64,000 nt of DNA, taken from assembly GCA_963675785.1 (NCBI GenBank), contig OY776562.1, positions 1,376,001 to 1,440,000 on the forward strand, read 5' to 3'. Below are positions 1 through 64,000 of this stretch, in pieces. Both the position numbers and the translations under genes were made by a program. Below the pieces are notes generated by a model, which saw only the letters and a program-made list of their open reading frames with translations, had not been told where the DNA came from and did not search any database. Origin of the DNA: Anaerolineae bacterium. GTDB taxonomy: Bacteria > Chloroflexota > Anaerolineae > UBA1429. Position 1 is the stretch's first letter. Each line of letters begins with the position of its first letter.

Positions 1-462
1 CTGCATGTGGCCATGGTCGGCGACCTCAAGAACGGTCGAACCGTCCATTCGCTCACGCGCCTCCTTTCGATGTATGATACGCGCATCACCTTTGTCTCGC
101 CGCCCAGCCTGCGCGCCCCCGAGGGCCTCAAGCAAGAGCTGGACCAGGCCGGCATCGCCTACAGCGAAACCGAAGCCGTCGAGAACGTCATCGACGACGT
201 GGACGTGCTCTATGTCACCCGCGTGCAAAAAGAGCGCTTTGCCGATCTCGACCTGTACGAGCGAGTCAAGGATTATTACCGCATCACGCCCGAACTGATG
301 CAGCGCGCCAAGGAACACATGGCCCTGATGCACCCGCTGCCCCGTGTGGGCGAGATACCCTACGAGGTCGATGCCGACCCGCGAGCCGCTTATTTCCGCC
401 AGGTCGAGAACGGCATGTACGTGCGCATGGCCCTGTTGGCCGCCGTCCTCGGCAAAGCCTAA
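1..462 (+). CDS. pyrB: Aspartate carbamoyltransferase catalytic subunit, 5'-truncated by window edge
   Basis: Motifs [35 protein letters not shown]; frame open from base 1; first gene of a pyr cluster. Confidence 0.96.
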
Positions 463-474
463 GGTGATACGCTC

Positions 475-1887
475 ATGATATCCTTTTGGGAAAAGCTAGA
501 GTTCTCTGCCGCCAAACGTAACAGCCTGCTCTGCGTGGGTCTCGATCCGCGCCCCGGTCAGGTGCCCGCTCGCTATGCCGATGTGGCCGAATTCATGCTG
601 GATATCATCGATAAAACCAGCGACCTGGCCGCCTGCTACAAACCCAACATCGCCTTTTTTGAGGCTATGGGCCCCCAGGGCATGGAGGTGCTGAAGCGCA
701 TCATTACGGCCCTGCCGCCCGATACGCCCCTGCTGCTGGACTGCAAGCGCGCCGACATCGCCTCTACCGGCGAAGCCTACGCCGTGGCCGCTTATGACGT
801 GCTGAACGTCGATGCGGTGACCGTGAACCCTTATCTGGGTGCCGATGGTGTGCGCCCGTTCTTGCGCCCCGATCGCGGCGTCTTTGTGCTCTGCCGCACT
901 TCCAACCCTTCCGCACCCGAACTGCAAAACTGGACCGCCAACGGTCAACCGCTCTACGAGCACGTGGCCGATCTGGCCGCCGAATGGGGCACCGCTTCCG
1001 GTGTCGAGGTGGGACTGGTCATCGGCGCCACTTATCCCGAAGAGCTGACTCGCATCCGCCGACGCCACGCCCAGCCCTGGTTCCTGGTGCCCGGCGTGGG
1101 TGCCCAAGGCGGCGACCTGCAAGCCGTATTGTCCGCTGGCCTGCGTGAGGATGGCCTTGGTCTGCTCATCAACTCTTCGCGGGGCATCATCTATGCCGAC
1201 GATCCCCGCGCTGCCGCCCAGACCCTGCGCGATCAGATCAACACCGAGCGTGCCGCCTACAAACCGGCTGCTGTACCCTGCCCCGTATCCATCGAGGAGC
1301 GCGAGCTAGCGCGCACCCTCTTTCAAGCGGGCTGCGTGCGCTTTGGCGATTTCACCCTGCACTCTGGCGCCCATTCGCCCGTCTATATCGACCTGCGCGT
1401 GCTGGTGAGTCATCCGGCGGCCCTGGCCGAGGCGGCCAGCGCTTATGCCCGTCTGCTTCGGCCTCTCAGCTATCAGCGGGTGGCCGGGCTGCCCTATGCC
1501 GCCTTGCCCATCGCCACCGCCGTCTGCCTGCAAACCGGCGATCCGCTCATCTATCCTCGCCGCGAGGTCAAGCAGTACGGCACCAAGCGCCAAATCGAGG
1601 GCGAGTTTAACGACGGCGAGACCGCCGTGGTGCTCGATGACCTCATCACCTCTGGCGGAAGCGTGCTCGAGGCCGCCGAACCGCTGCAAGGCGCCGGATT
1701 GCGCATCAGCGACGTGGTGGTGCTCATCGACCGCGAACAGGGCGGCGTAGCCAACTTGGCCGAACGGGGTTATACCGTCCATGCCGTCACCACCCTGACC
1801 CGCATCGTCGCGGCCTTGGAGTATGACCAGCTCATCTCGTCCGAACAGGCCGCTCGCGTTAGAGACTACCTGGAGGCCCGCCCCTGA
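475..1887 (+). CDS. pyrFE: Bifunctional OMP decarboxylase (N-term) / orotate phosphoribosyltransferase (C-term)
   Basis: PyrF motifs [29 protein letters not shown]; PyrE motifs [34 protein letters not shown]. Confidence 0.95.
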
Positions 1888-2843
1888 TGGATTCCCTCTC
1901 CGACATCGGCCACATTTACCACCCTGGCTTGTCCATTGACCTGGCTGGCGTGCACCTGACGAACCCCTTGGTGTTGGCTAGCGGCGTATGGGGCTGCGCC
2001 GCCGAAACCCTGGTGCGCATTGGGCGCCACGGCGCCGGTGCCGTCACCACCAAATCCTGCAGCCTGCAGCCGCGCACAGGGCATCCCAATCCCTCGGTAG
2101 TGCCCTGGGAGGGCGGTTTGATTAACGCTGTCGGTTTGGCCAACCCGGGAGCCGAACAAGAAGCGATCGAGATAGCTGACGCCCGCGAGGGGCTGGCCGC
2201 TTTGGGCGTGCCCCTCATTGCCAGCGTGTTTGGCGGCCGTCACCAAGAATACGCCCGCACCGCCGAGATTGTGGCCCGTGCCCACCCTGAGCTCATCGAG
2301 CTCAACATTAGCTGCCCCAACGTGGCCGACGAGTTCGGCCAGGCTTTCGCCTTCGACCCCCTCGCTGCCAGCGAGGTTACCGCTGCCGTCCGCGAGGTCT
2401 ATGCCGGGCCTCTGCTGGTCAAGCTGTCGCCCTCGGCACCCAACATCGTGCGCGTAGCCCAGGCCGTAGTGGCCGCCGGCGCCGACGGCCTCAATATAGG
2501 CAATACCCTGGGGCCGGGCATGTTGATCGACATCTACGCCCGTCGCCCCGTGCTCTCTAACAAAGTGGGCGGCATTTCCGGGCAGGCCATTCGCCCCATC
2601 GCCGTACGCTGTGTTTGGCAGGTTAGCCAGGCCGTGGATGTACCCATCATTGGCACAGGCGGCGTGTGCACCGGAGAAGACGCCCTAGAGATGGTCATGG
2701 CCGGAGCCACCGCCGTGGGCATCGGCAGCGTGCTGCAAGAAGGCCCGATCGCCGTAGAGCGCATCCTGGCCGAGATGACCGACCTGATGCGCCAGGAGAA
2801 CATCACCACCTTGGAGGAGATTCGGGGGTGTGCCCATGAGTAG
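1887..2843 (+). CDS. pyrD: Dihydroorotate dehydrogenase class 1B catalytic subunit
   Basis: NPLVLASG, TKS, NAVGLANPG, ELNISCPN, VKLSP, GGISG, IIGTGG; start overlaps the upstream stop. Confidence 0.95.
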   Translation: MDSLSDIGHIYHPGLSIDLAGVHLTNPLVLASGVWGCAAETLVRIGRHGAGAVTTKSCSLQPRTGHPNPSVVPWEGGLINAVGLANPGAEQEAIEIADAREGLAALGVPLIASVFGGRHQEYARTAEIVARAHPELIELNISCPNVADEFGQAFAFDPLAASEVTAAVREVYAGPLLVKLSPSAPNIVRVAQAVVAAGADGLNIGNTLGPGMLIDIYARRPVLSNKVGGISGQAIRPIAVRCVWQVSQAVDVPIIGTGGVCTGEDALEMVMAGATAVGIGSVLQEGPIAVERILAEMTDLMRQENITTLEEIRGCAHE

Positions 2844-3570
2844 CTACTATGCCATGCGCATTCGGCGACGCATAGCCGAGCACAAGGCTGGCGTTACCCT
2901 AGTGTTCGATGGCGAACTGCCCGCCGAGCCAGGCCAGTTCGTGCTCGCCTGGCTGCCGGGGGTCGAAGAACGCCCCCTGGCCGTGGTCAGCAGCGCCCCC
3001 TTTGCCCTCACCATCGCCGCCGTTGGGCCCTTTACCGAGGCCGTTTGCGCCCTGCAGCCCGGCCAGCGACTCTGGATTCGCGGTCCCTATGGACACGGCT
3101 TTGAGCCCGAGGGCACCCGCCATCTGTTGGTGGGCGGAGGCTGCGGCACCGCTTCTCTTACTCTGTTGGCCGCCCGTCTGCTGCGTCAGGGCGACCGCGT
3201 GATCGCCGCCATCGGTGCTCGCAGCGCCAGCCAGCTCATGCTCGATGTCGCCTTTTCGCACATGGATGTGGACCTGCTGGTAGCCACCGACGATGGCAGC
3301 GCCGGCTCCAAAGGCACCGTCCTCGATGCCGCCGGCCCCCTCATCGACGCTTGCTGGCCTCACGCCGTATATGCTTGCGGCCCAGAACGCATGTTACAGG
3401 CCGTGGCACTCCGCTGCCGAGAGGCGGGCGTAGCCTGTCAGCTCAGCTTGGAGCGCACCATGCGCTGCGGCATTGGGGTTTGCGGACAATGCAACTGCGG
3501 CGGTAAGCTCGTCTGCGCCGACGGCCCCGTCTTTGACGGCTTGACCTATCTGGAATCGCTGCTGGATTAG
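2836..3570 (+). CDS. pyrK: Dihydroorotate dehydrogenase electron transfer subunit
   Basis: PGQF, ERP, RGPYGHGF, GGGCG, YACGP and 2Fe-2S motif CGIGVCGQC..C..GPVF; ATG at 2836 overlaps pyrD end. Confidence 0.94.
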   Translation: MSSYYAMRIRRRIAEHKAGVTLVFDGELPAEPGQFVLAWLPGVEERPLAVVSSAPFALTIAAVGPFTEAVCALQPGQRLWIRGPYGHGFEPEGTRHLLVGGGCGTASLTLLAARLLRQGDRVIAAIGARSASQLMLDVAFSHMDVDLLVATDDGSAGSKGTVLDAAGPLIDACWPHAVYACGPERMLQAVALRCREAGVACQLSLERTMRCGIGVCGQCNCGGKLVCADGPVFDGLTYLESLLD

Positions 3571-3582
3571 GTGTGGATGCGC

Positions 3583-3620
3583 AAGAGCCGCGAGGGAGTA
3601 CCGTACCCTCGCGGCTCTTT
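3583..3620 (+). terminator. Probable intrinsic terminator after pyr operon
   Basis: 14-bp stem aagagccgcgaggg / ccctcgcggctctt followed by short T run. Confidence 0.6.
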
Positions 3621-3718
3621 GTATAGTCCGTCAATCTCCCTCGCGTTACCCCTTGCCACAACCGCCCTCACTGAGGCATAATATACTGGTAACTACAAAA
3701 CACCCTGAGGAGCAGCCC

Positions 3719-6700
3719 TTGACCGCCCTATCCGATTACTGCCAGTCCATCAATGCCGCACTTGTCACCGGCGATGCCACCGAGCACACCCATCGGTCTG
3801 CCTTACAAGACCTGGTGAAAAACCTTGCTCCTGGCCTGACCGTGCTCAACGAGCCGCGCCATATCGCCTGTGGTGCGCCTGACTTGGTAGTCCGTCGAGG
3901 AAACACCCCTGTCGGCTATATCGAGACCAAAGACATCGGCCAAGACCTGTCCCGTACCGAGCGCTCAGAACAGCTCAAACGCTATCGTGAAGCCCTGCAC
4001 AACCTCATCCTTACGGATTATGTCGAGTTTCGCCTCTATCGCGGCGGAGAGCTGGCCGCCAGCGCCAGTCTGGGCTCTCTCGACAGCGGCAATCGCCTGC
4101 ATCGCACCCGTGACGGTGAATCCGCAGTAATGGCGCTCTTTCAACAGTTCTTGGCTGCCAAAGCGCCAACCCTGGGCAACGCCAAAGAACTCGCCGAGCA
4201 CATGGCCGCCCTCACCCGCTTGCTTTGCGCTACCATCCTCAAGGCCTATGAGGACGAGGAACACGATCCGAACATTGAGCAGCATTTCCATCATGAGATG
4301 GCCATCTTTCGGCGCGTGCTCATCCACGATCTCAAACCAGAGACCTTTGCCGATATGTATGCCCAAACCATCAGCTACGGCCTGTTCGCCGCCCGCTGTG
4401 CCCACCATGCCGGCACACCCTTTGATCGTCAGAGCGCCATCTTTGACCTGCCCGGCACCAATCCGCTCTTGCGCTCTCTGTTCGGCCGCATGGCTGGCCC
4501 CGAGATCGACCCGCGCATCGAGTGGGCCGTGAACGACCTGGCCGCTTTGCTCGACCGCGCTCGTATGGCCGAGATCCTGCGCGATTTTGGCCAGCGCAGC
4601 CAGCGTGAAGACCCTGTTGTTCATTTCTACGAGACCTTTTTGGCCGCTTATAATCCCAAGCTGCGCGAACAACGCGGTGTCTATTACACGCCCGAGCCCG
4701 TGGTGGGCTATATCGTCCGCTCGGTGCACGCCTTGCTCAAGGGTGAATTCGGCCTGCCCATGGGCCTGGCCGATACGGACACCACCACCTATGCCAACAC
4801 CAACCCCACCGTGCAAACGGCCGCCGGCAAGCCGCGCAAGCGTGTCGAGAGCCCCCGCGTGCTGGTGTTGGACCCCGCCTGTGGCACGGGCACCTTTTTG
4901 CATGCCGTGGTGGACGAGATTCAGGACGAACTGCGCTCCCAGGGCTTGGCTGGTGCCTGGCCCGCTTATGTGGCCGACCATCTGCTGCCCCGCCTCTTTG
5001 GTTTTGAGCTGCTCATGGCCCCCTACACTGTGGCTCACCTCAAGCTGGGCTTACAACTGGCCGAGAGCGGTTATGATGTGCAAGATGCCCATAGCCGTCT
5101 CAACGTCTATCTGACCAACACCCTGGAGCAGCCCGGCGATATGGAGGTATTGCCCCTCTACGGCCAGGCCCTGGCTGCTGAGAGCCGTGAGGCCGCCGGC
5201 GTCAAGAGCGACCTGCCCATTATGGTGGTGCTGGGCAACCCGCCTTATTCCGGCAACTCGGCTAACGCCAGCTATCGCGAGGTAGACGGCAAACGCCAGT
5301 TCACCCCCATCGGCAAACTGGTACATGACTATTATTACGTCGATGGCCACCCTCTGGGCGAGCGCAACCCTAAATATCTCCAGGATGACTACGTCAAATT
5401 CATCCGCTGGGCCGAGGATCGCGTTGAACGCACGGGGGCGGGTGTGGTGGCCTATATCACCAACCACGGCTACTTGGATAACCCCACCTTTCGCGGTATG
5501 CGCCAGCACCTGATGAGCACCTTTGACGAGCTCTACCTGTTGGACCTGCACGGTAGTAGCAAGCGCCAGGAAAAAGCGCCCGATGGTGGTGTCGATGAGA
5601 ACGTCTTTGATATCATGCCGGGCGTGACTATCGCCCTGATGGTGCGCCGCTCCGGCCCTCACAGTGTAGCCTGTGCCGTTTATCACGCCGATCTCTACGG
5701 CCAGCGCCAGGACAAGTACGCCTGGCTCAATGCCCACGATAAAAACGATACCCCCTGGGAACGACTCATGCCCCAAAGTCCTTTTTATCGCTTTGTGTCA
5801 GTAGGGCACTCAGCGAGTGAGTACGAAGCTCTGCCCTCGACCACAGAACTCTTCGGCGTCTCTGTGAATGGTTTCAAGACCCATCGCGACGATTTCGCCA
5901 TTGCCTTCCAACGAAGTGATATCGAGGGGCGTATCCGCGATCTGCGCGATGAGCGCCTCAGCGATGAGGCCCTACGCACTCGCTACAAACTGGGCACGCG
6001 TTATGATTTGCGTTCCGCTCGCAAAGCTATCGAAGCAAATCCTGTCTGGGAGCGGGCCGTCATGTGCTGTGCTTATCGGCCTTTCGATGAACGCTGGTGC
6101 TATTACTCTTCGACCGTGATGGATCGCCCCCGCCGCGAGTTGTTCGATCATGTGGTCGGACAGCGGAATTTCTGCCTTTCGATCTCACGACAGCAGGCTA
6201 CTGTAGGTTTTTGCCATGCTATCATATCAGTTGCACCGCCCAATGATTGTCTTATCTCGAATGTCTCCCGTGAAGCCGGCCATGCCTTTCCCCTCTACCT
6301 CTACCCGCAATCGGACATGCTTCCCGGTTTAGAGCAGCCGACCGCGGCCCCTGGCGGGCGGCGCCCCAACCTGGATGAAAAGCTCATCGCCCGCCTCTCT
6401 CGCGGCCTGGGTCTATCCTTTGTACCCGATGGCCACGGCGACTTGCAGGCCACCTACGGTCCCGAGGATATGCTGCACTACATCTATGCCCTGCTCTATG
6501 CCCCTGGCTACCGTGCCCGCTATGCCGATCAGCTCAAGATCGACTTTCCGCGCATTCCCTTTACCGCCAACGTCGCTCTCTTCCGCACCTTGTGTGGCTT
6601 TGGGGATGAACTCTGCGCTTTGCACCTGCTGGATTCACCCGCCCTGGATACGCTGCGCACTCGCTATCCCTCTAGCGACGGCGACAACTTGGTAGACAAG

Positions 6701-6967
6701 CCGCGCTACCTTCCCGAAGAAGACGGCGGCAAGGTGCACATCAACAAAAAGCAGTACTTTGAGGGTATCACCGAGGAAGCCTGGAGCTTTTACATCGGCG
6801 GTTACCAGCCCCTGCAAAAGTGGCTCAAAGACCGCCAGGGCCGTAACCTCGATTACGACGACATCTTGCATTATCAGCACATCGTGGTCGCCCTTGAGGA
6901 GACCATGCGCCTCATGGCCGAAATCGACGAGGCCATTGAAGATGCTGGCGGCTGGCCGCTGAAATAA
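3719..6967 (+). CDS. Type IIG / type ISP-like single-chain restriction-modification enzyme (nuclease + N6-adenine MTase + specificity domain)
   Basis: N-terminal PD..GYIETK nuclease-like motif, GVYYTP, motif I LDPACGTGTF, motif IV GNPPY, C-terminal YRPFD / DFPRIP / IGGYQPLQKWLKDR; TTG start at 3719 behind GAGGAG. Confidence 0.88.
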   Translation: MTALSDYCQSINAALVTGDATEHTHRSALQDLVKNLAPGLTVLNEPRHIACGAPDLVVRRGNTPVGYIETKDIGQDLSRTERSEQLKRYREALHNLILTDYVEFRLYRGGELAASASLGSLDSGNRLHRTRDGESAVMALFQQFLAAKAPTLGNAKELAEHMAALTRLLCATILKAYEDEEHDPNIEQHFHHEMAIFRRVLIHDLKPETFADMYAQTISYGLFAARCAHHAGTPFDRQSAIFDLPGTNPLLRSLFGRMAGPEIDPRIEWAVNDLAALLDRARMAEILRDFGQRSQREDPVVHFYETFLAAYNPKLREQRGVYYTPEPVVGYIVRSVHALLKGEFGLPMGLADTDTTTYANTNPTVQTAAGKPRKRVESPRVLVLDPACGTGTFLHAVVDEIQDELRSQGLAGAWPAYVADHLLPRLFGFELLMAPYTVAHLKLGLQLAESGYDVQDAHSRLNVYLTNTLEQPGDMEVLPLYGQALAAESREAAGVKSDLPIMVVLGNPPYSGNSANASYREVDGKRQFTPIGKLVHDYYYVDGHPLGERNPKYLQDDYVKFIRWAEDRVERTGAGVVAYITNHGYLDNPTFRGMRQHLMSTFDELYLLDLHGSSKRQEKAPDGGVDENVFDIMPGVTIALMVRRSGPHSVACAVYHADLYGQRQDKYAWLNAHDKNDTPWERLMPQSPFYRFVSVGHSASEYEALPSTTELFGVSVNGFKTHRDDFAIAFQRSDIEGRIRDLRDERLSDEALRTRYKLGTRYDLRSARKAIEANPVWERAVMCCAYRPFDERWCYYSSTVMDRPRRELFDHVVGQRNFCLSISRQQATVGFCHAIISVAPPNDCLISNVSREAGHAFPLYLYPQSDMLPGLEQPTAAPGGRRPNLDEKLIARLSRGLGLSFVPDGHGDLQATYGPEDMLHYIYALLYAPGYRARYADQLKIDFPRIPFTANVALFRTLCGFGDELCALHLLDSPALDTLRTRYPSSDGDNLVDKPRYLPEEDGGKVHINKKQYFEGITEEAWSFYIGGYQPLQKWLKDRQGRNLDYDDILHYQHIVVALEETMRLMAEIDEAIEDAGGWPLK

Positions 6968-7014
6968 GGGTAACATGAATTGCTACCAACAGACATTCTG
7001 TAGAGGGAGATAAC

Positions 7015-8673
7015 ATGGATAGAACGATACCCACAGAAGAGTCGATGACCGTTGAATTTAAAAGTGACCGTAATCGCCTGTCTGACCGAGATCTGATAGC
7101 GGCTGTCGTGTGCCTAACCAACACAGAAGGTGGCGATCTATACCTTGGCGTAGAAGCAGATGGCGAGATAACGGGGCTTAATCCTGCCCATCGCGATTTC
7201 TCTGGCCTTGCAGCGCTTATTGCCAATCACACCAGCCCCCCTTTAAGCGTGCGGGTACAGGCCATCGAGGAAAGTGGAAAAATCGTTGGGCACATTCATG
7301 TGCCGCACTCGCAGCGTATTGTAGCTACCTCAGAAGGCCTGGTTCAGAGGCGAAGGCTGCAAATGGACGGAACACCTCAATGTGTGCCTTTCTTGCCGCA
7401 TGAATGGGTCAGTCGACAAGCAGACTTGGGTACCCTGGATTACACAGCCATGCCTATTGAGGACGCAACCCCAGATGATCTTGATCCATTGGAGCGAATT
7501 CGTCTCAGGCAGATGATAGAGCGGTATGGTGGAGATCGATCATTGCTATCTCTCGATGATGAGCAATTGGACAAAGCGCTGGGCCTGATTCAAAGCACAA
7601 ATGGTCACTATAACGTTACTGTTGCTGGACTATTGCTCATTGGTCAAGAGGTTGCTCTGCGCCGCTATATCCCCACCCACGAAGTAGCCTTCCAAGTATT
7701 GGATGGCACAAAAGTGCGCGTCAATGAGTTTAGCCACAGTTCTCTTCTTAAGGGTTTTGATCGTATCATGACGCAATTCTTAGCGCGCATTGAAGAAGAA
7801 GAAATTCAGGTAGGCCTATTTCGTGTGCCAATTCCTACTTTTGACCAACGGTCCTTTCGTGAAGCCCTAGTCAATGCCCTTACCCATCGCGACTATACGC
7901 GCCTTGGCCCAGTTTATGTGCGTTGGACGGATCAAGAACTGGTGATTAGCAACCCCGGTGGCTTTGTGGAAGGGGTAACCTTGGATAATCTGTTAGTCGT
8001 TGAGCCAAAACCGCGGAACCCCATTTTGGCAGATGCCATCAAACGTATAGGTTTAGCAGAGCGTACAGGGCGCGGCGTTGACTTGATCTACGAAGGCATG
8101 CTGCGATATGGTCGACCAGCACCCGATTATTCCTATTCTGATTCAACAACAGTTTCGGTACATCTAACCAGTACCGCCGCCGATATTCCCTTTCTCAAAA
8201 TGATCTTACAGGAAGAACAACGTCTAGGGACCAGAATTCCTGTGCAATCCCTGATCCTATTGGCTCAGTTGCGAGAAGAACGAAGACTCGATGTAGTCAG
8301 GGCAGCAGCAGCCATTCAAAAGAATGAGGCGGCAACGCGCAGTGTTTTGGAACGGTTAGTAGAAAGCGGTCTTGTTGAAGCCCATGGAGCTACCAAGGGG
8401 CGCAGTTATACGCTCAGTTCTGCAGTCTACCAACGCATGGGGAAGACCAGTGATTATGTTCGACAAGTAGGCTTTGATCGTATCCAACAAGAACAGATGG
8501 TGATCAATCTAGTAAAAACAAAGGGTATAGCCAGGCGCCGCGATGTCATCGACTTGTGCAAAATTACTCCTCAACAGGCATCGCATCTGCTCAGGGGAAT
8601 GACTGAAAAAGGTCTTTTGCGCAAGTCTGGAACGCGCAAAGGGACATTTTATGAATCAGGCCCCAATATATGA
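7015..8673 (+). CDS. AlbA_2 (Schlafen-like) + HATPase_c_4 (RecG C-term-like) + wHTH protein
   Basis: EFK..AVVCLTNTEGGDLYLGVEADG, REALVNALTHRDY, ISNPGG, PRNPILA, ERTGRGVD, two C-terminal wHTH-like segments; lower GC than flanks. Confidence 0.88.
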   Translation: MDRTIPTEESMTVEFKSDRNRLSDRDLIAAVVCLTNTEGGDLYLGVEADGEITGLNPAHRDFSGLAALIANHTSPPLSVRVQAIEESGKIVGHIHVPHSQRIVATSEGLVQRRRLQMDGTPQCVPFLPHEWVSRQADLGTLDYTAMPIEDATPDDLDPLERIRLRQMIERYGGDRSLLSLDDEQLDKALGLIQSTNGHYNVTVAGLLLIGQEVALRRYIPTHEVAFQVLDGTKVRVNEFSHSSLLKGFDRIMTQFLARIEEEEIQVGLFRVPIPTFDQRSFREALVNALTHRDYTRLGPVYVRWTDQELVISNPGGFVEGVTLDNLLVVEPKPRNPILADAIKRIGLAERTGRGVDLIYEGMLRYGRPAPDYSYSDSTTVSVHLTSTAADIPFLKMILQEEQRLGTRIPVQSLILLAQLREERRLDVVRAAAAIQKNEAATRSVLERLVESGLVEAHGATKGRSYTLSSAVYQRMGKTSDYVRQVGFDRIQQEQMVINLVKTKGIARRRDVIDLCKITPQQASHLLRGMTEKGLLRKSGTRKGTFYESGPNI

Positions 8674-8848
8674 ATACATTCATAAAATATATAAATATGT
8701 TCATATATTTGGACACTATTCAATATATAAATCTGTCATCCTCTACAGTTAGTCTATCTCTATAGTTCTGACTTTCACCCACTCTAGAAATAGACTGTTC
8801 GTCTTTTGCCCTAAAGGAACCGTGTGGGGTCGCCTCCCTCTCACCCCC

Positions 8849-9637
8849 TCACTCCTCCGGCACATACACAAACTGACTCGCCGCATACAGCTCATTCAAC
8901 CAGGCAACCACCTCCGCCTCTGGCGGGGCGCCGGCCACATCGCCGGTGACCTCTATCATCTCCGGCGGCTCTGCCCCGGTAAAGCTGGTACAGCCCGTCA
9001 CCGTTCGGCTCTCCACATCGATCAGCCACACCTTCCAGGTTACTCGCAGGGCATCACCCGTCTTGAAAAGCCCCAACAAGCGGGGCTTGTAGGTTCCCAC
9101 CACCGCCGTCTCTTCCTGAATCCACACCAGCGTCGCGGCCTCATCGAACTGCTGAGCTGTTCCCTCCGTTACGAGCCCGTCCAGGGTTGAGATCACTGGC
9201 CCGTCATCCCCCGCAAAAGCTACCAGCATCTTGCCTGTGCAGGTATTGTTCATACAGCTATCCGGAAGCGCTACTGCTGCCATCACCTCGGTCACGCGCT
9301 GCGCCTCGGCCGTCTCTGCCTGAGTTACTACCGCTTTCTGCGCCGCCACCTCAGCCCGATAGCCGGGGCACACCAGCGTATAGGCCCCCAACAAGCTGAT
9401 CACCACACCCACCGCCGCCACACTGAGTGCGAATCCCCGCAGCACCTCTCCCAATCGAGACGACGTAACTAAAATACCAAAGAGCAGTACCGCTCCCGCG
9501 CCCGTGCCGATGTACAGGAACACATTAAAAGTGCCCCGCGCGGCGGAATGCCAGGCACACACGTCAAGCAACACGACGATGATCGCCAACAGGATGTAAA
9601 CCCACAGTCTACGCGTGTTCCGTTCAGACCGCATCAT
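8849..9637 (-). CDS. Hypothetical membrane protein (three N-terminal TM helices)
   Basis: 262-aa ORF with hydrophobic segments and purine-rich RBS; no family recognised. Confidence 0.7.
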   Translation of the reverse strand: MMRSERNTRRLWVYILLAIIVVLLDVCAWHSAARGTFNVFLYIGTGAGAVLLFGILVTSSRLGEVLRGFALSVAAVGVVISLLGAYTLVCPGYRAEVAAQKAVVTQAETAEAQRVTEVMAAVALPDSCMNNTCTGKMLVAFAGDDGPVISTLDGLVTEGTAQQFDEAATLVWIQEETAVVGTYKPRLLGLFKTGDALRVTWKVWLIDVESRTVTGCTSFTGAEPPEMIEVTGDVAGAPPEAEVVAWLNELYAASQFVYVPEE

Positions 9638-9725
9638 CTTTTTCCCTTTTCACCGTGGCGCTACCCCCACAAGCCCCCGCCGAACGCACGAGTCCCCTTA
9701 CCACGAAAAACATTATGTCTACTTT

Positions 9726-10961
9726 CTAATCGCTCCCCCACGAGGCAGAAGAAGCGTCGCCCGAATAGACAAAGGTGGTCACCATATAACCGTGAGTGCT
9801 CGCCCAGTTGCGCGCAGCATTTTCGAGTGCTGTGTTGTTGGAATTGAGGTACTTGCCGGCCAAGGCTGCATCGCCATAAGCGTCGAGCGCCTCGATCAAG
9901 ACCTCTTCCGAGCTCTCTTGGCCTTTTCGAATAAAGAAATCGACCGCGCCAGTTACGATGAACAAATCCCCTTGGTCAAAAGCCTCGTTCAACCGCTCTT
10001 CCGCCAAGGGGTCATCGGTCATGCCCAAGGCCGCGGCCGCATAGAATCGGGGACCTTCTGTGTCATCCACAATCGCAATCAACCGCTCGACCGCCTCAGA
10101 TCCCGCCTCCCCCAGGGCCTCTGCCGCCTTTTCCTGTAGGTCGGGATCGTCAGCATATAATAGATCGATCAACGTCGTAACAGCCTTTTCGCCGCCTATC
10201 CGTCCCAGTGCCGTGATCGCCGCATTATCACCTGCTTCTACCAGCACGATGAGCGCATCCACCGCGCGCTCGTCGCCAATATCCCCCAGGGCAGTAACCG
10301 CGGCAGAGCGTACCCCGTAATCCCCACTTTGCAGCAAAGGAATCAGAGACTCTACAGCGCGCACCTCGCCCGCATTCCCCAATGTTTCAGCCGCATACAT
10401 CTGGACAAAAACATCCTCATCCTGTAGCGCCGCAATCAGGGCATCCATAGCGTCGTCGCTACCAATTGCCGCCAGAGCAGCGGCGGCATTACTTTGCACA
10501 GCATAGTCCTCATCGCTCAGCGCCACAGCCAAGGCATCTACCGCCTCCTCAGCTTTGCGCTGCCCCAAAAGCGCCACTGCTCTGGCTCGCACACTACCGT
10601 CAGCATCTTGCAGCGCACTGATCAGCGCCTTTGTCGCTTTGTCTGTGCCAATCGTTCCCAGTTCCTCTACAGCCGCCAGGCGGGCATCGTTGTCTCCCTC
10701 TTGCAAAACAGCGGTACAAGTCTTAACCCTGCCCCACTCGCTTTCCGGGCCTAGTTGCGTGTAATAGGTAACCGCGATAAAGATCACCGCCATCAGTCCA
10801 GCCAACACGAAAATTAAAGTCCGATTCCGTTTCGCCTTGGCCATAGATTGCAGTGCCGCGGGATCGTCCGCATAGCGATCATAACATTCGCTACATGCAC
10901 CTACTTTCGCCCCACGAGAAGAACGATCGTACTGTTTGCCGCAAACGACACACCTAGCCAT
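9726..10961 (-). CDS. Membrane-anchored HEAT/PBS-lyase repeat protein with N-terminal zinc ribbon
   Basis: CVVC..CSEC, one TM, repeated VR..AA.ALG.IG...AV..LI..L units; ATG 10961 behind GAGGTG. Confidence 0.88.
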   Translation of the reverse strand: MARCVVCGKQYDRSSRGAKVGACSECYDRYADDPAALQSMAKAKRNRTLIFVLAGLMAVIFIAVTYYTQLGPESEWGRVKTCTAVLQEGDNDARLAAVEELGTIGTDKATKALISALQDADGSVRARAVALLGQRKAEEAVDALAVALSDEDYAVQSNAAAALAAIGSDDAMDALIAALQDEDVFVQMYAAETLGNAGEVRAVESLIPLLQSGDYGVRSAAVTALGDIGDERAVDALIVLVEAGDNAAITALGRIGGEKAVTTLIDLLYADDPDLQEKAAEALGEAGSEAVERLIAIVDDTEGPRFYAAAALGMTDDPLAEERLNEAFDQGDLFIVTGAVDFFIRKGQESSEEVLIEALDAYGDAALAGKYLNSNNTALENAARNWASTHGYMVTTFVYSGDASSASWGSD

Positions 10962-11111
10962 CGACTCACCTCTACCCTGCACACGTCGGTGATAGAGCCT
11001 CTTTATCTCAATCAAAAGCCCGAACAAGCGCTTTATGCTGATATACCACAAACAAAAGTGTTTTGCACTTTCTAGAGAGATTGTTCAGTATGATTCCCAC
11101 ACAAAACAAAA

Positions 11112-11153
11112 ACGCCCGGAGGAATCATCCTCCAGGATGATTCCTCCAGGCGT
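11112..11153 (-). terminator. Long hairpin terminator for gyrI-like gene
   Basis: acgcc-ggaggaatcatcc / ggatgattcctcc-ggcgt stem, preceded on + by A tracts (U tract on -). Confidence 0.65.
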
Positions 11154-11165
11154 CCTTCAAACCCT

Positions 11166-11663
11166 CTACTTTAGCTTCACCGGCAGCCAAAACTCGCAAT
11201 CGCCGCTGGCCGTGGGCAAATACACCTCCAACTCGGGTGCGGCGGCATGTACATATCCCGATTCCGGCAACCACTCGCCAAAGGCGTACATCTCAGCGGC
11301 CACCAGGCTGTCTGGCAGGGTGTGCCCGCCATCGAACACCGCCCAGGTGCAAGCCGGAACCTCGCGCACCAGCAGCCCCAGCGTTCGCGCTTCCGCTATC
11401 GCCTCTGGCCCCAACTCAGCCGCGATCCAAAACCAAAAGGCTCTGTCCGCGGGATCCTCGTCCACACACGATACTCCCATCACCGCCGCGCCAGTGCAGG
11501 CGCCTGGCTCCGAGCCGCGCAAACGGGGCAGCTCGCTCAGCAGGCCCTCTTCACGAAACTGCGCCCAAAAGCTGCCGAACAGGCTGTTGTCCTGATCCGA
11601 TATCCAGGTGCGCTGCCCCGCCACCACAAAGCTATCCCGCTCCACCACACGCCACATCACCAT
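11166..11663 (-). CDS. GyrI-like small-molecule effector-binding protein
   Basis: VPACTWAVF, EWLPESGY..A.APELEVY, CEFWLPV. Confidence 0.85.
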   Translation of the reverse strand: MVMWRVVERDSFVVAGQRTWISDQDNSLFGSFWAQFREEGLLSELPRLRGSEPGACTGAAVMGVSCVDEDPADRAFWFWIAAELGPEAIAEARTLGLLVREVPACTWAVFDGGHTLPDSLVAAEMYAFGEWLPESGYVHAAAPELEVYLPTASGDCEFWLPVKLK

Positions 11664-11741
11664 GAGCACCCTCTTTAGCAGGAAAATGGCTGATCAATAT
11701 ACCTCATGCCAATAGCTGAGCCAATATTCTGGCCAACAACG

Positions 11742-12065
11742 TCAGTCCCTCACGTGGTGAGGCATCTCCGCCGGCAGCACAATCTGCATCTCCACCAACC
11801 CGGCAAACTCGCCATCCACATACCACGGCGATTGATCCACCAGCTTGCGCACCCCGTTCTTCTCCGTGGTATAAGTGTGGCGCTTGCCCTCGGCCAGCAT
11901 CTCCGCCACCATCGTCCGCGAAGGCTCCGGGTGGCAATCCAGAATATTCTGCCCCGTCAGGTCCCCCTTAAAGGCCGCCACCGCGGCGGCGTTCATGTAC
12001 ACAATCACTCCCGCCGTATCCGTCACCGTAATCACCGCCGGATGCTCCTTGGCCCAATCTAGCAT
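11742..12065 (-). CDS. Standalone PAS-domain protein
   Basis: ITVTD..G.IVYMN, G.NILDCHP, YTTEKNG.RKL..QSPWY; AAGGAGG RBS upstream of ATG 12065. Confidence 0.85.
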   Translation of the reverse strand: MLDWAKEHPAVITVTDTAGVIVYMNAAAVAAFKGDLTGQNILDCHPEPSRTMVAEMLAEGKRHTYTTEKNGVRKLVDQSPWYVDGEFAGLVEMQIVLPAEMPHHVRD

Positions 12066-12365
12066 CATCATCCTCCTTGCCGGGCACCAAGCCGCCCTGC
12101 GCTCACCGGCACCACCCCGATGCGGGGGCGCGCCTCTGGCAGTTACCCCACCACCGACCACGATACGTTCCCCAGTCGGCGGGGCCAACCGTATTCGCCA
12201 GCCCCTTTATCCGCCCAGAAATACAGAGAACGCCCGGATACGCATCCGCGCGTTCTCTATCCACAACCGGCCAACCCTCTTGCCGGACATCAATTCTCTA
12301 TCTGCAATGTTGGGCTGAGTATATGAAGGATTGGCCCAAAGGCAAAATGACGAAAGTTAGGCATC

Positions 12366-12394
12366 TTGACACACCTCTCCCTTCTTTCTATAAT
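12366..12394 (+). promoter_or_regulatory. Consensus sigma70/SigA promoter of ssb-like gene
   Basis: TTGACA (12366-71), 17 bp, TATAAT (12389-94). Confidence 0.85.
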
Positions 12395-12409
12395 AGAACA
12401 AATGTTCTA
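12394..12409. promoter_or_regulatory. LexA (SOS) box, Gram-positive/Chloroflexi type
   Basis: TAGAAC-AAAT-GTTCTA palindrome matching GAAC-N4-GTTC, covering the expected transcription start. Confidence 0.85.
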
Positions 12410-12424
12410 AGCAGGAGGTCGCGC

Positions 12425-12823
12425 ATGTACCAAAGCCTAACCCTCATCGGACGCATTGACGCCACCCCAGAACGCCGCATCAGCCGCTCTGGCCGTCATG
12501 CCACCGTCTTTTACCTGCTCATCGAGCAATCCATTCGCGAGGCCGACGGCAGCTTTACCAACGAGTCCGTCCGCTTTCGCGTGAGCTGCTTTGAGCCTCT
12601 GGGCGAATTCGTCTATCCCCTCTTGCGACAGGACGCCATGGTATTGGTGCGCGGCACCCTGGCGCAACCCCACGCTTATCGTGGGCGTAATGGGCGTTGG
12701 CAGGCTGGCCTCGATGTGCGTGCGCAGCAAGTGCTGGCGCTGCCGCTCTCAACAGACAAGCTCGCGCCCAACCCCATGGATGAGCATATTCAGGTGCTAG
12801 AGCCAGAAATACTGCTGTTCTAG
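12425..12823 (+). CDS. ssb: Single-stranded DNA-binding protein paralog (OB fold)
   Basis: LTLIGRI...PE.R...SG, FRVSCF..LGE, VLVRGTL; AGGAGG RBS; atypical C-terminal tail EPEILLF. Confidence 0.8.
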   Translation: MYQSLTLIGRIDATPERRISRSGRHATVFYLLIEQSIREADGSFTNESVRFRVSCFEPLGEFVYPLLRQDAMVLVRGTLAQPHAYRGRNGRWQAGLDVRAQQVLALPLSTDKLAPNPMDEHIQVLEPEILLF

Positions 12824-12935
12824 CGAGAAATCGAATCTCGCCCTTGCCTCATATCGCTCAGTTGATGCATAATGCGGCGGTCATCGCTGAAACGTTGTTT
12901 GTTGTTGCCAGCAGAGACCCAATAAACAAGAGGCC

Positions 12936-13499
12936 ATGTCTATGCAAGTTACATCGATTCAGTGCCCCAATTGCGGGGCACCCCTCAACATCGAGCCATC
13001 GCAAGAAAAGATCATCTGTGGCTCTTGCGGCTCTCTCTTGCAACTGACCACCGGCTCCTCGGGCTTTCTCATGGCCCGACTAGTGAGCATCGGTCAAGAT
13101 ACCAGCTTTATCGCCCGCACCCAGGCCACCGAGCGACTGAAAAAACAGGTAGAAGCGCTGCAAGAAGAACAAGAAACTTTGGAGCTAAATCTCCAACTCC
13201 CCTTTAAACCCGTATCCAAGAAAACTGTGCGCCTATTTCTTCTCCTCTCAATCGCTATCTCGATAGCCATCTTTTTAGCCGTTGAAAACAAGTGGTTCTG
13301 CCTTGCCCCGCCGTTCTTGACTCTGGGAGTGTTTGGTCTCATCTATGCATTCCAGGATGCGCAGCATACAGCAGCGTTAGAAAGGCTACAGAAAACCTAC
13401 GGCCCCAAGCTAAAGGCAGTAGAGCAAGAGATCTTCGCCAAACAAGCCCAGCTTGACAAGCTGGAAAACGACCTCGATACCATAGCTATGAGCTTGTAA
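12936..13499 (+). CDS. Zinc-ribbon, coiled-coil, two-TM hypothetical protein
   Basis: CPNCGAPL...CGSCG, coiled coil, two TM helices. Confidence 0.78.
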   Translation: MSMQVTSIQCPNCGAPLNIEPSQEKIICGSCGSLLQLTTGSSGFLMARLVSIGQDTSFIARTQATERLKKQVEALQEEQETLELNLQLPFKPVSKKTVRLFLLLSIAISIAIFLAVENKWFCLAPPFLTLGVFGLIYAFQDAQHTAALERLQKTYGPKLKAVEQEIFAKQAQLDKLENDLDTIAMSL

Positions 13500-13533
13500 A
13501 AATGCCTCGTGCTCATCCTCGCTCGCGCACAAC

Positions 13534-13562
13534 AAAAAACGGAGAGGGTTTTCTCCCTCTCC
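13534..13562. terminator. Terminator hairpin between convergent genes
   Basis: A6 + ggagaggg/ccctctcc stem, T-rich on the other side. Confidence 0.55.
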
Positions 13563-13577
13563 ATTCTTCTTTATTTC

Positions 13578-14399
13578 CTACTTTTGGCAGCCCTCGCAGT
13601 AATAAATGCTGCCTCCTAGATAACTGGCCTTTTCGATCGTGCCGCCGCACCGCGGGCAAGCCGTGCCCACCGTGTTCCTGCTGAGCAGCGTCCGATAGCC
13701 GCCGTACTCGCCGAACAGGTCCTTCTCAGTGTCTCGACCGCCCTTTTCGGTCATCTCCCGTAACACGCTCACCACCTTGTCGTACATCAGCCGCAGCTCG
13801 TCTTCCGACACCGCGCCCATCTTGCGCTTGGGGTGCACCCCCGAGAGATAGAGGATGTCCTGCAGCACGCCGTTGCCCAGGCCGGGAATCCGCTGCTCGG
13901 TGGCCAAAAAGGCCTTGGCCGATAGCTTGTCCTCACAACCGGCCCGCAGCTCGCGGAAATAGTCCCAGGTGAAATCATCGCCCAACGGCGAAGGCTTTTT
14001 CACCGACCCCAGATAATACCCGTTCTCCAACTCACCCGCTGGCGAGACAAAGATGCCGCCGTACATCTGCACCGTTACGGCCAAGGCTGTTTCATCGCTA
14101 AACGTCAACAAAAGCTGGTGCTTTTTCGGCAGCTCAGCCAGGTTCGCACAGTAGCGCGGATAGGCCCCATCGCTCAGCACGATGCGGTAATCCCCCGCCG
14201 CCATCTCCACCAGGCCGCCCCAGGACACGCTCTCGCCCATCGTCTTGCCTGAAAGAAACCCGTCATACGCCGCCGGGTCGCCCTCGAACCAGGCAAATTT
14301 GTGCGGCGATTGGTTAGCGACCACGCTGGCAATCGTCTTGCCCGCCACCGTCTGCGAAAGCTGCTTGGCCAGGGTGTAACTTTCCGGTATCTCTAGCAT
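13578..14399 (-). CDS. Fpg/Nei-family DNA glycosylase-like protein (endonuclease VIII-like)
   Basis: H2TH motif KAFL..EQRIPGLGNGVLQDIL, C-terminal zinc finger CPRCG..YYCEGCQ; N-terminus MLEIPE. Confidence 0.88.
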   Translation of the reverse strand: MLEIPESYTLAKQLSQTVAGKTIASVVANQSPHKFAWFEGDPAAYDGFLSGKTMGESVSWGGLVEMAAGDYRIVLSDGAYPRYCANLAELPKKHQLLLTFSDETALAVTVQMYGGIFVSPAGELENGYYLGSVKKPSPLGDDFTWDYFRELRAGCEDKLSAKAFLATEQRIPGLGNGVLQDILYLSGVHPKRKMGAVSEDELRLMYDKVVSVLREMTEKGGRDTEKDLFGEYGGYRTLLSRNTVGTACPRCGGTIEKASYLGGSIYYCEGCQK

Positions 14400-14570
14400 G
14401 GTGCACCCTCCCCTGTCGTCGCAAGAGAATCATTATGTGTATGATTTAGCTGAGTGAAAACTAAATTATAAAACGGAATAAATAACATAAAATCTTCAAA
14501 CGATCCACAAGTGACCAAAAAGTAAACAACTCATCCGTTATGAGTTCAGTGTCCCTTAGCATATATAAGT

Positions 14571-15701
14571 CTATACAGAAACGACATACCCTAAAGCCTC
14601 AGCCCTTGGATCATCCCAGCCAAGTTTTCTTTTAAATCTATTTAGTCCTGTCTGCCAAGGAAGGACTGAATCATGTTGTAATCGCCCAACTATTATCCCA
14701 GGAGCCACGCCAATCTTCCGAGATTCTTCAACTATCTTGCTTCGAGTATATCGCTCTATCCCAATAAGTCGCTCATAATCTAATGGTTCAATTAAGAAGT
14801 CTGAAGCGAATTTATCTGCTTGGCGTTCCGATTCATCTATAGAATCACACGAGGCATCGCTATTTTCAAGATAGGTCTCTTTTTTGGAATCATTGAGAAG
14901 ATGACCAGCTTCATGAAATAAAGTAAACCAAAGTTGATCATCCGTTTTGTAGCGAAAACTAAGAAGAATCAAAGCTTTATCGGGAGTCAACCACTGAGAA
15001 GCACCAGAGCATCTAGTCCCCTTGAACTGCTTTACAAATGCAAGAGCCACACCAGCAGATGCAAATTCGTCTTGAATAGCTTGAAGAGCGATAATTGGAT
15101 CTTCTTTCAAACTGAGTGTTCTAGCTTCGACTAGTGCTTGTCGAAAAGCTACCTTATCGTACGACTGACAAGCAAGCTCACGTGCAGCCAATTCACCAAC
15201 TTTGAGCCAAGCTGCCAAATGGGCAGCCTCAGAATCCCAAGCGCGAGCAGCTCGAAGCATTGAAGGTTTTGCTTGCCAGCTATTCATACAAGCACTAGGA
15301 GTATCACATTCATAAAACCGCAAAAGCTGAAGTAAGCGATCAACTGAGCTTGAAGCTCCCAAGATTATTCCCCTATTCACAAGCTCAGAGTAAGGACATA
15401 CTTTGACCCAAGCGACTTCTGTAGAAAGTTCCTTCCGTTTTTTAGCGCGTTCTGCAGAAGCATCATATTCAGCCTGAATGCGAAGCAAATACTCGGATTC
15501 GATTCCAAGCACATTCTCCAGCTTAGCCGCCATAGGGGGAGTCAGTCTAATGTGCCCATTTACAAGCTGACTCATTGTCTTTTGGCTCAAGCCAGCTCTT
15601 TTTGCGACATCACCTTGGCTCAAGCCTAACTCGCTTATTCTCTCATCAATGAGAAGGCCGATATTGCCAACGTAGATTGGAAAGAATTCATTTCTAGCCA
15701 T
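14571..15701 (-). CDS. higA: HigA-type XRE HTH antitoxin fused to ImmA/IrrE metallopeptidase
   Basis: N-terminal HTH, WFTLFHEAGH (HExxH), E.QADKFA; overlaps upstream toxin gene; low GC. Confidence 0.88.
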   Translation of the reverse strand: MARNEFFPIYVGNIGLLIDERISELGLSQGDVAKRAGLSQKTMSQLVNGHIRLTPPMAAKLENVLGIESEYLLRIQAEYDASAERAKKRKELSTEVAWVKVCPYSELVNRGIILGASSSVDRLLQLLRFYECDTPSACMNSWQAKPSMLRAARAWDSEAAHLAAWLKVGELAARELACQSYDKVAFRQALVEARTLSLKEDPIIALQAIQDEFASAGVALAFVKQFKGTRCSGASQWLTPDKALILLSFRYKTDDQLWFTLFHEAGHLLNDSKKETYLENSDASCDSIDESERQADKFASDFLIEPLDYERLIGIERYTRSKIVEESRKIGVAPGIIVGRLQHDSVLPWQTGLNRFKRKLGWDDPRAEALGYVVSV

Positions 15702-16029
15702 GATAATCCTCAATTCGGACGATCTGTATCGCCGTCACGTGCGCCCAATCCAAACTTCCATCAGTATGTTCTGGAATTGGGTCGTTTGCTGGTTCTAAAA
15801 TAAGCCGCTTACCGTCATCTAGACGTAGTGATAAGACGTGGCAATCGGGAAAGTGCCTCAATTCCTCAAGGTGGCCAGGCGCTGATTTCGCTTCTAGGAG
15901 ATTGTTGGCAGCCTTCAGTGTCATTAAACGTTGTATATACAAATCAAAACGTTTCTGAGGCCATTTACGTGGTCGACGCCCACTATCAGCGACTTTCCTA
16001 AGATCATCCTGTAAGAATTGTATATCCAT
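15694..16029 (-). CDS. higB: HigB/RelE-family toxin
   Basis: 111 aa, MDIQF..., L.AA..L, SLRL..G.RLI.EP, I.I..IEDYH; toxin-first gene order. Confidence 0.8.
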   Translation of the reverse strand: MDIQFLQDDLRKVADSGRRPRKWPQKRFDLYIQRLMTLKAANNLLEAKSAPGHLEELRHFPDCHVLSLRLDDGKRLILEPANDPIPEHTDGSLDWAHVTAIQIVRIEDYHG

Positions 16030-16237
16030 TCCTAGCTTTCGTCAATATTTTTATTACCAAATTGGTAATATTTTCTGGATATGAGGAATACGCGTAAGTT
16101 AAACAAACGATCGAGCAGAAAAACTATATGCGCATATAATATCATAAACAACCTATCCGATAATACCCTTATAAACAGAATTTTTAAATATAAAATAACA
16201 ACCAAGTGCTTGATTCTTTTTGCCTTTTCCCACAAAC

Positions 16238-16271
16238 AAAAAAAGCGCGGCGAGGTCTCCCTCACCGCGCT
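16238..16271 (-). terminator. Intrinsic terminator of the minus-strand BKACE/PL11 operon
   Basis: gcgcggcgag / ctcaccgcgc stem with A7 on + (U7 on -). Confidence 0.65.
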
Positions 16272-16284
16272 CTACATTCACTCC

Positions 16285-18021
16285 CTACTCCTGCCGGGTC
16301 GTCCAAAAACTGCCCGACTCTGCATACTCGCCACCCTCTTCGGCCACACCGCGCGCCGCTTGCTCCTTACGCAACCGGTCATCGGCGTATTCTCGGCCCA
16401 CAATGCGGTTGGGCGGACTCAGGTACAGGTAATAGCCCGAACCGAGCTGGCTGCGGTCGTGCAAATATTCAAACGTCTCCGAGGGCGAATACCCCCGATA
16501 GTCGTGTGGCGTCATGTTCGAGAGCACAATCAGCGAATTATCCGCCTCATCGACGGTCACAATCTCTTCGCGGTAATCGCCGCACACATCCACACAAACC
16601 ATATTGCGGCCAAACACCGCCGTCTCTGGCAGCGTGCCGTCCGGCAAATCCACAATTTCGCCCGATGGCGCCAGTCGCACCACCCGCTTGTTACGCTTGC
16701 GCATCACAAAGCACACCTCGGGGCGGGCATCCCAGTGCACCGGCACAAAGCACTTGCGCTGCTCCTCGGTCAGGTTCTGCCAATGCCGCCCGTTAAAGGC
16801 GAATATCGGGTTGTGCTCCACCTGGCGCATACCAGCATCACCGGCGCCGTATTCCACGCGACCGTCCTCCGCCGTATGAGGCTGCAACCCCTGAATCTGC
16901 GCCGTGTGGCGGGCCACCCAGCCGAAATGCGCATGGCGATAGGGCTCTTTCCACAGCGTGCGCCCCTCGTTGTCCACCAAATACACGCCTGGGTTGTCCC
17001 CCTCCACCGCATACCAAATCTGCTTCCCCGGCAGGCTGCGGTCGATGTAGGCCGGCTTGTTGATATCCGTATGGCCGAACCACTCGGCCTCCCAGCGCAC
17101 CGTGCCGTCGCCGTTGTAACACATGCCACCGCAAATCACTTCTTGCACGCCGTCCTCGTCGATGTCCGCCACATCCAGGTTATGGCCGCCGGGTCGGGTT
17201 TGGTGCACCTGCCAAAACACGCCGCCATCCTCGCCGCGCAGCGCAGTCAGGTCCACCGGCCCGTACGTTTCGTCCTGCACCACCATGCAAGGGGCCTCAT
17301 CCCTGCCTCGCAAATAGGCCAGGGTCATCATCACACGGGATTGCTGAGCCGGCCAGGGTACGCGCCACACCACCTCACCCGTCTCCCCATCCAGACAGGT
17401 CATGGTCTCCCCATCAATGGCCGTGCTGTAATCCTCTGTGGGGTACGCCCCGTCTACAGGGTAATCGTGCACCAGCACCTCAGTGCGGCCATCGTGGTTC
17501 ACATCCCAGGCTGCCCAGGGGCAGTGGTTCATCGAACCATCCCAACCGCCGTGCACCGGCAGATGGGTATCGTATCGCCATAATTGTTTGCCCTCGTGGC
17601 CAATGGCAATCAGCCAGATGGTGCCCCCGCGAGCGCAACGCACCACATAACCCATGCGACCGTTGTTCTCCAAGTCGCCCACGATGATGCCCTGTACATC
17701 GTCATTCAGCGGCAGCGGCACACGTAGCGCTACATTGCTGCGCGGCACGCCAAAGCTCTGCCGCACTGTCTCACTGATGCGTCCCTCACCGTCCACCACG
17801 CGGTAATCGTACGTGCCCTGGTAGGGCTGGTGATCCTCATAGTTGGTGCGGTCGCGCAGGGGCTCAGGCGTCAAACGCTCCCAGCTACCGCTAATATCAC
17901 CTTCCACTGTTGCACGTTCCACCCAAAAGGGCATGTCCGGCGCATCGGATTCCAACAGCCGCCAGGATAGGCACACCGAACCGCCCGTTGCAAGCCCCAC
18001 AAGATAACGATAGATGTCCAT
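16285..18021 (-). CDS. Rhamnogalacturonan lyase (PL11, YesW-like) / FG-GAP beta-propeller protein
   Basis: N-terminal LSWRLLESD..F.V.R, DxDxDG loops (DVNHDGRTEV, DIDEDGVQEV), DVCGDYREEIV. Confidence 0.7.
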   Translation of the reverse strand: MDIYRYLVGLATGGSVCLSWRLLESDAPDMPFWVERATVEGDISGSWERLTPEPLRDRTNYEDHQPYQGTYDYRVVDGEGRISETVRQSFGVPRSNVALRVPLPLNDDVQGIIVGDLENNGRMGYVVRCARGGTIWLIAIGHEGKQLWRYDTHLPVHGGWDGSMNHCPWAAWDVNHDGRTEVLVHDYPVDGAYPTEDYSTAIDGETMTCLDGETGEVVWRVPWPAQQSRVMMTLAYLRGRDEAPCMVVQDETYGPVDLTALRGEDGGVFWQVHQTRPGGHNLDVADIDEDGVQEVICGGMCYNGDGTVRWEAEWFGHTDINKPAYIDRSLPGKQIWYAVEGDNPGVYLVDNEGRTLWKEPYRHAHFGWVARHTAQIQGLQPHTAEDGRVEYGAGDAGMRQVEHNPIFAFNGRHWQNLTEEQRKCFVPVHWDARPEVCFVMRKRNKRVVRLAPSGEIVDLPDGTLPETAVFGRNMVCVDVCGDYREEIVTVDEADNSLIVLSNMTPHDYRGYSPSETFEYLHDRSQLGSGYYLYLSPPNRIVGREYADDRLRKEQAARGVAEEGGEYAESGSFWTTRQE

Positions 18022-18034
18022 GAATGTTCCTTGG

Positions 18035-18970
18035 TCAGCAATTGCTCAAACTGTCGATTTGCCCTTTGGTCGTAAGGATAGTCAACGAGCCATAGACGAT
18101 TGGATCATCATCTGGGCCATAAAAGCTAAAGGGCAGATGCTGATTGTGCTCCTGTAGCATCAGTCCCCAACTGCAATGCTCGGCCACACAGACGCGTACA
18201 GCTCGGGCGCCCTCCTCATCTTCTTTAAAATCCTCGTTGCACACCACTGGCTTGCCAAAACGGCGTGCCTCGGCCACGCGTAGCGGAATCTCTTCCACTG
18301 GGGTTTCGTTGAAATGGATGAGCACATAGTCCGCAACCTCGCCCACGACATCCGGCACGTGGCCGTGGCCCAGCGTGCTGGTCGAAACCAGCAGCAGCGG
18401 ATTGGCCTCCTTGGCTATCTGCATCAGTTCCACCTGCCCGGCAGGCTCCTTGAGGATATCGTGCTTGTAGCCGGGGTGTCCGAACTCGTTGGCCACCTCT
18501 AGCAGCACATGCTCATAGCCCTGTTCCAGCAGCCAGGTAGCCGTGGCATACACCCCCGAACGCACCGCATCAGCATCCACCAGTATCCCACTCTGCCGCT
18601 GATAGTACACGCCCAGAATGACGGCCATGCCCAGGTCATCACAAGCCTCAATCACCCGAGCAACGCGGACCATATAGCCTGGTCGTAGCGTACCATCGGG
18701 GTTCAGTGCCGAATTCACCGCACCCTCATAGCCAGGCATACCGCCTTGCAAATTAAGGGTAATGGCCCGCATACCGGCGTTGCGGTATAGGGGCAGCATA
18801 CGCAAAAAAGCTCTGGTATTGGCCTCGGGGTCAAAATCGGGGCGTCCAGAATCCTCAAAGGTGCTGTTCACCGCACGCAAGTTCATCAGCAGTCCCTCAG
18901 CAGCAGCCCCCCGATAGGGCACACTGCCGTTGAGCAGCCACTCATTGCCACAAATAGCAATACGCGTCAA
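18035..18970 (-). CDS. Putative glycoside hydrolase, clan GH-A-like TIM barrel
   Basis: EVANE acid/base-like motif and KPVVCNED nucleophile-like motif; TTG start. Confidence 0.55.
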   Translation of the reverse strand: MTRIAICGNEWLLNGSVPYRGAAAEGLLMNLRAVNSTFEDSGRPDFDPEANTRAFLRMLPLYRNAGMRAITLNLQGGMPGYEGAVNSALNPDGTLRPGYMVRVARVIEACDDLGMAVILGVYYQRQSGILVDADAVRSGVYATATWLLEQGYEHVLLEVANEFGHPGYKHDILKEPAGQVELMQIAKEANPLLLVSTSTLGHGHVPDVVGEVADYVLIHFNETPVEEIPLRVAEARRFGKPVVCNEDFKEDEEGARAVRVCVAEHCSWGLMLQEHNQHLPFSFYGPDDDPIVYGSLTILTTKGQIDSLSNC

Positions 18971-18982
18971 GAGTATTCTCCT

Positions 18983-19807
18983 TCAATTAGCCTGGCTAAT
19001 GCAGAGTATATTACGTGCTTGTTCGGGCGTGGCAACCTCTAAACCCATAATGCGAATGAATTGTGCTAAATGTGCCACCATATCAGCATTGCGCATATAG
19101 GGTCTGCCCGGAATCACCGAATAGCTATTCTCATAGCCGATGCGCACAAACGTTGCGCCACTACTCAAAGCAAAAGAAACCAGTGACAGATCGCGCATGG
19201 GGTACTCTGATAGTCCCCACAGCGTATCCGGCGCAATCCACTTGCGCAGCGTCCAAACAGCGGTGGAAGTGGCCGGCATAATCCCCGGATAGCCCAGTGT
19301 AAAGCCATAGAAAAGGGGTTGAGGCAACAAGCCCTCTTGCGCCAGCGTTCGCACATTGGCCACCATGCTCACATCAGAAATCTCTAGCTCTGTCCTCACA
19401 TTGGCCTGCATGATTCGCTCGGCCCAATATCTAAGGTCGGGCCTCGTGTTGATATAGACCAACTCGCCTATATTGGTAGAGCCCATATTGAGCTGAACAA
19501 CCTCAACACGAGGATCGTGGAGACAGGCACAGTGATCTTCCTCGCCCCAAGTGCTTGGCCCGCAGGTCGTGCTCTGAATGACGATATCATCCTGCTGGCG
19601 GATCAAATCGAGTGTGGCGCTAAAAATGGATGGATCCGCCGTGGGCTGTCCGCAGTCATCGCGCACGTGCAAATGCACCATGCTGGCCCCCTGCTCAGCG
19701 CAAGCATGAATATCCTCGGCCAACTCCTGCGGATCAACCGGGTTGGGCAAAATCGCTGGCGGGTTCTCTGCTACTGGGGATACAACAATAACAATGGGTT
19801 TTGCCAT
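18983..19807 (-). CDS. BKACE / DUF849 (3-keto-5-aminohexanoate cleavage enzyme family) protein, divergent
   Basis: GASMVHLHVRD, LNMGSTN, ELE, VRIGYEN, VATPEQARNIL. Confidence 0.88.
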   Translation of the reverse strand: MAKPIVIVVSPVAENPPAILPNPVDPQELAEDIHACAEQGASMVHLHVRDDCGQPTADPSIFSATLDLIRQQDDIVIQSTTCGPSTWGEEDHCACLHDPRVEVVQLNMGSTNIGELVYINTRPDLRYWAERIMQANVRTELEISDVSMVANVRTLAQEGLLPQPLFYGFTLGYPGIMPATSTAVWTLRKWIAPDTLWGLSEYPMRDLSLVSFALSSGATFVRIGYENSYSVIPGRPYMRNADMVAHLAQFIRIMGLEVATPEQARNILCISQAN

Positions 19808-19818
19808 AGCGTCCTTGC

Positions 19819-20637
19819 CTATCCAATACCGAGAATATTGCGGGCTTGCTCAGGCGTGGCCACTTCACGTCCCATACCATGGATCATGCGTACCACCGCA
19901 TCCACGACATCGACATTGTTCAGCCAGGGGCTTTGCTCCAACATGCCATAGCAGGTTTCCATTCCCACGCGAATGCACGTAGCCCCGATGGATACCGCAA
20001 AGGTAGCCAAATTCAAATCGAGCACGTGCTGCTGCGCCAGTCCCCACAAATGGCCCTTGGGCACGTAACGCAGCAACGACCACAGGCCATCGGGTGAGGC
20101 CGGCATGCTACCGGGCATCCCCACCGACAGGCTGTAAAAGCGCTTCTCTGGGAGCAATCCCTCTGCCGCAATCAGATCCGCCGTGCACATCATGCCAATG
20201 TCCGAACAGCGCAATTCGGGGTAAACGCCAGCTTGCTGTATGCATTGGGCAAAGTAACGAATATCCGATAGCGAGCAGATGAACTTGCTGTCCATCACAT
20301 TAAAAGTGCCCATATTGAGCACCGCCACTTCTGTACGTGGTTCATTCAACGCAGGGCAGCGTTCCTCCCGTGGTACCTGGAAGGAACGATCTCCCGTTGA
20401 GGCATGAATGATGACATCGCCGCGCGCTGAAATCTCGTCCAACGTCTCGGAATACACATCCGTCTCGCCGACCTGCCAGCCCTCTCGATTGCACACATGC
20501 AGATGCACCATGCTGGCCCCGGCAAGCATACAAGAATAAACATCCTCCGCTACTTCTACGGGGTCAAACAGCAGGGGCGGTCGTTGCGGCGCACGCCGCT
20601 CAATGGGAGCCACGCAAACAATGACAGGCTCTATCAT
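19819..20637 (-). CDS. Second BKACE / DUF849 family protein, divergent
   Basis: GASMVHLHV, STG, LNMGTFN, IRVGMET, GREVATPEQARNIL; ATG 20637. Confidence 0.88.
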   Translation of the reverse strand: MIEPVIVCVAPIERRAPQRPPLLFDPVEVAEDVYSCMLAGASMVHLHVCNREGWQVGETDVYSETLDEISARGDVIIHASTGDRSFQVPREERCPALNEPRTEVAVLNMGTFNVMDSKFICSLSDIRYFAQCIQQAGVYPELRCSDIGMMCTADLIAAEGLLPEKRFYSLSVGMPGSMPASPDGLWSLLRYVPKGHLWGLAQQHVLDLNLATFAVSIGATCIRVGMETCYGMLEQSPWLNNVDVVDAVVRMIHGMGREVATPEQARNILGIG

Positions 20638-20795
20638 GCCGCAAGCCTCTGCGCACGTGGTTTTGAAAAAGCGGGCAGGATGCGTGATGAGCAAACAGGC
20701 GCCTTGCTTGCGCAATAATCGCAAGGCACTATGGCCGATCCGGCAGCATCGGCCAATTCCTTCAGGGCAGCGTAGCGCTCGGCACGTATCAACAT
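20634..20795 (-). CDS. Small Cys-containing protein (53 aa), first gene of BKACE operon
   Basis: GGAGG RBS 5 nt before ATG 20795; stop overlaps next ATG (ATGA); CDYC..C. Confidence 0.55.
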   Translation of the reverse strand: MLIRAERYAALKELADAAGSAIVPCDYCASKAPVCSSRILPAFSKPRAQRLAA

Positions 20796-20822
20796 GGTTG
20801 CCTCCCTGGAACCAACGCAGAG

Positions 20823-20851
20823 ATTGTAAACGCAACCGCCATTGAGTACAA
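20823..20851 (-). promoter_or_regulatory. Putative sigma70 promoter of small ORF-BKACE operon
   Basis: On - strand TTGTAC-17bp-TACAAT. Confidence 0.55.
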
Positions 20852-20971
20852 GCCCAAATATGTATAATGGCCTAGCCTTCCACCAAAGCGAGACCGACAG
20901 CCCCGCGCTATTGCCTTCCCTCCCACTTTGCCTATAATGCCCCCGTGCCGAACACAGGAGAAGACAACGCC

Positions 20972-22504
20972 ATGCCGCATCCCGCCAACCCAACCGAGTC
21001 CGCTGAGAGCCCGCTTTCTTTAGAGATCGCCCGCTGGCAGCAGGCCTGCACGGCCCAGCGCCGCCAACTTGCCGCCGATCCCCACTGGCCACGCTATCAC
21101 CTGACGGCCCCCCAAGGCTGGATGAACGATCCTTGCGGGCCCACTTACTGGCAGGGGCAGTACCACCTGTTCTACCAGTGGGATCCCGAGGCCACGGCCT
21201 ACCCCTATGATCCGGCCCGTATTTGCTGGGGACACGCCGTCAGCGACGATCTGGTGCACTGGCGCGATCTGCCCATCGCCGTTTGGCCCGATTCCCCCTG
21301 GGATCGCGGCGGCGCCCACTCCGGCAACATCGTCATCGACGACCAGGGCCGCCCTACCATGCTCTACACCGGCACAGTGGTGGTGCGCAAGGTGCGCTAT
21401 GGCATGTTGGCCCGCAGCACCGATAACATGCTCACCTGGCAAAAGCAGATGGTCATCGACGCCACCCCGCCCTGGCCCGGCACCACCGCCATCCACGATG
21501 CCCACGTGTGGAAGGAAAACGGCCTGTGGTGGTGGCTTACCGGCGGCAACCGCGATGGTAAGGGCGCCACGCCCCTCTACAGTTCGCCCGATCTGGAGCA
21601 TTGGAACTACCGCAGCTGCCTGTTCACCGATGACCGCTATGCCAACTGGTTCGAATGCCCTTGCCTCATCCCTTTGTGCGATGCTAACGGCCTGCCCACC
21701 GACCAGCACGAGGGCACCGAGCGCTTTATGCTGCTGGCCTGCACCCACCCCGTGCGCTATTGGGCGGGCACCTATAACCGCCAAACCCTGACCTTTGCGC
21801 CGGATGATCCCGAAGCAGACATCATCGACTATTCCAACACCCTCTACGCCCCCAATCCGGATTGCGTCGATGATCGAGGCCCCGGCAGCAGCACTCGCCG
21901 CCTCATGTTCGGCTGGGTTCTGCAGGGCTCCCCGACCGCCAATGTCCCCTATTGGGAGGGGGTTCAGGCCCTGCCGCGGGTGCTCACCTGGGACGGCGCA
22001 CGTCTCATCCAGCAGCCCATCCCTGAACTGGCCGCCCTCCGTGAGGAGCACCACACCTATGAGAACCTGTGTCTGTCTGCGGACGAACGACGTATTCTGC
22101 CCGAGTTGCGCGGCGATTCGCTGGAAATCATCGCCGAGTTCGACTTGGCCGCCAGCAGTGCCCACAAACTGGGCCTCGAACTGCGCTGCTCTGCCGATGG
22201 CCAAACCGCCACCCGCATCTGGTACGATACCACCACCGGCGAGTTCGGCGTGGATGGCAATGTCAGCCTCTCTGCCCAGTACAACGGCGTCATCACTGGC
22301 GGCCCCGCTGGCCTAGAGCCAGGGCAACCCTTGCGTATGCACCTCTTCCTCGATCGCTCCGTGCTGGAAGTATTCGTCAACGGTTATGTGCAAACCGAAC
22401 GCCTCTTTGCTGATGAGGATTGCCTGGGCGTAGCCCTCTTTGCCGAGGGTGACGAGGCGGTGTTGCGCCGTCTGGATGGCTGGAGGATGGGCAGTATTTG
22501 GTAA
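20972..22504 (+). CDS. Glycoside hydrolase family 32 protein
   Basis: WMNDPCG, YHLFYQ, WGHAVS.DLVHW, ECP, LPR.L, C-terminal beta-sandwich LDRSVLEVFVNG; AGGAG RBS. Confidence 0.9.
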   Translation: MPHPANPTESAESPLSLEIARWQQACTAQRRQLAADPHWPRYHLTAPQGWMNDPCGPTYWQGQYHLFYQWDPEATAYPYDPARICWGHAVSDDLVHWRDLPIAVWPDSPWDRGGAHSGNIVIDDQGRPTMLYTGTVVVRKVRYGMLARSTDNMLTWQKQMVIDATPPWPGTTAIHDAHVWKENGLWWWLTGGNRDGKGATPLYSSPDLEHWNYRSCLFTDDRYANWFECPCLIPLCDANGLPTDQHEGTERFMLLACTHPVRYWAGTYNRQTLTFAPDDPEADIIDYSNTLYAPNPDCVDDRGPGSSTRRLMFGWVLQGSPTANVPYWEGVQALPRVLTWDGARLIQQPIPELAALREEHHTYENLCLSADERRILPELRGDSLEIIAEFDLAASSAHKLGLELRCSADGQTATRIWYDTTTGEFGVDGNVSLSAQYNGVITGGPAGLEPGQPLRMHLFLDRSVLEVFVNGYVQTERLFADEDCLGVALFAEGDEAVLRRLDGWRMGSIW

Positions 22505-22616
22505 TTCTGCCCAAAAGGGGCTGAAAAACGCACAGTTTTACGCGAGATTTCCTTCTAGCGCTTGACCAAATCTTTTTCCGCATGCACAATATAGCCGGAA
22601 GGGAAGGAACCGCACC

Positions 22617-23141
22617 ATGAACCAGGCATGCAAGCTCGTTGAAAAGGGCATAGAGCATTACCGCATCCGCTCGTTGGACGACGCAGCGGCGTATCTTGTA
22701 CGTGGCCTGGAAGTGGACCCCACGCAGAGTGAGGGCTGGTACTTTCTCGGGCTCACCCGCCACAGCCAGGGCCGCCTGGCTGAAGCCGAAGAGGCTCTCA
22801 CCCGGGTGATCGAACTACAAAAGACGCGCCTGCTGGCTGCCTACAAACGACGGGGCTATATCCGCCTGGATCGTGGCTCGCTGCTGGCTGCCGCCGCCGA
22901 TTTCTCCACCGCCATCGTCATCTCCCCCGACGATTGGCGCAGCCACAACATGCTCGGCCTGGTGCAAATAGAACAAGAGCACCCCTGCAGAGCCGCCGAG
23001 TCCTTCCGCCAGGCGCTGGCACTGCTCCCCGCTAATGCCGATGCCGATGCTCGCGAAATAAGCGCCAACCTGGCCCGCGCCCTGCGCCTCATCGACCCCG
23101 CCTTTGTCCACGCTGAAGTTGTCGCTGTTAGCGTTCAGTAA
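22617..23141 (+). CDS. TPR repeat protein
   Basis: TPR patterns (WYFLG...GRLAEA, AYKRRG, HNMLG); upstream TTGACC-17-CACAAT. Confidence 0.85.
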   Translation: MNQACKLVEKGIEHYRIRSLDDAAAYLVRGLEVDPTQSEGWYFLGLTRHSQGRLAEAEEALTRVIELQKTRLLAAYKRRGYIRLDRGSLLAAAADFSTAIVISPDDWRSHNMLGLVQIEQEHPCRAAESFRQALALLPANADADAREISANLARALRLIDPAFVHAEVVAVSVQ

Positions 23142-23157
23142 GGGTGTATAGAATAGA

Positions 23158-23184
23158 TAAAATCCGCCGGGAGGCGGTTTTTTT
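23158..23184 (+). terminator. Intrinsic terminator after TPR gene
   Basis: ccgcc ggga ggcgg stem + T7. Confidence 0.8.
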
Positions 23185-23287
23185 ATTCTGGAAGCATAAC
23201 CCCTTGCGTAAGCAACACACTCCCAGTAAAATAAACTCCAGTGAGCTGCAGCTAACCTAAACTCAACGGCTTAATCACGGGAGTGCC

Positions 23288-26200
23288 ATGCATATCACCA
23301 ACGAAGTCGACCTGCCTGATGAACTGATCCAAGCCCAACGAGAGGGCAAACTCGTCATCTTTGCGGGATCTGGAGTATCGAAAGGTCCGCCAGCCAACCT
23401 GCCCAACTTTCAGGAACTGGTCGACGAGATCGATCCTACTAGAGGGAACCGCAAGGACTATGATAGGTTCCTGGGCGAGCGCGAAGACGCAGGAGTACCA
23501 ATTAGAGAGAAAACTCGACAGATACTTGGAAAGAAAGACATCCCGTTCACACCGCTTCACTTGGCCTTACTGCAGCTCTTTCCCAACCCCGAGCAGGTGC
23601 GCATCGTTACCACCAACCTTGACCGTCTTTTCTCGGACGCGGCTGAACAGGCGTTCGATACCAGTCTGGATACTTACTATGCCCCCGCACTCCCATTGGG
23701 TCGCGAATTCCATGGGTTGGTCTATCTTCATGGAAGCGTAGACAAAGACAACAGCCGTATGGTGCTTACCGACAAGGACTTTGGCAGGGCTTACATCACT
23801 GACGGCTGGGCCACTTCTTTCCTTTGCACGCTGTTTGCTACATACGCCGTTCTGTTCGTCGGCTACAGCCACAAGGATATTGTCATGCAATACCTTGCAC
23901 GTGGCTTGGCCCCCCAGACAAAGCCGCGTTTTGCACTGACTAACTCTCTCAATGAAAAACTGGCGGTCGCAGAGAACAACGCTTACTGGAACCATATGAG
24001 AATTAAGCCAGTGTTTTATCCCTGTGACGAATCCATTGGGCATATCGAATTGACGAACGCAATGCAAGCCTGGGCCAAGCAAATCCACATGGGAGCTCTA
24101 GATCACGCCCGCCGAGTACAACAACTGGTTACGATGAGTGCCATCGACGACAAGAGCACATGGCCATCTCTGGTTCCAGAAGAGGAAGACTATTTGGATA
24201 TTGCACTGAGGACGGAGGATAGAGTGATTCACTTTGTCCGAAAAGCCGATAACCTTGCCTGGCTAAACTGGGTCGCTTCACGACGTTGGTTTCCCAAACT
24301 CTTTGAACCAGCCCCAGAAAAGGACTCGAAGGACAACCCACTTCCCAACCTTCCGCCTAAAGCAGAAGAGCAACTCGCGCAATGGCTAGCACACACTTAC
24401 CTCAGCCGGATGCCGGGCGAATTGGTTGCCATCCTACGCGCCCAGCAGCAACAAAACCGGACGCTGGGGCATCAATTGTGGCACGCTCTGGCCTTGGAAC
24501 TGGGTAGCACTCCCTCTCTTGACGCGATGAGCAAAACCGTACTGATATCCCTTCTTCTTGATACGAGTCAACCTGGCTGGGATACCCAACGTCTGGTTTG
24601 GACACTCGAAGAATGCCGCTATCCCGAAGATCGGGATACCGCCCTCATTTTATTCGATTATCTCACAGCACCACACGCAAAACTCACACAGTCCTACTTT
24701 GAGAACACAAGCAAGAATTCTGCACTCTCAAGAACAGATATCGATCTGGCTTTGGCAGGAGACGAGTACGCACTGAACGAGGCCTGGCAAAATTACTTTT
24801 TGCCACACCTTGACGAAACGGCATCAATAATAGAACCTATCGTAACCACCAATCTACTCAAAGCTCACGTAATCCTGCAAGGAGCAGGAAAAGCAAGGGA
24901 AAACTCTGACCCGATCAGTTACCGGCGTGACAAGATCGCATCCACGCGCGAAGAGCAGCCATACTTTCGTGAATCCATTGATATTCTGATAGATGCTGCG
25001 CGCGACATTATTGAGGCTCTACTGCACACTAATTCCTCTAGGGCAGAGGCTGTCATAGATGCCTGGGCTAACTCAGAAGCGATGCTCTTGCGTCGTCTTG
25101 CTGTCCACGGTGTCGAAAAGAGTGACCGAACCGCGGAGGAAAAGATCGACTGGATTCTCAACCGAGACTTGCTCTACCAACCAGGTCTGAAATCAGAAGT
25201 TTTCTCCCTACTAGGCATAGCGTTCCCAAGTGCAAGTCCGGAGGCCCAAAAGCACTTGCTTGCCACGATTGATCGCGGCCCGCATTGTGAACATGTTCAT
25301 CCGTCACAGCAGAAAGCATCAGACCGTAAGCATTACGAGCTTCTTGTATGGCTTGACCGGCACTTACCAGGGCATGTTCTGGTAACAGAACAGCTTGAGA
25401 ACATCAAAACCAGACATCCGGATTTTATCCCACCCAAACATCCCGAGTATAACGGGCTTCGTATTGAGGTAGAAAACGGCAAGATCATTAGCCCCTTCTC
25501 TAGTAATCAGCTCTACGCTATGCAGCCAGGTGATATCGTCGATGCCTTGCCCAATTTTCCCAAAGTGGGATGGGATGAACCCGATCAAGAAGGTCTTCTA
25601 AGAGAGATTACCGCAGCGACAACTGAGAAATTCAACTTTGGCCTCGCACTCGCACAAACTCTAGTCGAGCACGAAGACTGGAATTCGTCGATCTGGCAAG
25701 CTCTTTTGCGAGGCTTGGAAAAAGCCAACTTGAATACAGAACAGTGGACGCAGATATTAGATCTGCTGAGCCATATTCAAGAACCTCATGCTAGTGCCAA
25801 GGAGATAGCAAACCTGCTATTAGCCGGCGCAAGAAACGACCCTAGCTTTAGTTCGATCCAGCTTGACCAGGTAGAAGGTATCTCTGACCGCATCTTTGAA
25901 TCAGCCAAGCGAGATAACTCCGCGATTACCGACGATGACTTGGGCTTTGTCGCATTGAACCATACCTGCGGAACAATCGCCCAGCTCTGGATGCAGACGC
26001 TCTTTTCTAGACGCCGCTTTGCTAAAGATACGTGGCAGGGTTTACCCCAAAGTTACAAGAAACGCTTCAAGGATATACTCTCTGGAGATTCTCTGGGAGC
26101 AGGGTTTGCATTTATCATGTTGATGCAAGCCCTTGCCCAGATAGCTCAACTCGACACAGAGTGGACCAGAACGAATCTGCTGCCACTTCTCGATTGGTCA

Positions 26201-26944
26201 GCAAACGCAGACTCGGCGAAAATAGCCTGGCACGGTTACCTGCATGGCACCGTACTCGGCTTTCTTGAAGACGAGATACTGCCACATTATCAATCGGCAT
26301 TCGCCCACCTGTCCGAACTCCCAAAACCTCTCCAAAAGCTATTCAGCAAACACATCGCACTCATTGTAGTACATGCAAAGAGCAATCCCGTATGCGAAGA
26401 TCATGCCTGGCTGTCTGACTTTATTGAGAAAGCAACACCGGATGGACGCACATTCTTTGCCAGAGCAGTCACTGAGGCCTTGTATGCGGTGGAAGTACCT
26501 CAGCGTGCGACAGTCTGGACTGAGCGGCTTTCTCCGTATTGGGATCACCGCAACAGCGGGTTCCCTCCTGCCCTAACCGATGATGAGAAGCAAGATATGG
26601 TGCGCTGGGTGTTTCCCCTTGAATCCAACTTTGAAGAGGTAGTGCGAGCTATTTGCATGACCACCGCACCAAACATGCCTCACAGAGGCGATATCTATCA
26701 AAAGCTACTTCAGGAAGGATTCTGCGAGAATCACCCTCGGGCCACAGCACAACTCGTCGGCCATCTTTTGCAGTCAGCCACCGTCATCTATGACTCTCGC
26801 CCCTTTGAGGAAATGATTCACACCCTCCACAACAACGGTGCTGACCTCGCTGACCTTCAAGTGATATGCAGCCGGCTCTGTCATCTAGACTATCCCAAAG
26901 CTCTAGAACTAGCAGACAGCTTGAAAGGTCCCGAAGCCACTTAG
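23288..26944 (+). CDS. SIR2-like NADase with long helical C-terminus (DUF4020-type), Dsr1-like defence sirtuin
   Basis: LVIFAGSGVS, IVTTNLD, YLHGS, VLTDKDFGRAY..GWA, VLFVGYSH.D; 1218 aa; own TTGCGT-17-TAAAAT promoter; lower GC. Confidence 0.82.
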   Translation: MHITNEVDLPDELIQAQREGKLVIFAGSGVSKGPPANLPNFQELVDEIDPTRGNRKDYDRFLGEREDAGVPIREKTRQILGKKDIPFTPLHLALLQLFPNPEQVRIVTTNLDRLFSDAAEQAFDTSLDTYYAPALPLGREFHGLVYLHGSVDKDNSRMVLTDKDFGRAYITDGWATSFLCTLFATYAVLFVGYSHKDIVMQYLARGLAPQTKPRFALTNSLNEKLAVAENNAYWNHMRIKPVFYPCDESIGHIELTNAMQAWAKQIHMGALDHARRVQQLVTMSAIDDKSTWPSLVPEEEDYLDIALRTEDRVIHFVRKADNLAWLNWVASRRWFPKLFEPAPEKDSKDNPLPNLPPKAEEQLAQWLAHTYLSRMPGELVAILRAQQQQNRTLGHQLWHALALELGSTPSLDAMSKTVLISLLLDTSQPGWDTQRLVWTLEECRYPEDRDTALILFDYLTAPHAKLTQSYFENTSKNSALSRTDIDLALAGDEYALNEAWQNYFLPHLDETASIIEPIVTTNLLKAHVILQGAGKARENSDPISYRRDKIASTREEQPYFRESIDILIDAARDIIEALLHTNSSRAEAVIDAWANSEAMLLRRLAVHGVEKSDRTAEEKIDWILNRDLLYQPGLKSEVFSLLGIAFPSASPEAQKHLLATIDRGPHCEHVHPSQQKASDRKHYELLVWLDRHLPGHVLVTEQLENIKTRHPDFIPPKHPEYNGLRIEVENGKIISPFSSNQLYAMQPGDIVDALPNFPKVGWDEPDQEGLLREITAATTEKFNFGLALAQTLVEHEDWNSSIWQALLRGLEKANLNTEQWTQILDLLSHIQEPHASAKEIANLLLAGARNDPSFSSIQLDQVEGISDRIFESAKRDNSAITDDDLGFVALNHTCGTIAQLWMQTLFSRRRFAKDTWQGLPQSYKKRFKDILSGDSLGAGFAFIMLMQALAQIAQLDTEWTRTNLLPLLDWSANADSAKIAWHGYLHGTVLGFLEDEILPHYQSAFAHLSELPKPLQKLFSKHIALIVVHAKSNPVCEDHAWLSDFIEKATPDGRTFFARAVTEALYAVEVPQRATVWTERLSPYWDHRNSGFPPALTDDEKQDMVRWVFPLESNFEEVVRAICMTTAPNMPHRGDIYQKLLQEGFCENHPRATAQLVGHLLQSATVIYDSRPFEEMIHTLHNNGADLADLQVICSRLCHLDYPKALELADSLKGPEAT

Positions 26945-26980
26945 GTCCCTTCATCACCCACAGCCTCCGACAGCAATCCC

Positions 26981-27047
26981 AGCCTAGGGACAATCCGGTG
27001 GATTGTCCCTAGGGTTTGCAAGGATAGCACGAGGGTTTAGCCTCGTG
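26981..27047 (+). repeat. REP-like two-hairpin element, family A copy 1
   Basis: cctagggacaatcc-ggt-ggattgtccctagg, spacer, tagcacgagg-gtttag-cctcgtg. Confidence 0.85.
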
Positions 27048-27095
27048 TGTCTCCGCCAATCCCAGTCTAATCGGACGTTCCTTCACCAGCCAACC

Positions 27096-27137
27096 TGTCC
27101 GCAGGACACCGAATCCTAGGCCGCACCGCAGGTCGTG
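27096..27137 (+). repeat. REP-like element family B, truncated copy
   Basis: tgtccgcaggaca ... ctaggcc ... accgcaggtcg shared with 44023, 44239, 45040, 59523. Confidence 0.7.
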
Positions 27138-27212
27138 CATGTCTCAACCTAACCTCCCAACAACAAAAAATAAGCCGCGAGAGCCTTCGCCCTCGCGGCC
27201 TTGCCTTGCCTT

Positions 27213-28730
27213 CTACTTTAGCACCAGTGGCACATACACACGGAACGTGCTCGGTACCGTCGCCGTCGCCGTCGCCGTCGCGGTGGCTGTAGCCGTCGCA
27301 GTTGCTGTTGCTGTCGCGGTTGCTGTTGCTGTCGGCGTCGGGGGCACACTCCCGTACTCGTACGCCCCAATATCCACCCGACCGCCAGTCACGCGCGCAT
27401 ACCCCACACCACGCTGGTCATAAGCCGGCACACTACTCACCGCCGGATCACCTGTGTCGATAGCCGGGCTGCCCACCAGCAGCGCATGTGTCCTGGTAGA
27501 GCCGCCATTGTCTGCCAGCGCGCCCAGCAGTGGGTCTTGCCCGGTAATGTCTCCCGTACTGCTAAACGTGCAGTTGCCCACACTTTCCACCAGGTTGTAC
27601 CCCAGCGAAGTCACCGGGGCCGTTCCCCACTTCATACAATCGTCATAGGTCGAGTCCAAGCGGTCCTCGTTATTGGCGATGATCGTATCCTGCAAAAACA
27701 CTGTAGCGCCGCTCTGATAGGCAAAAAGGCCGCCGCCACCACCCGAACTCTCACCAACGCTGGACACGTTATCTACGACGGTTGAATGGGTTATGGTGAA
27801 GGGGATACGGGTATTGATTCCCCCGCCATAGCTGCCCGCCTCATTACCGCTGATGGTGCAATTCTCCATCACAACCGACTCGCCACTCGCAAAGAAAAAC
27901 CCGCCGCCCTCAGTATCGGCAATATTGTCAGCCACCAGGCTGTTGGTAATAAAGACACTCGGCGCGCCCGCACTATAGAGGCCGCCGCCAGAACCGTTAC
28001 TACTATTGCCAACAATCTCGCTGCCATCCATGACCAGCGCAGTATCTTGAATCCAAAGGCCAGCGCCGCTGTTTGTGCTGGTGTTGTATCCAACCAAGCT
28101 GTTGGTGAGATTCAAAACGCAGTCATAGGTATAGACGCCAGCGCCTTGGCCAGCAGTGTTACTGATGACCTGGGTATTGATCAAGGTCACATCGCTGCGC
28201 CAGGCCGATATCCCACCGCCGCTGCTGGAGCTGTCTACAGAGTTTTCAGAAAGCACCACATTCTCCAGCGTCAGGTCAGTACCATCGACATAGATGGCGC
28301 CGCGAACAGCCCCCTGGCTCACAGTCAGGGATTCGATGTGGACTTGATCGTTTGAACGCACATCAAAGACCCGATTATTAAGGAACGAGGCATCGATGAT
28401 CGTTTCCTCGGCGCCCTGCCCCACTAGATTCAGTGGTGCGAGCACATCCAGGTCGCCCGCTGCAGCGAAATCCTCATCACCCACCAGCGTCAGCACATAG
28501 GTGCCGGCGGCCAGGGTAATCGTGTCGACGCCAGGCGTGGCGTTAGCCGCAATGATGGCTTCGCGCAGTGAACAATCGCCATCACAGACGCCATCGTTCG
28601 TATCGGTGAATTTGGTCACGGTAAAATCATCGGCCCGTGCCGTGCCGCCAGGCAATCCTGGCCAAACGAACACGAGTAAAGCAGCGGTGAGAACACACAG
28701 GAATGGTGTAAAGCGTAGTTTGTTGCGCAT
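27213..28730 (-). CDS. Secreted CSLREA-domain / choice-of-anchor Q beta-helix surface protein
   Basis: Signal peptide, DCSLREAI, GGG/N repeats, DPLLGALADNGG.T.THAL..GSPAID, DQRG, DIGAYE, (TA)n linker, tail RVYVPLVLK. Confidence 0.92.
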   Translation of the reverse strand: MRNKLRFTPFLCVLTAALLVFVWPGLPGGTARADDFTVTKFTDTNDGVCDGDCSLREAIIAANATPGVDTITLAAGTYVLTLVGDEDFAAAGDLDVLAPLNLVGQGAEETIIDASFLNNRVFDVRSNDQVHIESLTVSQGAVRGAIYVDGTDLTLENVVLSENSVDSSSSGGGISAWRSDVTLINTQVISNTAGQGAGVYTYDCVLNLTNSLVGYNTSTNSGAGLWIQDTALVMDGSEIVGNSSNGSGGGLYSAGAPSVFITNSLVADNIADTEGGGFFFASGESVVMENCTISGNEAGSYGGGINTRIPFTITHSTVVDNVSSVGESSGGGGGLFAYQSGATVFLQDTIIANNEDRLDSTYDDCMKWGTAPVTSLGYNLVESVGNCTFSSTGDITGQDPLLGALADNGGSTRTHALLVGSPAIDTGDPAVSSVPAYDQRGVGYARVTGGRVDIGAYEYGSVPPTPTATATATATATATATATATATATATVPSTFRVYVPLVLK

Positions 28731-29123
28731 TTAGCTCCCAATCTTCTTCTCATCGGTGTAGCTGGCAAGTTTCGTCGAGGGGCTTTTAGCAGGCGCAACA
28801 AAACATCTCCCGCCTGCCAGGCCGCTATTGCGCAGTCTAGAGGAATATGGGCAGATACACAAGAGGAAAAGGGGGGAGATTTCCATATTGAGGGGAATAG
28901 TAGGTAGATTATTCGTAACAAAATGCTTATTACAAGTCAGACCATAACATAATGTCACCGGCCAGCCAATGGGGTCACTACACAACTCCTCATCCATATA
29001 ACTCACCTGCAGATAAAGACTAATTTTACCAGCATAAAACAGCAAGTCAGTGGAATATAAAAATGGGGAGCGCCTTTAATTAACGGCTCTCCCCGACTCG
29101 TTTCATCTCGGAGCTCTGTATAC

Positions 29124-30554
29124 TTACTTGAGAACCAACGGCACAAAGACATTCACCCAGGCTTCATAGGCGCCAATGTCCACCCGGCCATCGATCACCC
29201 GCCCAAAGCCAGTTCCGCGCTGATCATAGAGCGGCGTACTGCTCACCGCCGGATTCCCCGCGTTGCGCGCCGGGCTGCTCGCCAACAGAGCATGTGTCCA
29301 AGAAGTCCCACCGTTATCCTGCAGCGCACCCAGCAGCGGGTCTTGCCCGGTTATATCGCCCGTGCTGCTAAACGTGCAGTTGCCCACATTCTCCACCAGG
29401 TTGTAGCCCAACGAGGTGACGGTAGCCGCTCCCCACTTGACGCAATCGTCATAGATCGGGTTTAGAATGCTCACATTATTGGCGATAATTGTATCCTGCA
29501 GGTACACATTGGCGGGTTGGTAGGCAAACAACCCGCCGCAATAGCCGCTCACCTCATTCACACTGGCAACGTTATTGACAATGGTCGAATGGGTAATCGT
29601 CATGGGCATGCGCACCTCAATACCGCCCGCATAGCCCCCAGCCTCGTTACCGCTGATGGTGCAGTTCACGATACTGGCCCCACTCCCCTCATCCGCCATG
29701 ATACCGCCCACCTCGGCGTAATCCCCCACAGCCGTATTATTGGCCACCAGGCAACTATCCAGAATCAGCCTCTCCCCTGGTGACCTGAAACTAAGTCCAC
29801 CAGTATGAGGCGCAGTATTGCCCACAATGCTGCAGCGCGTGAGGCTTGTGGGTGCATCGTACACATAGATGCCCCCTACCGACTCGGTAGCAGTGTTGTC
29901 CGAGACCTCACAATCCACCATGGTCAGTTCGCCACCGTAAACATAAATGCCGCCGCCCTGACTGCCTGTATTGCCCACCACTTCGCTATTGGTTAGGGTC
30001 ACCGTACTCTCATAGGCATAGAGCCCGCCCCCTGAATGGCTCGTGCCGGGGTCGTTATTCGTCAGCGACACATCATCCAGGGTCAAAGTCAGCCTGTCGC
30101 AGGCAATGCCACCACCGTGCGTAGCCGCACTCGTAACCCCCGTGATGGTCAACCCCGACATGCTCACCGTCGTAGCCGAGATCAATAGATTGAAAACACG
30201 ATCACCAAGTGCCGAAGCATCGATGATCGTTTCCTCGGCGCCCTGCCCCACCAGGTTCAGTGGTGCACGCACATCCAGATCGCCCGCTGCAGCGAAATCC
30301 TCATCGCCCACCAGCGACAGGGAAAACGTGCCGCTGGGCAGCGTAATCGTATCGATGCCGGGCGTGGCGTTGGCCGCAACAATGGCCTCGCGCAGCGAGC
30401 AATCGCCATCACAGACGCCGTCGTTCGTATCGGTGAACTTGGTCACAATGAGGGTGTCCGCTTGAACTGCACTGCCCGGCCAAGCCAGGCTTCCCAGCAG
30501 CAATAACGTAGCGGCGAATACGTACACTAGTGAATAAGGTGGCCTGTTGCGCAT
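29124..30554 (-). CDS. Paralogous CSLREA / choice-of-anchor Q surface protein
   Basis: Same architecture as 27213-28730, tail NVFVPLVLK; ATG 30554 behind GGAGG. Confidence 0.92.
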   Translation of the reverse strand: MRNRPPYSLVYVFAATLLLLGSLAWPGSAVQADTLIVTKFTDTNDGVCDGDCSLREAIVAANATPGIDTITLPSGTFSLSLVGDEDFAAAGDLDVRAPLNLVGQGAEETIIDASALGDRVFNLLISATTVSMSGLTITGVTSAATHGGGIACDRLTLTLDDVSLTNNDPGTSHSGGGLYAYESTVTLTNSEVVGNTGSQGGGIYVYGGELTMVDCEVSDNTATESVGGIYVYDAPTSLTRCSIVGNTAPHTGGLSFRSPGERLILDSCLVANNTAVGDYAEVGGIMADEGSGASIVNCTISGNEAGGYAGGIEVRMPMTITHSTIVNNVASVNEVSGYCGGLFAYQPANVYLQDTIIANNVSILNPIYDDCVKWGAATVTSLGYNLVENVGNCTFSSTGDITGQDPLLGALQDNGGTSWTHALLASSPARNAGNPAVSSTPLYDQRGTGFGRVIDGRVDIGAYEAWVNVFVPLVLK

Positions 30555-30736
30555 CTGGTTCCCTCCCAAATCGTCTTCTAAAAAGGCGAAACAGTTGAGC
30601 AGTACACCAGGGCAGCAAAAATCTCCCGCCTGCCAGTTGGTTATGTACAGTCTAAAAGATTATCAAGGCACTAGCAAGAGGAAGTGCACAAAAAAAGCGC
30701 CGCAAGAGTCTCCCCTTACGGCGCTATACAATTCCT

Positions 30737-31054
30737 CTATGAAGCGTTCCGTAATATCATCGGCACGTAAATCCAGTACACTTCCTCTGGCTCAGCCACC
30801 GAACGCAGCCAAAAGCCGCCCGACAGCGTGTACGCGCCACCTCCCCAGCTAACAGCATCGGGCTGTCCTGCTGTGCCGCGTAAAGTGTAGATGCCCCCGC
30901 TTAGCGTATCTCCACTACCATCTATATTCCGCCAGGAGAGATCATACATAGGTGTCGCCGTCGGCACAATATCCGCCAGTACAGGCACACTCAGCACCAG
31001 GCCAATGAGGAGCAGGGCCAGCAACAGCCCAAACCGCTCTGCACACTGTGTCAT
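30737..31054 (-). CDS. Small secreted protein (YTLSGGFW type), copy 1
   Basis: Signal peptide, W..IDG.G..LSGG.YTL.GT.GQPDA, GGFW, tail IYVPMILRN. Confidence 0.85.
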   Translation of the reverse strand: MTQCAERFGLLLALLLIGLVLSVPVLADIVPTATPMYDLSWRNIDGSGDTLSGGIYTLRGTAGQPDAVSWGGGAYTLSGGFWLRSVAEPEEVYWIYVPMILRNAS

Positions 31055-31066
31055 CGCTGCCTCCTC

Positions 31067-32089
31067 TCACCAGGTAACCGTCGCTACAACATCTTCGTGT
31101 GTAGACGTCAGAACCAGCTTGTATTCGTTGACGTTGGGGCAGGAGAGTGTAATGGAGGTGCCGACTGTAATGACTGTATCGGTCGAATTGAGCAATGCCG
31201 TGCCATGAACAGCGGTTCCATCGCCCGCCATCCCCACCCAGGCTATACGATAGTCATTCTCCGCAATAGAAAGCCAGGCCACATTGTCAGGGGTGCCAAA
31301 TACCTCGCCAATAGTAATCTGGCAGGTTTGAAAATGCGGGATGGTTATATCTGCACTTCCTCCCGGATAGGTGACAACATATCGAGCGACGCGGGCCATA
31401 TTGGCGGCGTGCAGGTTATCCACCGTATCAGCATTCCCGGCTGTAGTAGCTGTAGTTGCAGTAGTTGCAGTGTTTGCCGCAAGCGCAGTGGTGGCCGTAG
31501 TCGCAAGCGTAGCAGTAATTGCCGTATCTGCTGTAAGCGCGGTTGTCGCTGTATTCGCTGTCAGTGCCGTCGTCGCCGTGGCCGCTGTATCGCATGTGCC
31601 CGCCGAAAGGCTATACAACGCATAGGGTGAGGCAACAAGCTCTTGACGCCCCAGATTGGCAAAGCTCGCATCACTCGACCCCTTGGCCTGAATCCCCAAC
31701 CACCTGATCTCGTCGGTAAAGGCGCCGCTGCCAAAGTTCAGGTTGACCGAGAACAGCCCGTCTGTCACTGTCACCGTGGTCGAGATGGGCGTCCCGATCA
31801 TATTGCCGCCGATTGCCGAGTCGTACAGGCTAAAGATCATGCTGCATTCGTCAGTGACTGGTTCGCCACTGGCCAACAATTGGCCCTGATAGTTAAAGGC
31901 CGTGCTTAGCGCACTCGCCTGCACATCGATTGCTTCAGTCGCATTCCCCTCTTGGGCGCTAGCCCCACCGCCAAAAAGCGCCATGCACAGGGCCAACACC
32001 ACCACACCAACAAGCAATCGTGACCGTTCCAGCCCTCCTGTTCCTCTTTGCGAACTTGCTTCCTTGCACCTCGTCTCCACCAAGTCCAT
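31067..32089 (-). CDS. Secreted fibre-like protein with xxA triplet repeat, copy 1
   Basis: Signal/TM, FNYQGQL, GLFSV.L.FG, RQEL..SPYAL, 16 xxA triplets, NADTVDNLHA; ATG 32089 behind GGAGG. Confidence 0.85.
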   Translation of the reverse strand: MDLVETRCKEASSQRGTGGLERSRLLVGVVVLALCMALFGGGASAQEGNATEAIDVQASALSTAFNYQGQLLASGEPVTDECSMIFSLYDSAIGGNMIGTPISTTVTVTDGLFSVNLNFGSGAFTDEIRWLGIQAKGSSDASFANLGRQELVASPYALYSLSAGTCDTAATATTALTANTATTALTADTAITATLATTATTALAANTATTATTATTAGNADTVDNLHAANMARVARYVVTYPGGSADITIPHFQTCQITIGEVFGTPDNVAWLSIAENDYRIAWVGMAGDGTAVHGTALLNSTDTVITVGTSITLSCPNVNEYKLVLTSTHEDVVATVTW

Positions 32090-32324
32090 CGTATCCCTCC
32101 CCTGTCGATCCTGCAGAAACAAAAACACTCCCAACTAATTCTTCCTCACGGAATCAATCAGCGGGAGTGTTTATATCATCTGCACAGTAACCAGCTTCCG
32201 GGTACAGTATCGACAAGAAGAGAATATCTTGTCAAGTAAAAGAAAGGCTGCATGTTGGGCTCAACAGGTCATACGCACAAAAAAGCGCCGTGAGGGGAGA
32301 CTCACACGGCGCTGTATATATCTT

Positions 32325-32642
32325 CTACGAAGCGTTCCGCAATATCATCGGCACATAAATCCAGTACACTTCCTCTGGCTCAGCCACCGAACGCAGCCAG
32401 AACCCGCCCGATAGCGTGTACGCACCACCACCCCAACTAGCGGCATCGGGCTGTCCTGCTGTGCCGCGTAAAGTGTAGATGCCCCCGCTTAGCGTATCTC
32501 CACTACCATCTATATTCCGCCAGGAGAGATCATACATAGGTGTCGCCGTCGGCACAATATCCGCCAGTACAGGCACACTCAGCACCAGGCCAATGAGGAG
32601 CAGGGCCAGCAACAGCCCAAACCGCTCTGCACACTGTGTCAT
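32325..32642 (-). CDS. Small secreted protein (YTLSGGFW type), copy 2
   Basis: Differs from copy 1 by one residue. Confidence 0.85.
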   Translation of the reverse strand: MTQCAERFGLLLALLLIGLVLSVPVLADIVPTATPMYDLSWRNIDGSGDTLSGGIYTLRGTAGQPDAASWGGGAYTLSGGFWLRSVAEPEEVYWIYVPMILRNAS

Positions 32643-32654
32643 CGCTGCCTCCTC

Positions 32655-33677
32655 TCACCAGGTAACCGTCGCTACAACATCTTCGTGTGTAGACGTCAGA
32701 ACCAGCTTGTATTCGTTGACGTTGGGGCAGGAGAGTGTAATGGAGGTGCCGACTGTAATGACTGTATCGGTCGAATTGAGCAATGCCGTGCCATGAACAG
32801 CGGTTCCATCGCCCGCCATCCCCACCCAGGCTATACGATAGTCATTCTCCGCAATAGAAAGCCAGGCCACATTGTCAGGGGTACCAAATACCTCGCCAAT
32901 AGTAATCTGGCAGGTTTGAAAATGCGGGATGGTTATATCTGCACTTCCTCCCGGATAGGTGACAACATATCGAGCGACGCGGGCCATATTGGCGGCGTGC
33001 AGGTTATCCACCGTATCAGCATTCCCGGCTGTAGTAGCGATAGTTGCAGTGTCTGCCGCAAGCGCAATAGTCGCCGTAGTGGCAACAGTAGCGGTAATCG
33101 CCGTGTCAGCGGTAAGCGCGGTTGTCGCTGTATTTGCTGTCAGTGCCGTCGTCGCCGTGTCCGCCGTGGTCGCTGTATCGCATGTACCCGCCGAGAGGCT
33201 GTACAGCGCATAGGGTGAGGCAACAAGCTCCTGACGCCCCAGATTGGTAAAGCCCGCATCGCTCGACCCCTTGGCCTGAATCCCCAACCACCTGATCTCG
33301 TCGGTAAAAGCGCCGCTGCCAAAGTTCAGGTTGACCGAGAACAGCCCATCTGTCACTGTCACTGTGGTTGAGATGGGCGCGCCGATCATGTTGCCGCCAA
33401 TTGCCGCATCATACAGGCTAAAGATCATGCCGCATTCGTCGGTGACCGGTTCACCCCTGGCCAATAATTGGCCCTGATAGTTAAAGGCCGTGCTTAGCGC
33501 ACTCGCCTGCACGCCCACCGCCTCGGTCGCATTACCCTCCTGGGCACTTGCCCCGCCGCCAAAAAGCGCCATGCACAAGGCCAGTACCACCACACCGACA
33601 AGCAATCGCGACCGCTCCAGCCCTCCTGTTCCTCTTTGCGAACTTGTTTCCTTGCACCTCGTCTCCACTGAATCCAT
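32655..33677 (-). CDS. Secreted fibre-like protein with xxA triplet repeat, copy 2
   Basis: Near-identical paralog of 31067-32089. Confidence 0.85.
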   Translation of the reverse strand: MDSVETRCKETSSQRGTGGLERSRLLVGVVVLALCMALFGGGASAQEGNATEAVGVQASALSTAFNYQGQLLARGEPVTDECGMIFSLYDAAIGGNMIGAPISTTVTVTDGLFSVNLNFGSGAFTDEIRWLGIQAKGSSDAGFTNLGRQELVASPYALYSLSAGTCDTATTADTATTALTANTATTALTADTAITATVATTATIALAADTATIATTAGNADTVDNLHAANMARVARYVVTYPGGSADITIPHFQTCQITIGEVFGTPDNVAWLSIAENDYRIAWVGMAGDGTAVHGTALLNSTDTVITVGTSITLSCPNVNEYKLVLTSTHEDVVATVTW

Positions 33678-33916
33678 CGTATCCCTCCCCTGTCGATCCT
33701 GCAGAAACAAAAACACTCCCAACCAGTTCTTCCTTGCGGAATCAATCGGCGGGAGTATTTATATCGTCTGCACAGTAACCAGCTTCCGGGTACAGTATCG
33801 ACAAAGGCGCCATAAGTTGTCAAGTAAAAGAAAGGCTGCATGTTGGGATCAACAGGATCATACGCACAAAAAAGCGCCGTGAGAGAGTTTCCCTTCGCGG
33901 CGTAATGCATCACCCC

Positions 33917-34324
33917 TCAGCACTCCACCGACAAATCGGCCTTTTCCACCTCGGGTCGATAGGTCTTGATGGACAGCAAATGCCAGGTAACCCCCACCGC
34001 CACACCCAACAAAATCAGCCGTAGCCACCATTGCGACATAAAGCGCCACGCCGAGAGGCCGATGGTCAGCCACAACAGGGCAATGGTGCAAATCTTGTGA
34101 ATCAGGGGAATGCCTCGCCCCTCACGATAATTGCGCAAATACTGGCCAAACAAGCGATTGGTCATCAGCCAGTTGTAAAAGCGTTGCGAACTGCGCGAAT
34201 AGCACACCGCAGCCAGCAACAATAACGGCGTCGTGGGCAGCACCGGCACCACCACACCAATCAACCCCAGGGCCACACAAACCGATCCCGCAACAATCAA
34301 TAGATTTCGCTTCAAGCATGTCAT
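33917..34324 (-). CDS. ybaN: YbaN / DUF454 membrane protein
   Basis: LG.IG.VVPVLPTTP.LLLAA.CY.RSS.RF..WL...FG.YL. Confidence 0.9.
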   Translation of the reverse strand: MTCLKRNLLIVAGSVCVALGLIGVVVPVLPTTPLLLLAAVCYSRSSQRFYNWLMTNRLFGQYLRNYREGRGIPLIHKICTIALLWLTIGLSAWRFMSQWWLRLILLGVAVGVTWHLLSIKTYRPEVEKADLSVEC

Positions 34325-34407
34325 CGAGAACTCTACTTTCCATCAACGTTTTTCACATACTAACGAACTAAGCTGGGAAATGGCAAGATTCAACGCGTCC
34401 TCGTGCG

Positions 34408-35505
34408 CTATTTCGCCTCGCCATCTCCCTCGGATACATCCGCCTCCGTATTCCCCTCACAGAGATTGCCAACCAACATAGGCAATGTACCCTCCTTGAC
34501 CAGGAGGCCAATTTTGTTCGCTCGACACATATTGCCCTTCACAACGCTCTGCGTGTGCCCCAAACAGACTATCCCCTCCTCCTGATTTTCGTCGCAGACG
34601 TTCTGTATTACCTCTGGGGAGGCCTGCGTAATCAGAAAAATGCCAAACAGGCCATTCTTGGTGCAGATATTCGCTCTGGCTGTTCCACGCGTCTCATTAT
34701 AATAGATGATGCCCCCCTGCTGATTCTGAGAGCAAATGTTTTCTACCAATTCCGGCGCAGCAAACTCTATCAGATAAATCCCGTACGCTTTGTTTTCGCT
34801 ACACGTATTGCTCTGGGCAATGCCGCCAGCTTGCTGAGAATACGCAATTCCCGCTTGTCCATTTTGCAGGCAGGTGTTGTGCGTCAGCAGCGGCGCTGCG
34901 TGGCCCGTCACCGCAATGCCGTGGTTATAGTTCTCACTACAAACATTCCCCTGCGCCTTGCCGACTGCTTGCCCTTGATAATAGATGCCCGCCTGAACGT
35001 TTCCAATAGCGATATTGTCGAAAAGCTCTACAGCGGCCTTCCTACCCAAACGGGTTCCATCCCGCCCATTCCTTTTGAATTGCGAATCCCTTACCATGCC
35101 TTTGGTTTTACCAATGATCTGCAGGCCATCGCCATGATCGCTTTTCAGGCCGCTGAGGCCGCCGGCAAAACGACATTGCTCGACCTGCACTTGCGCGGCA
35201 TCTATCACCACCACGTCAGCCCCACGCTTCCCACGCATATGCGCCTCAAAGGTGATATCTCGCAGATGCACTGTTCCCCGGCAAGAAAATTTGAGCACAC
35301 GCCGTCCCTTGCTCGCCCTGACGATGGTCTTGCTCATGCCTGCGCCAATCAGCGTCGTGGGGCGATGAATGTGCATCCCTCGGCCTAAATCATATTCCCC
35401 GGCACCCAAATGCACCTCAGAGCCAGCCGGCGCCTTGCGCAAAGCATCGCTGAGCCTGTCATAGTCCCCCGTGCCATCTGCCATCACGCGAATGACCTTT
35501 GCCAC
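34408..35505 (-). CDS. Right-handed parallel beta-helix (NosD/PbH1 repeat) protein
   Basis: N-terminal DGTGDY..L.DAL, many N.C..N...GI repeats; GTG 35505 behind GAGGAG. Confidence 0.85.
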   Translation of the reverse strand: MAKVIRVMADGTGDYDRLSDALRKAPAGSEVHLGAGEYDLGRGMHIHRPTTLIGAGMSKTIVRASKGRRVLKFSCRGTVHLRDITFEAHMRGKRGADVVVIDAAQVQVEQCRFAGGLSGLKSDHGDGLQIIGKTKGMVRDSQFKRNGRDGTRLGRKAAVELFDNIAIGNVQAGIYYQGQAVGKAQGNVCSENYNHGIAVTGHAAPLLTHNTCLQNGQAGIAYSQQAGGIAQSNTCSENKAYGIYLIEFAAPELVENICSQNQQGGIIYYNETRGTARANICTKNGLFGIFLITQASPEVIQNVCDENQEEGIVCLGHTQSVVKGNMCRANKIGLLVKEGTLPMLVGNLCEGNTEADVSEGDGEAK

Positions 35506-35671
35506 AAAATGCTCCTCTGTCGTCTTTCTACAATTCCAAATATGCCGCCACATTATGGTTGTTACGAGTTGATTTTGCCAATCTGCTCCGTTATTTAACC
35601 CTAGACAAGAGAAGGAGAATTAATTCTACTAACAGTACAATGATGCTATTACTTTTCAGCTTGCTAATAAC

Positions 35672-35715
35672 AGCCTAGGATTTGCATACTTAGCACGAGG
35701 GTTTAGCCTCGTGCT
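35672..35715 (+). repeat. Family A element with first hairpin collapsed
   Basis: agcctagg-atttgcatact-tagcacgagggtttagcctcgtgct. Confidence 0.8.
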
Positions 35716-35782
35716 TCTCCTCACAAAAAAAAAGCCGCGAGAGCTTTTGCCCTCGCGGCCTCTGCCGTTCTTCTCTACTACT

Positions 35783-38491
35783 TTACCACCCGTAATATAG
35801 CGGTAGATACATACGAAATACCGTCGGTACAGGCGTCACCGTGAGCGTCACCGTGTATGTATCTGCTGAATCGTCTGTACCGTCATTGGCTTTGAACACC
35901 AGCACCGTATCGCCTACCATTGTTGGTGCGTAGGAATAGCTAGCCAAAGCCGTGTCATATCCTCCGCCATCGATACTCACCTGATACGTCAGACTCTCAC
36001 CGTTTGTGTCTTCAAAGATATCGGTGAGATCGAGTGTGTAGGCTTCTCCCAAAACAACCTGTGCCGTAGCATTTGCATCAACATCCGCTTTTCTGTCTGG
36101 CGGTGTATTTTCATACGTTATGTTAAATTGTGACGCCGCCACATTCGCATTGCCTGCTAGATCCGTGCATACGTCCGCTTCGATATCTACCGTAACATTA
36201 CCGTATGCCGATGGCGCAATATCCGCGGTGTATATCCTCGTCCCGGTAACCGTTGCAAGATTCGATACAGTACCGCCCGAAACTGTCAGATCGTTGATAT
36301 CAAATCCCGTAACGCTTTCGTCAAAGGTAATTGTTACTTCAAACGGAGAATTTCTTGTGGGGTCACTAGCGGTAGTTGTGATCGCAACCGCAGGCGCAAC
36401 ACTGTCATAATCGACACTGAACTGTGTCGCTGCCGTGTTCTCGTTACCCGCATCATCTACGGCTACACCCGAGGCAACATCCACCGTCACTTCACCATCT
36501 GCTGATGGCGTAACATCCACCGTATATACGCTGTCACTCGTAGCAGCAAAATTGGATGCGCTGCCGTTGCCTACCGTGATATCGCCAGACGCAAAACCTG
36601 TCACATCCTCACTGAATGTAAAAGTGACTGTAAACGACGAGGCATTCGTCGGATCGCTCTCGGAGCTCGTGATGCCGACCGTCGGTGCAGTTGTATCGTA
36701 GGTGATACCAAGCTGTGCAGCCGCTGTGTTCTCATTGCCCGCGTCATCTGTAGCCACGCCCGCCGCAACATCCACCGTCACTTGACCATCTGCTGATGGC
36801 GTAATATCCGCTGTCCATACGCTGTTGGCGGTAACAACGCTCAAATTCGATGCGCTGCCGTTTCCCACTGTGATATCACCGAGCGCAAAACCTGTCACAT
36901 CCTCATCGAACGTCACCGTGACTTCAAACGGAGAACTGTCAGTCGGGTCGCTTTCTAGGGTGGATAACGCTACGCCCGGCGCTGTCCCGTCATAGTCGAT
37001 GCTGAACTGTGTTGCCGCTGTGTTGTTGTTGCTTGCTGCGTCTGTGCACACGCCAGCAGCAACGTCTACCGTTACTGCACCGTCTGCCGCTGGCGTAATA
37101 TCCGCCGTATACACGCTGCCACTCGTGGCAGCAAAGTTGGATGCACTACCGTTCCCCACCGTAATATCGTCAACCGTAAACCCTGTCACATCCTCACTGA
37201 ATGTAAAAGTGGCTGTAAACGGTGAGACATTCGTCGGATCGCTCTCCGAACTTGTAATGCTGACTGTTGGCGCGGTATCGTCGATGGGATTTACAGTGAT
37301 GTCGAATTGTTGATTCGTCAGCTCATCCGTACCATCGCTGATTTTGAACACAAAGCTGTCCGACGTGGTGTCGCTGTCATCGTGCACATAGCGTATCTTG
37401 CCAGCTACAAGATTTGCCTGCGTAAAGGTAGGGATTGATGAACCGGGATTGTCACTATTTTCAAGCTGCCCGTGCGACGGGCCACTCGTCACCGTAAAGG
37501 TTATGGGGTCTCCATCGCCATCACTGGCCGAAAGCTCTGCCGTGGTAATGCTCGCCGTTGCACCTTCGTCAAGGGTCAAGCCATTATTGGTTGTAATGGT
37601 CGGTGCAGCGTTATCGGCTAAAAGAGTAAAGCTAAATGCCGAAGGCGTGATATCATATGCGACATTGTCATCACGGGTATCCCAATTACTGAGATCGCAT
37701 ATCGCCTCTCTCAGTTGAGTGGGTGTTCCGGTGGTCGTAGAACCGTAGTATGTGAAGCAGTCCTCTTCATCCGGACCGCTTGCATAGACCCAGATCGCAT
37801 TGACGCCATTGGTTAGTTGATCTGGCAATGCAGATGTCTGAGCAGAAGTTGCAGAACCATCCCAGTTGCCTGTAGTTGAACCACTTTCGACATTGTAATG
37901 TATACCTGCGATCAAAGTTGGGCTGGTATGTGTGCCCTGATAAATAAAAACCTGATCTCCGGTATACGATGTCGAAGGATATGACCCAGATGTATCAGTC
38001 GAGTACGTCAATGGATTATCGTCAGTATCAATCCAAAGGGCCGTGCCAGGCGTAGCACTCAAATTAACAGATCCGGAACCACCAACTACACCGTTAATTG
38101 AGGTTCTTATGTACACAACCGTTCCGGCGCTTAGGGCACTACCCGCGGTCCATTTTATGAAACCATCTCCAATAGCAGGGTCAGGCACATAAAACCCCGA
38201 ACCATCGTTCCATCCACTATCGGTAATGTAAAGAATCGTATCTGCGGCAATATCTTTTAACAATAAAAATGAAAAACCATCATCGCCATCTGAATTCAAA
38301 CCAACGAAAACAATATCACCAGCGGAAAGCGTCGTCGCTGCCAGCACTGCTGTCGGGTGAATCAGAGAACAGCAAATGTTGGCCAGCATAATGATAACAA
38401 TCAATACTCGGGTTTTGCTGTTATTGGTTCGCGTAGAGATTCCGGATTCTTGTTTCATGTTTCCCATTTTTGAGTGGCTAAAACCATCCAT
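35783..38491 (-). CDS. Large secreted surface protein: N-terminal domain, cadherin/CSPG-like domain, four Ig-like repeats
   Basis: Signal peptide; FTQA.L.AG.I.YVHD..T.SDSF.F; four repeats of D.TAP.V.I...F..T.TFSEDVTGF...D.AGN.N; tail RMYLPLYYGW. Confidence 0.88.
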   Translation of the reverse strand: MDGFSHSKMGNMKQESGISTRTNNSKTRVLIVIIMLANICCSLIHPTAVLAATTLSAGDIVFVGLNSDGDDGFSFLLLKDIAADTILYITDSGWNDGSGFYVPDPAIGDGFIKWTAGSALSAGTVVYIRTSINGVVGGSGSVNLSATPGTALWIDTDDNPLTYSTDTSGSYPSTSYTGDQVFIYQGTHTSPTLIAGIHYNVESGSTTGNWDGSATSAQTSALPDQLTNGVNAIWVYASGPDEEDCFTYYGSTTTGTPTQLREAICDLSNWDTRDDNVAYDITPSAFSFTLLADNAAPTITTNNGLTLDEGATASITTAELSASDGDGDPITFTVTSGPSHGQLENSDNPGSSIPTFTQANLVAGKIRYVHDDSDTTSDSFVFKISDGTDELTNQQFDITVNPIDDTAPTVSITSSESDPTNVSPFTATFTFSEDVTGFTVDDITVGNGSASNFAATSGSVYTADITPAADGAVTVDVAAGVCTDAASNNNTAATQFSIDYDGTAPGVALSTLESDPTDSSPFEVTVTFDEDVTGFALGDITVGNGSASNLSVVTANSVWTADITPSADGQVTVDVAAGVATDDAGNENTAAAQLGITYDTTAPTVGITSSESDPTNASSFTVTFTFSEDVTGFASGDITVGNGSASNFAATSDSVYTVDVTPSADGEVTVDVASGVAVDDAGNENTAATQFSVDYDSVAPAVAITTTASDPTRNSPFEVTITFDESVTGFDINDLTVSGGTVSNLATVTGTRIYTADIAPSAYGNVTVDIEADVCTDLAGNANVAASQFNITYENTPPDRKADVDANATAQVVLGEAYTLDLTDIFEDTNGESLTYQVSIDGGGYDTALASYSYAPTMVGDTVLVFKANDGTDDSADTYTVTLTVTPVPTVFRMYLPLYYGW

Positions 38492-38689
38492 GAATTATCC
38501 CCCTTCGTCTGCGATGTTTGAGAAACACGGGCATTGTCCGAGCAACTCAATACCTATCTTCTACTTTCGCTCACTTTTTAGTGCCTATCCCCCTTCAAAC
38601 TGCCGCTGCAATACAGATTTGCCTGCCAAGAATAAAAATGGCGGGAAGAACTCGATCTCTTCCTGCCTAAACCCTTGGCATCTATACTG

Positions 38690-38810
38690 CCACCAGCCAA
38701 AACAACGGCGTCGTGGGCACCACCGGCGCCACCACGCCAATCAATCTCAAGGTCACGCAAATCAGCCCGCTGCAATCAGTAGATCTGATTGAAACGGGTC
38801 ATCGAAAAAT
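38690..38810 (-). pseudogene. Degenerate 5' fragment of ybaN
   Basis: aacggcgtcgtgggcaccaccggcgccaccacgccaatcaa... aligns with 34224-34330, with indels. Confidence 0.8.
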
Positions 38811-38864
38811 TAACTTCTTAACAATGTACCGCCACATACTACTGGGTTTATTAGTGATCGGCAA

Positions 38865-38920
38865 GGCCCAAGGCGTCGCCAAGCTTATCATAGTCTCCCG
38901 TGCCATCAGCCACAGCACTG
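38865..38920 (-). pseudogene. Remnant of the 5' end of the beta-helix gene
   Basis: Encodes VADGTGDYDKLGDAL versus MADGTGDYDRLSDAL in 34408-35505. Confidence 0.7.
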
Positions 38921-39315
38921 AGCCGGCGAGCGTAAATATCCGCCGCCATGATGACGCCATCCACCATGGGGAAAAAGGGTTCGACGAAATAGCCGGTTCT
39001 CAATCTTCCGCCCATATCAACTCCGCCTATCAACTATTTGAGGACGAGTTGGCAACCATGCTGGCGCCATCGGGCAGTCTAGCATGTTGGCCGGGATTGA
39101 CCAGAAGGAGTTTGCGGTGCTTGCGCTGCCGCGGTGTATGGCGGTAGAATGGTTCTCAGTGGCTCTGAGGTTGGTTTTTGGCGTATGTTAGGAATTTGTA
39201 AGGGTTTGGGGATTGAGGGAGTGGGAGCGTTACCGAGACTATCCACCGTACTAGCAAGATGCGAGCGTAGTTGCAGCCAGACATATTCCCATCACTGAAA
39301 AGAGGACCTGGCAAA

Positions 39316-40182
39316 ATGGAATGCGGTCCTGTTGATGCCAAGGACAGATCAGCCGAACCAACTGCTCCTGTAACTTTCTTGTTCTGGAACATTCACAAGA
39401 AGATGATTCTCGACACTGTGGTGCAACTGGCGCACAATGAGGCCGTCGATGTGCTCATTCTGGCGGAGAGCATCATTTCGACTGCTGAGATGGTAGCCGC
39501 GCTTAGTTCAAGCCAAGCCAGACACTACTACTACGCAGGCGCTGGGGTCTCCGACCACATTCAGGTGTATACGCGTTTCCCTACACGATTATGCAGACCT
39601 ATCTGGGACGAAGGCGGCCTTTCAGCCTATGGGCTGAGCCCGCCCGTCGGCCAAGATATCGTGTTCATAGCAGCACACCTTAGCAGCAAGCTGCACCAAA
39701 CCGATGATGAACAGGCTCTTGCCTGCTCAAGGCTTAGGGAATTCATTGATCGAGTTGAGCAAGAGCAAGGACACCATCGTACTGTTCTGATCGGCGATCT
39801 CAACATGGATCCATTTGAAAGTGGCCTTACCGGCTCAGAAGGTCTCCATGCAATTATGGATAGACAGATTGCGGGCCGGAACATCCGGCGTGTGAAGGGG
39901 CTAAACCGACACTTCTTCTACAACCCCATGTGGAGCCTACTTGGCGACCTGTCACCAGGACCTCCCGGAACGTACTACTATCCCGGTTCAGGCATCGTCG
40001 AGCTCTTCTGGCACACGTTCGACCAAGTCCTGCTGAGACCGGAGCTCATATACTCCTTCCGACCGGAAACGCTTCGTGTCATCGACAAAAGCCAGCAACT
40101 ACGGCTGGTCACGGCCAAGGGTCGCCCAGACAAGAATCACGGGTCGGACCATCTACCTATTTCACTGACACTTCATCTGTAA
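39316..40182 (+). CDS. Endonuclease/exonuclease/phosphatase (EEP) family protein
   Basis: FLFWNI, ILAE, AAHL.S, LIGDLN, FDQVLL, GSDHLPI; start 39316 (or 39271) uncertain. Confidence 0.87.
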   Translation: MECGPVDAKDRSAEPTAPVTFLFWNIHKKMILDTVVQLAHNEAVDVLILAESIISTAEMVAALSSSQARHYYYAGAGVSDHIQVYTRFPTRLCRPIWDEGGLSAYGLSPPVGQDIVFIAAHLSSKLHQTDDEQALACSRLREFIDRVEQEQGHHRTVLIGDLNMDPFESGLTGSEGLHAIMDRQIAGRNIRRVKGLNRHFFYNPMWSLLGDLSPGPPGTYYYPGSGIVELFWHTFDQVLLRPELIYSFRPETLRVIDKSQQLRLVTAKGRPDKNHGSDHLPISLTLHL

Positions 40183-40194
40183 AGGAGCAGAGTC

Positions 40195-40584
40195 ATGAAC
40201 AGCGAAAGCCTTTGGGGAGATCTGACTGATTTGCATAGAGACAAATCGCCAAAACAATTACTTGAGGAACAGGCTCAATTGCTCAACGAGATAGTCCAGG
40301 GTTTGTTATGTGCGACTGTCGAGATCGCCATTCATGGAAGCAATATGTCAGTTAATTTGATAATAGTTGCCCCAGCACTCAACAACTACCGTTATTCTGT
40401 ATTATCTATATTCTATGATCCTGCCAATATGTATCCCGTGCACGTGAAGAACGCTACTGTCGAATCCAGTCCCTTGGTCAAATGCTCCTCGGAGTCAGAA
40501 TTCGTCGAGTGTCTTAGGGTCATTCTCTCATCATCCGTTGTGCGCAAAGCCATCGGCTCACTCATCTCTCACTCCGAAAAGTGA
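40195..40584 (+). CDS. Hypothetical protein, coupled to EEP gene
   Basis: AAGGAG RBS directly after EEP stop; SLW...P..LL.EQA..L, APALNNYRY, YPV. Confidence 0.8.
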   Translation: MNSESLWGDLTDLHRDKSPKQLLEEQAQLLNEIVQGLLCATVEIAIHGSNMSVNLIIVAPALNNYRYSVLSIFYDPANMYPVHVKNATVESSPLVKCSSESEFVECLRVILSSSVVRKAIGSLISHSEK

Positions 40585-40668
40585 GCCCCAGGCTCTGCCG
40601 CTTGGGGCCCTCCCCAGAAGCGCATGACAACCAACCAAACCGACGACACCACACACCAACCGCTACCG

Positions 40669-40723
40669 AGTCTCCCCGAAAGGGGAGACTTTGCATCCCT
40701 TGCACCAGACTTTAGTCCGGTGC
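40669..40723 (+). repeat. REP-like two-hairpin element variant
   Basis: agtctcccc-gaaa-ggggagact, ttgcatccct, tgcaccagac-ttta-gtccggtgc. Confidence 0.7.
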
Positions 40724-40846
40724 CTCCCCCTTCTTCTCCCGCGTCAGGCTGAACCCGCGTCAGCAGACTGACGAGCGTTATCCCTACAAACCCTTCCCTT
40801 CGGGAAGGCTCATCTGCAGCCGTACGCCACCCACCGCCCACCGCAC

Positions 40847-40901
40847 AGCCTCTGCGCAGCAGAGGGTTCGGAACTCGTAGCACCAGGGTTTAGCCTCGTG
40901 C
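40847..40901 (+). repeat. REP-like two-hairpin element variant (family A second hairpin)
   Basis: cctctgc-gca-gcagagg, spacer, gtagcaccagggtttagcctcgtgc. Confidence 0.75.
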
Positions 40902-41038
40902 ACACTATCAGAACACCCTATGGAGAAGCAGGCACAAGCCTGTTTCTCCCAAGCTTGCCCGTAGGGCAAGCAGCACTTTACCTCCGCCCCGCCCTCGCCT
41001 ACAATACCCTCAAACTCATCCGCACAAGGACGAATCCC

Positions 41039-43768
41039 ATGCAAGATACACACGATCTCAACCTACCGGCCTGGGGACCCTATACCAAAAAGTACATGGG
41101 CATCTCGCACATTCCCGACCCCGATTCCGGCGTTCGCTTTGACCTGTCCGTCTTTCCTGGCTATTACCGCGGCCAAGTTCGCGTGCCCAACGTCATGTGG
41201 GAGAATGGCTACCACCCCTGGGAGGCCTCGCCCGATCTGACCTATTTCTGCCACCGCCACGATCTCGAGTGGAAGGATCAGGTCTACGCCGATATCTCTT
41301 TCTCGCGCATCGATGACGCCGCCAGCCTCATTCGCGCCGAGCTGGTCAATAACACCGATATCCCCCAGAACCTGGTACTGCACTATATGGCCTCGCTGCA
41401 TCTGCCAGCCCTGGAGCCCTACCGCACCGAGCCGGTGCTGCTGCGTCCCTTGCAGCCGCCCGCCAAAACCCTCTGGGTAGAGGGTGTCGCTACCGATAGC
41501 CTGACCCTGCACGATACTGCGCCTACCGATAATCTCGTGCCCGATGGCCGCTTCCGCTGCGAGACCCGCGATGGCCGCTATGTCCACGGTTCGGCCCTGG
41601 GCCAGCGCTTTAGCGCCTTCCCTGGCGATTCCGCCAGCTACACCTTTCATGTCGAGCAAGATTATGTCAATGCGGTGCTAGTCCTGCACCTTCACCTGCG
41701 TCTGGGAGATTCCTGCGCCCTTCAGCTCTCCGGCCTCAGCCAGGAGGCCATCACCATCAGCGGCGAGCCCGACACGCTCCACACCGTCACCATGCCCATC
41801 GGCGCTCTGCTCTCTGGTGACCACACCATCGCCCTCACCATGGTTTCCGGTGAACCCGTCGCAGTCGACGGCCTGGGCCTGGTCGAGATGGATGACCTTG
41901 ACGGCGTCTCTTTCGAGACCGAGCCCGTCGATTTCGTCCCCCAAATCGTCGATGGCCCCACTGAGCAGTCTATCCTGCTCAAATACGCCGACGCTGATCC
42001 TTGGTACGGCGTCGCCTGGGATTACCCCGATTTCTGGGTGCGCGAGTTCCGTTATGAGGAGTTGGACACTTCCATGCCCTACAACGTCCACCATCACACC
42101 TCCCACGTGCTCGGCAACTCGGATCGCGGCCATTACACCAACATCTTTATGAGGCCGATCACCATCGAGCCGCACAGCACCCATGTGGTCTTCGGATTGG
42201 TGTGTAGTGGGGAGCGAGAAACCATCACCGAGCGCCTATCGCGCTTTCCTATGGGCCGCACGACGTTGAATGGCCTCTATGCATCGGCTCGCGCGCGGAG
42301 GGCCAATCCGGCCGCGGGCACGCTTTTGCCCTCCGGCTCTGCCTCCGTCGATATCACCGCCAGCCAGGAGCGCATGGCTGCCACTATCCTCACCAACGTG
42401 GTTTATCCCGTCTACCTGCGCGACCCCCTGCGCAATTGCGGCACCCACGTGCGCCACGCCTGCCCCGGCCGCTGGTGGGATTCCCTCTACACCTGGGATT
42501 CTGGCTTTATCGGGCTGGGCTTTGCCACCATGGACGAGACCCGTACCGTCGATAACCTCAACGCCTACATGCAGCCCCCCGGCGATCAGACCGCCGCTTT
42601 TCTGCACCACGGCAGCCCGGTACCCGTACAGTTCTATCTCTTCAAAGACCTGTGGGATCGCACTCAGAACCGCGATTACCTGGCCTATTTCTATCCGCGC
42701 CTGCAGCAGTACCATCGCTTTATGGCCGGGCGCCTGGGCAGCAGCACCACCCGCGCTCTGCCCTCCAACCTGCTCAAAACCTGGGATTATTTCTACAACT
42801 CGGGCGGCTGGGATGACTATCCCCCACAGGTAGCCGTACACATGTCCGGCACCGAAGCCACCACCGCCCCCATGATTAGCTCTTGCCAGGTCATCCGCAC
42901 GGCGCGCATGATGCGGGCCATGCACCGCTTGCTGGATATCCCCGCCGCCGAAAGCGAATACACCGACGACATTTCCGCCCTCTCAGAGGCCGTGCTGGCC
43001 AACGCCTGGGACGAAGAGTCTGGCTACTTTGGCTATGTCGTGCACGATGCCGCCGGCAAGCCGGATCATATCCTCCGCCATGAACCCAGCGGCGCCAACT
43101 ATGACATGGGACTCGATGGTCTCTACCCGCTCGTGGCAGGTATAGGCACCGCTGCCCAGCGTGAGCGCATGTTGGGCCACCTCACCAACCGTAAGGAGAT
43201 CTATTCCCGCATCGGTCTCTCGGCAGTGGATCAAACGGCGCCCTATTACACCCACGACGGCTATTGGAACGGCACCGTCTGGCTCTCGCAGCAGTGGTTC
43301 TTCTGGAAGGCCTTGTTGGATTATGGACAGGCCAACCTGGCCGCCGATATAGCCCACACCGGCTTGGATCTGTGGGCCGGCGAAGTCGCCGCCACCTACA
43401 ACTGCTACGAGCATTTCATCATCGAATCGGGTCGTGGCGCAGGCTGGCACTGCTTTGGCGGACTCTCTTCGCCCGCACTGCAATGGTTCGACGCTCTCTA
43501 TCATCCGGGTCGTGTCACCGTCGGTCTGGATTCCTGGGTGCTCTCTCGTGAGGCCTCGGCCGATAACAATCTCATCTCTGTCCACCTTTGGCGCCCCGAT
43601 GGCACCACGCCCTGGAGCGTCTTGGTCGTGCCCGGCAAAGCCAGCGGTGAGGTTCAGACCCGCTGGAACGGCGAACTCGTCACCGCCGAACGCCTCTACA
43701 CCGGCGCCCTGGCCATCACCCTCCCCGCCGATGCCCGCGATGGCACCCTCGACGTCAGCATCATCTAA
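41039..43768 (+). CDS. Glycoside hydrolase, MGH1/GH63-like (alpha/alpha)6 barrel
   Basis: WGPY, LYTWDSGF, SGGWDDYP, YWNG.VW, YEHF, FGGLS; ATG 41039 behind AAGGA. Confidence 0.82.
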   Translation: MQDTHDLNLPAWGPYTKKYMGISHIPDPDSGVRFDLSVFPGYYRGQVRVPNVMWENGYHPWEASPDLTYFCHRHDLEWKDQVYADISFSRIDDAASLIRAELVNNTDIPQNLVLHYMASLHLPALEPYRTEPVLLRPLQPPAKTLWVEGVATDSLTLHDTAPTDNLVPDGRFRCETRDGRYVHGSALGQRFSAFPGDSASYTFHVEQDYVNAVLVLHLHLRLGDSCALQLSGLSQEAITISGEPDTLHTVTMPIGALLSGDHTIALTMVSGEPVAVDGLGLVEMDDLDGVSFETEPVDFVPQIVDGPTEQSILLKYADADPWYGVAWDYPDFWVREFRYEELDTSMPYNVHHHTSHVLGNSDRGHYTNIFMRPITIEPHSTHVVFGLVCSGERETITERLSRFPMGRTTLNGLYASARARRANPAAGTLLPSGSASVDITASQERMAATILTNVVYPVYLRDPLRNCGTHVRHACPGRWWDSLYTWDSGFIGLGFATMDETRTVDNLNAYMQPPGDQTAAFLHHGSPVPVQFYLFKDLWDRTQNRDYLAYFYPRLQQYHRFMAGRLGSSTTRALPSNLLKTWDYFYNSGGWDDYPPQVAVHMSGTEATTAPMISSCQVIRTARMMRAMHRLLDIPAAESEYTDDISALSEAVLANAWDEESGYFGYVVHDAAGKPDHILRHEPSGANYDMGLDGLYPLVAGIGTAAQRERMLGHLTNRKEIYSRIGLSAVDQTAPYYTHDGYWNGTVWLSQQWFFWKALLDYGQANLAADIAHTGLDLWAGEVAATYNCYEHFIIESGRGAGWHCFGGLSSPALQWFDALYHPGRVTVGLDSWVLSREASADNNLISVHLWRPDGTTPWSVLVVPGKASGEVQTRWNGELVTAERLYTGALAITLPADARDGTLDVSII

Positions 43769-43993
43769 AACCAAACGAGGTGAGGGTTTCCCCCTCACCT
43801 CGTCTCTTTCTGCCTCTCAACCTGCTTTTCAAACCTGCACGTCCGTCCATACAATATGACGGCTGTATCTGAGGTTCAACATACTGAAACAGTCTCCGCA
43901 GGAGACTGGGCTCTCGTAGCGCCAGATTTCAATCTGGCGTATGTAAAACCAAACGAGGTGAGGGGTTCTCCCTCACCTCGTTCTTTTTCTGCC
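43766..43993 (+). terminator. Duplicated intrinsic terminator (43766-43814 and 43944-43993) bracketing a REP-like element (43890-43940)
   Basis: taaaaccaaacgaggtgaggg...ccctcacctcgt + T-rich tail occurs twice. Confidence 0.8.
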
Positions 43994-44022
43994 CTTTGGA
44001 CATAGCCCCACTTACAACCCTA

Positions 44023-44310
44023 TGTCCGCAGAACACCTAAACCTAGGCCCCGCACCACAGTGCGTCCGCACCTACGGTGCGGCGAGACCTCAGTGACCGC
44101 AGGTCGCCAATCCCGACCTATTGAACCAAATCTCCACTCATCTAGCCTAGGTACAATCCAGTGGATTGTACCTAGGGTTTGCATAGATAGCACGAGGGTT
44201 TATTAGCCTCGTGCTATAACCCCGCACTTACAACCCTATGTCCGCAGGACACCTTACCCTAGGCCGGAGATGTCCAGCCGGAGCTTGCGACGGCAAAATC
44301 CCGGCCTAAT
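44023..44310 (+). repeat. Cluster of REP-like elements B-A-B
   Basis: B 44023-44120, A 44144-44216, B 44239-44308. Confidence 0.85.
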
Positions 44311-44342
44311 CGAACCAGGCTTCCACCTTTTCCTTTATCCCC

Positions 44343-44882
44343 TTATCTCACACAGCCTTCAACGTCAGACTCCCGATACGCGTAATAACCCGCGCCGGGC
44401 CTAAAGCCCTGAGAAGATGTAAAGCCATACTTGCCAATGACCTTTAACCGCACAGGCGTATGTGCCGCTTTGATAACCAGTGTCTCGACCGCGAAATCCG
44501 CGATAAAACTGTCCATCGCCAGAGTGACAAGCTCACCGATGTACTTTTCCGTCTCATAAGCAGTCGCGATATCGATTCGCAAAATGCCATACTCCCCGCC
44601 GAATATCTCGACCGTCCCCACAGCCTTACCGCTCGCCTTGGCAATAATCGAGAACCTGACATAGGCACCTCTGGCATATTCATCCAGCCAAAAGGTGATG
44701 CATTCACGCATCTGCTCGAACGTCGTGTAATAAAAATCGCTCGTGCAATGATCTGCGTTCATGTTCGCAACCGCTTTTCGGTCGGAATAACACGCTAGCA
44801 GATCGTTGGCGTCATTCTCTTGCACCAGGCGTAGGGTAAAACTTGGCGTTTCATACACCGGGCATTCTTCATAGGGATTCAT
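44343..44882 (-). CDS. GNAT-family N-acetyltransferase (RimJ/L-like)
   Basis: LRLV...DA.DLL.CYSD, RFSII.K..GKAVGTVE.F, K.GF; ATG 44882 behind GAGGA. Confidence 0.8.
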   Translation of the reverse strand: MNPYEECPVYETPSFTLRLVQENDANDLLACYSDRKAVANMNADHCTSDFYYTTFEQMRECITFWLDEYARGAYVRFSIIAKASGKAVGTVEIFGGEYGILRIDIATAYETEKYIGELVTLAMDSFIADFAVETLVIKAAHTPVRLKVIGKYGFTSSQGFRPGAGYYAYRESDVEGCVR

Positions 44883-44929
44883 TGCCACGTCCTCTCTTCT
44901 TTGCAAGAACAGCGAAAGCTGTCACTTCG

Positions 44930-45139
44930 CTAGCCTAGAGACAATCCAGTGGATTGTCTCTAGGGTTTGCAACCATAGCACGTGCCCTGCTTTGTAGGGC
45001 CGGTTTATCCTCGTGCTATAACCCCGCACTATAACCCTATGTCCGCAGGATATCTTGCCCTAGGCCCCGCACCATAGGTGCGTCCGCACCGTACGCCATG
45101 ATCTCAGCCGGAGCTTGCGACGGCAAATCCCGGCCTATC
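44930..45139 (+). repeat. Composite A-B element, direct repeat of 44142-44310
   Basis: cctagagacaatcc-agt-ggattgtctctagg ... ctcgtgctataaccccgcact ... tgtccgcagga ... agccggagcttgcgacggcaaatcccggccta. Confidence 0.85.
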
Positions 45140-45159
45140 TGACTCAAAAAACATCCCCT

Positions 45160-46173
45160 TTACAACGCCTTCAACAGCGTCCCCAACGCCTTGGTCATCG
45201 CCGACGCATAAACCGCCTCATCCACCACCTCAAAGATAAAGCGACCGACCTTACCCTCAACGATCTCCCAATTTGTCTCGCCCGCATCGGTGCAACTCAC
45301 CTTGATCGGCACAAAGCGGAACACACTGTCCGCGCATTCCTCCAGCGGCAGCAACTCGCCAGATCTGCTCACCGTCAGCCCGCCAGCGTGCAGCAAACTG
45401 GCCGTCGACCACATGTTGCGCTGCTGCGCCATGAAATACGTCCAGGTGCGCTCGTCCAAGGGACGCCGTAAATACGTCAGCCAGCGATGGCTTGGCTCCT
45501 GGTCGAACATATACAGAAAATACTTTTGCGCGTCTTCGCGCAGGCCGGGCAGCACCTTTTCGTGATCAAAGCGCCAAAACGTCCCATGCTGCCCCACCGC
45601 ATGATGCTCCGTCATGTGCCAGCAGGGGCACCAATAGAGCGGGCAGGGCAGATCGAACAGCGCCGCGTACCCCGCCGGGTTCAACTCCACGTTGAATTCC
45701 AGCTTGCCCGGCATATCGGGGTTGGGCACAGCACTACCCGAATTGAGATACACCGCCGCGCACTTGGCCGCAAACAGCTCAGGCTCCAGCTTGCTGGCCA
45801 CGGCAATATCCGTCGCGCCACCCACCACACTGATGACCACCGGTTCCTCGGCGTGTCGCAGTGTATCCAGCACAAAGCGCACCGCCGCGCTGTCCTCTCG
45901 CGCCGTAGCGGGCGTGGTATCGTTCCTTGAGGTCATGAGCTTGGACGTGCCCACCGCCACCGGCGTCACCAGGCCAGTCAGGCGCTGCAACTGGGCCACG
46001 GCCCCCAGGGCGGGATCGCCGCGTCGCCGCGGGGGCGGGTAATCGATAACCACGCTGCGTAGCGTCAGCCGCCCTTGCGCTGCCAACGCGTACACCGTAG
46101 CTAAATCGAAATGGTCATCTGGATCGCCATGTGGATGGAATATATCGGTTTGGTGAATTAATGAAACTGCCAT
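45160..46173 (-). CDS. Nucleoside hydrolase-like protein
   Basis: N-terminal TD....DPDD.FDL aspartate cluster, VVGGATD.A, EFNV. Confidence 0.7.
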   Translation of the reverse strand: MAVSLIHQTDIFHPHGDPDDHFDLATVYALAAQGRLTLRSVVIDYPPPRRRGDPALGAVAQLQRLTGLVTPVAVGTSKLMTSRNDTTPATAREDSAAVRFVLDTLRHAEEPVVISVVGGATDIAVASKLEPELFAAKCAAVYLNSGSAVPNPDMPGKLEFNVELNPAGYAALFDLPCPLYWCPCWHMTEHHAVGQHGTFWRFDHEKVLPGLREDAQKYFLYMFDQEPSHRWLTYLRRPLDERTWTYFMAQQRNMWSTASLLHAGGLTVSRSGELLPLEECADSVFRFVPIKVSCTDAGETNWEIVEGKVGRFIFEVVDEAVYASAMTKALGTLLKAL

Positions 46174-46196
46174 TGTGCATCTCCCTCAAGAAAAGC

Positions 46197-47318
46197 TCAA
46201 TCTTTCTTGAAAACGGCCTTGACCGCTTCTAGATAGCCATAGCCATACAGGTCGTCGGGCTGCAAATAGCTCGTCTCCGTCCACTCGTTCCAACTGTTGA
46301 TCGTGATGAGCGGCGCCTGCTCGGGATGCGCGTCCACGTAATCCCGCGCTGCTTCCAAAGCCCGCTGGATATTCTCCGGCGTGTTGTTCTTTACCACCCC
46401 CGGCTTGAATTCGATGAAACGCGGGTTGTTGTCCCACCCCATAGAAACATGCGGATAATAGGGAATGTCGTATGACGCTTCCATCAGCGCCCAGGCCTTG
46501 CCCATATCGGGGATGATCTCGCCATAATCGCGATCGATATGGGTGTAATGCACCATCTGGTAATGCGTCTGGCTGTCGAACCCCATGCGTTCGAGCACCG
46601 CATTGGGCGTGGCCGATGCGCCCGTATCCACGCCGCTCAGGTTCAGCGTGTGAGCCCCGCGGCTGGCTAACTGCAAGTGCAGCCCCTTCAGCCCAGCCTT
46701 TTCAGTCTCTTCCCTGAACCAGGCCAACGCCTCGGCCGTCTCTTCGATGCCGCCCAATCCGCTGACCAGGTTATTGAGATCATAAATCATCAGCACCGGC
46801 TTGCCCTCGATGGTGTAATACGAGGGGTGCGTGAAATAGTTGTCGATCATGCGGTGAGCGATGACCTCGAACTCACGCCGGTCCACCGCGGCCTGCCAGA
46901 TGATGTTGCCATTGACCCCCGAGATGCGCCTGTCCCACAGATGGGTCACATCGTGGTTGGCCCACATCAGGTAGAACTTGACGCGATCGTTGTTGCGGGC
47001 CTGCAAATAGCCATTATCCAGGCATTGCGCCAAGAACGGCCGCCCATCGTACCAGTACCAGTCATAGATGAACACGTTCACGCCGTGGTCGGCCGCGGCG
47101 TTGATCTGCATCTCCATCACATAGGGGTCGGCCTCGTTACAATAGCCCCACAATGGCCGACGCGGCCAGGTGTGCCCGGGATACTTGGCCGTTGCCTTGC
47201 GCACCGTCTCCCACTCGCCGTTACCCTCCGGCCAAAACATGCGCGTGCGCGGCTCATCCCCCGTGTACGAGGGCCAAATGTAGGCAGCAACATCGTAGGT
47301 TCGCTTGGTCTCGCTCAA
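46197..47318 (-). CDS. GH99-like / WbsX-family glycoside hydrolase
   Basis: EW..V, PLWGY.NE.DP, F.YDWYW, MWANH, GWDN.PR, INSWNEW.E.SYL.PD. Confidence 0.85.
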   Translation of the reverse strand: MSETKRTYDVAAYIWPSYTGDEPRTRMFWPEGNGEWETVRKATAKYPGHTWPRRPLWGYCNEADPYVMEMQINAAADHGVNVFIYDWYWYDGRPFLAQCLDNGYLQARNNDRVKFYLMWANHDVTHLWDRRISGVNGNIIWQAAVDRREFEVIAHRMIDNYFTHPSYYTIEGKPVLMIYDLNNLVSGLGGIEETAEALAWFREETEKAGLKGLHLQLASRGAHTLNLSGVDTGASATPNAVLERMGFDSQTHYQMVHYTHIDRDYGEIIPDMGKAWALMEASYDIPYYPHVSMGWDNNPRFIEFKPGVVKNNTPENIQRALEAARDYVDAHPEQAPLITINSWNEWTETSYLQPDDLYGYGYLEAVKAVFKKD

Positions 47319-47635
47319 GATTCACGCTCCTCGCAAGTATCAAAAACTGTGGCGCCCAGTATGGCGCAGAGGTACGTGCTTGTAAAACGCTAGAAAGCCA
47401 GAGTTCCGCTTTGCAGACCGTAGGGCTTGCGGTGTTTCAACCGCCACGAATCTTTCACAAGCTGACTGAATCTAGCCGCAGCCAATGGCTCTTAACATTT
47501 GGTGATAGACTAATTGCCTCTTATAGGCTAGAATTTGCCTTGATTGTGTGAGTACTTTTCACATGGTTTTATGCCTAGACGATAAAAATGATGCCTTTTT
47601 ATATCTTGTGCATTGAATAATTATGGAGAAATATC

Positions 47636-49024
47636 GTGAAACGTTTTTTATCTTGGTTTCTAGCCATTGGTCTAATGATCATTTCGTTGTTGCCGAGTTT
47701 TCAGGCAGAACCGCTCAGGGCTGAGTCAACTGGCTACTGGCAGCTCGATTCGACTGATTTTGATCTCAAGCCGAATACAGAACGAGACACGTACAGTATG
47801 AGTAACGGCAACGCTCAAGTTCGCACTGCAGCCGAACAAGACGTCTTTGCCGCCTCGATGACCTGGTCGGCACCGGCTGAGCGATATGAAGCCGGCGACG
47901 TGGTACAGCTGACACTGGCCATTCAGGTCGACGAATACGTCTGGGCCGGCGATCCGAGCGATCCAGACTATGATCAGGCCTACGCCGTGCTCAACCATAT
48001 GGGTGCCTCTGTCGCCGCAAGGATCGACCAGGAGGGCATCGGCTGGTCGGGCATTACGGGTTCGGCCGTTCGCCTCCTAGACACCGATGGTGAGAATTAT
48101 CTCAAGGTCACTGCCGATATGGGGCAGGTCGGGGTGGCCAGCGCCTCAGCGCAGGTATCGGGCGTGTTTCCCACGGGATGGAATGACGGCGACATGCGTA
48201 CCGTCTATGTCACCTGCAACGCTGGCGCGATCCGCTACAACTACCGTTGGTATGTTCCTGATGCACCTCCGACTGCCCTACCCACGCCGGAAGAAGCCAC
48301 CGCTCAACCTACTAGTACCTCTTGGTCCATTCCAACTAGCGAGCCGCCACCATGTCTCGGGGCCGGTATTGTTCGCTTTGGCGACCTTCGTGGGGAAGTC
48401 AATGTTCGCCCCAACAGTGAAGATGACGATGCCTATTGTTTCGCTGAACTCAGCACGCCGCTGTGTGACGACGACCGGATCCGTACCCTGATGCGCAGCG
48501 GGGCCATTCTCTCCTGGTCGGATATGAGCACCTTTATCATGAAAGAGGACACCACGATCGTGCTGGACCTTCAATTAGAACGAGAGGGATTGATAGGGCT
48601 GGTGGCCGGGAATATCTGGGTTAACCTCCAACGTATGGCCAAAGGTCAAGGCCTGGAAGTCGAGCTGTCGCAGGCCGTTGCTGGCATCAAGGGCACCACC
48701 CTGATTTGTGAAGAGGACGGGACCACTTCAACCATCAAGGTGATTGAAGGTGATGTGCTAGTTACGCCCAATGTGGGTAAGCCGTTAACCATATCTGATG
48801 GAGAGATGGTCGTCGTATCAAGTTCCGGTGCAGGACCTATTCAACAATTCTCGGTCGAAGACGAGATGGCCACCTGGGATGAGACAGCCCAACAGATCAC
48901 AGCAGACGCTGTCGCAGAGCACGAAAGCGGCTTCCCGATTGTCGCCATAGTCGTGATCGTCGTGCTCTTGTTCGGTGCAGTCGGCGTTTTCGCATATGTC
49001 TTTATCAAGCGAAATAAAAATTAG
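47636..49024 (+). CDS. Secreted FecR-domain protein with C-terminal TM anchor
   Basis: Signal peptide, Pro/Thr linker, D.IRT, AVAGIKGT, V.EG.V, C-terminal hydrophobic helix + KRNKN. Confidence 0.75.
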   Translation: MKRFLSWFLAIGLMIISLLPSFQAEPLRAESTGYWQLDSTDFDLKPNTERDTYSMSNGNAQVRTAAEQDVFAASMTWSAPAERYEAGDVVQLTLAIQVDEYVWAGDPSDPDYDQAYAVLNHMGASVAARIDQEGIGWSGITGSAVRLLDTDGENYLKVTADMGQVGVASASAQVSGVFPTGWNDGDMRTVYVTCNAGAIRYNYRWYVPDAPPTALPTPEEATAQPTSTSWSIPTSEPPPCLGAGIVRFGDLRGEVNVRPNSEDDDAYCFAELSTPLCDDDRIRTLMRSGAILSWSDMSTFIMKEDTTIVLDLQLEREGLIGLVAGNIWVNLQRMAKGQGLEVELSQAVAGIKGTTLICEEDGTTSTIKVIEGDVLVTPNVGKPLTISDGEMVVVSSSGAGPIQQFSVEDEMATWDETAQQITADAVAEHESGFPIVAIVVIVVLLFGAVGVFAYVFIKRNKN

Positions 49025-49161
49025 GCCGCATTGCACCTGTGCTCACACCCACCAGGTATGCCCGTTAGGCGCTAGAACTTGGTCCTAGCCCACACACAAA
49101 CAAGGGGCTCCCCAACATATCGGAAGTCCCTTGTTCCAAAGCACCAGCTCACAGCAAAAGG

Positions 49162-50787
49162 CTATTGACTCTCTACAAAAACCAGGGCCGCCTCGTAGCG
49201 TGCTTCCACCTGTTCTTTCAACTCTTCGATCTCATTCTCAAAGGCTGTCGTGCTGCCCTCTTCTTGTTCAACATAAGGCTCAATCAGCGCGGCATAGTAC
49301 GCGTAAATCTCACTCATTCGCTCTGGGTTGAACACCTCTTCGGCCACCTCGCGCACATCCACCACATATTGTGCTTGATACACCGGATCATCCATCAGAT
49401 AGCGAATCAGCGGCCATTGGTCACTCACCGAATCCAAATCAAGGGACAATGAAGAGCCGTTCGGCCCGCTGTTGGCCGACATGGCCTCGTTGTTGTCCCA
49501 CGGTATCCAGGTGAGCAGTCCTGTTGAGGGATCGTTGTACAGATAATAATTGTGGCTCATCTTGCCATAGGTATCCCAGTTTTGTATCAGCGTGTTGGTG
49601 GCCAAATAGCGCAGAAACTCGTCCACATCGAACACCGCCTCCAGCCCCTCACGCCAGGCCGCCGCGTCAGTCGTGCGCGTATCCGCATGGAGCGCCGCAT
49701 ACAAAGCCTCGATGTCGCTGTAATCAGCCTCGTCCTGGTTGGTTTCCTTGTCGAAATCCTCTTCGTTGAACGTCCCCTCGGCCAATGTTGCACCATCACC
49801 CGTGGGTTTATATACATTGCCAGAATCATCCTCGAACTGGGTTTCGATTACCGTGTCGTCCACCACTTCCACCATGGTGTAAAGCCCCCAGTACTCGGCG
49901 CCATCGCCGTGATCCACATAGACTGCATAATAAGCCGTATACGCCGCGGGTACACCGGCATCGCGAAACACATCCGCCGCCACTTTTTCTCGCAAATAGG
50001 AATCATCCTTATAACAAGGTGAAAGAGTGAGCTGCTTGAACCCGTAAAAACGCTGATCGTCGATCGTAGGATAAACGTCCTCAAACTCGTCGAAATCCAG
50101 CTTGAGCGGGAACTTGGTACTACTCGATGACCAAATGCTCTTCAGGCTTGAATTCCCCTTGAATCGTACGCCCACATATTCCCAGGTGTTGTTCTCAAAG
50201 GTGATGGTACAGGTCACCCAGTCTGTATTCTCAGAAAGGTCATCCATCACACCACCATCGTTGCCCCCGCCGCTCTGCCCAGGGTTCTGCGTCAGTGCCA
50301 CGCTGGTTTTGGTCCCAGTGGCAACTATCGCCTCATCGTCCTCAGTATCGAGCAAGGCCCCCGGGCGATTCCTTCCACTGCTACCACTACCCTGCTCACC
50401 ATAGAGCTCCTCCATGTTGCCCAGCAGCGATTGCCAACTCTCGGCATCGATGGTAATGAGGATCTCATTCACGGCATCCTGCGGAAACACCACATCATAG
50501 TCGGGGTCAACATCGTTGCTGTGCGATGCCTCCGTCCATCCCGCCGGGCGCTCCACCTCATCCGAATCGGTTATCTCATCGATCTCGCTAGCATCGTCAA
50601 CAGCAGAGGTGGTTATCACGGTTGGCACAGCAGTGCTGGTAGCCGCAGAAACGGCAACCGCCTCTGTCGTAGAGGCGGTGCCATCACTATCTATAGGGGT
50701 TGCGCAGGCTAGCACCTGAGACATCACAAGTAACAGCGCGATGACGGGCCCCAGTCGGCCAAACGGCTTTTTCGTGATTCTAGTCAT
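49162..50787 (-). CDS. CotH kinase-family lipoprotein
   Basis: VGVRFKGNSS, LKLDFD, D.SYLRE, GLY..VE, NWD.Y....HNYYLY, WIPWD; lipobox VLAC; start uncertain (50787-50796). Confidence 0.9.
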   Translation of the reverse strand: MTRITKKPFGRLGPVIALLLVMSQVLACATPIDSDGTASTTEAVAVSAATSTAVPTVITTSAVDDASEIDEITDSDEVERPAGWTEASHSNDVDPDYDVVFPQDAVNEILITIDAESWQSLLGNMEELYGEQGSGSSGRNRPGALLDTEDDEAIVATGTKTSVALTQNPGQSGGGNDGGVMDDLSENTDWVTCTITFENNTWEYVGVRFKGNSSLKSIWSSSSTKFPLKLDFDEFEDVYPTIDDQRFYGFKQLTLSPCYKDDSYLREKVAADVFRDAGVPAAYTAYYAVYVDHGDGAEYWGLYTMVEVVDDTVIETQFEDDSGNVYKPTGDGATLAEGTFNEEDFDKETNQDEADYSDIEALYAALHADTRTTDAAAWREGLEAVFDVDEFLRYLATNTLIQNWDTYGKMSHNYYLYNDPSTGLLTWIPWDNNEAMSANSGPNGSSLSLDLDSVSDQWPLIRYLMDDPVYQAQYVVDVREVAEEVFNPERMSEIYAYYAALIEPYVEQEEGSTTAFENEIEELKEQVEARYEAALVFVESQ

Positions 50788-51406
50788 CGTCATCATCGGA
50801 TTTAGCGACCATGTCGGGGCTAGTTTCATCCCATGTATCCGTGGGGTTGTCGTAATACACCGTCACCTTGGCAGTATCGTGCATAAAGTCCACCGCCCCA
50901 ATCTCCACACGGGCAATATTGAGCCCCGTGCGCATCCGCAGATCGGCGACAAGCTCAGCTCGTCGTTCGGGAACAATCAACTCGATGCGCTCATAGGTGA
51001 TGTTCTTCTTGCACTCGAACTTGAATCCCCATTCTTTCTCCAGCGCATAAATAACAACCAGCAGCAGAGCATTTGCCCCAATGATCTCAGCCCACAAGCC
51101 CTCGGTATTCAAGCCAGAGGCGTTGATGATGGGCAGAGAGATCACTACAAACAAGTAGGTCATCTCCCGAATGGGAATGGGATCGGTGCGATAGCGCAGC
51201 ACGCCAAAGATGGCAAAAAGCCCAAACCCCACACCCACACTCAGATCGGTAGATCCCATAAAGGTCAAGATGAAAAAGATGACACTGCTGAACGAGATAA
51301 AGCTAAACACATAGCCCTTGTTATGGTTCGCCGGATAATAGATGAGCCGCACCAGAACAATAGTAGATACAAGGTTCACCAAGAAACAAAGCAAGAATTG
51401 GCTCAT
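50780..51406 (-). CDS. DUF4956 membrane protein
   Basis: GFGLFAIFGVLRYRTDP..IREMTYLF, DL..RTGL.I..VEIG.VDF. Confidence 0.88.
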   Translation of the reverse strand: MSQFLLCFLVNLVSTIVLVRLIYYPANHNKGYVFSFISFSSVIFFILTFMGSTDLSVGVGFGLFAIFGVLRYRTDPIPIREMTYLFVVISLPIINASGLNTEGLWAEIIGANALLLVVIYALEKEWGFKFECKKNITYERIELIVPERRAELVADLRMRTGLNIARVEIGAVDFMHDTAKVTVYYDNPTDTWDETSPDMVAKSDDDDD

Positions 51407-51414
51407 GATTTCTC

Positions 51415-52191
51415 CTAATTCGTAATCCGGCTGACAGCCGTAAGACTGGGTTTAAACCGATTGCTCTTGACCGGGTAGAGCAAACTGGTGCCGATGCAGT
51501 ACTTGGAAAAACTCATCGGGTGGTACCCCAGTTTCCTCAAGGCGCTGACAAAAGGAGAATCCTTATGGCGTTCGACTTGCTTGACCTCGGCAATTGCTAC
51601 TCCACCCAATTCTAGGGTCTCTGAAAAATCATAGGGACGGTAGTCTAGGTCAATATCCAGCGTAATCCGCTCCTGATACTGGCTGTTCACTAGTGTAATC
51701 CGCGTAAAGCTGTTCCACAGCTTGGGCTCCAAAGGATCTACCCCAAGCGGAAGGCGGCTCTTCACAAAAGAGTTGCTCTCATCATCCAACACAATCGCAT
51801 CAGCCGGCTGCCTGGACTTGCAAGTGCGCCCGAGCGGCGTCTTGTGCTTGATCTCGATAAAGGAGAGCTGATTGGCCAAATATTCACGCGTGCGAACCTT
51901 GTAGCGGTTGGACGCGCCATTGTGATGCTGCCGGTAAAAATAGAACGAGTCCGTATCGTAATAAAGGTTGCAATAGGGATTGAGCCGGTAGCCGTTGACC
52001 TCCAACACGGAATAGTCAGCTTGAACCACCGATAGCGTATCAAGCAGCGCGGCTTGTGATAGGACATACTTGGTATCAACGCGATCCATCAGGCCGGCAC
52101 TCTGGTTCACGTCAGAGAGGCTGATGGGCTTGAATTGAGCCACAAGATCCTGAATTCGTTGTGTTGCAGCATAGTTTGGGTACGTCGTCAT
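51415..52191 (-). CDS. VTC (polyphosphate polymerase-like, CYTH fold) domain protein
   Basis: R.DTKY, LYYDT, RYKVR.REY, FIEIK.K, ERITLD.DL, IAEVK, FSKYC. Confidence 0.9.
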   Translation of the reverse strand: MTTYPNYAATQRIQDLVAQFKPISLSDVNQSAGLMDRVDTKYVLSQAALLDTLSVVQADYSVLEVNGYRLNPYCNLYYDTDSFYFYRQHHNGASNRYKVRTREYLANQLSFIEIKHKTPLGRTCKSRQPADAIVLDDESNSFVKSRLPLGVDPLEPKLWNSFTRITLVNSQYQERITLDIDLDYRPYDFSETLELGGVAIAEVKQVERHKDSPFVSALRKLGYHPMSFSKYCIGTSLLYPVKSNRFKPSLTAVSRITN

Positions 52192-52476
52192 TTTGGTCCC
52201 CCGCTTTGAACTCCACACAACCATTGTAACCACCGATTGTTGGCCATGTGTTTCTCATTTGTTTAGATTTAGTTGGATAGCGGGGTCAAAATGGGTTTGT
52301 TGAGAGAGAAAAGGAGAATTTTTCTGGCAAGGTCAGGCAAGTCGCTGCTGGTTCTGAGGGGTAATATGCACTTGGCTATCCGCGAATAGCGGAACTGCGC
52401 CATGCAGAAAAGAAGGTGGTGACAGTCTTTTGAACTGTCACCACCCCGAGTACTTACTTGATCCTTGACACAACAA

Positions 52477-54531
52477 CTATGCGCCGTGCTCCTCTGGATT
52501 GTCCCAGTAGAATTGTTGGGGATTCTGCAGCTCCTCATCTTCGACTGGATCATCATAAGGCACACCATCAATGAAATTGGTAAGGCCGTTTTTGACGATA
52601 ACGAGCTGAGGCAGCTGTCCCAGCAAACCAATTGCTGGTAGTTCCTCGATCCAAATGTCCAAGATCTGCTTAAAAAGGGCATTCTGTGTATCAGAATCTG
52701 CTTCAACCTGGATTTGCTCAGACAGATCCCAAACATCCCAAATCCAGTGCCCCTCGGGAGGCTCTTCAGCGTTAGGGTCGGTGGGATCGCTATACCACAT
52801 CGTCCAGGCCCCTGCCCACGGGCGATAGACTGCAACGCCATAGACATCGGCAGTAAAGTTGCCAGTAGCAGCCAATGGCAGCACAGTGCGATCCATGGAC
52901 CAGTTGTTGACTTCGAGCTCGTTGGCTTGGCAATGCTCATAGAAAAGAGAACGTTCGGCATATTTGTACTGCGCCTTGATGCCTACTACGGACAGATACT
53001 GAATGGCCATCTGTGCCGCATCCTCGTTGGGATCACCCGTCTCATAGAACATCTCGATGGTAAAGCTGATAGGACCAGAACCATCCTTGTAGAGCCGATA
53101 GCCTTCATCATCCTTGGTGGTGTACCCAAGACCATCCAAGAGTTCGTTGGCTTTGTCCGGGTCATAATCGAGGTAACTGTTGGATAATTCGGGATAATAG
53201 TTCGGAGAACCCTCGATAGGACTGAACTGTCGCGGTGTGCCCAAGCCGTTGAACGCCAGTTCGTTGATTGATTCTCGATCCATCGCGTAGGACATGGCAA
53301 TACGAGCATCACGCTCCATAAAGAACTCGCGCAACTGGAGGTTCTTGCAAGTCATGTTTGGTATGAGGATCGGGTGACCAGCACTGAGCAATTGTCCTGT
53401 AGTGTATTCTCCGCTTTCTTCATTTTCTTTGAAAAGCGTATAGTTGCCAACCTCAGTATGCCTCGCCTGATAGTCAATCTCTCCATTGACAATCCACATG
53501 TTGAACACATCAGCGGATTCGAACAATCGATGATTGACCGTATCGATATAAGGCAATTGCTGACCTGCTTCATCCACTTGCCAGAAATAAGGATTTCGGC
53601 TCATGGTAAAGAGTTCGTCCTGCATCGAGTTGTCCATCTTCCAGACGTAGAGCACCGGCACTTCGGGATTTAGCAACCAGTTCACACGATCGGCATAGTA
53701 GAGATCCCAGGTAGAGAATCCCGCAGCAGTCGCCGTAGCAGTTGCCACGTCCTCACCAATGAAATCGGGGTGGAATTGCTCGTAATAATGGCTTGGAACA
53801 AAGGGCAAGTTGCGAGTCAGCTCGTATACGAGCAAAGGCTTGGGCTCACCATATTTGAGAACGATTGTAAAGTCATCAGGCGTCTCGAGTTCTGCAGCCT
53901 GTCTAGGAGTGCCCCACCCCCACCTCTCGATCATAGCAGGTGTAAGCACTTCGTTCCCCAAAACATGATCCCAATACCAGCGCGCTGCCGCCGAAGTCAA
54001 AGGTTCGCCATCAGACCATCGGGTGCCTTTGCGGAGATAAATGGTCCATTCACTGCCGTCGTCGCTGATCTCCCAAGATTCGGCCAAATTGGTACGTATA
54101 CTTAGATCGAGATTGAACCACAAGAGCCCCTCATTACTCAGCTTCGTGGGGCCGTTGCCGTCGGATACACCTTTGAAAGCACGGCGGAGCACACCACCAT
54201 ATTGGCCCACAGATTCGTTCACCGGGCAAACACAAGGGTTCTCTGGAAGTCGCTCACTGACGGGCGGCAAATCACCAGAAGCAACCAACTCTGCCAGCAT
54301 TGGTGATTCAGAATAAGCAACTACGCTAGCCGTAGGCTCAACAACGGCCGTAGCTTCTGGCGCACTAGTCGCTTCTGGCGCTGATGTCGCCGCAGATGCG
54401 CTAGTAGCTGTTGGTGCGACAGTAGCGGTAGGTTCAGGTGTGGCCGTAGCTTCAGTACAAGCTGCTGCCACAGTCGCAGCCGTTACGAGCGCACTTACGC
54501 GCACAAACTCTCTACGAGTTATTTGTCTCAT
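52477..54531 (-). CDS. ABC transporter substrate-binding protein (family 5), Tat-type lipoprotein
   Basis: ITRREFV + AAAC, ESPML..LV..G.LPPV.ERLP..P, LRKG.RWSDG.P.T, RNPYFW.VD..G.QLPYID. Confidence 0.92.
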   Translation of the reverse strand: MRQITRREFVRVSALVTAATVAAACTEATATPEPTATVAPTATSASAATSAPEATSAPEATAVVEPTASVVAYSESPMLAELVASGDLPPVSERLPENPCVCPVNESVGQYGGVLRRAFKGVSDGNGPTKLSNEGLLWFNLDLSIRTNLAESWEISDDGSEWTIYLRKGTRWSDGEPLTSAAARWYWDHVLGNEVLTPAMIERWGWGTPRQAAELETPDDFTIVLKYGEPKPLLVYELTRNLPFVPSHYYEQFHPDFIGEDVATATATAAGFSTWDLYYADRVNWLLNPEVPVLYVWKMDNSMQDELFTMSRNPYFWQVDEAGQQLPYIDTVNHRLFESADVFNMWIVNGEIDYQARHTEVGNYTLFKENEESGEYTTGQLLSAGHPILIPNMTCKNLQLREFFMERDARIAMSYAMDRESINELAFNGLGTPRQFSPIEGSPNYYPELSNSYLDYDPDKANELLDGLGYTTKDDEGYRLYKDGSGPISFTIEMFYETGDPNEDAAQMAIQYLSVVGIKAQYKYAERSLFYEHCQANELEVNNWSMDRTVLPLAATGNFTADVYGVAVYRPWAGAWTMWYSDPTDPNAEEPPEGHWIWDVWDLSEQIQVEADSDTQNALFKQILDIWIEELPAIGLLGQLPQLVIVKNGLTNFIDGVPYDDPVEDEELQNPQQFYWDNPEEHGA

Positions 54532-54649
54532 TTACCCTTCTCCTCCTTCTTCTGATCACTGCGCTACTCCAATAGTAGCGGCGCGAATCAGAAGGACTGA
54601 ACAAAACCTGCTACTCTGTAATACTCCTCACCCCCTTTACTATGGCGAA

Positions 54650-56086
54650 TCAGTGGTGTACTTGCACGTCAAAGCCAGCTACCTCGCCGAGATCTTTGAC
54701 CTCTTCCACATGATCGCCGTACACAACCGCCAGATGGTGTCCGTAACATCCCTTGGCAAGCGCCTGACGAAACTCGCGGACGCCCCCTTCAACTCGGTAA
54801 AAGATTGCCGGGCTGCAATAGGTTTCTCTGAATTCGCAACCAAGGATCTCTGCACGTGCGACAATCATGCTGTCGCCACGGCGATTGAAACGCCCCATTG
54901 TCACGACCTTTGTATCCCTTGCGGCCATGTCCACTTGGACTTTGGTTCCCCAGCCTTCTTGCGTAAAGTGCCCCAGGAAATAAGGCATTTCAGGCTGCTC
55001 AAAACCTTCCATCTTGAGACCTGGGACAGCATGATGAATCTCTAGAATATCTTTATCGCAAAGCTGATCCAGATCAGACATACCCATCTGTTTTAGGGTT
55101 CTGGTGCCCTTGGGAACAAGCATTGGGTTGCCCATAAATACGGATTGTTCCGTTAGGTACATCAAAACCATTGTCGCCATGAGGACATTGAGGTCCTCTT
55201 CACAAGAAGATGGAATCCTGTCATCTTTTAGGAGAGAATGTGTAAGGCAAGGCGTGCACTTGGTCTGCATCGGATATCGAGAAGCACATAGCTCTTTGCA
55301 TGAAGTAGTAAAGGCGTTGCATCCGAACTTTTCCATCAGAGCCCTTACTGCTTCATAATACCTGACATCTTGCTGTATCCACTCCGCCTTGATACGGCTC
55401 TCCGTTGCTCCATTGACCAGGTTTTCAACCATACTGAGTGTATCGCTGGTCGCTTCCATCTTTTCCATTTGGTCAAAGACGTTGCGAAAAGTCATGCGGT
55501 TGTTGCGAATTCCGTATCTTTGATACAAGCCGTACAGGTCAGGGATGCTGCTGTTCACGCTGGCTGGAATCTGCTCCGTAGCCGAAAGAATGAGAATCTT
55601 GGTGTTGGCAATCGCTTTGCGCACCTGAAGCAGCTTGATCAGCTGATTGAATTCCTCATAATCATGCGCCATATAGGCTTCTGATCCCGTATCGCGATAA
55701 AAAGCGACGAGATCGATGGGGGTAGGCCCCAGATTGATCATCGAGATCGGCTTATGAAAGCGCTCGATCCCCGGCACGCGATAGGTGATGAGGTATAGAT
55801 CTACCTCAGGGGCATCCTTTGCCAGCTTTTCGAATTCGCTCTCAAGTACAACAAAAGTCTCGTCGAATTCTATATAAGCAGGCTCCATCAGGTTGGCATA
55901 CTTGCATAGGTTATCGCGCAGTTCTCGCGTCCATATGGCAAAATGTTCCTTGCCAGCCCTGATCTCATAAGATGGGGAAAGCTGCTCAGGCGTACCAACA
56001 CGGCACGGCCCCTCCCAAACACCAGAGTGCACCATGTTGCTGAACACGGGTTTGACGTTAACCTTGACATCCATGGCATGCAGCAT
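54650..56086 (-). CDS. L-fucose/L-arabinose isomerase-fold protein, Cys-rich
   Basis: Y.A...L.EK.GCNAF, CEED, FMGNP, VT..R, GHH.AVVYGD. Confidence 0.72.
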   Translation of the reverse strand: MLHAMDVKVNVKPVFSNMVHSGVWEGPCRVGTPEQLSPSYEIRAGKEHFAIWTRELRDNLCKYANLMEPAYIEFDETFVVLESEFEKLAKDAPEVDLYLITYRVPGIERFHKPISMINLGPTPIDLVAFYRDTGSEAYMAHDYEEFNQLIKLLQVRKAIANTKILILSATEQIPASVNSSIPDLYGLYQRYGIRNNRMTFRNVFDQMEKMEATSDTLSMVENLVNGATESRIKAEWIQQDVRYYEAVRALMEKFGCNAFTTSCKELCASRYPMQTKCTPCLTHSLLKDDRIPSSCEEDLNVLMATMVLMYLTEQSVFMGNPMLVPKGTRTLKQMGMSDLDQLCDKDILEIHHAVPGLKMEGFEQPEMPYFLGHFTQEGWGTKVQVDMAARDTKVVTMGRFNRRGDSMIVARAEILGCEFRETYCSPAIFYRVEGGVREFRQALAKGCYGHHLAVVYGDHVEEVKDLGEVAGFDVQVHH

Positions 56087-56170
56087 AACGATCGTTCCTC
56101 CTCAATCACATGATTATTCTATAGTCATAAAGCCAGAATTTTTGCGGTTTCTCATGCAATAAGTTTGCAT

Positions 56171-56593
56171 TTATTCAGATTTATCGAGTTGTTTTAGCGC
56201 ATACGCTCGAATCTCCTCTGCTATCTTGCCCAATCCAATGCGGCGCTCCCCTAAAAGCTGGCCGAGCCCTATCTCATCCAGAAACCACATCGATGTACTT
56301 AGAACCTCTTCGGGTTTCCTTCCACTGAAGAGCTCAGCGATCATGCCAGCGAGTCCTTTTACAATGAGGGCATCACTATCGCAGCGCACTTTTACAAGCC
56401 CGGCCTCCATAGTGATGTCTACCCACAAGTTGGATTGACAACCTTGGATGCGGTTTGCGTCCTGACGAATCTGCTCGTCGAAAGCAGCCCCCTCTGACAA
56501 TGCTCTGTTGAGCAAATAGTCATAGCGGTCTAGCTCGTCTCCAAGCATGGAAAAAAGATGTACGTATTCCTCCTGTTGCTCATCTAGTGTCAT
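56171..56593 (-). CDS. sufE: SufE sulfur-acceptor protein
   Basis: I.GCQS.LW, DSDALIVKGL, FSG..PEE, R..G. Confidence 0.93.
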   Translation of the reverse strand: MTLDEQQEEYVHLFSMLGDELDRYDYLLNRALSEGAAFDEQIRQDANRIQGCQSNLWVDITMEAGLVKVRCDSDALIVKGLAGMIAELFSGRKPEEVLSTSMWFLDEIGLGQLLGERRIGLGKIAEEIRAYALKQLDKSE

Positions 56594-57818
56594 GAGCTCT
56601 TCTTCCGTATTTGCCCAGTATCCACTCTAGCTCGTCACAAAGAGCATCAACCTCAGCGCGCGTATTGTAAAAGCAAAGAGACACCCTCACGGTGCCCTCT
56701 ACGCCCAGGCGCCGCATCACAAGCTGGGCACAGTGTTCGCCGCACCGCGTGGCAATCCCCCGTGCTCCCAAGAGTGTGCTGATATCAAAAGGATGCATCC
56801 CTTCCGCAACGAACGAGATAACAGGAACACAAGGTTGCTTTGCCCCAAACAAGCAGAGGCCGGGAATTTTCCCCAGGTGCTCCCGGGCATAAGCGGTCAG
56901 TTCTCTCTCACATCTTGCTATCCCCTCCAAACTAATATCTTGTAGATAGTGAATAGCTGCCTGAAGCCCCAGCACATCCGCAACGTTAGGCGTTCCCGCC
57001 TCGAACCTATGCGGCAGGCCCTGATAGCTGTTATCCAGCCATGCAGTCCCAAGTCGATCGATCATGTCTCCGCCGCTTTGGTAAGGGGCCATCCTTTCCA
57101 TGTAACTGCTTTTCCCATAGAGCACGCCCACACCCATAGGGCCATAGAGCTTGTGGCCAGAGAAGCAAAAGAAATCGCAATCCAGCTCTTGCACATTCGT
57201 CCGACCGTGTTGAATGCTCTGCGCTCCATCCACCAACACAGGCACACCTTTTTCATGGGCCAGACGAATGACCTCTTTGAGCGGCGGGATAATGCCTATG
57301 CTGTTCGAAGCGCCCGTAATCGCCACAATCGCCGTCTTTTCGTCCAGCACGTCTCGAAAGGCGGTCAGATCGAGGCCATCCTCACAGGTGAACGGAACCA
57401 GGCGTAACTGGCCTTGCTTCTTCCAACATGCCGCTTGCCAGGGTAAGAGATTCGAGTGATGCTCGAGCTCTGTGGCAATCACATTCCCGCCCGGTTTGAG
57501 AAAAACATCACAAAAACTAGAGGCTACCAAGTTCAAAGCCTCTGTGACGCCCTTGGTAAAAACGATCTCCTCTGACTGCGCAGCACCGATGAAATCACGC
57601 ACGCTTGCCCGGGCCGCCTCGTAGAGTTTGGTGGCCTCGGTGCTCTGCGGATAGGTTCCGCGATGGACGTTGGCGTTTTGCTCCGTATAGAATCGCACCA
57701 ACGCATCGATGACAGCTTGTGGCTTTTGCGTTGTCGCCGCGTTATCCAAATAGATCAACCGCTCGTTACTTTTTGCCAACAAAGGAAAATCCTGCCGGAT
57801 TTCATTCACATCGAACAT
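56580..57818 (-). CDS. sufS: SufS-type (group II) cysteine desulfurase
   Basis: YLDNAATTQKP, ANVHRG, EHHSN, VDGAQ, FSGHKLYGP, FEAGTPN, R.GEHCA. Confidence 0.93.
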   Translation of the reverse strand: MFDVNEIRQDFPLLAKSNERLIYLDNAATTQKPQAVIDALVRFYTEQNANVHRGTYPQSTEATKLYEAARASVRDFIGAAQSEEIVFTKGVTEALNLVASSFCDVFLKPGGNVIATELEHHSNLLPWQAACWKKQGQLRLVPFTCEDGLDLTAFRDVLDEKTAIVAITGASNSIGIIPPLKEVIRLAHEKGVPVLVDGAQSIQHGRTNVQELDCDFFCFSGHKLYGPMGVGVLYGKSSYMERMAPYQSGGDMIDRLGTAWLDNSYQGLPHRFEAGTPNVADVLGLQAAIHYLQDISLEGIARCERELTAYAREHLGKIPGLCLFGAKQPCVPVISFVAEGMHPFDISTLLGARGIATRCGEHCAQLVMRRLGVEGTVRVSLCFYNTRAEVDALCDELEWILGKYGRRAHDTR

Positions 57819-57824
57819 GCTTGA

Positions 57825-58244
57825 CTACTTTCGTTGAGCACAGTACGCTGGATACAGTTGGTCTACCAAGTCCTCGATCGTCACAATTTCTGCAGCCTTG
57901 TCGTCATCCAGCATTACATTCAACTGCCGCTCCACATTCATGATGAAGAGAACCTTCTTATCGAGGGCAGAGTTTGTCTCATGGCAGTCGTACTTTTCCA
58001 CACGCTCAATTGCCGCCGAATAATCCCCTGCATCTTTCGGGTGTATGTTCTGCTTTATGCTCAGAATCGCTAACCGGTAGAGATTGTTTTCTCCGGTATC
58101 TGCATCCAGCATGTACTTGGCCAGCAGATACCCCTTGAGATTGAGCAAGAACTCGGATTTGTCACCCGCGCCTAGCTGCAATCTATCCATGTACACCTGA
58201 GCCAATTGGTTGCTTTGCTTGATTCTCTCTGCATAGTCCGACAT
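57825..58244 (-). CDS. Hypothetical protein with acyl-carrier-protein-like C-terminus
   Basis: GAGGTG RBS; C-terminal FIMNVERQLNVMLDDDKAAEIVTIEDLVDQL resembles ACP helices II-IV. Confidence 0.75.
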   Translation of the reverse strand: MSDYAERIKQSNQLAQVYMDRLQLGAGDKSEFLLNLKGYLLAKYMLDADTGENNLYRLAILSIKQNIHPKDAGDYSAAIERVEKYDCHETNSALDKKVLFIMNVERQLNVMLDDDKAAEIVTIEDLVDQLYPAYCAQRK

Positions 58245-58424
58245 AATTCACCTCGTAAGAAACACCATGAACAAGGTAGCAGAGAACAAGAGGATTTTTC
58301 TGACTTTTTAGCCGATTTTCTTTGCGTTGTGTCGTGTCCATCAAAAGGCAAAACAATCTGGGATAGTCTGCTGTGACATCAGAGGCTCGCATAAGGGAAG
58401 TGACTGGAATCGAGGAGGAACACC

Positions 58425-59291
58425 TTGGAACTGGAATATGCCCAATTCAAACAAGAGCTAGAGGGCGATTTTACAATCGAGCACAAAATCACTGCTTCCC
58501 CGGATCAAAATTTCTTTCACATTCATGATCCCTTTGAGATAATGTTTGTGCTATCAGCGGGCGCTGTTTGCCTTGTTGCCGATAAAAAATACCCTGTACC
58601 ACAAAATAGTCTTCTCATCTTTAACAACATGGATCTGCACATGTTCCATCGCAATAAGACCTCCTGCTATGATAGATACATGCTATACTTTCGGCCTGAA
58701 TATATCGAAGATCTTTCCTCCGAACAGACCGATCTTCTGGAATGTTTCTTTTATCGCCCTTTCGAAGACGTCCATCTTGTGCCCCTCGATGAAAATGCTT
58801 CGGCCCAATTGATCCCCCTTCTAGAGCGCGTCTTGGAATGTCGGAATGCTCACGATGCTTCCTACGGGCAGGACCTGAGATTGCGCTTCCTTTTGGGAGA
58901 GCTCTTGCTCTTTGTCAATGAAGCTTACCGAGGCTACCACGGCATTTCCTCTGAAGGCACACCGAGTGACTACCGCCTCGTCTACCCCGTCATCAACTAC
59001 ATCCATCGCCATCTCACCGAAGACTTGACCCTGGATGTGCTCGCCCAAAACGTCTTTCTCAACAAGCACTACCTTTGCGCCCTCTTCAAGGGCGTTACTG
59101 GCATCTCGCCCAAGCAATACGTCATCAACTGTCGCATCATGAAGGCCAAAGAGCTTTTGAGCAAAGGAGTTTCCGTGGAAATGGTTGGCCGGTTGGTAGG
59201 CTATAACAACCTCTCCCATTTCAGCCGCTCCTTCAAACAGCACGCTGGCCTTAGCCCCAAGAAATACGCCATGCAGTTCGATTTAGACTAA
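58425..59291 (+). CDS. AraC-family transcriptional regulator (cupin + double HTH)
   Basis: FHIHD.FEI, YIH.HL.E.LTL..LA, FK..TG.SP..Y, GYNNLSHFSR.FK..G.SP..Y; divergent from suf operon. Confidence 0.93.
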   Translation: MELEYAQFKQELEGDFTIEHKITASPDQNFFHIHDPFEIMFVLSAGAVCLVADKKYPVPQNSLLIFNNMDLHMFHRNKTSCYDRYMLYFRPEYIEDLSSEQTDLLECFFYRPFEDVHLVPLDENASAQLIPLLERVLECRNAHDASYGQDLRLRFLLGELLLFVNEAYRGYHGISSEGTPSDYRLVYPVINYIHRHLTEDLTLDVLAQNVFLNKHYLCALFKGVTGISPKQYVINCRIMKAKELLSKGVSVEMVGRLVGYNNLSHFSRSFKQHAGLSPKKYAMQFDLD

Positions 59292-59326
59292 GTAACCCTT
59301 TTCGCCCTCTCTGCCTCACAAAATTA

Positions 59327-59596
59327 CGCGGATTGAAACCCTCCGCTGATCACACACAAACTCCTCCATCCGCCTCCTCAGCGTGGGGTTTCAACCCCAC
59401 GCCCCCCCACACCCGCCACATAATGGGCCGAATGGGGCGTCGGCTATACATAACGCGTCCTCTGGCCACGCCGCACATCACCACCCTCGCATATCTGCTC
59501 TACCTCCGCAATACATGCTTCCCCTAGGCCCCGCACCGTAGGTGCGGCCGCACCATAGGTGCGACGAGACGCGAGCGACCGCAGGTCGCAAGTCCC
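59327..59596. repeat. Degenerate REP-like cluster (inverted gtttcaa-loop pair and a family B copy)
   Basis: cgcggattgaaaccctccgctg / cagcgtggggtttcaaccccacgc; ctaggccccgcacc...gcgaccgcaggtcgc. Confidence 0.7.
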
Positions 59597-59675
59597 TTCC
59601 CCTCCTCCCCCTTGCACTCCCTCCGTCCCCGCGCTACACTCCCCTCGCCTAACCCATACTAGGAGGTCTGTAACG

Positions 59676-61604
59676 ATGTCGTTAGCCCAATGGAACCCCC
59701 GCGAAATCGAACGCATTCTCGATGAGGCCGGCCCTGTCGCGCTCATGCCGCCCATCACCGATCGCACCACCTGGGAGGCGATGGCCGCCCACGCCGGCGC
59801 CGACCGCGTCGCCGCCGTCATAAAAAAGGCCGAGGGCCTCATGGACGAGCCCATCCCCACCCTCACCGCCAGCCTCTGGCTGGACTTTCAGCGCACCGGC
59901 AACCGCGCCGATTGGGAGCGCGTCCACGGCGCCCGTAGCGCCATGCTCACCACCTTTGTACTGGCCGAAGCGCTGGAGAACAAGGGCCGCTTTCTCGATA
60001 AATGCCTGGACATGATCTGGGCCCACCTGGAGGAATCCTCCTGGGCGCTGCCCGCCCACCAATCCCGCCTCACCGACCGCGACGAGCCCATTGTCGATCT
60101 GGGCGCGGTGATGACCGCCATTGATCTGGCCGAGTTCGACGCCGTCATGGGCCCGGTTATGGATCCCCTGCTGGGCAAGCGCATCCGCGACGAAGTCAAC
60201 GAACGCGTCCTGGTGCCCTACATGGCCCGCCATGATTACAACTGGATGTTCAACGCCGGCGGTGGGCAGGTCAACAACTGGAACGCCGTCTGCAACTGCG
60301 GCTGCATGGCCGCCGCCATGTATCTGCAGCGCGATAACGCCCACACCGCCGAGGTGCTGGCCCGCGGCCTGCGCTCGCTGGACGACTATCTCCTCGGCTT
60401 TGACCCCGACGGCGGCAGCACCGAGGGCCCCGGCTACTGGGAATACGGTTTTGGCCATTACGTCGTCATCGGCGATCTGGTCGAGCGCCGCACCAAGGGC
60501 GCCATCCCCATGCTCCACACCGATCAGGTACGCAACGTGGCCCAGTTCCCCATGCGCACCCGCCTGGCCGGCAACGAGTACGCCACCTTTTCCGATTGCG
60601 ATACCCATGTCGAGCTCAACCGCCCCCTGGTGGCCTTTTTGTCTCGCCGCCTGCAACTGCCGCGGCTGATGGCCCTGGCGAACTGTGAGGCTTACGATCA
60701 CCGCTGGGGCAGCTTGGTGTGGGCCCTGCGCGAGTTCTTGTGGGCTTCGGACCCCACCGATGAGCCCTTGGTCCTCGACGAGCGCAACTGGTTCGGCGGC
60801 ATGGCCTGGATGATCGCCCGCCTCGACCCCACCGATCCCGATGCTATGGTCTTGGCCTGCAAGGGTGGCCATAACGGCGAAATGCACAACCAGAACGACG
60901 TGGGCAGCTTTATCGTCACCGTTGGCGGCGAGTCCATCATCCGCGATCCAGGTCGCGGCCGCTACACCCGCGAGTACTTTGGCGAAAAACGCTACTCCTT
61001 CTGGATCTGCACCAGCAAGAGCCACTCGGTACCCCTGGTCAACGGCGTCGACCAAAGCATCAACCAGGCCGATATGGAGCGCTTCCTTGGGCAGATCGAA
61101 CACGACGACCCCGGCAAAGACATGGCTCGCGCAGCTGAGGGCAAGCGCAAAATGGCGCCTCGCCGCGCCAACATGGGGGCCCAGTTCGCCGCCGATGTCG
61201 TCGAACACATCGAGACATCCTGCGAGGATCGCCTCACCATCGACATGACCAACGTCTATGGCGAGGAAGCCGACCTGGAGCTGCTGCAGCGCAGCACCGC
61301 TCTCTTGCGCAAGGTGCCCGGCGGCCGCGTCACCGTCACCGATACCTACCGCTTCAAGGGCGGCGCCCATCCCTTTGAGAACGCCATCATCACCCTCGTG
61401 CAACCCGAACTCACCGATAATGCCGTCGTGCTCCGCGGCGAAAAAGCCGCTCTGCGCATCACCTGGCAGGGTGCAAAAGAAGTGGTGATCGAGCCGCACA
61501 AAGACGTGGACATGTACGACGGCCTCCGCGACGTCTATCGCATCGCCTTCCGTGCCCCATTGCAAAAAGAGGGCGAAATCAAACTGTCTGTGGAGAGGGC
61601 CTAA
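59676..61604 (+). CDS. Heparinase II/III-like polysaccharide lyase family protein
   Basis: EESSWALPAH, NNWNAVCN, DGG..EG..YW.Y, KGG.N.E.HN.NDVGSF, D.G...YT; AGGAGG RBS. Confidence 0.88.
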   Translation: MSLAQWNPREIERILDEAGPVALMPPITDRTTWEAMAAHAGADRVAAVIKKAEGLMDEPIPTLTASLWLDFQRTGNRADWERVHGARSAMLTTFVLAEALENKGRFLDKCLDMIWAHLEESSWALPAHQSRLTDRDEPIVDLGAVMTAIDLAEFDAVMGPVMDPLLGKRIRDEVNERVLVPYMARHDYNWMFNAGGGQVNNWNAVCNCGCMAAAMYLQRDNAHTAEVLARGLRSLDDYLLGFDPDGGSTEGPGYWEYGFGHYVVIGDLVERRTKGAIPMLHTDQVRNVAQFPMRTRLAGNEYATFSDCDTHVELNRPLVAFLSRRLQLPRLMALANCEAYDHRWGSLVWALREFLWASDPTDEPLVLDERNWFGGMAWMIARLDPTDPDAMVLACKGGHNGEMHNQNDVGSFIVTVGGESIIRDPGRGRYTREYFGEKRYSFWICTSKSHSVPLVNGVDQSINQADMERFLGQIEHDDPGKDMARAAEGKRKMAPRRANMGAQFAADVVEHIETSCEDRLTIDMTNVYGEEADLELLQRSTALLRKVPGGRVTVTDTYRFKGGAHPFENAIITLVQPELTDNAVVLRGEKAALRITWQGAKEVVIEPHKDVDMYDGLRDVYRIAFRAPLQKEGEIKLSVERA

Positions 61605-61622
61605 AGCACACACACAATAAAC

Positions 61623-61655
61623 AATAGCCCCCACCCAAATTCGGTGGGGGCTATT
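61623..61655. terminator. Hairpin terminator between convergent genes
   Basis: aatagcccccacc / ggtgggggctatt 13-bp stem. Confidence 0.75.
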
Positions 61656-61682
61656 CTAGTAACAGATAGATCTGCAAAATTG

Positions 61683-62261
61683 TTACTCCGCTTCATCCAG
61701 CCGAGCCGGGCCGGCAGCGGGCGCATTCCAAAGGGGGGCCAACGCCGCCCGTATCAAGTTCACATCACCCGCTTCCTCCGGACCAACGCGCAGCATCGGC
61801 AAACCTGCTTGTTCTAACACCTGTGCCACCATAGCCTCTTGCTCAGCCCAATCGGGCTCGTCAGGCGAAGGATCGACCAACTGAACGGCCGCTACAGGAT
61901 CCAGCGTATCGGCCGCAAACACCACATAATCCACATGCTTGCGATTCACGCGCTGTTGAGCGACCCACTGGTCGGCATCAGTACCACCAACCGAGACCAA
62001 CAGATCGCCCAGATTGACCCCTATCGCCACTAAACCGCGGTCGCCAACTGCCTCAATCAGCGTGGGGTAAAATTCAGCCCGATGGTGAGGCATAAGGCCA
62101 TGCCCCAGGCAATAGGTCGTCGCATCGGGCAACACATTCACATCTCTCTGTGCACTGGGGAGAGCACGTACTACCTTGAGCACACTCTTTACCGCAAACA
62201 CCACGCCAGCAAGGACGCCGAGTGACACCAGCGTAAAGAACACCATAAAATACGTATCCAT
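61683..62261 (-). CDS. Membrane-anchored DUF2726-like protein
   Basis: N-terminal TM, L....EFY..L, V.LGDLL, KHVDYVV, AGLP.LR. Confidence 0.75.
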   Translation of the reverse strand: MDTYFMVFFTLVSLGVLAGVVFAVKSVLKVVRALPSAQRDVNVLPDATTYCLGHGLMPHHRAEFYPTLIEAVGDRGLVAIGVNLGDLLVSVGGTDADQWVAQQRVNRKHVDYVVFAADTLDPVAAVQLVDPSPDEPDWAEQEAMVAQVLEQAGLPMLRVGPEEAGDVNLIRAALAPLWNAPAAGPARLDEAE

Positions 62262-62529
62262 GCCCTCTCCTTCAGGTGATTGCCAAGCAACTATCCCATT
62301 ATGCCAAACATATCATCCAGCGCAAGAGCCGCAACCCCAGAACGCGTCGCCCTGTTCGCTCACTGCAGGCGCAGGCTTAGCCTGCTTCTTGCCCTCGTAT
62401 TCCCTATCTCCGCAAAAGACTTGATTTCTCCCTTTGTTGTTTCCCTATTTTATCACTCAATCTGGAGCCTTGTTTTCATATCCCCAGGGAATATCACCTT
62501 TTGACCATAGGATGCATGTAAACAGAATC

Positions 62530-62602
62530 TTGAATTCAGGCGGAGCAGCAGTATAATACGATGACAAAATGAATGACAGAATTCGTGACATTTTATCCGA
62601 CA
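62530..62602 (+). promoter_or_regulatory. Promoter of fic gene plus four GACA-core repeats at 12-bp period
   Basis: TTGAAT-16-TATAAT (62530-62557); YGACA at 62562, 62574, 62586, 62598. Confidence 0.6.
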
Positions 62603-62641
62603 TTTTTCAAGACTCAATGAATCCATCATGGAGGGAATGAA

Positions 62642-63826
62642 GTGTCATATCTCCCAAGTCACCCATGGATCACCTTCGCACTTGATCTGCGCGCTTTCAA
62701 ACCCGATACCTGGGTTTTGCTAGGAGCCATTCAAAGCAAATTTGAGCATCTGGCTGGCGTCCCCTTGCTTCCAAACACAGCTAAAGAATTGCATTTACTT
62801 TCTTTAGCTCGCGGCGTGCGTGCCACAACCGCCATCGAAGGAAATACCCTATCGCAGAATCAAATCGAGCAGCTCATCAAAGGCGAATTAGAGGTACCCA
62901 AGTCTAAGGAGTACCTCAAGACCGAGGCGCAGAACATTGTCGATGCTTGTAACGAAATTGGGGAACAGATTTTACTAGCCGATGATGAAATCACACCGCT
63001 TACGGTTGAGGATATCTTGCACTATAACGCCTTGGTACTAAAAGACTTGAAGCTGGACGAGGGAGTAATTCCGGGAAAGATACGCACCTACTCTGTGATC
63101 GTAGGCAATTATCGAGGGGCGCCAGCATCGGATTGCCACTCTCTTCTGGAAAAGTTGTGCGCCTGGCTAGCTCAGGATTGGCACACAGCTATGCCTTGGC
63201 TGAATACCTGCGGTATAGCTGTGCTCAAAGCCATTCTGGCACAACTCTACATCAATTGGATTCACCCCTTTGGCGATGGCAATGGCCGAACTGCTCGATT
63301 GGTTGAGTTCCGACTTTTACTTGCCCGCGGCGTGCCAGATATTGCTGCCCATTTGCTGTCTAACCACTACAATGAGACACGTTCTGAATACTATCGTCAG
63401 CTTGCTCACTCTTCAGCTCAAGGCCCAGATGGTGTAGCCTCGTTTATCCAATATGCTCTGCAAGGGTTGGCCGACGGACTGGATGAAGAGATCCATCAAG
63501 TACAACAAGACCAGCTCCGCGTTCACTGGCGCGAACTGGTGTTCACGAGTTTCTCATCGAGCGACTCAAAGGTGTCAAAGCGCCGACGTGACCTGATTTT
63601 GGCTATATCAGCAAAACCGGAAGGCATAGTTGCCTCAGATGCCGAGGGACTAACACCTGCTCTCTCCGCTGCGTATGCAAAACGATCTGCTCGTACACTT
63701 GCCCGTGACCTTGAGGAGCTCGAAAGTATGGGGCTTCTCGTGCGAACAAAAGAGCACCTGCGTGCCAATATGGAAATGGCCCTCGCCTTTGGAGCACGGC
63801 GACGAACTGGCCAGATACGTTCCTGA
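62642..63826 (+). CDS. Fic-family protein with C-terminal wHTH
   Basis: ATTAIEGN inhibitory-type motif, HPFGDGNGRTAR, C-terminal S.RTLARDL.EL...GLL. Confidence 0.92.
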   Translation: MSYLPSHPWITFALDLRAFKPDTWVLLGAIQSKFEHLAGVPLLPNTAKELHLLSLARGVRATTAIEGNTLSQNQIEQLIKGELEVPKSKEYLKTEAQNIVDACNEIGEQILLADDEITPLTVEDILHYNALVLKDLKLDEGVIPGKIRTYSVIVGNYRGAPASDCHSLLEKLCAWLAQDWHTAMPWLNTCGIAVLKAILAQLYINWIHPFGDGNGRTARLVEFRLLLARGVPDIAAHLLSNHYNETRSEYYRQLAHSSAQGPDGVASFIQYALQGLADGLDEEIHQVQQDQLRVHWRELVFTSFSSSDSKVSKRRRDLILAISAKPEGIVASDAEGLTPALSAAYAKRSARTLARDLEELESMGLLVRTKEHLRANMEMALAFGARRRTGQIRS

Positions 63827-63925
63827 TTCGGAATCAGAGTATAAAATCTCATCAATCTATGAACGAGCGCAGTCTCTCTCAGACGCATTGGCATAGTTAT
63901 GTCACCAGTCATTAGGAGCTCATCC

Positions 63926-64000
63926 ATGAACTCAGCCCTGCTCGATCACTACCGCCGCACCGGCACCTACACCTACGCTGGTCCCTATGCGGACTACTTT
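63926..64000 (+). CDS. Start of a CDS truncated by the window edge, product unknown
   Basis: AGGAG RBS, ATG 63926, open high-GC frame MNSALLDHYRRTGTYTYAGPYADYF. Confidence 0.6.
   Translation, partial: MNSALLDHYRRTGTYTYAGPYADYF

Follow-up and report, generated by a model that had tools for sequence, protein, structure and literature searches.

We identified a four-gene cassette in an Anaerolineae genome in which a 139-residue protein (p139) with a predicted acyl carrier protein (ACP) fold, a SufS-type cysteine desulfurase and a SufE persulfide acceptor are encoded together with ISO, a cysteine-rich protein that has the fold of the isomerases AraA and FucI. The linkage of these four genes in other genomes is far beyond chance, and the cassette suggests a sulfur-containing cofactor or reaction that has not been described before. 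The reading that we favour, at a probability of roughly 0.45, is that SufS and SufE provide sulfur specifically for an Fe-S-type cofactor of ISO, by analogy with SufE3-NadA of plants.

Gene content and organisation of the locus

The locus lies in a window of 64,000 nucleotides, by which we mean the whole stretch of DNA that was analysed. In window coordinates, its features are as follows:

58425..59291, plus strand: AraC-family regulator (HTH_18, HTH_AraC, AraC_binding), divergent from the cassette
58245..58424, no strand assigned: divergent intergenic region of 180 bp, presumed promoter/operator from its sequence
57825..58244, minus strand: p139, 139 aa, ACP fold by structure comparison, invariant Cys87, no Pfam or NCBIfam match
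56580..57818, minus strand: SufS-type (type II) cysteine desulfurase (PF00266, TIGR01979)
56171..56593, minus strand: SufE persulfide acceptor (PF02657)
54650..56086, minus strand: ISO, 478 aa, Cys-rich, AraA/FucI isomerase fold from fold comparison and profile bridge
52477..54531, minus strand: SBP, an SBP_bac_5 lipoprotein-type substrate-binding protein (PF00496)
52413..52447, minus strand: terminator-like hairpin by pattern match only, 15 pairs then a T-rich tail

Open reading frames, Pfam and NCBIfam bore out the gene set described in the initial annotation, with p139, sufS, sufE, ISO and SBP divergent from araC. Its statement that the region holds no sufBCD, iscU or tRNA-thiolation gene also proved correct; these were found elsewhere in the genome. 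The sufS and sufE genes overlap by 14 nt. The regulator scores 69.7 bits for HTH_18, 63.2 for HTH_AraC and 37.6 for AraC_binding, all above the Pfam cut-offs, and its C-terminal double HTH and N-terminal AraC-type ligand domain place it in the AraC/XylS family. Rfam gave no match over 52000-59600, the intergenic region 58245..58424 included, and no minus-strand sigma-70-like site was listed in that intergenic region, such sites being no more numerous over the whole region than in shuffles.

The operon likely ends at the hairpin just past the SBP stop codon, terminator-like sites in the region totalling no more than in shuffles. There is no such site in the 118-nt gap between ISO and SBP, and SBP is probably co-transcribed with the cassette. 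SBP (PF00496, E 1.5e-55) had at first been taken as part of the unit. This could not be upheld: none of 77 related loci holds a homologue, and the window's genome itself encodes at least 16 paralogues, with identities of 45-55%. Judged by these counts, SBP is specific to the window's lineage and lies outside the conserved cassette.

Conservation of the cassette across genomes

A first scan found the cassette in 16 of 20 loci. The second scan covered 77 loci, 52 with an ISO identity of at least 50%, 21 at 30-49% and 4 at 27-29%. p139, SufS and SufE were all present in 36 of the 52 closest loci; one more, L070, encodes a p139-SufS fusion and no SufE, which raises the loci with at least p139 and SufS to 37/52, and in three others SufE or SufS lies at the edge of the contig, which brings those with cassette parts to 40/52. 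SufE is found in 36 of the 37 loci that hold p139 and SufS. The distant ISO clade at 27-29% identity, from Eubacterium spp., has cassette parts in 4/4 loci. When presence of the cassette was placed as a label on a quick ISO tree it changed 7 times, against a mean of 25.2 for shuffled labels, and 0 of 500 shuffles were as low.

Natural gene fusions join the same partners. SufE is fused to ISO in P0072 (626 aa) and P0056 (606 aa), and p139 to SufS in L018/L070, L046, P0132, P0178 and P0253; locus L046 consists of just two proteins, p139-SufS and SufE-ISO. No ISO fusion longer than 838 aa was found, which is weak evidence. With the 40 loci and the SufE-ISO fusions, the coupling of sufS and sufE to this isomerase family that was first proposed from the window holds in other genomes. 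The conserved unit is p139-SufS-SufE-ISO, usually accompanied by a divergent AraC-type regulator and a variable adjoining transporter; the Treponema and Lachnospiraceae loci have linked binding proteins of the DctP type. By tblastn, 24 of the 37 cassette loci have a homologous AraC gene next to the cassette, Pfam recognised one further AraC beside the cassette in locus L034, and locus L001 has a LacI-type regulator in place of AraC.

Fold, metal site and cysteines of ISO

ISO had no Pfam match, and no AraA or FucI Pfam model reached threshold. NCBIfam returned only a weak match to SftI (E 4e-7), and the protein atlas only unnamed or 'fucose isomerase-like' clusters. An ISO profile run against PDB sequences retrieved no AraA or FucI chain; its best match was an unrelated acetyltransferase (E 0.0039), which we rejected. 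The AF2 model (pLDDT 93.4) matched L-arabinose isomerases (E ~2e-20, TM 0.67-0.71) and L-fucose isomerases (E ~5e-13) in Foldseek, with E-values from 2.4e-20 to 1e-12 and TM-scores of 0.61-0.71 over AraA, FucI and D-arabinose isomerase structures, confirming the isomerase fold that had been read from the sequence. By hhalign, ISO was joined to a FucI-like paralogue (E 6e-25) and the same paralogue to AraA (E 6e-27); a direct local alignment of ISO with AraA gave a match of only 29 columns (E 0.054). The three-domain fold and this profile bridge make ISO a member of the AraA/FucI superfamily, one that has no curated family of its own.

The essential residues of AraA are E306, E333, H350 and H450 according to PMC3520711, and the residue roles used here come from that paper and from PMC11172353. 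The bridge alignment, in which ISO residues are mapped to E. coli AraA only through the intermediate FucI-like family, equates E296, H352 and H451 of ISO with E306, H350 and H450, and C263 and C295 with F279 and G305. It also aligns the ISO motif NAFTT with HAFTT of AraA, and places Gly319, followed by Asn320, at the position of E333. The initial claim that ISO keeps its metal motifs was thus largely right, E296, H352 and H451 being retained, but the fourth essential residue (AraA E333) is replaced, and with three of four ISO falls outside AraA itself.

All of the motifs quoted at the outset occur in the ISO translation, namely WEGPCR (24-29), CKELC (263-267), CTPC (277-280), CEED (295-298), YCSP (423-426) and HH (351-352 and 450-451). 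The expected conservation of the cysteines was confirmed among 77 relatives: 76-77 of them retain each of Cys28, 256, 263, 267, 280 and 295, and Cys424, like His352 and His451, is kept in 60/60 of the rows where that part was extracted. ISO thereby has six to seven nearly invariant cysteines, of which two fall on positions of the AraA active site. We know of no Fe-S motif that fits the cysteine spacing C-x6-C-x3-C-x12-C-x14-C, a point against an Fe-S cofactor.

These cysteines also occur where the cassette does not. Every one is kept in the 12 of 52 loci at 50% identity or above that have no adjacent cassette, and all are kept in the 21 relatives at 30-49% identity, none of which adjoins a cassette and all of which sit in sugar operons, with neighbours such as RbsD/FucU and a sugar ABC transporter, PfkB and an aldolase, or glycoside hydrolases. 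Because they persist in these cassette-less sugar-operon relatives, the cysteines appear to serve the enzyme itself and not stoichiometric sulfur transfer; the notion that they are tied to a private relay fails, since they are equally conserved in relatives with no desulfurase nearby. This pattern is easier to reconcile with a cofactor bound by the cysteines than with stoichiometric chemistry on a thio-sugar. The initial annotation had offered both, and its proposal stands in part: linkage and Cys conservation support it, but the thio-sugar option is weakened.

Bacteroidota relatives of ISO have no cassette, and their genomes hold a canonical SufE. Neither SufE nor p139 was found in G003 and G005, two MAGs of unstated completeness that carry ISO relatives, which suggests that the ISO family can function without a private relay. 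Some genomes have a second, cassette-less ISO copy beside the cassette-linked one (L033/L061, L052/L063 and L042/L082). The cassette-less relatives with all cysteines, G003 and G005, and the SufE-less locus L070 were counted against the favoured reading.

The desulfurase, its acceptor and p139

SufS belongs to PF00266 (E 3.6e-129) and to TIGR01979 (491.3 bits, cut-off 475.1), and all 15 cassette SufS sequences compared keep its PLP lysine K223 (SGHK) and its catalytic Cys363 (HCA). We rejected its assignment as a Family 2A encapsulin cargo desulfurase (NF041166), for which it scores 513.9 bits against an 800-bit cut-off in a match that covers only profile positions 225-620. SufE is a PF02657 member (96 bits, cut-off 27) in which Gly51-Cys52 is invariant among 15 cassette sequences. 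The gene overlap and the co-occurrence in 36 of 37 loci suggest that SufS is paired with this SufE-type acceptor. SufS and SufE appear to be a dedicated system and not a housekeeping one, because Rrf2-IscS-IscU-MnmA, SufC-SufB/D and a SelD-linked lyase are encoded elsewhere in the 3.2-Mb genome and SufE is its single PF02657 match.

p139 gave no Pfam or NCBIfam match. Its AF2 model (pLDDT 85.4) is all-helical and is predicted to have the four-helix carrier fold of ACP. Compared with 48,161 chains by VIA-align, about three-quarters of the top 50 rows name acyl or peptidyl carrier proteins, with an rmsd of 2-3 A; Z reaches 9.0, there with 83 of 85 target residues aligned, a value that counts as weak for helical proteins, for which the mark is about 13. 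Foldseek found nothing at E <= 0.001, carrier matches reaching only E ~0.3. The protein atlas gave a lead below 0.9 to a cluster in which 18% of members have PP-binding. The initial label 'ACP-like' is accordingly apt for the fold, but no PF00550 match exceeds the cut-off (at most 19.7 bits against 20.8, in 2 of 24 relatives scanned) and the family has no invariant Ser, such as ACP has in its DSL motif for phosphopantetheine, so that p139 is not an ACP of the PF00550 type.

The p139 family comprises 260 representatives at E <= 0.001 among 1.84 billion, and only M1 and C87 are invariant across 33 diverse members. Cys87 sits where the helix corresponding to ACP helix II begins, at its N-terminal cap. 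p139 always adjoins SufS, to which it is sometimes fused, and members of its family adjoin an ISO relative in every locus examined. Distant relatives match the p139 genes of the Eubacterium-clade loci by blastp; for one of them, P0213, no related loci were found in genome or metagenome contigs. Complex prediction for SufS with p139 scored 0.16 against a mark of 0.32, which speaks neither for nor against binding.

A proposed sulfur supply to ISO and competing explanations

In the favoured reading, SufS would move sulfur from L-cysteine to a persulfide on Cys363, and Cys52 of SufE would take over the persulfide and hand the sulfur directly to ISO, itself presumably a catabolic AraA/FucI-fold enzyme acting on a sugar or sugar acid. 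Around what was the Mn site (Glu296, His352, His451) a ring of invariant cysteines is predicted, with Cys295 next to Glu296, Cys263 where AraA has Phe279, and Cys267, 280, 28 and 424 possibly contributing. The delivered sulfur would build or repair a Cys-ligated, sulfide-containing metal cofactor, for which an Fe-S cluster acting as a Lewis acid is the likeliest candidate. p139 may work with SufS through its single invariant cysteine, whether as an accessory, a second persulfide carrier or a resolving thiol. That the cassette includes no scaffold, iron donor or reductase gene counts against this reading. A more far-reaching version, which we regard as doubtful, would have the AraA/FucI fold in anaerobes become the host of a new sulfur-containing metal cofactor at the Mn2+ site, assembled in place by a private SufS-to-SufE relay with no scaffold; p139, with a cysteine in place of the phosphopantetheine arm, would then represent a novel kind of persulfide carrier or partner of desulfurases, comparable in bacteria to ISD11-ACP.

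ISO is adjoined by a full persulfide relay that has two Cys carriers, and it might instead be a sulfurtransferase whose cysteines receive sulfur from SufS via SufE, and perhaps p139, and thiolate a transported substrate (a thio-sugar or other metabolite), or carry out the reverse removal. The fusion of SufE to ISO in some relatives agrees with such a role, as does the ThiF/TcdA-like gene that follows ISO in the single locus L007; since ISO lacks the second catalytic carboxylate of AraA (E333), its reaction may be other than classical ene-diol isomerisation. We nevertheless consider it unlikely. The same cysteines occur in ordinary sugar-catabolic operons that lack a sulfur donor (21/21 at 30-49% identity), AraC control and the import systems look catabolic, the second, cassette-less ISO copies fit shared maturation better than a stoichiometric pathway, and the cassette has no conserved adenylating or activating enzyme.

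Five cysteines within 40 residues, and two more besides, are many for one metal site, which makes it less likely still that they bind a plain metal (Zn, Fe(II) or Ni) or are structural, with SufS, SufE and p139 acting on ISO in some other way, such as persulfidating a regulatory or protective cysteine or repairing an oxidised site. The conservation of the cysteines independently of the cassette would suit this explanation, as would the AraA-like metal site that E296, H352 and H451 are still expected to form and the absence of a scaffold gene. However, the family occurs almost only in anaerobes, to go by database record titles, which fits an oxygen-labile cluster, and the SufE-client fusions so far known to us, the one treated in PMC5890173 among them, have an Fe-S client. 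Finally, the adjacency might mean nothing for ISO if SufS, SufE and p139 were a general accessory sulfur module, like E. coli CsdA-CsdE, on a shared mobile island; the cassette does cross phyla, and so moves horizontally, and it is rare (p139 in 1/401 and 0/401 genomes). This we hold to be highly improbable, and it is already disfavoured by the SufE-ISO gene fusions, by the constant gene order, by the distant ISO clade that is again linked to p139, SufS and SufE, and by the p139-family members beside an ISO relative in every locus examined.

Comparison with known systems

The closest parallel to the favoured reading is Arabidopsis SufE3, described in PMC5890173 as a SufE domain fused to the quinolinate synthase NadA, whose activity depends on that domain and whose [4Fe-4S] cluster the domain reconstitutes. 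As in SufE3, a SufE is attached to or encoded beside a single client, and would, by analogy, take persulfide from a SufS-type desulfurase to serve the client's cofactor. The client here is of the AraA/FucI fold and not NadA, however, and its cluster is putative; the window's SufE is a separate gene, and the cassette also contains the desulfurase and the additional ACP-fold protein.

With AraA, FucI and SftI, which are Mn-dependent aldose-ketose isomerases, ISO shares the three-domain fold; its Glu296, His352 and His451 have their equivalents in AraA, and the remoter ISO relatives are found in sugar operons. ISO differs from these enzymes in its low identity to the matched structures (~12%), in the loss of the E333 equivalent, in its link to a desulfurase, and in the six to seven invariant cysteines that, going by the alignment, line the site.

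Accessory desulfurase systems dedicated to particular clients include E. coli CsdA-CsdE(-TcdA/CsdL) and NifS-NifU. The cassette resembles these as an extra desulfurase with its own acceptor, in a small operon beside a housekeeping system; unlike them, it has a sugar-isomerase-fold client and no U- or A-type scaffold, and a ThiF-like gene in a single locus (L007). In eukaryotic NFS1-ISD11-ACP, a small helical ACP is physically coupled to a cysteine desulfurase. ACP chains of entries that we take to be of this type were among the weak Foldseek rows for p139, whose ACP fold may likewise be coupled to a desulfurase, judged by adjacency in all cassette loci and by the fusions. In contrast, p139 has an invariant Cys and no conserved phosphopantetheine Ser, no LYR protein was recognised with it, and the desulfurase is of type II (SufS).

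If ISO does carry an Fe-S or other sulfide cofactor, this would bring a new cofactor chemistry to a fold known classically from Mn-dependent sugar isomerases, and would provide a second, bacterial case of scaffold-free, client-specific SufE delivery; p139 would define a new family of Cys-bearing carrier-fold proteins tied to desulfurases.

Distribution of the cassette

The four-gene cassette is rare and is found in anaerobic bacteria. Among 401 genomes sampled from the class to which the window belongs, p139 was found in one, that of the window itself, and among 401 of a Clostridia-centred class sample in none; these samples show the rarity of p139 only. A limited literature search found no paper on the p139-SufS-SufE-ISO cassette and none that connects Fe-S, SufE or a cysteine desulfurase with a protein resembling fucose or arabinose isomerase. 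The cassette spans the phyla Bacillota and Spirochaetota, and its presence in more than one phylum indicates horizontal movement. Anaerobes of the gut and mouth carry it, among them Treponema, Enterocloster, Hungatella and Eubacterium ramulus, with Enterocloster lavalensis, Hungatella hathewayi and E. ramulus as cultured carriers, so that a sugar or sugar acid from the diet or the host is a possible substrate.

Organization of the operon

Five tightly packed genes lie on the minus strand at 52477-58244 and are transcribed in the order p139, sufS, sufE, ISO and SBP. p139 is an acyl carrier protein (ACP)-fold protein, ISO a cysteine-rich protein with the fold of the L-arabinose and L-fucose isomerases AraA and FucI, and SBP a substrate-binding protein; the first four genes are referred to here as the cassette.

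58425-59291, +, AraC-family gene, divergent from the five-gene run
57825-58244, -, p139, 139 aa, no match in Pfam or NCBIfam
56580-57818, -, SufS, TIGR01979 at 491 bits (cut-off 475)
56171-56593, -, SufE, PF02657 at 96 bits (cut-off 27)
54650-56086, -, ISO, 478 aa, no Pfam match; its one NCBIfam match, to the sulfoquinovose isomerase SftI, is weak (E 4e-7; 29 bits, cut-off 700)
52477-54531, -, SBP_bac_5 substrate-binding protein, last gene of the run

The sufE and sufS genes overlap by 14 nt. Pattern matching placed a strong terminator-like hairpin 3' of the SBP gene (52447-52413), the same scan listed no such site between ISO and SBP, and an Rfam scan of the region matched no family. The catalytic residues of SufS (K223 and C363) and SufE (C52) are intact, and the ISO translation contains all of the motifs quoted for it in the initial annotation. 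Elsewhere, the 3.2 Mb single-contig genome carries a SufC-SufB/D pair and a locus with an Rrf2-regulator, an acetyltransferase, IscS-like, IscU and MnmA genes, but it encodes no SufE besides that of the window; the SufS-SufE pair is therefore an additional, dedicated system. A separate selenium-utilisation locus at about 351-356 kb (L023) encodes a YedE-like transporter, a class-V lyase, a Se/S carrier (PF11823) and a SelD-like AIR-synthase-family protein.

Conservation of the cassette with ISO

The proposal that the sulfur relay and the isomerase-fold protein form a linked system was borne out by comparison of gene neighbourhoods. In a first scan, p139 and SufS were found beside ISO at 16 of 20 loci, most of which also had SufE, and a second scan seeded with the alignment yielded 77 distinct loci. 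Where identity to the ISO of the window is at least 50% (52 loci), 36 have p139, SufS and SufE, one (L070) has a p139-SufS fusion and no SufE, three (L006, L033, L053) have SufE or SufS where the contig ends, and 12 have no part of the cassette. At 30-49% identity, p139 or SufE occurs at 0/21 loci, and all four loci at 27-29% (Eubacterium spp.) have two or three parts, their p139 genes matching the distant half of that family. On a quick maximum-likelihood tree of ISO, in which Bacillota and Spirochaetota are intermixed in the main cassette clade, presence of the cassette requires 7 changes; shuffled labels needed 25.2 on average, and none of 500 shuffles came out as low. Fusions join SufE to ISO (P0072, 626 aa; P0056, 606 aa) and p139 to SufS (L018/L070, L046, P0132, P0178, P0253); L046 carries both, and the system there therefore consists of two proteins only. 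An AraC homologue was found by tblastn at 24 of the 37 cassette loci and by Pfam at one further, and at one locus a LacI-type regulator takes its place. With p139 in 0/401 and 1/401 sampled genomes, the single positive being the window's own, the cassette is rare.

Among the 12 cassette-less loci, L032 is too short for judgement, and L029 (Atribacteria) has 1.3 kb upstream, with no SufE in it. L061, L063 and L082 are second ISO copies, the other copy in each genome being linked to the cassette, and L047 comes from a genome with p139 and SufE on another contig. Three are from Bacteroidota (L035, L048, L081), and in the two of these genomes that were searched, those of L048 and L081, a canonical SufE lies elsewhere and p139 was not found. 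The others are from Bacilli MAGs (L065, L078) and a MAG labelled Nitrospiraceae (L056). Cassette-less ISO relatives sit in plainly carbohydrate-related contexts, including RbsD/FucU and a sugar ABC transporter (L083), PfkB and an HpcH aldolase (L077), GH31 and a true FucI (L075), PL8, MFS, TIM-barrel and GFO genes (L065), and a GntR, MFS and 3-keto-glycoside-type set in Bacteroidota (L010, L020).

Cysteines and fold of ISO

Cysteine conservation, a check named in the initial annotation, held up: six to seven cysteines of ISO are near-invariant over 77 relatives. C28, C256, C263, C267, C280, C295 and C424 are invariant across 27 homologues of 50-74% identity; at identities down to 27%, C256, C263, C280 and C295 are retained in 77/77 relatives, C28 and C267 in 76/77, and C424, H352 and H451 in all 60 rows covering the C-terminal part, which the remaining 17 rows, truncated in extraction, do not include. 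An AF2 model built from 27 homologues was confident (pLDDT 93.4, pTM 0.92). Its structural matches were L-arabinose isomerases, at E about 2e-20, TM 0.67-0.71 and roughly 12% identity, and, at E about 1e-12, L-fucose or D-arabinose isomerases. At the sequence level the distance is large: the ISO profile retrieved no arabinose or fucose isomerase chain from PDB sequences, and direct hhalign against AraA matched 29 columns only. Residues were mapped through an intermediate family, that of a FucI-like paralogue in the same genome (about 1116 kb, adjoining a class II aldolase and an FGGY kinase), with E 6e-25 to ISO and 6e-27 to AraA.

Correspondence of ISO residues with E. coli AraA through the intermediate family
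Glu296: E306
His352: H350
His451: H450
Gly319/Asn320: E333/D334
Cys263: F279
Cys295: G305
NAFTT motif: HAFTT motif

According to a passage of PMC3520711, E. coli AraA has four essential residues, E306, E333, H350 and H450, and a passage of PMC11172353 counts F279 as one of those that position the substrate. On this mapping, ISO retains three of the four essential residues and lacks the second carboxylate, and some of its cysteines occupy or adjoin active-site positions.

p139, a small family with a probable carrier-protein fold

The p139 model is all-helical (pLDDT 85.4). Foldseek gave weak ACP rows (E about 0.3); in VIA-align (48,161 chains), carrier proteins made up about three quarters of the top 50 rows, with the target chain aligned almost whole and Z up to 9.0, a modest value for helical proteins. 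The family comprises 260 representatives at E <= 0.001 among 1.84 billion, and of 24 members scanned, two had PF00550 scores just under the threshold. In 33 diverse members the start Met and Cys87 are the sole invariant residues. Cys87 caps a long helix (87-108), the counterpart of ACP helix II, and since no serine is conserved at this position a phosphopantetheine arm is unlikely.

A putative role for the cassette

Because of the fusions and the constant gene order, we argue that SufE would pass sulfur to ISO and that p139 would act together with SufS. As relatives without any sulfur donor retain every cysteine, in ordinary sugar operons, the cysteines are most simply seen as candidate ligands of a cofactor that belongs to the enzyme itself. 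Our leading, still tentative reading (probability roughly 0.45) is that ISO holds such a Cys-bound cofactor, which the cassette would supply or repair as a private line. Plant SufE3 is a documented precedent for a SufE serving the cofactor of one client, passages of PMC5890173 stating that reconstitution of the [4Fe-4S] cluster in the NadA fused to it requires the SufE domain.

A second reading, that ISO is itself a sulfur-inserting, thio-metabolite enzyme, we consider unlikely. Slightly less probable again is a plain metal site with a relay serving some other role. Mere co-travel of the sulfur genes with ISO, given the fusions and the constant gene order, seems very improbable. Strict dependence of ISO on the relay is counted against by the SufE-less cassette locus L070 and by two genomes with ISO relatives in which neither SufE nor p139 was found, both MAGs of unstated completeness.

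We class the cassette with the client-dedicated desulfurase systems, an already known kind of which it would be a new variant, with an appreciable chance that the putative cofactor or p139 represents something new in kind. No curated family in Pfam or NCBIfam covers ISO or p139, homologues of ISO go under the public names 'hypothetical' or 'L-fucose isomerase-like', and a full-text literature search, excluding subscription journals and supplements, returned no paper tying an ISO-like protein to a desulfurase, SufE or Fe-S.

Variable surroundings of the cassette

Outside the four cassette genes and the regulator, the surroundings are variable. The SBP, which the initial annotation had listed in the operon, is a local addition: none of the 77 loci has a homologue, whereas its own genome encodes at least 16 paralogues (45-55% identity). 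These SBP_bac_5 lipoproteins, greatly expanded in the genome (52477-54531 of the window; about 1609-1631 kb and 1735-1745 kb), bear long Ala/Thr/Pro-rich linkers. Other cassettes are followed by TRAP transporters (L007, L009, L011, L012, L028) or a Peripla_BP_6-type ABC system (L002), and class II aldolases (L016, L018) or a ribokinase-like PfkB and a GFO oxidoreductase (L001) also occur. In L002 (Enterocloster lavalensis) the operon ends, after the cassette and transporter, with a 'nickel pincer cofactor-dependent isomerase, group 22' (14168-15337; NF052515, 498 bits, cut-off 400), an enzyme relying on a sulfur-containing cofactor, which would be the second such at that locus beside ISO. In one Lachnospiraceae locus a ThiF/TcdA-like E1 gene immediately 3' of ISO (L007:2345-3100) recalls CsdA-CsdE-TcdA.

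Within the window, a cluster of CotH kinase-like, DUF4956 and VTC-domain genes (49162-52233, minus strand) immediately 3' of the operon terminator looks unconnected with the cassette. Directly downstream of araC lies a heparinase II/III-like gene (59559-61604, plus strand; weak PF07940 match, E 6e-6), probably with its true start near 59673; its G+C is 60-66% against about 50% in the surroundings, and some of its five paralogues in the genome are close to SBP-paralogue clusters. A DUF2726 gene and a Fic-domain gene (61683-63826) may mark a mobile or defence-type islet.

Genes for DtxR-type iron-dependent repressors adjoin cassette-less ISO relatives (L075:8609-12553, with FeoA and FeoB at the same spot; L085:7288-7794), which hints, anecdotally, that iron may be required. 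L034, L047, L071 and L085 have ISO paralogues in tandem, for instance two 483-aa copies in L034 and more ISO-like ORFs flanking the copies in L071 and L085.
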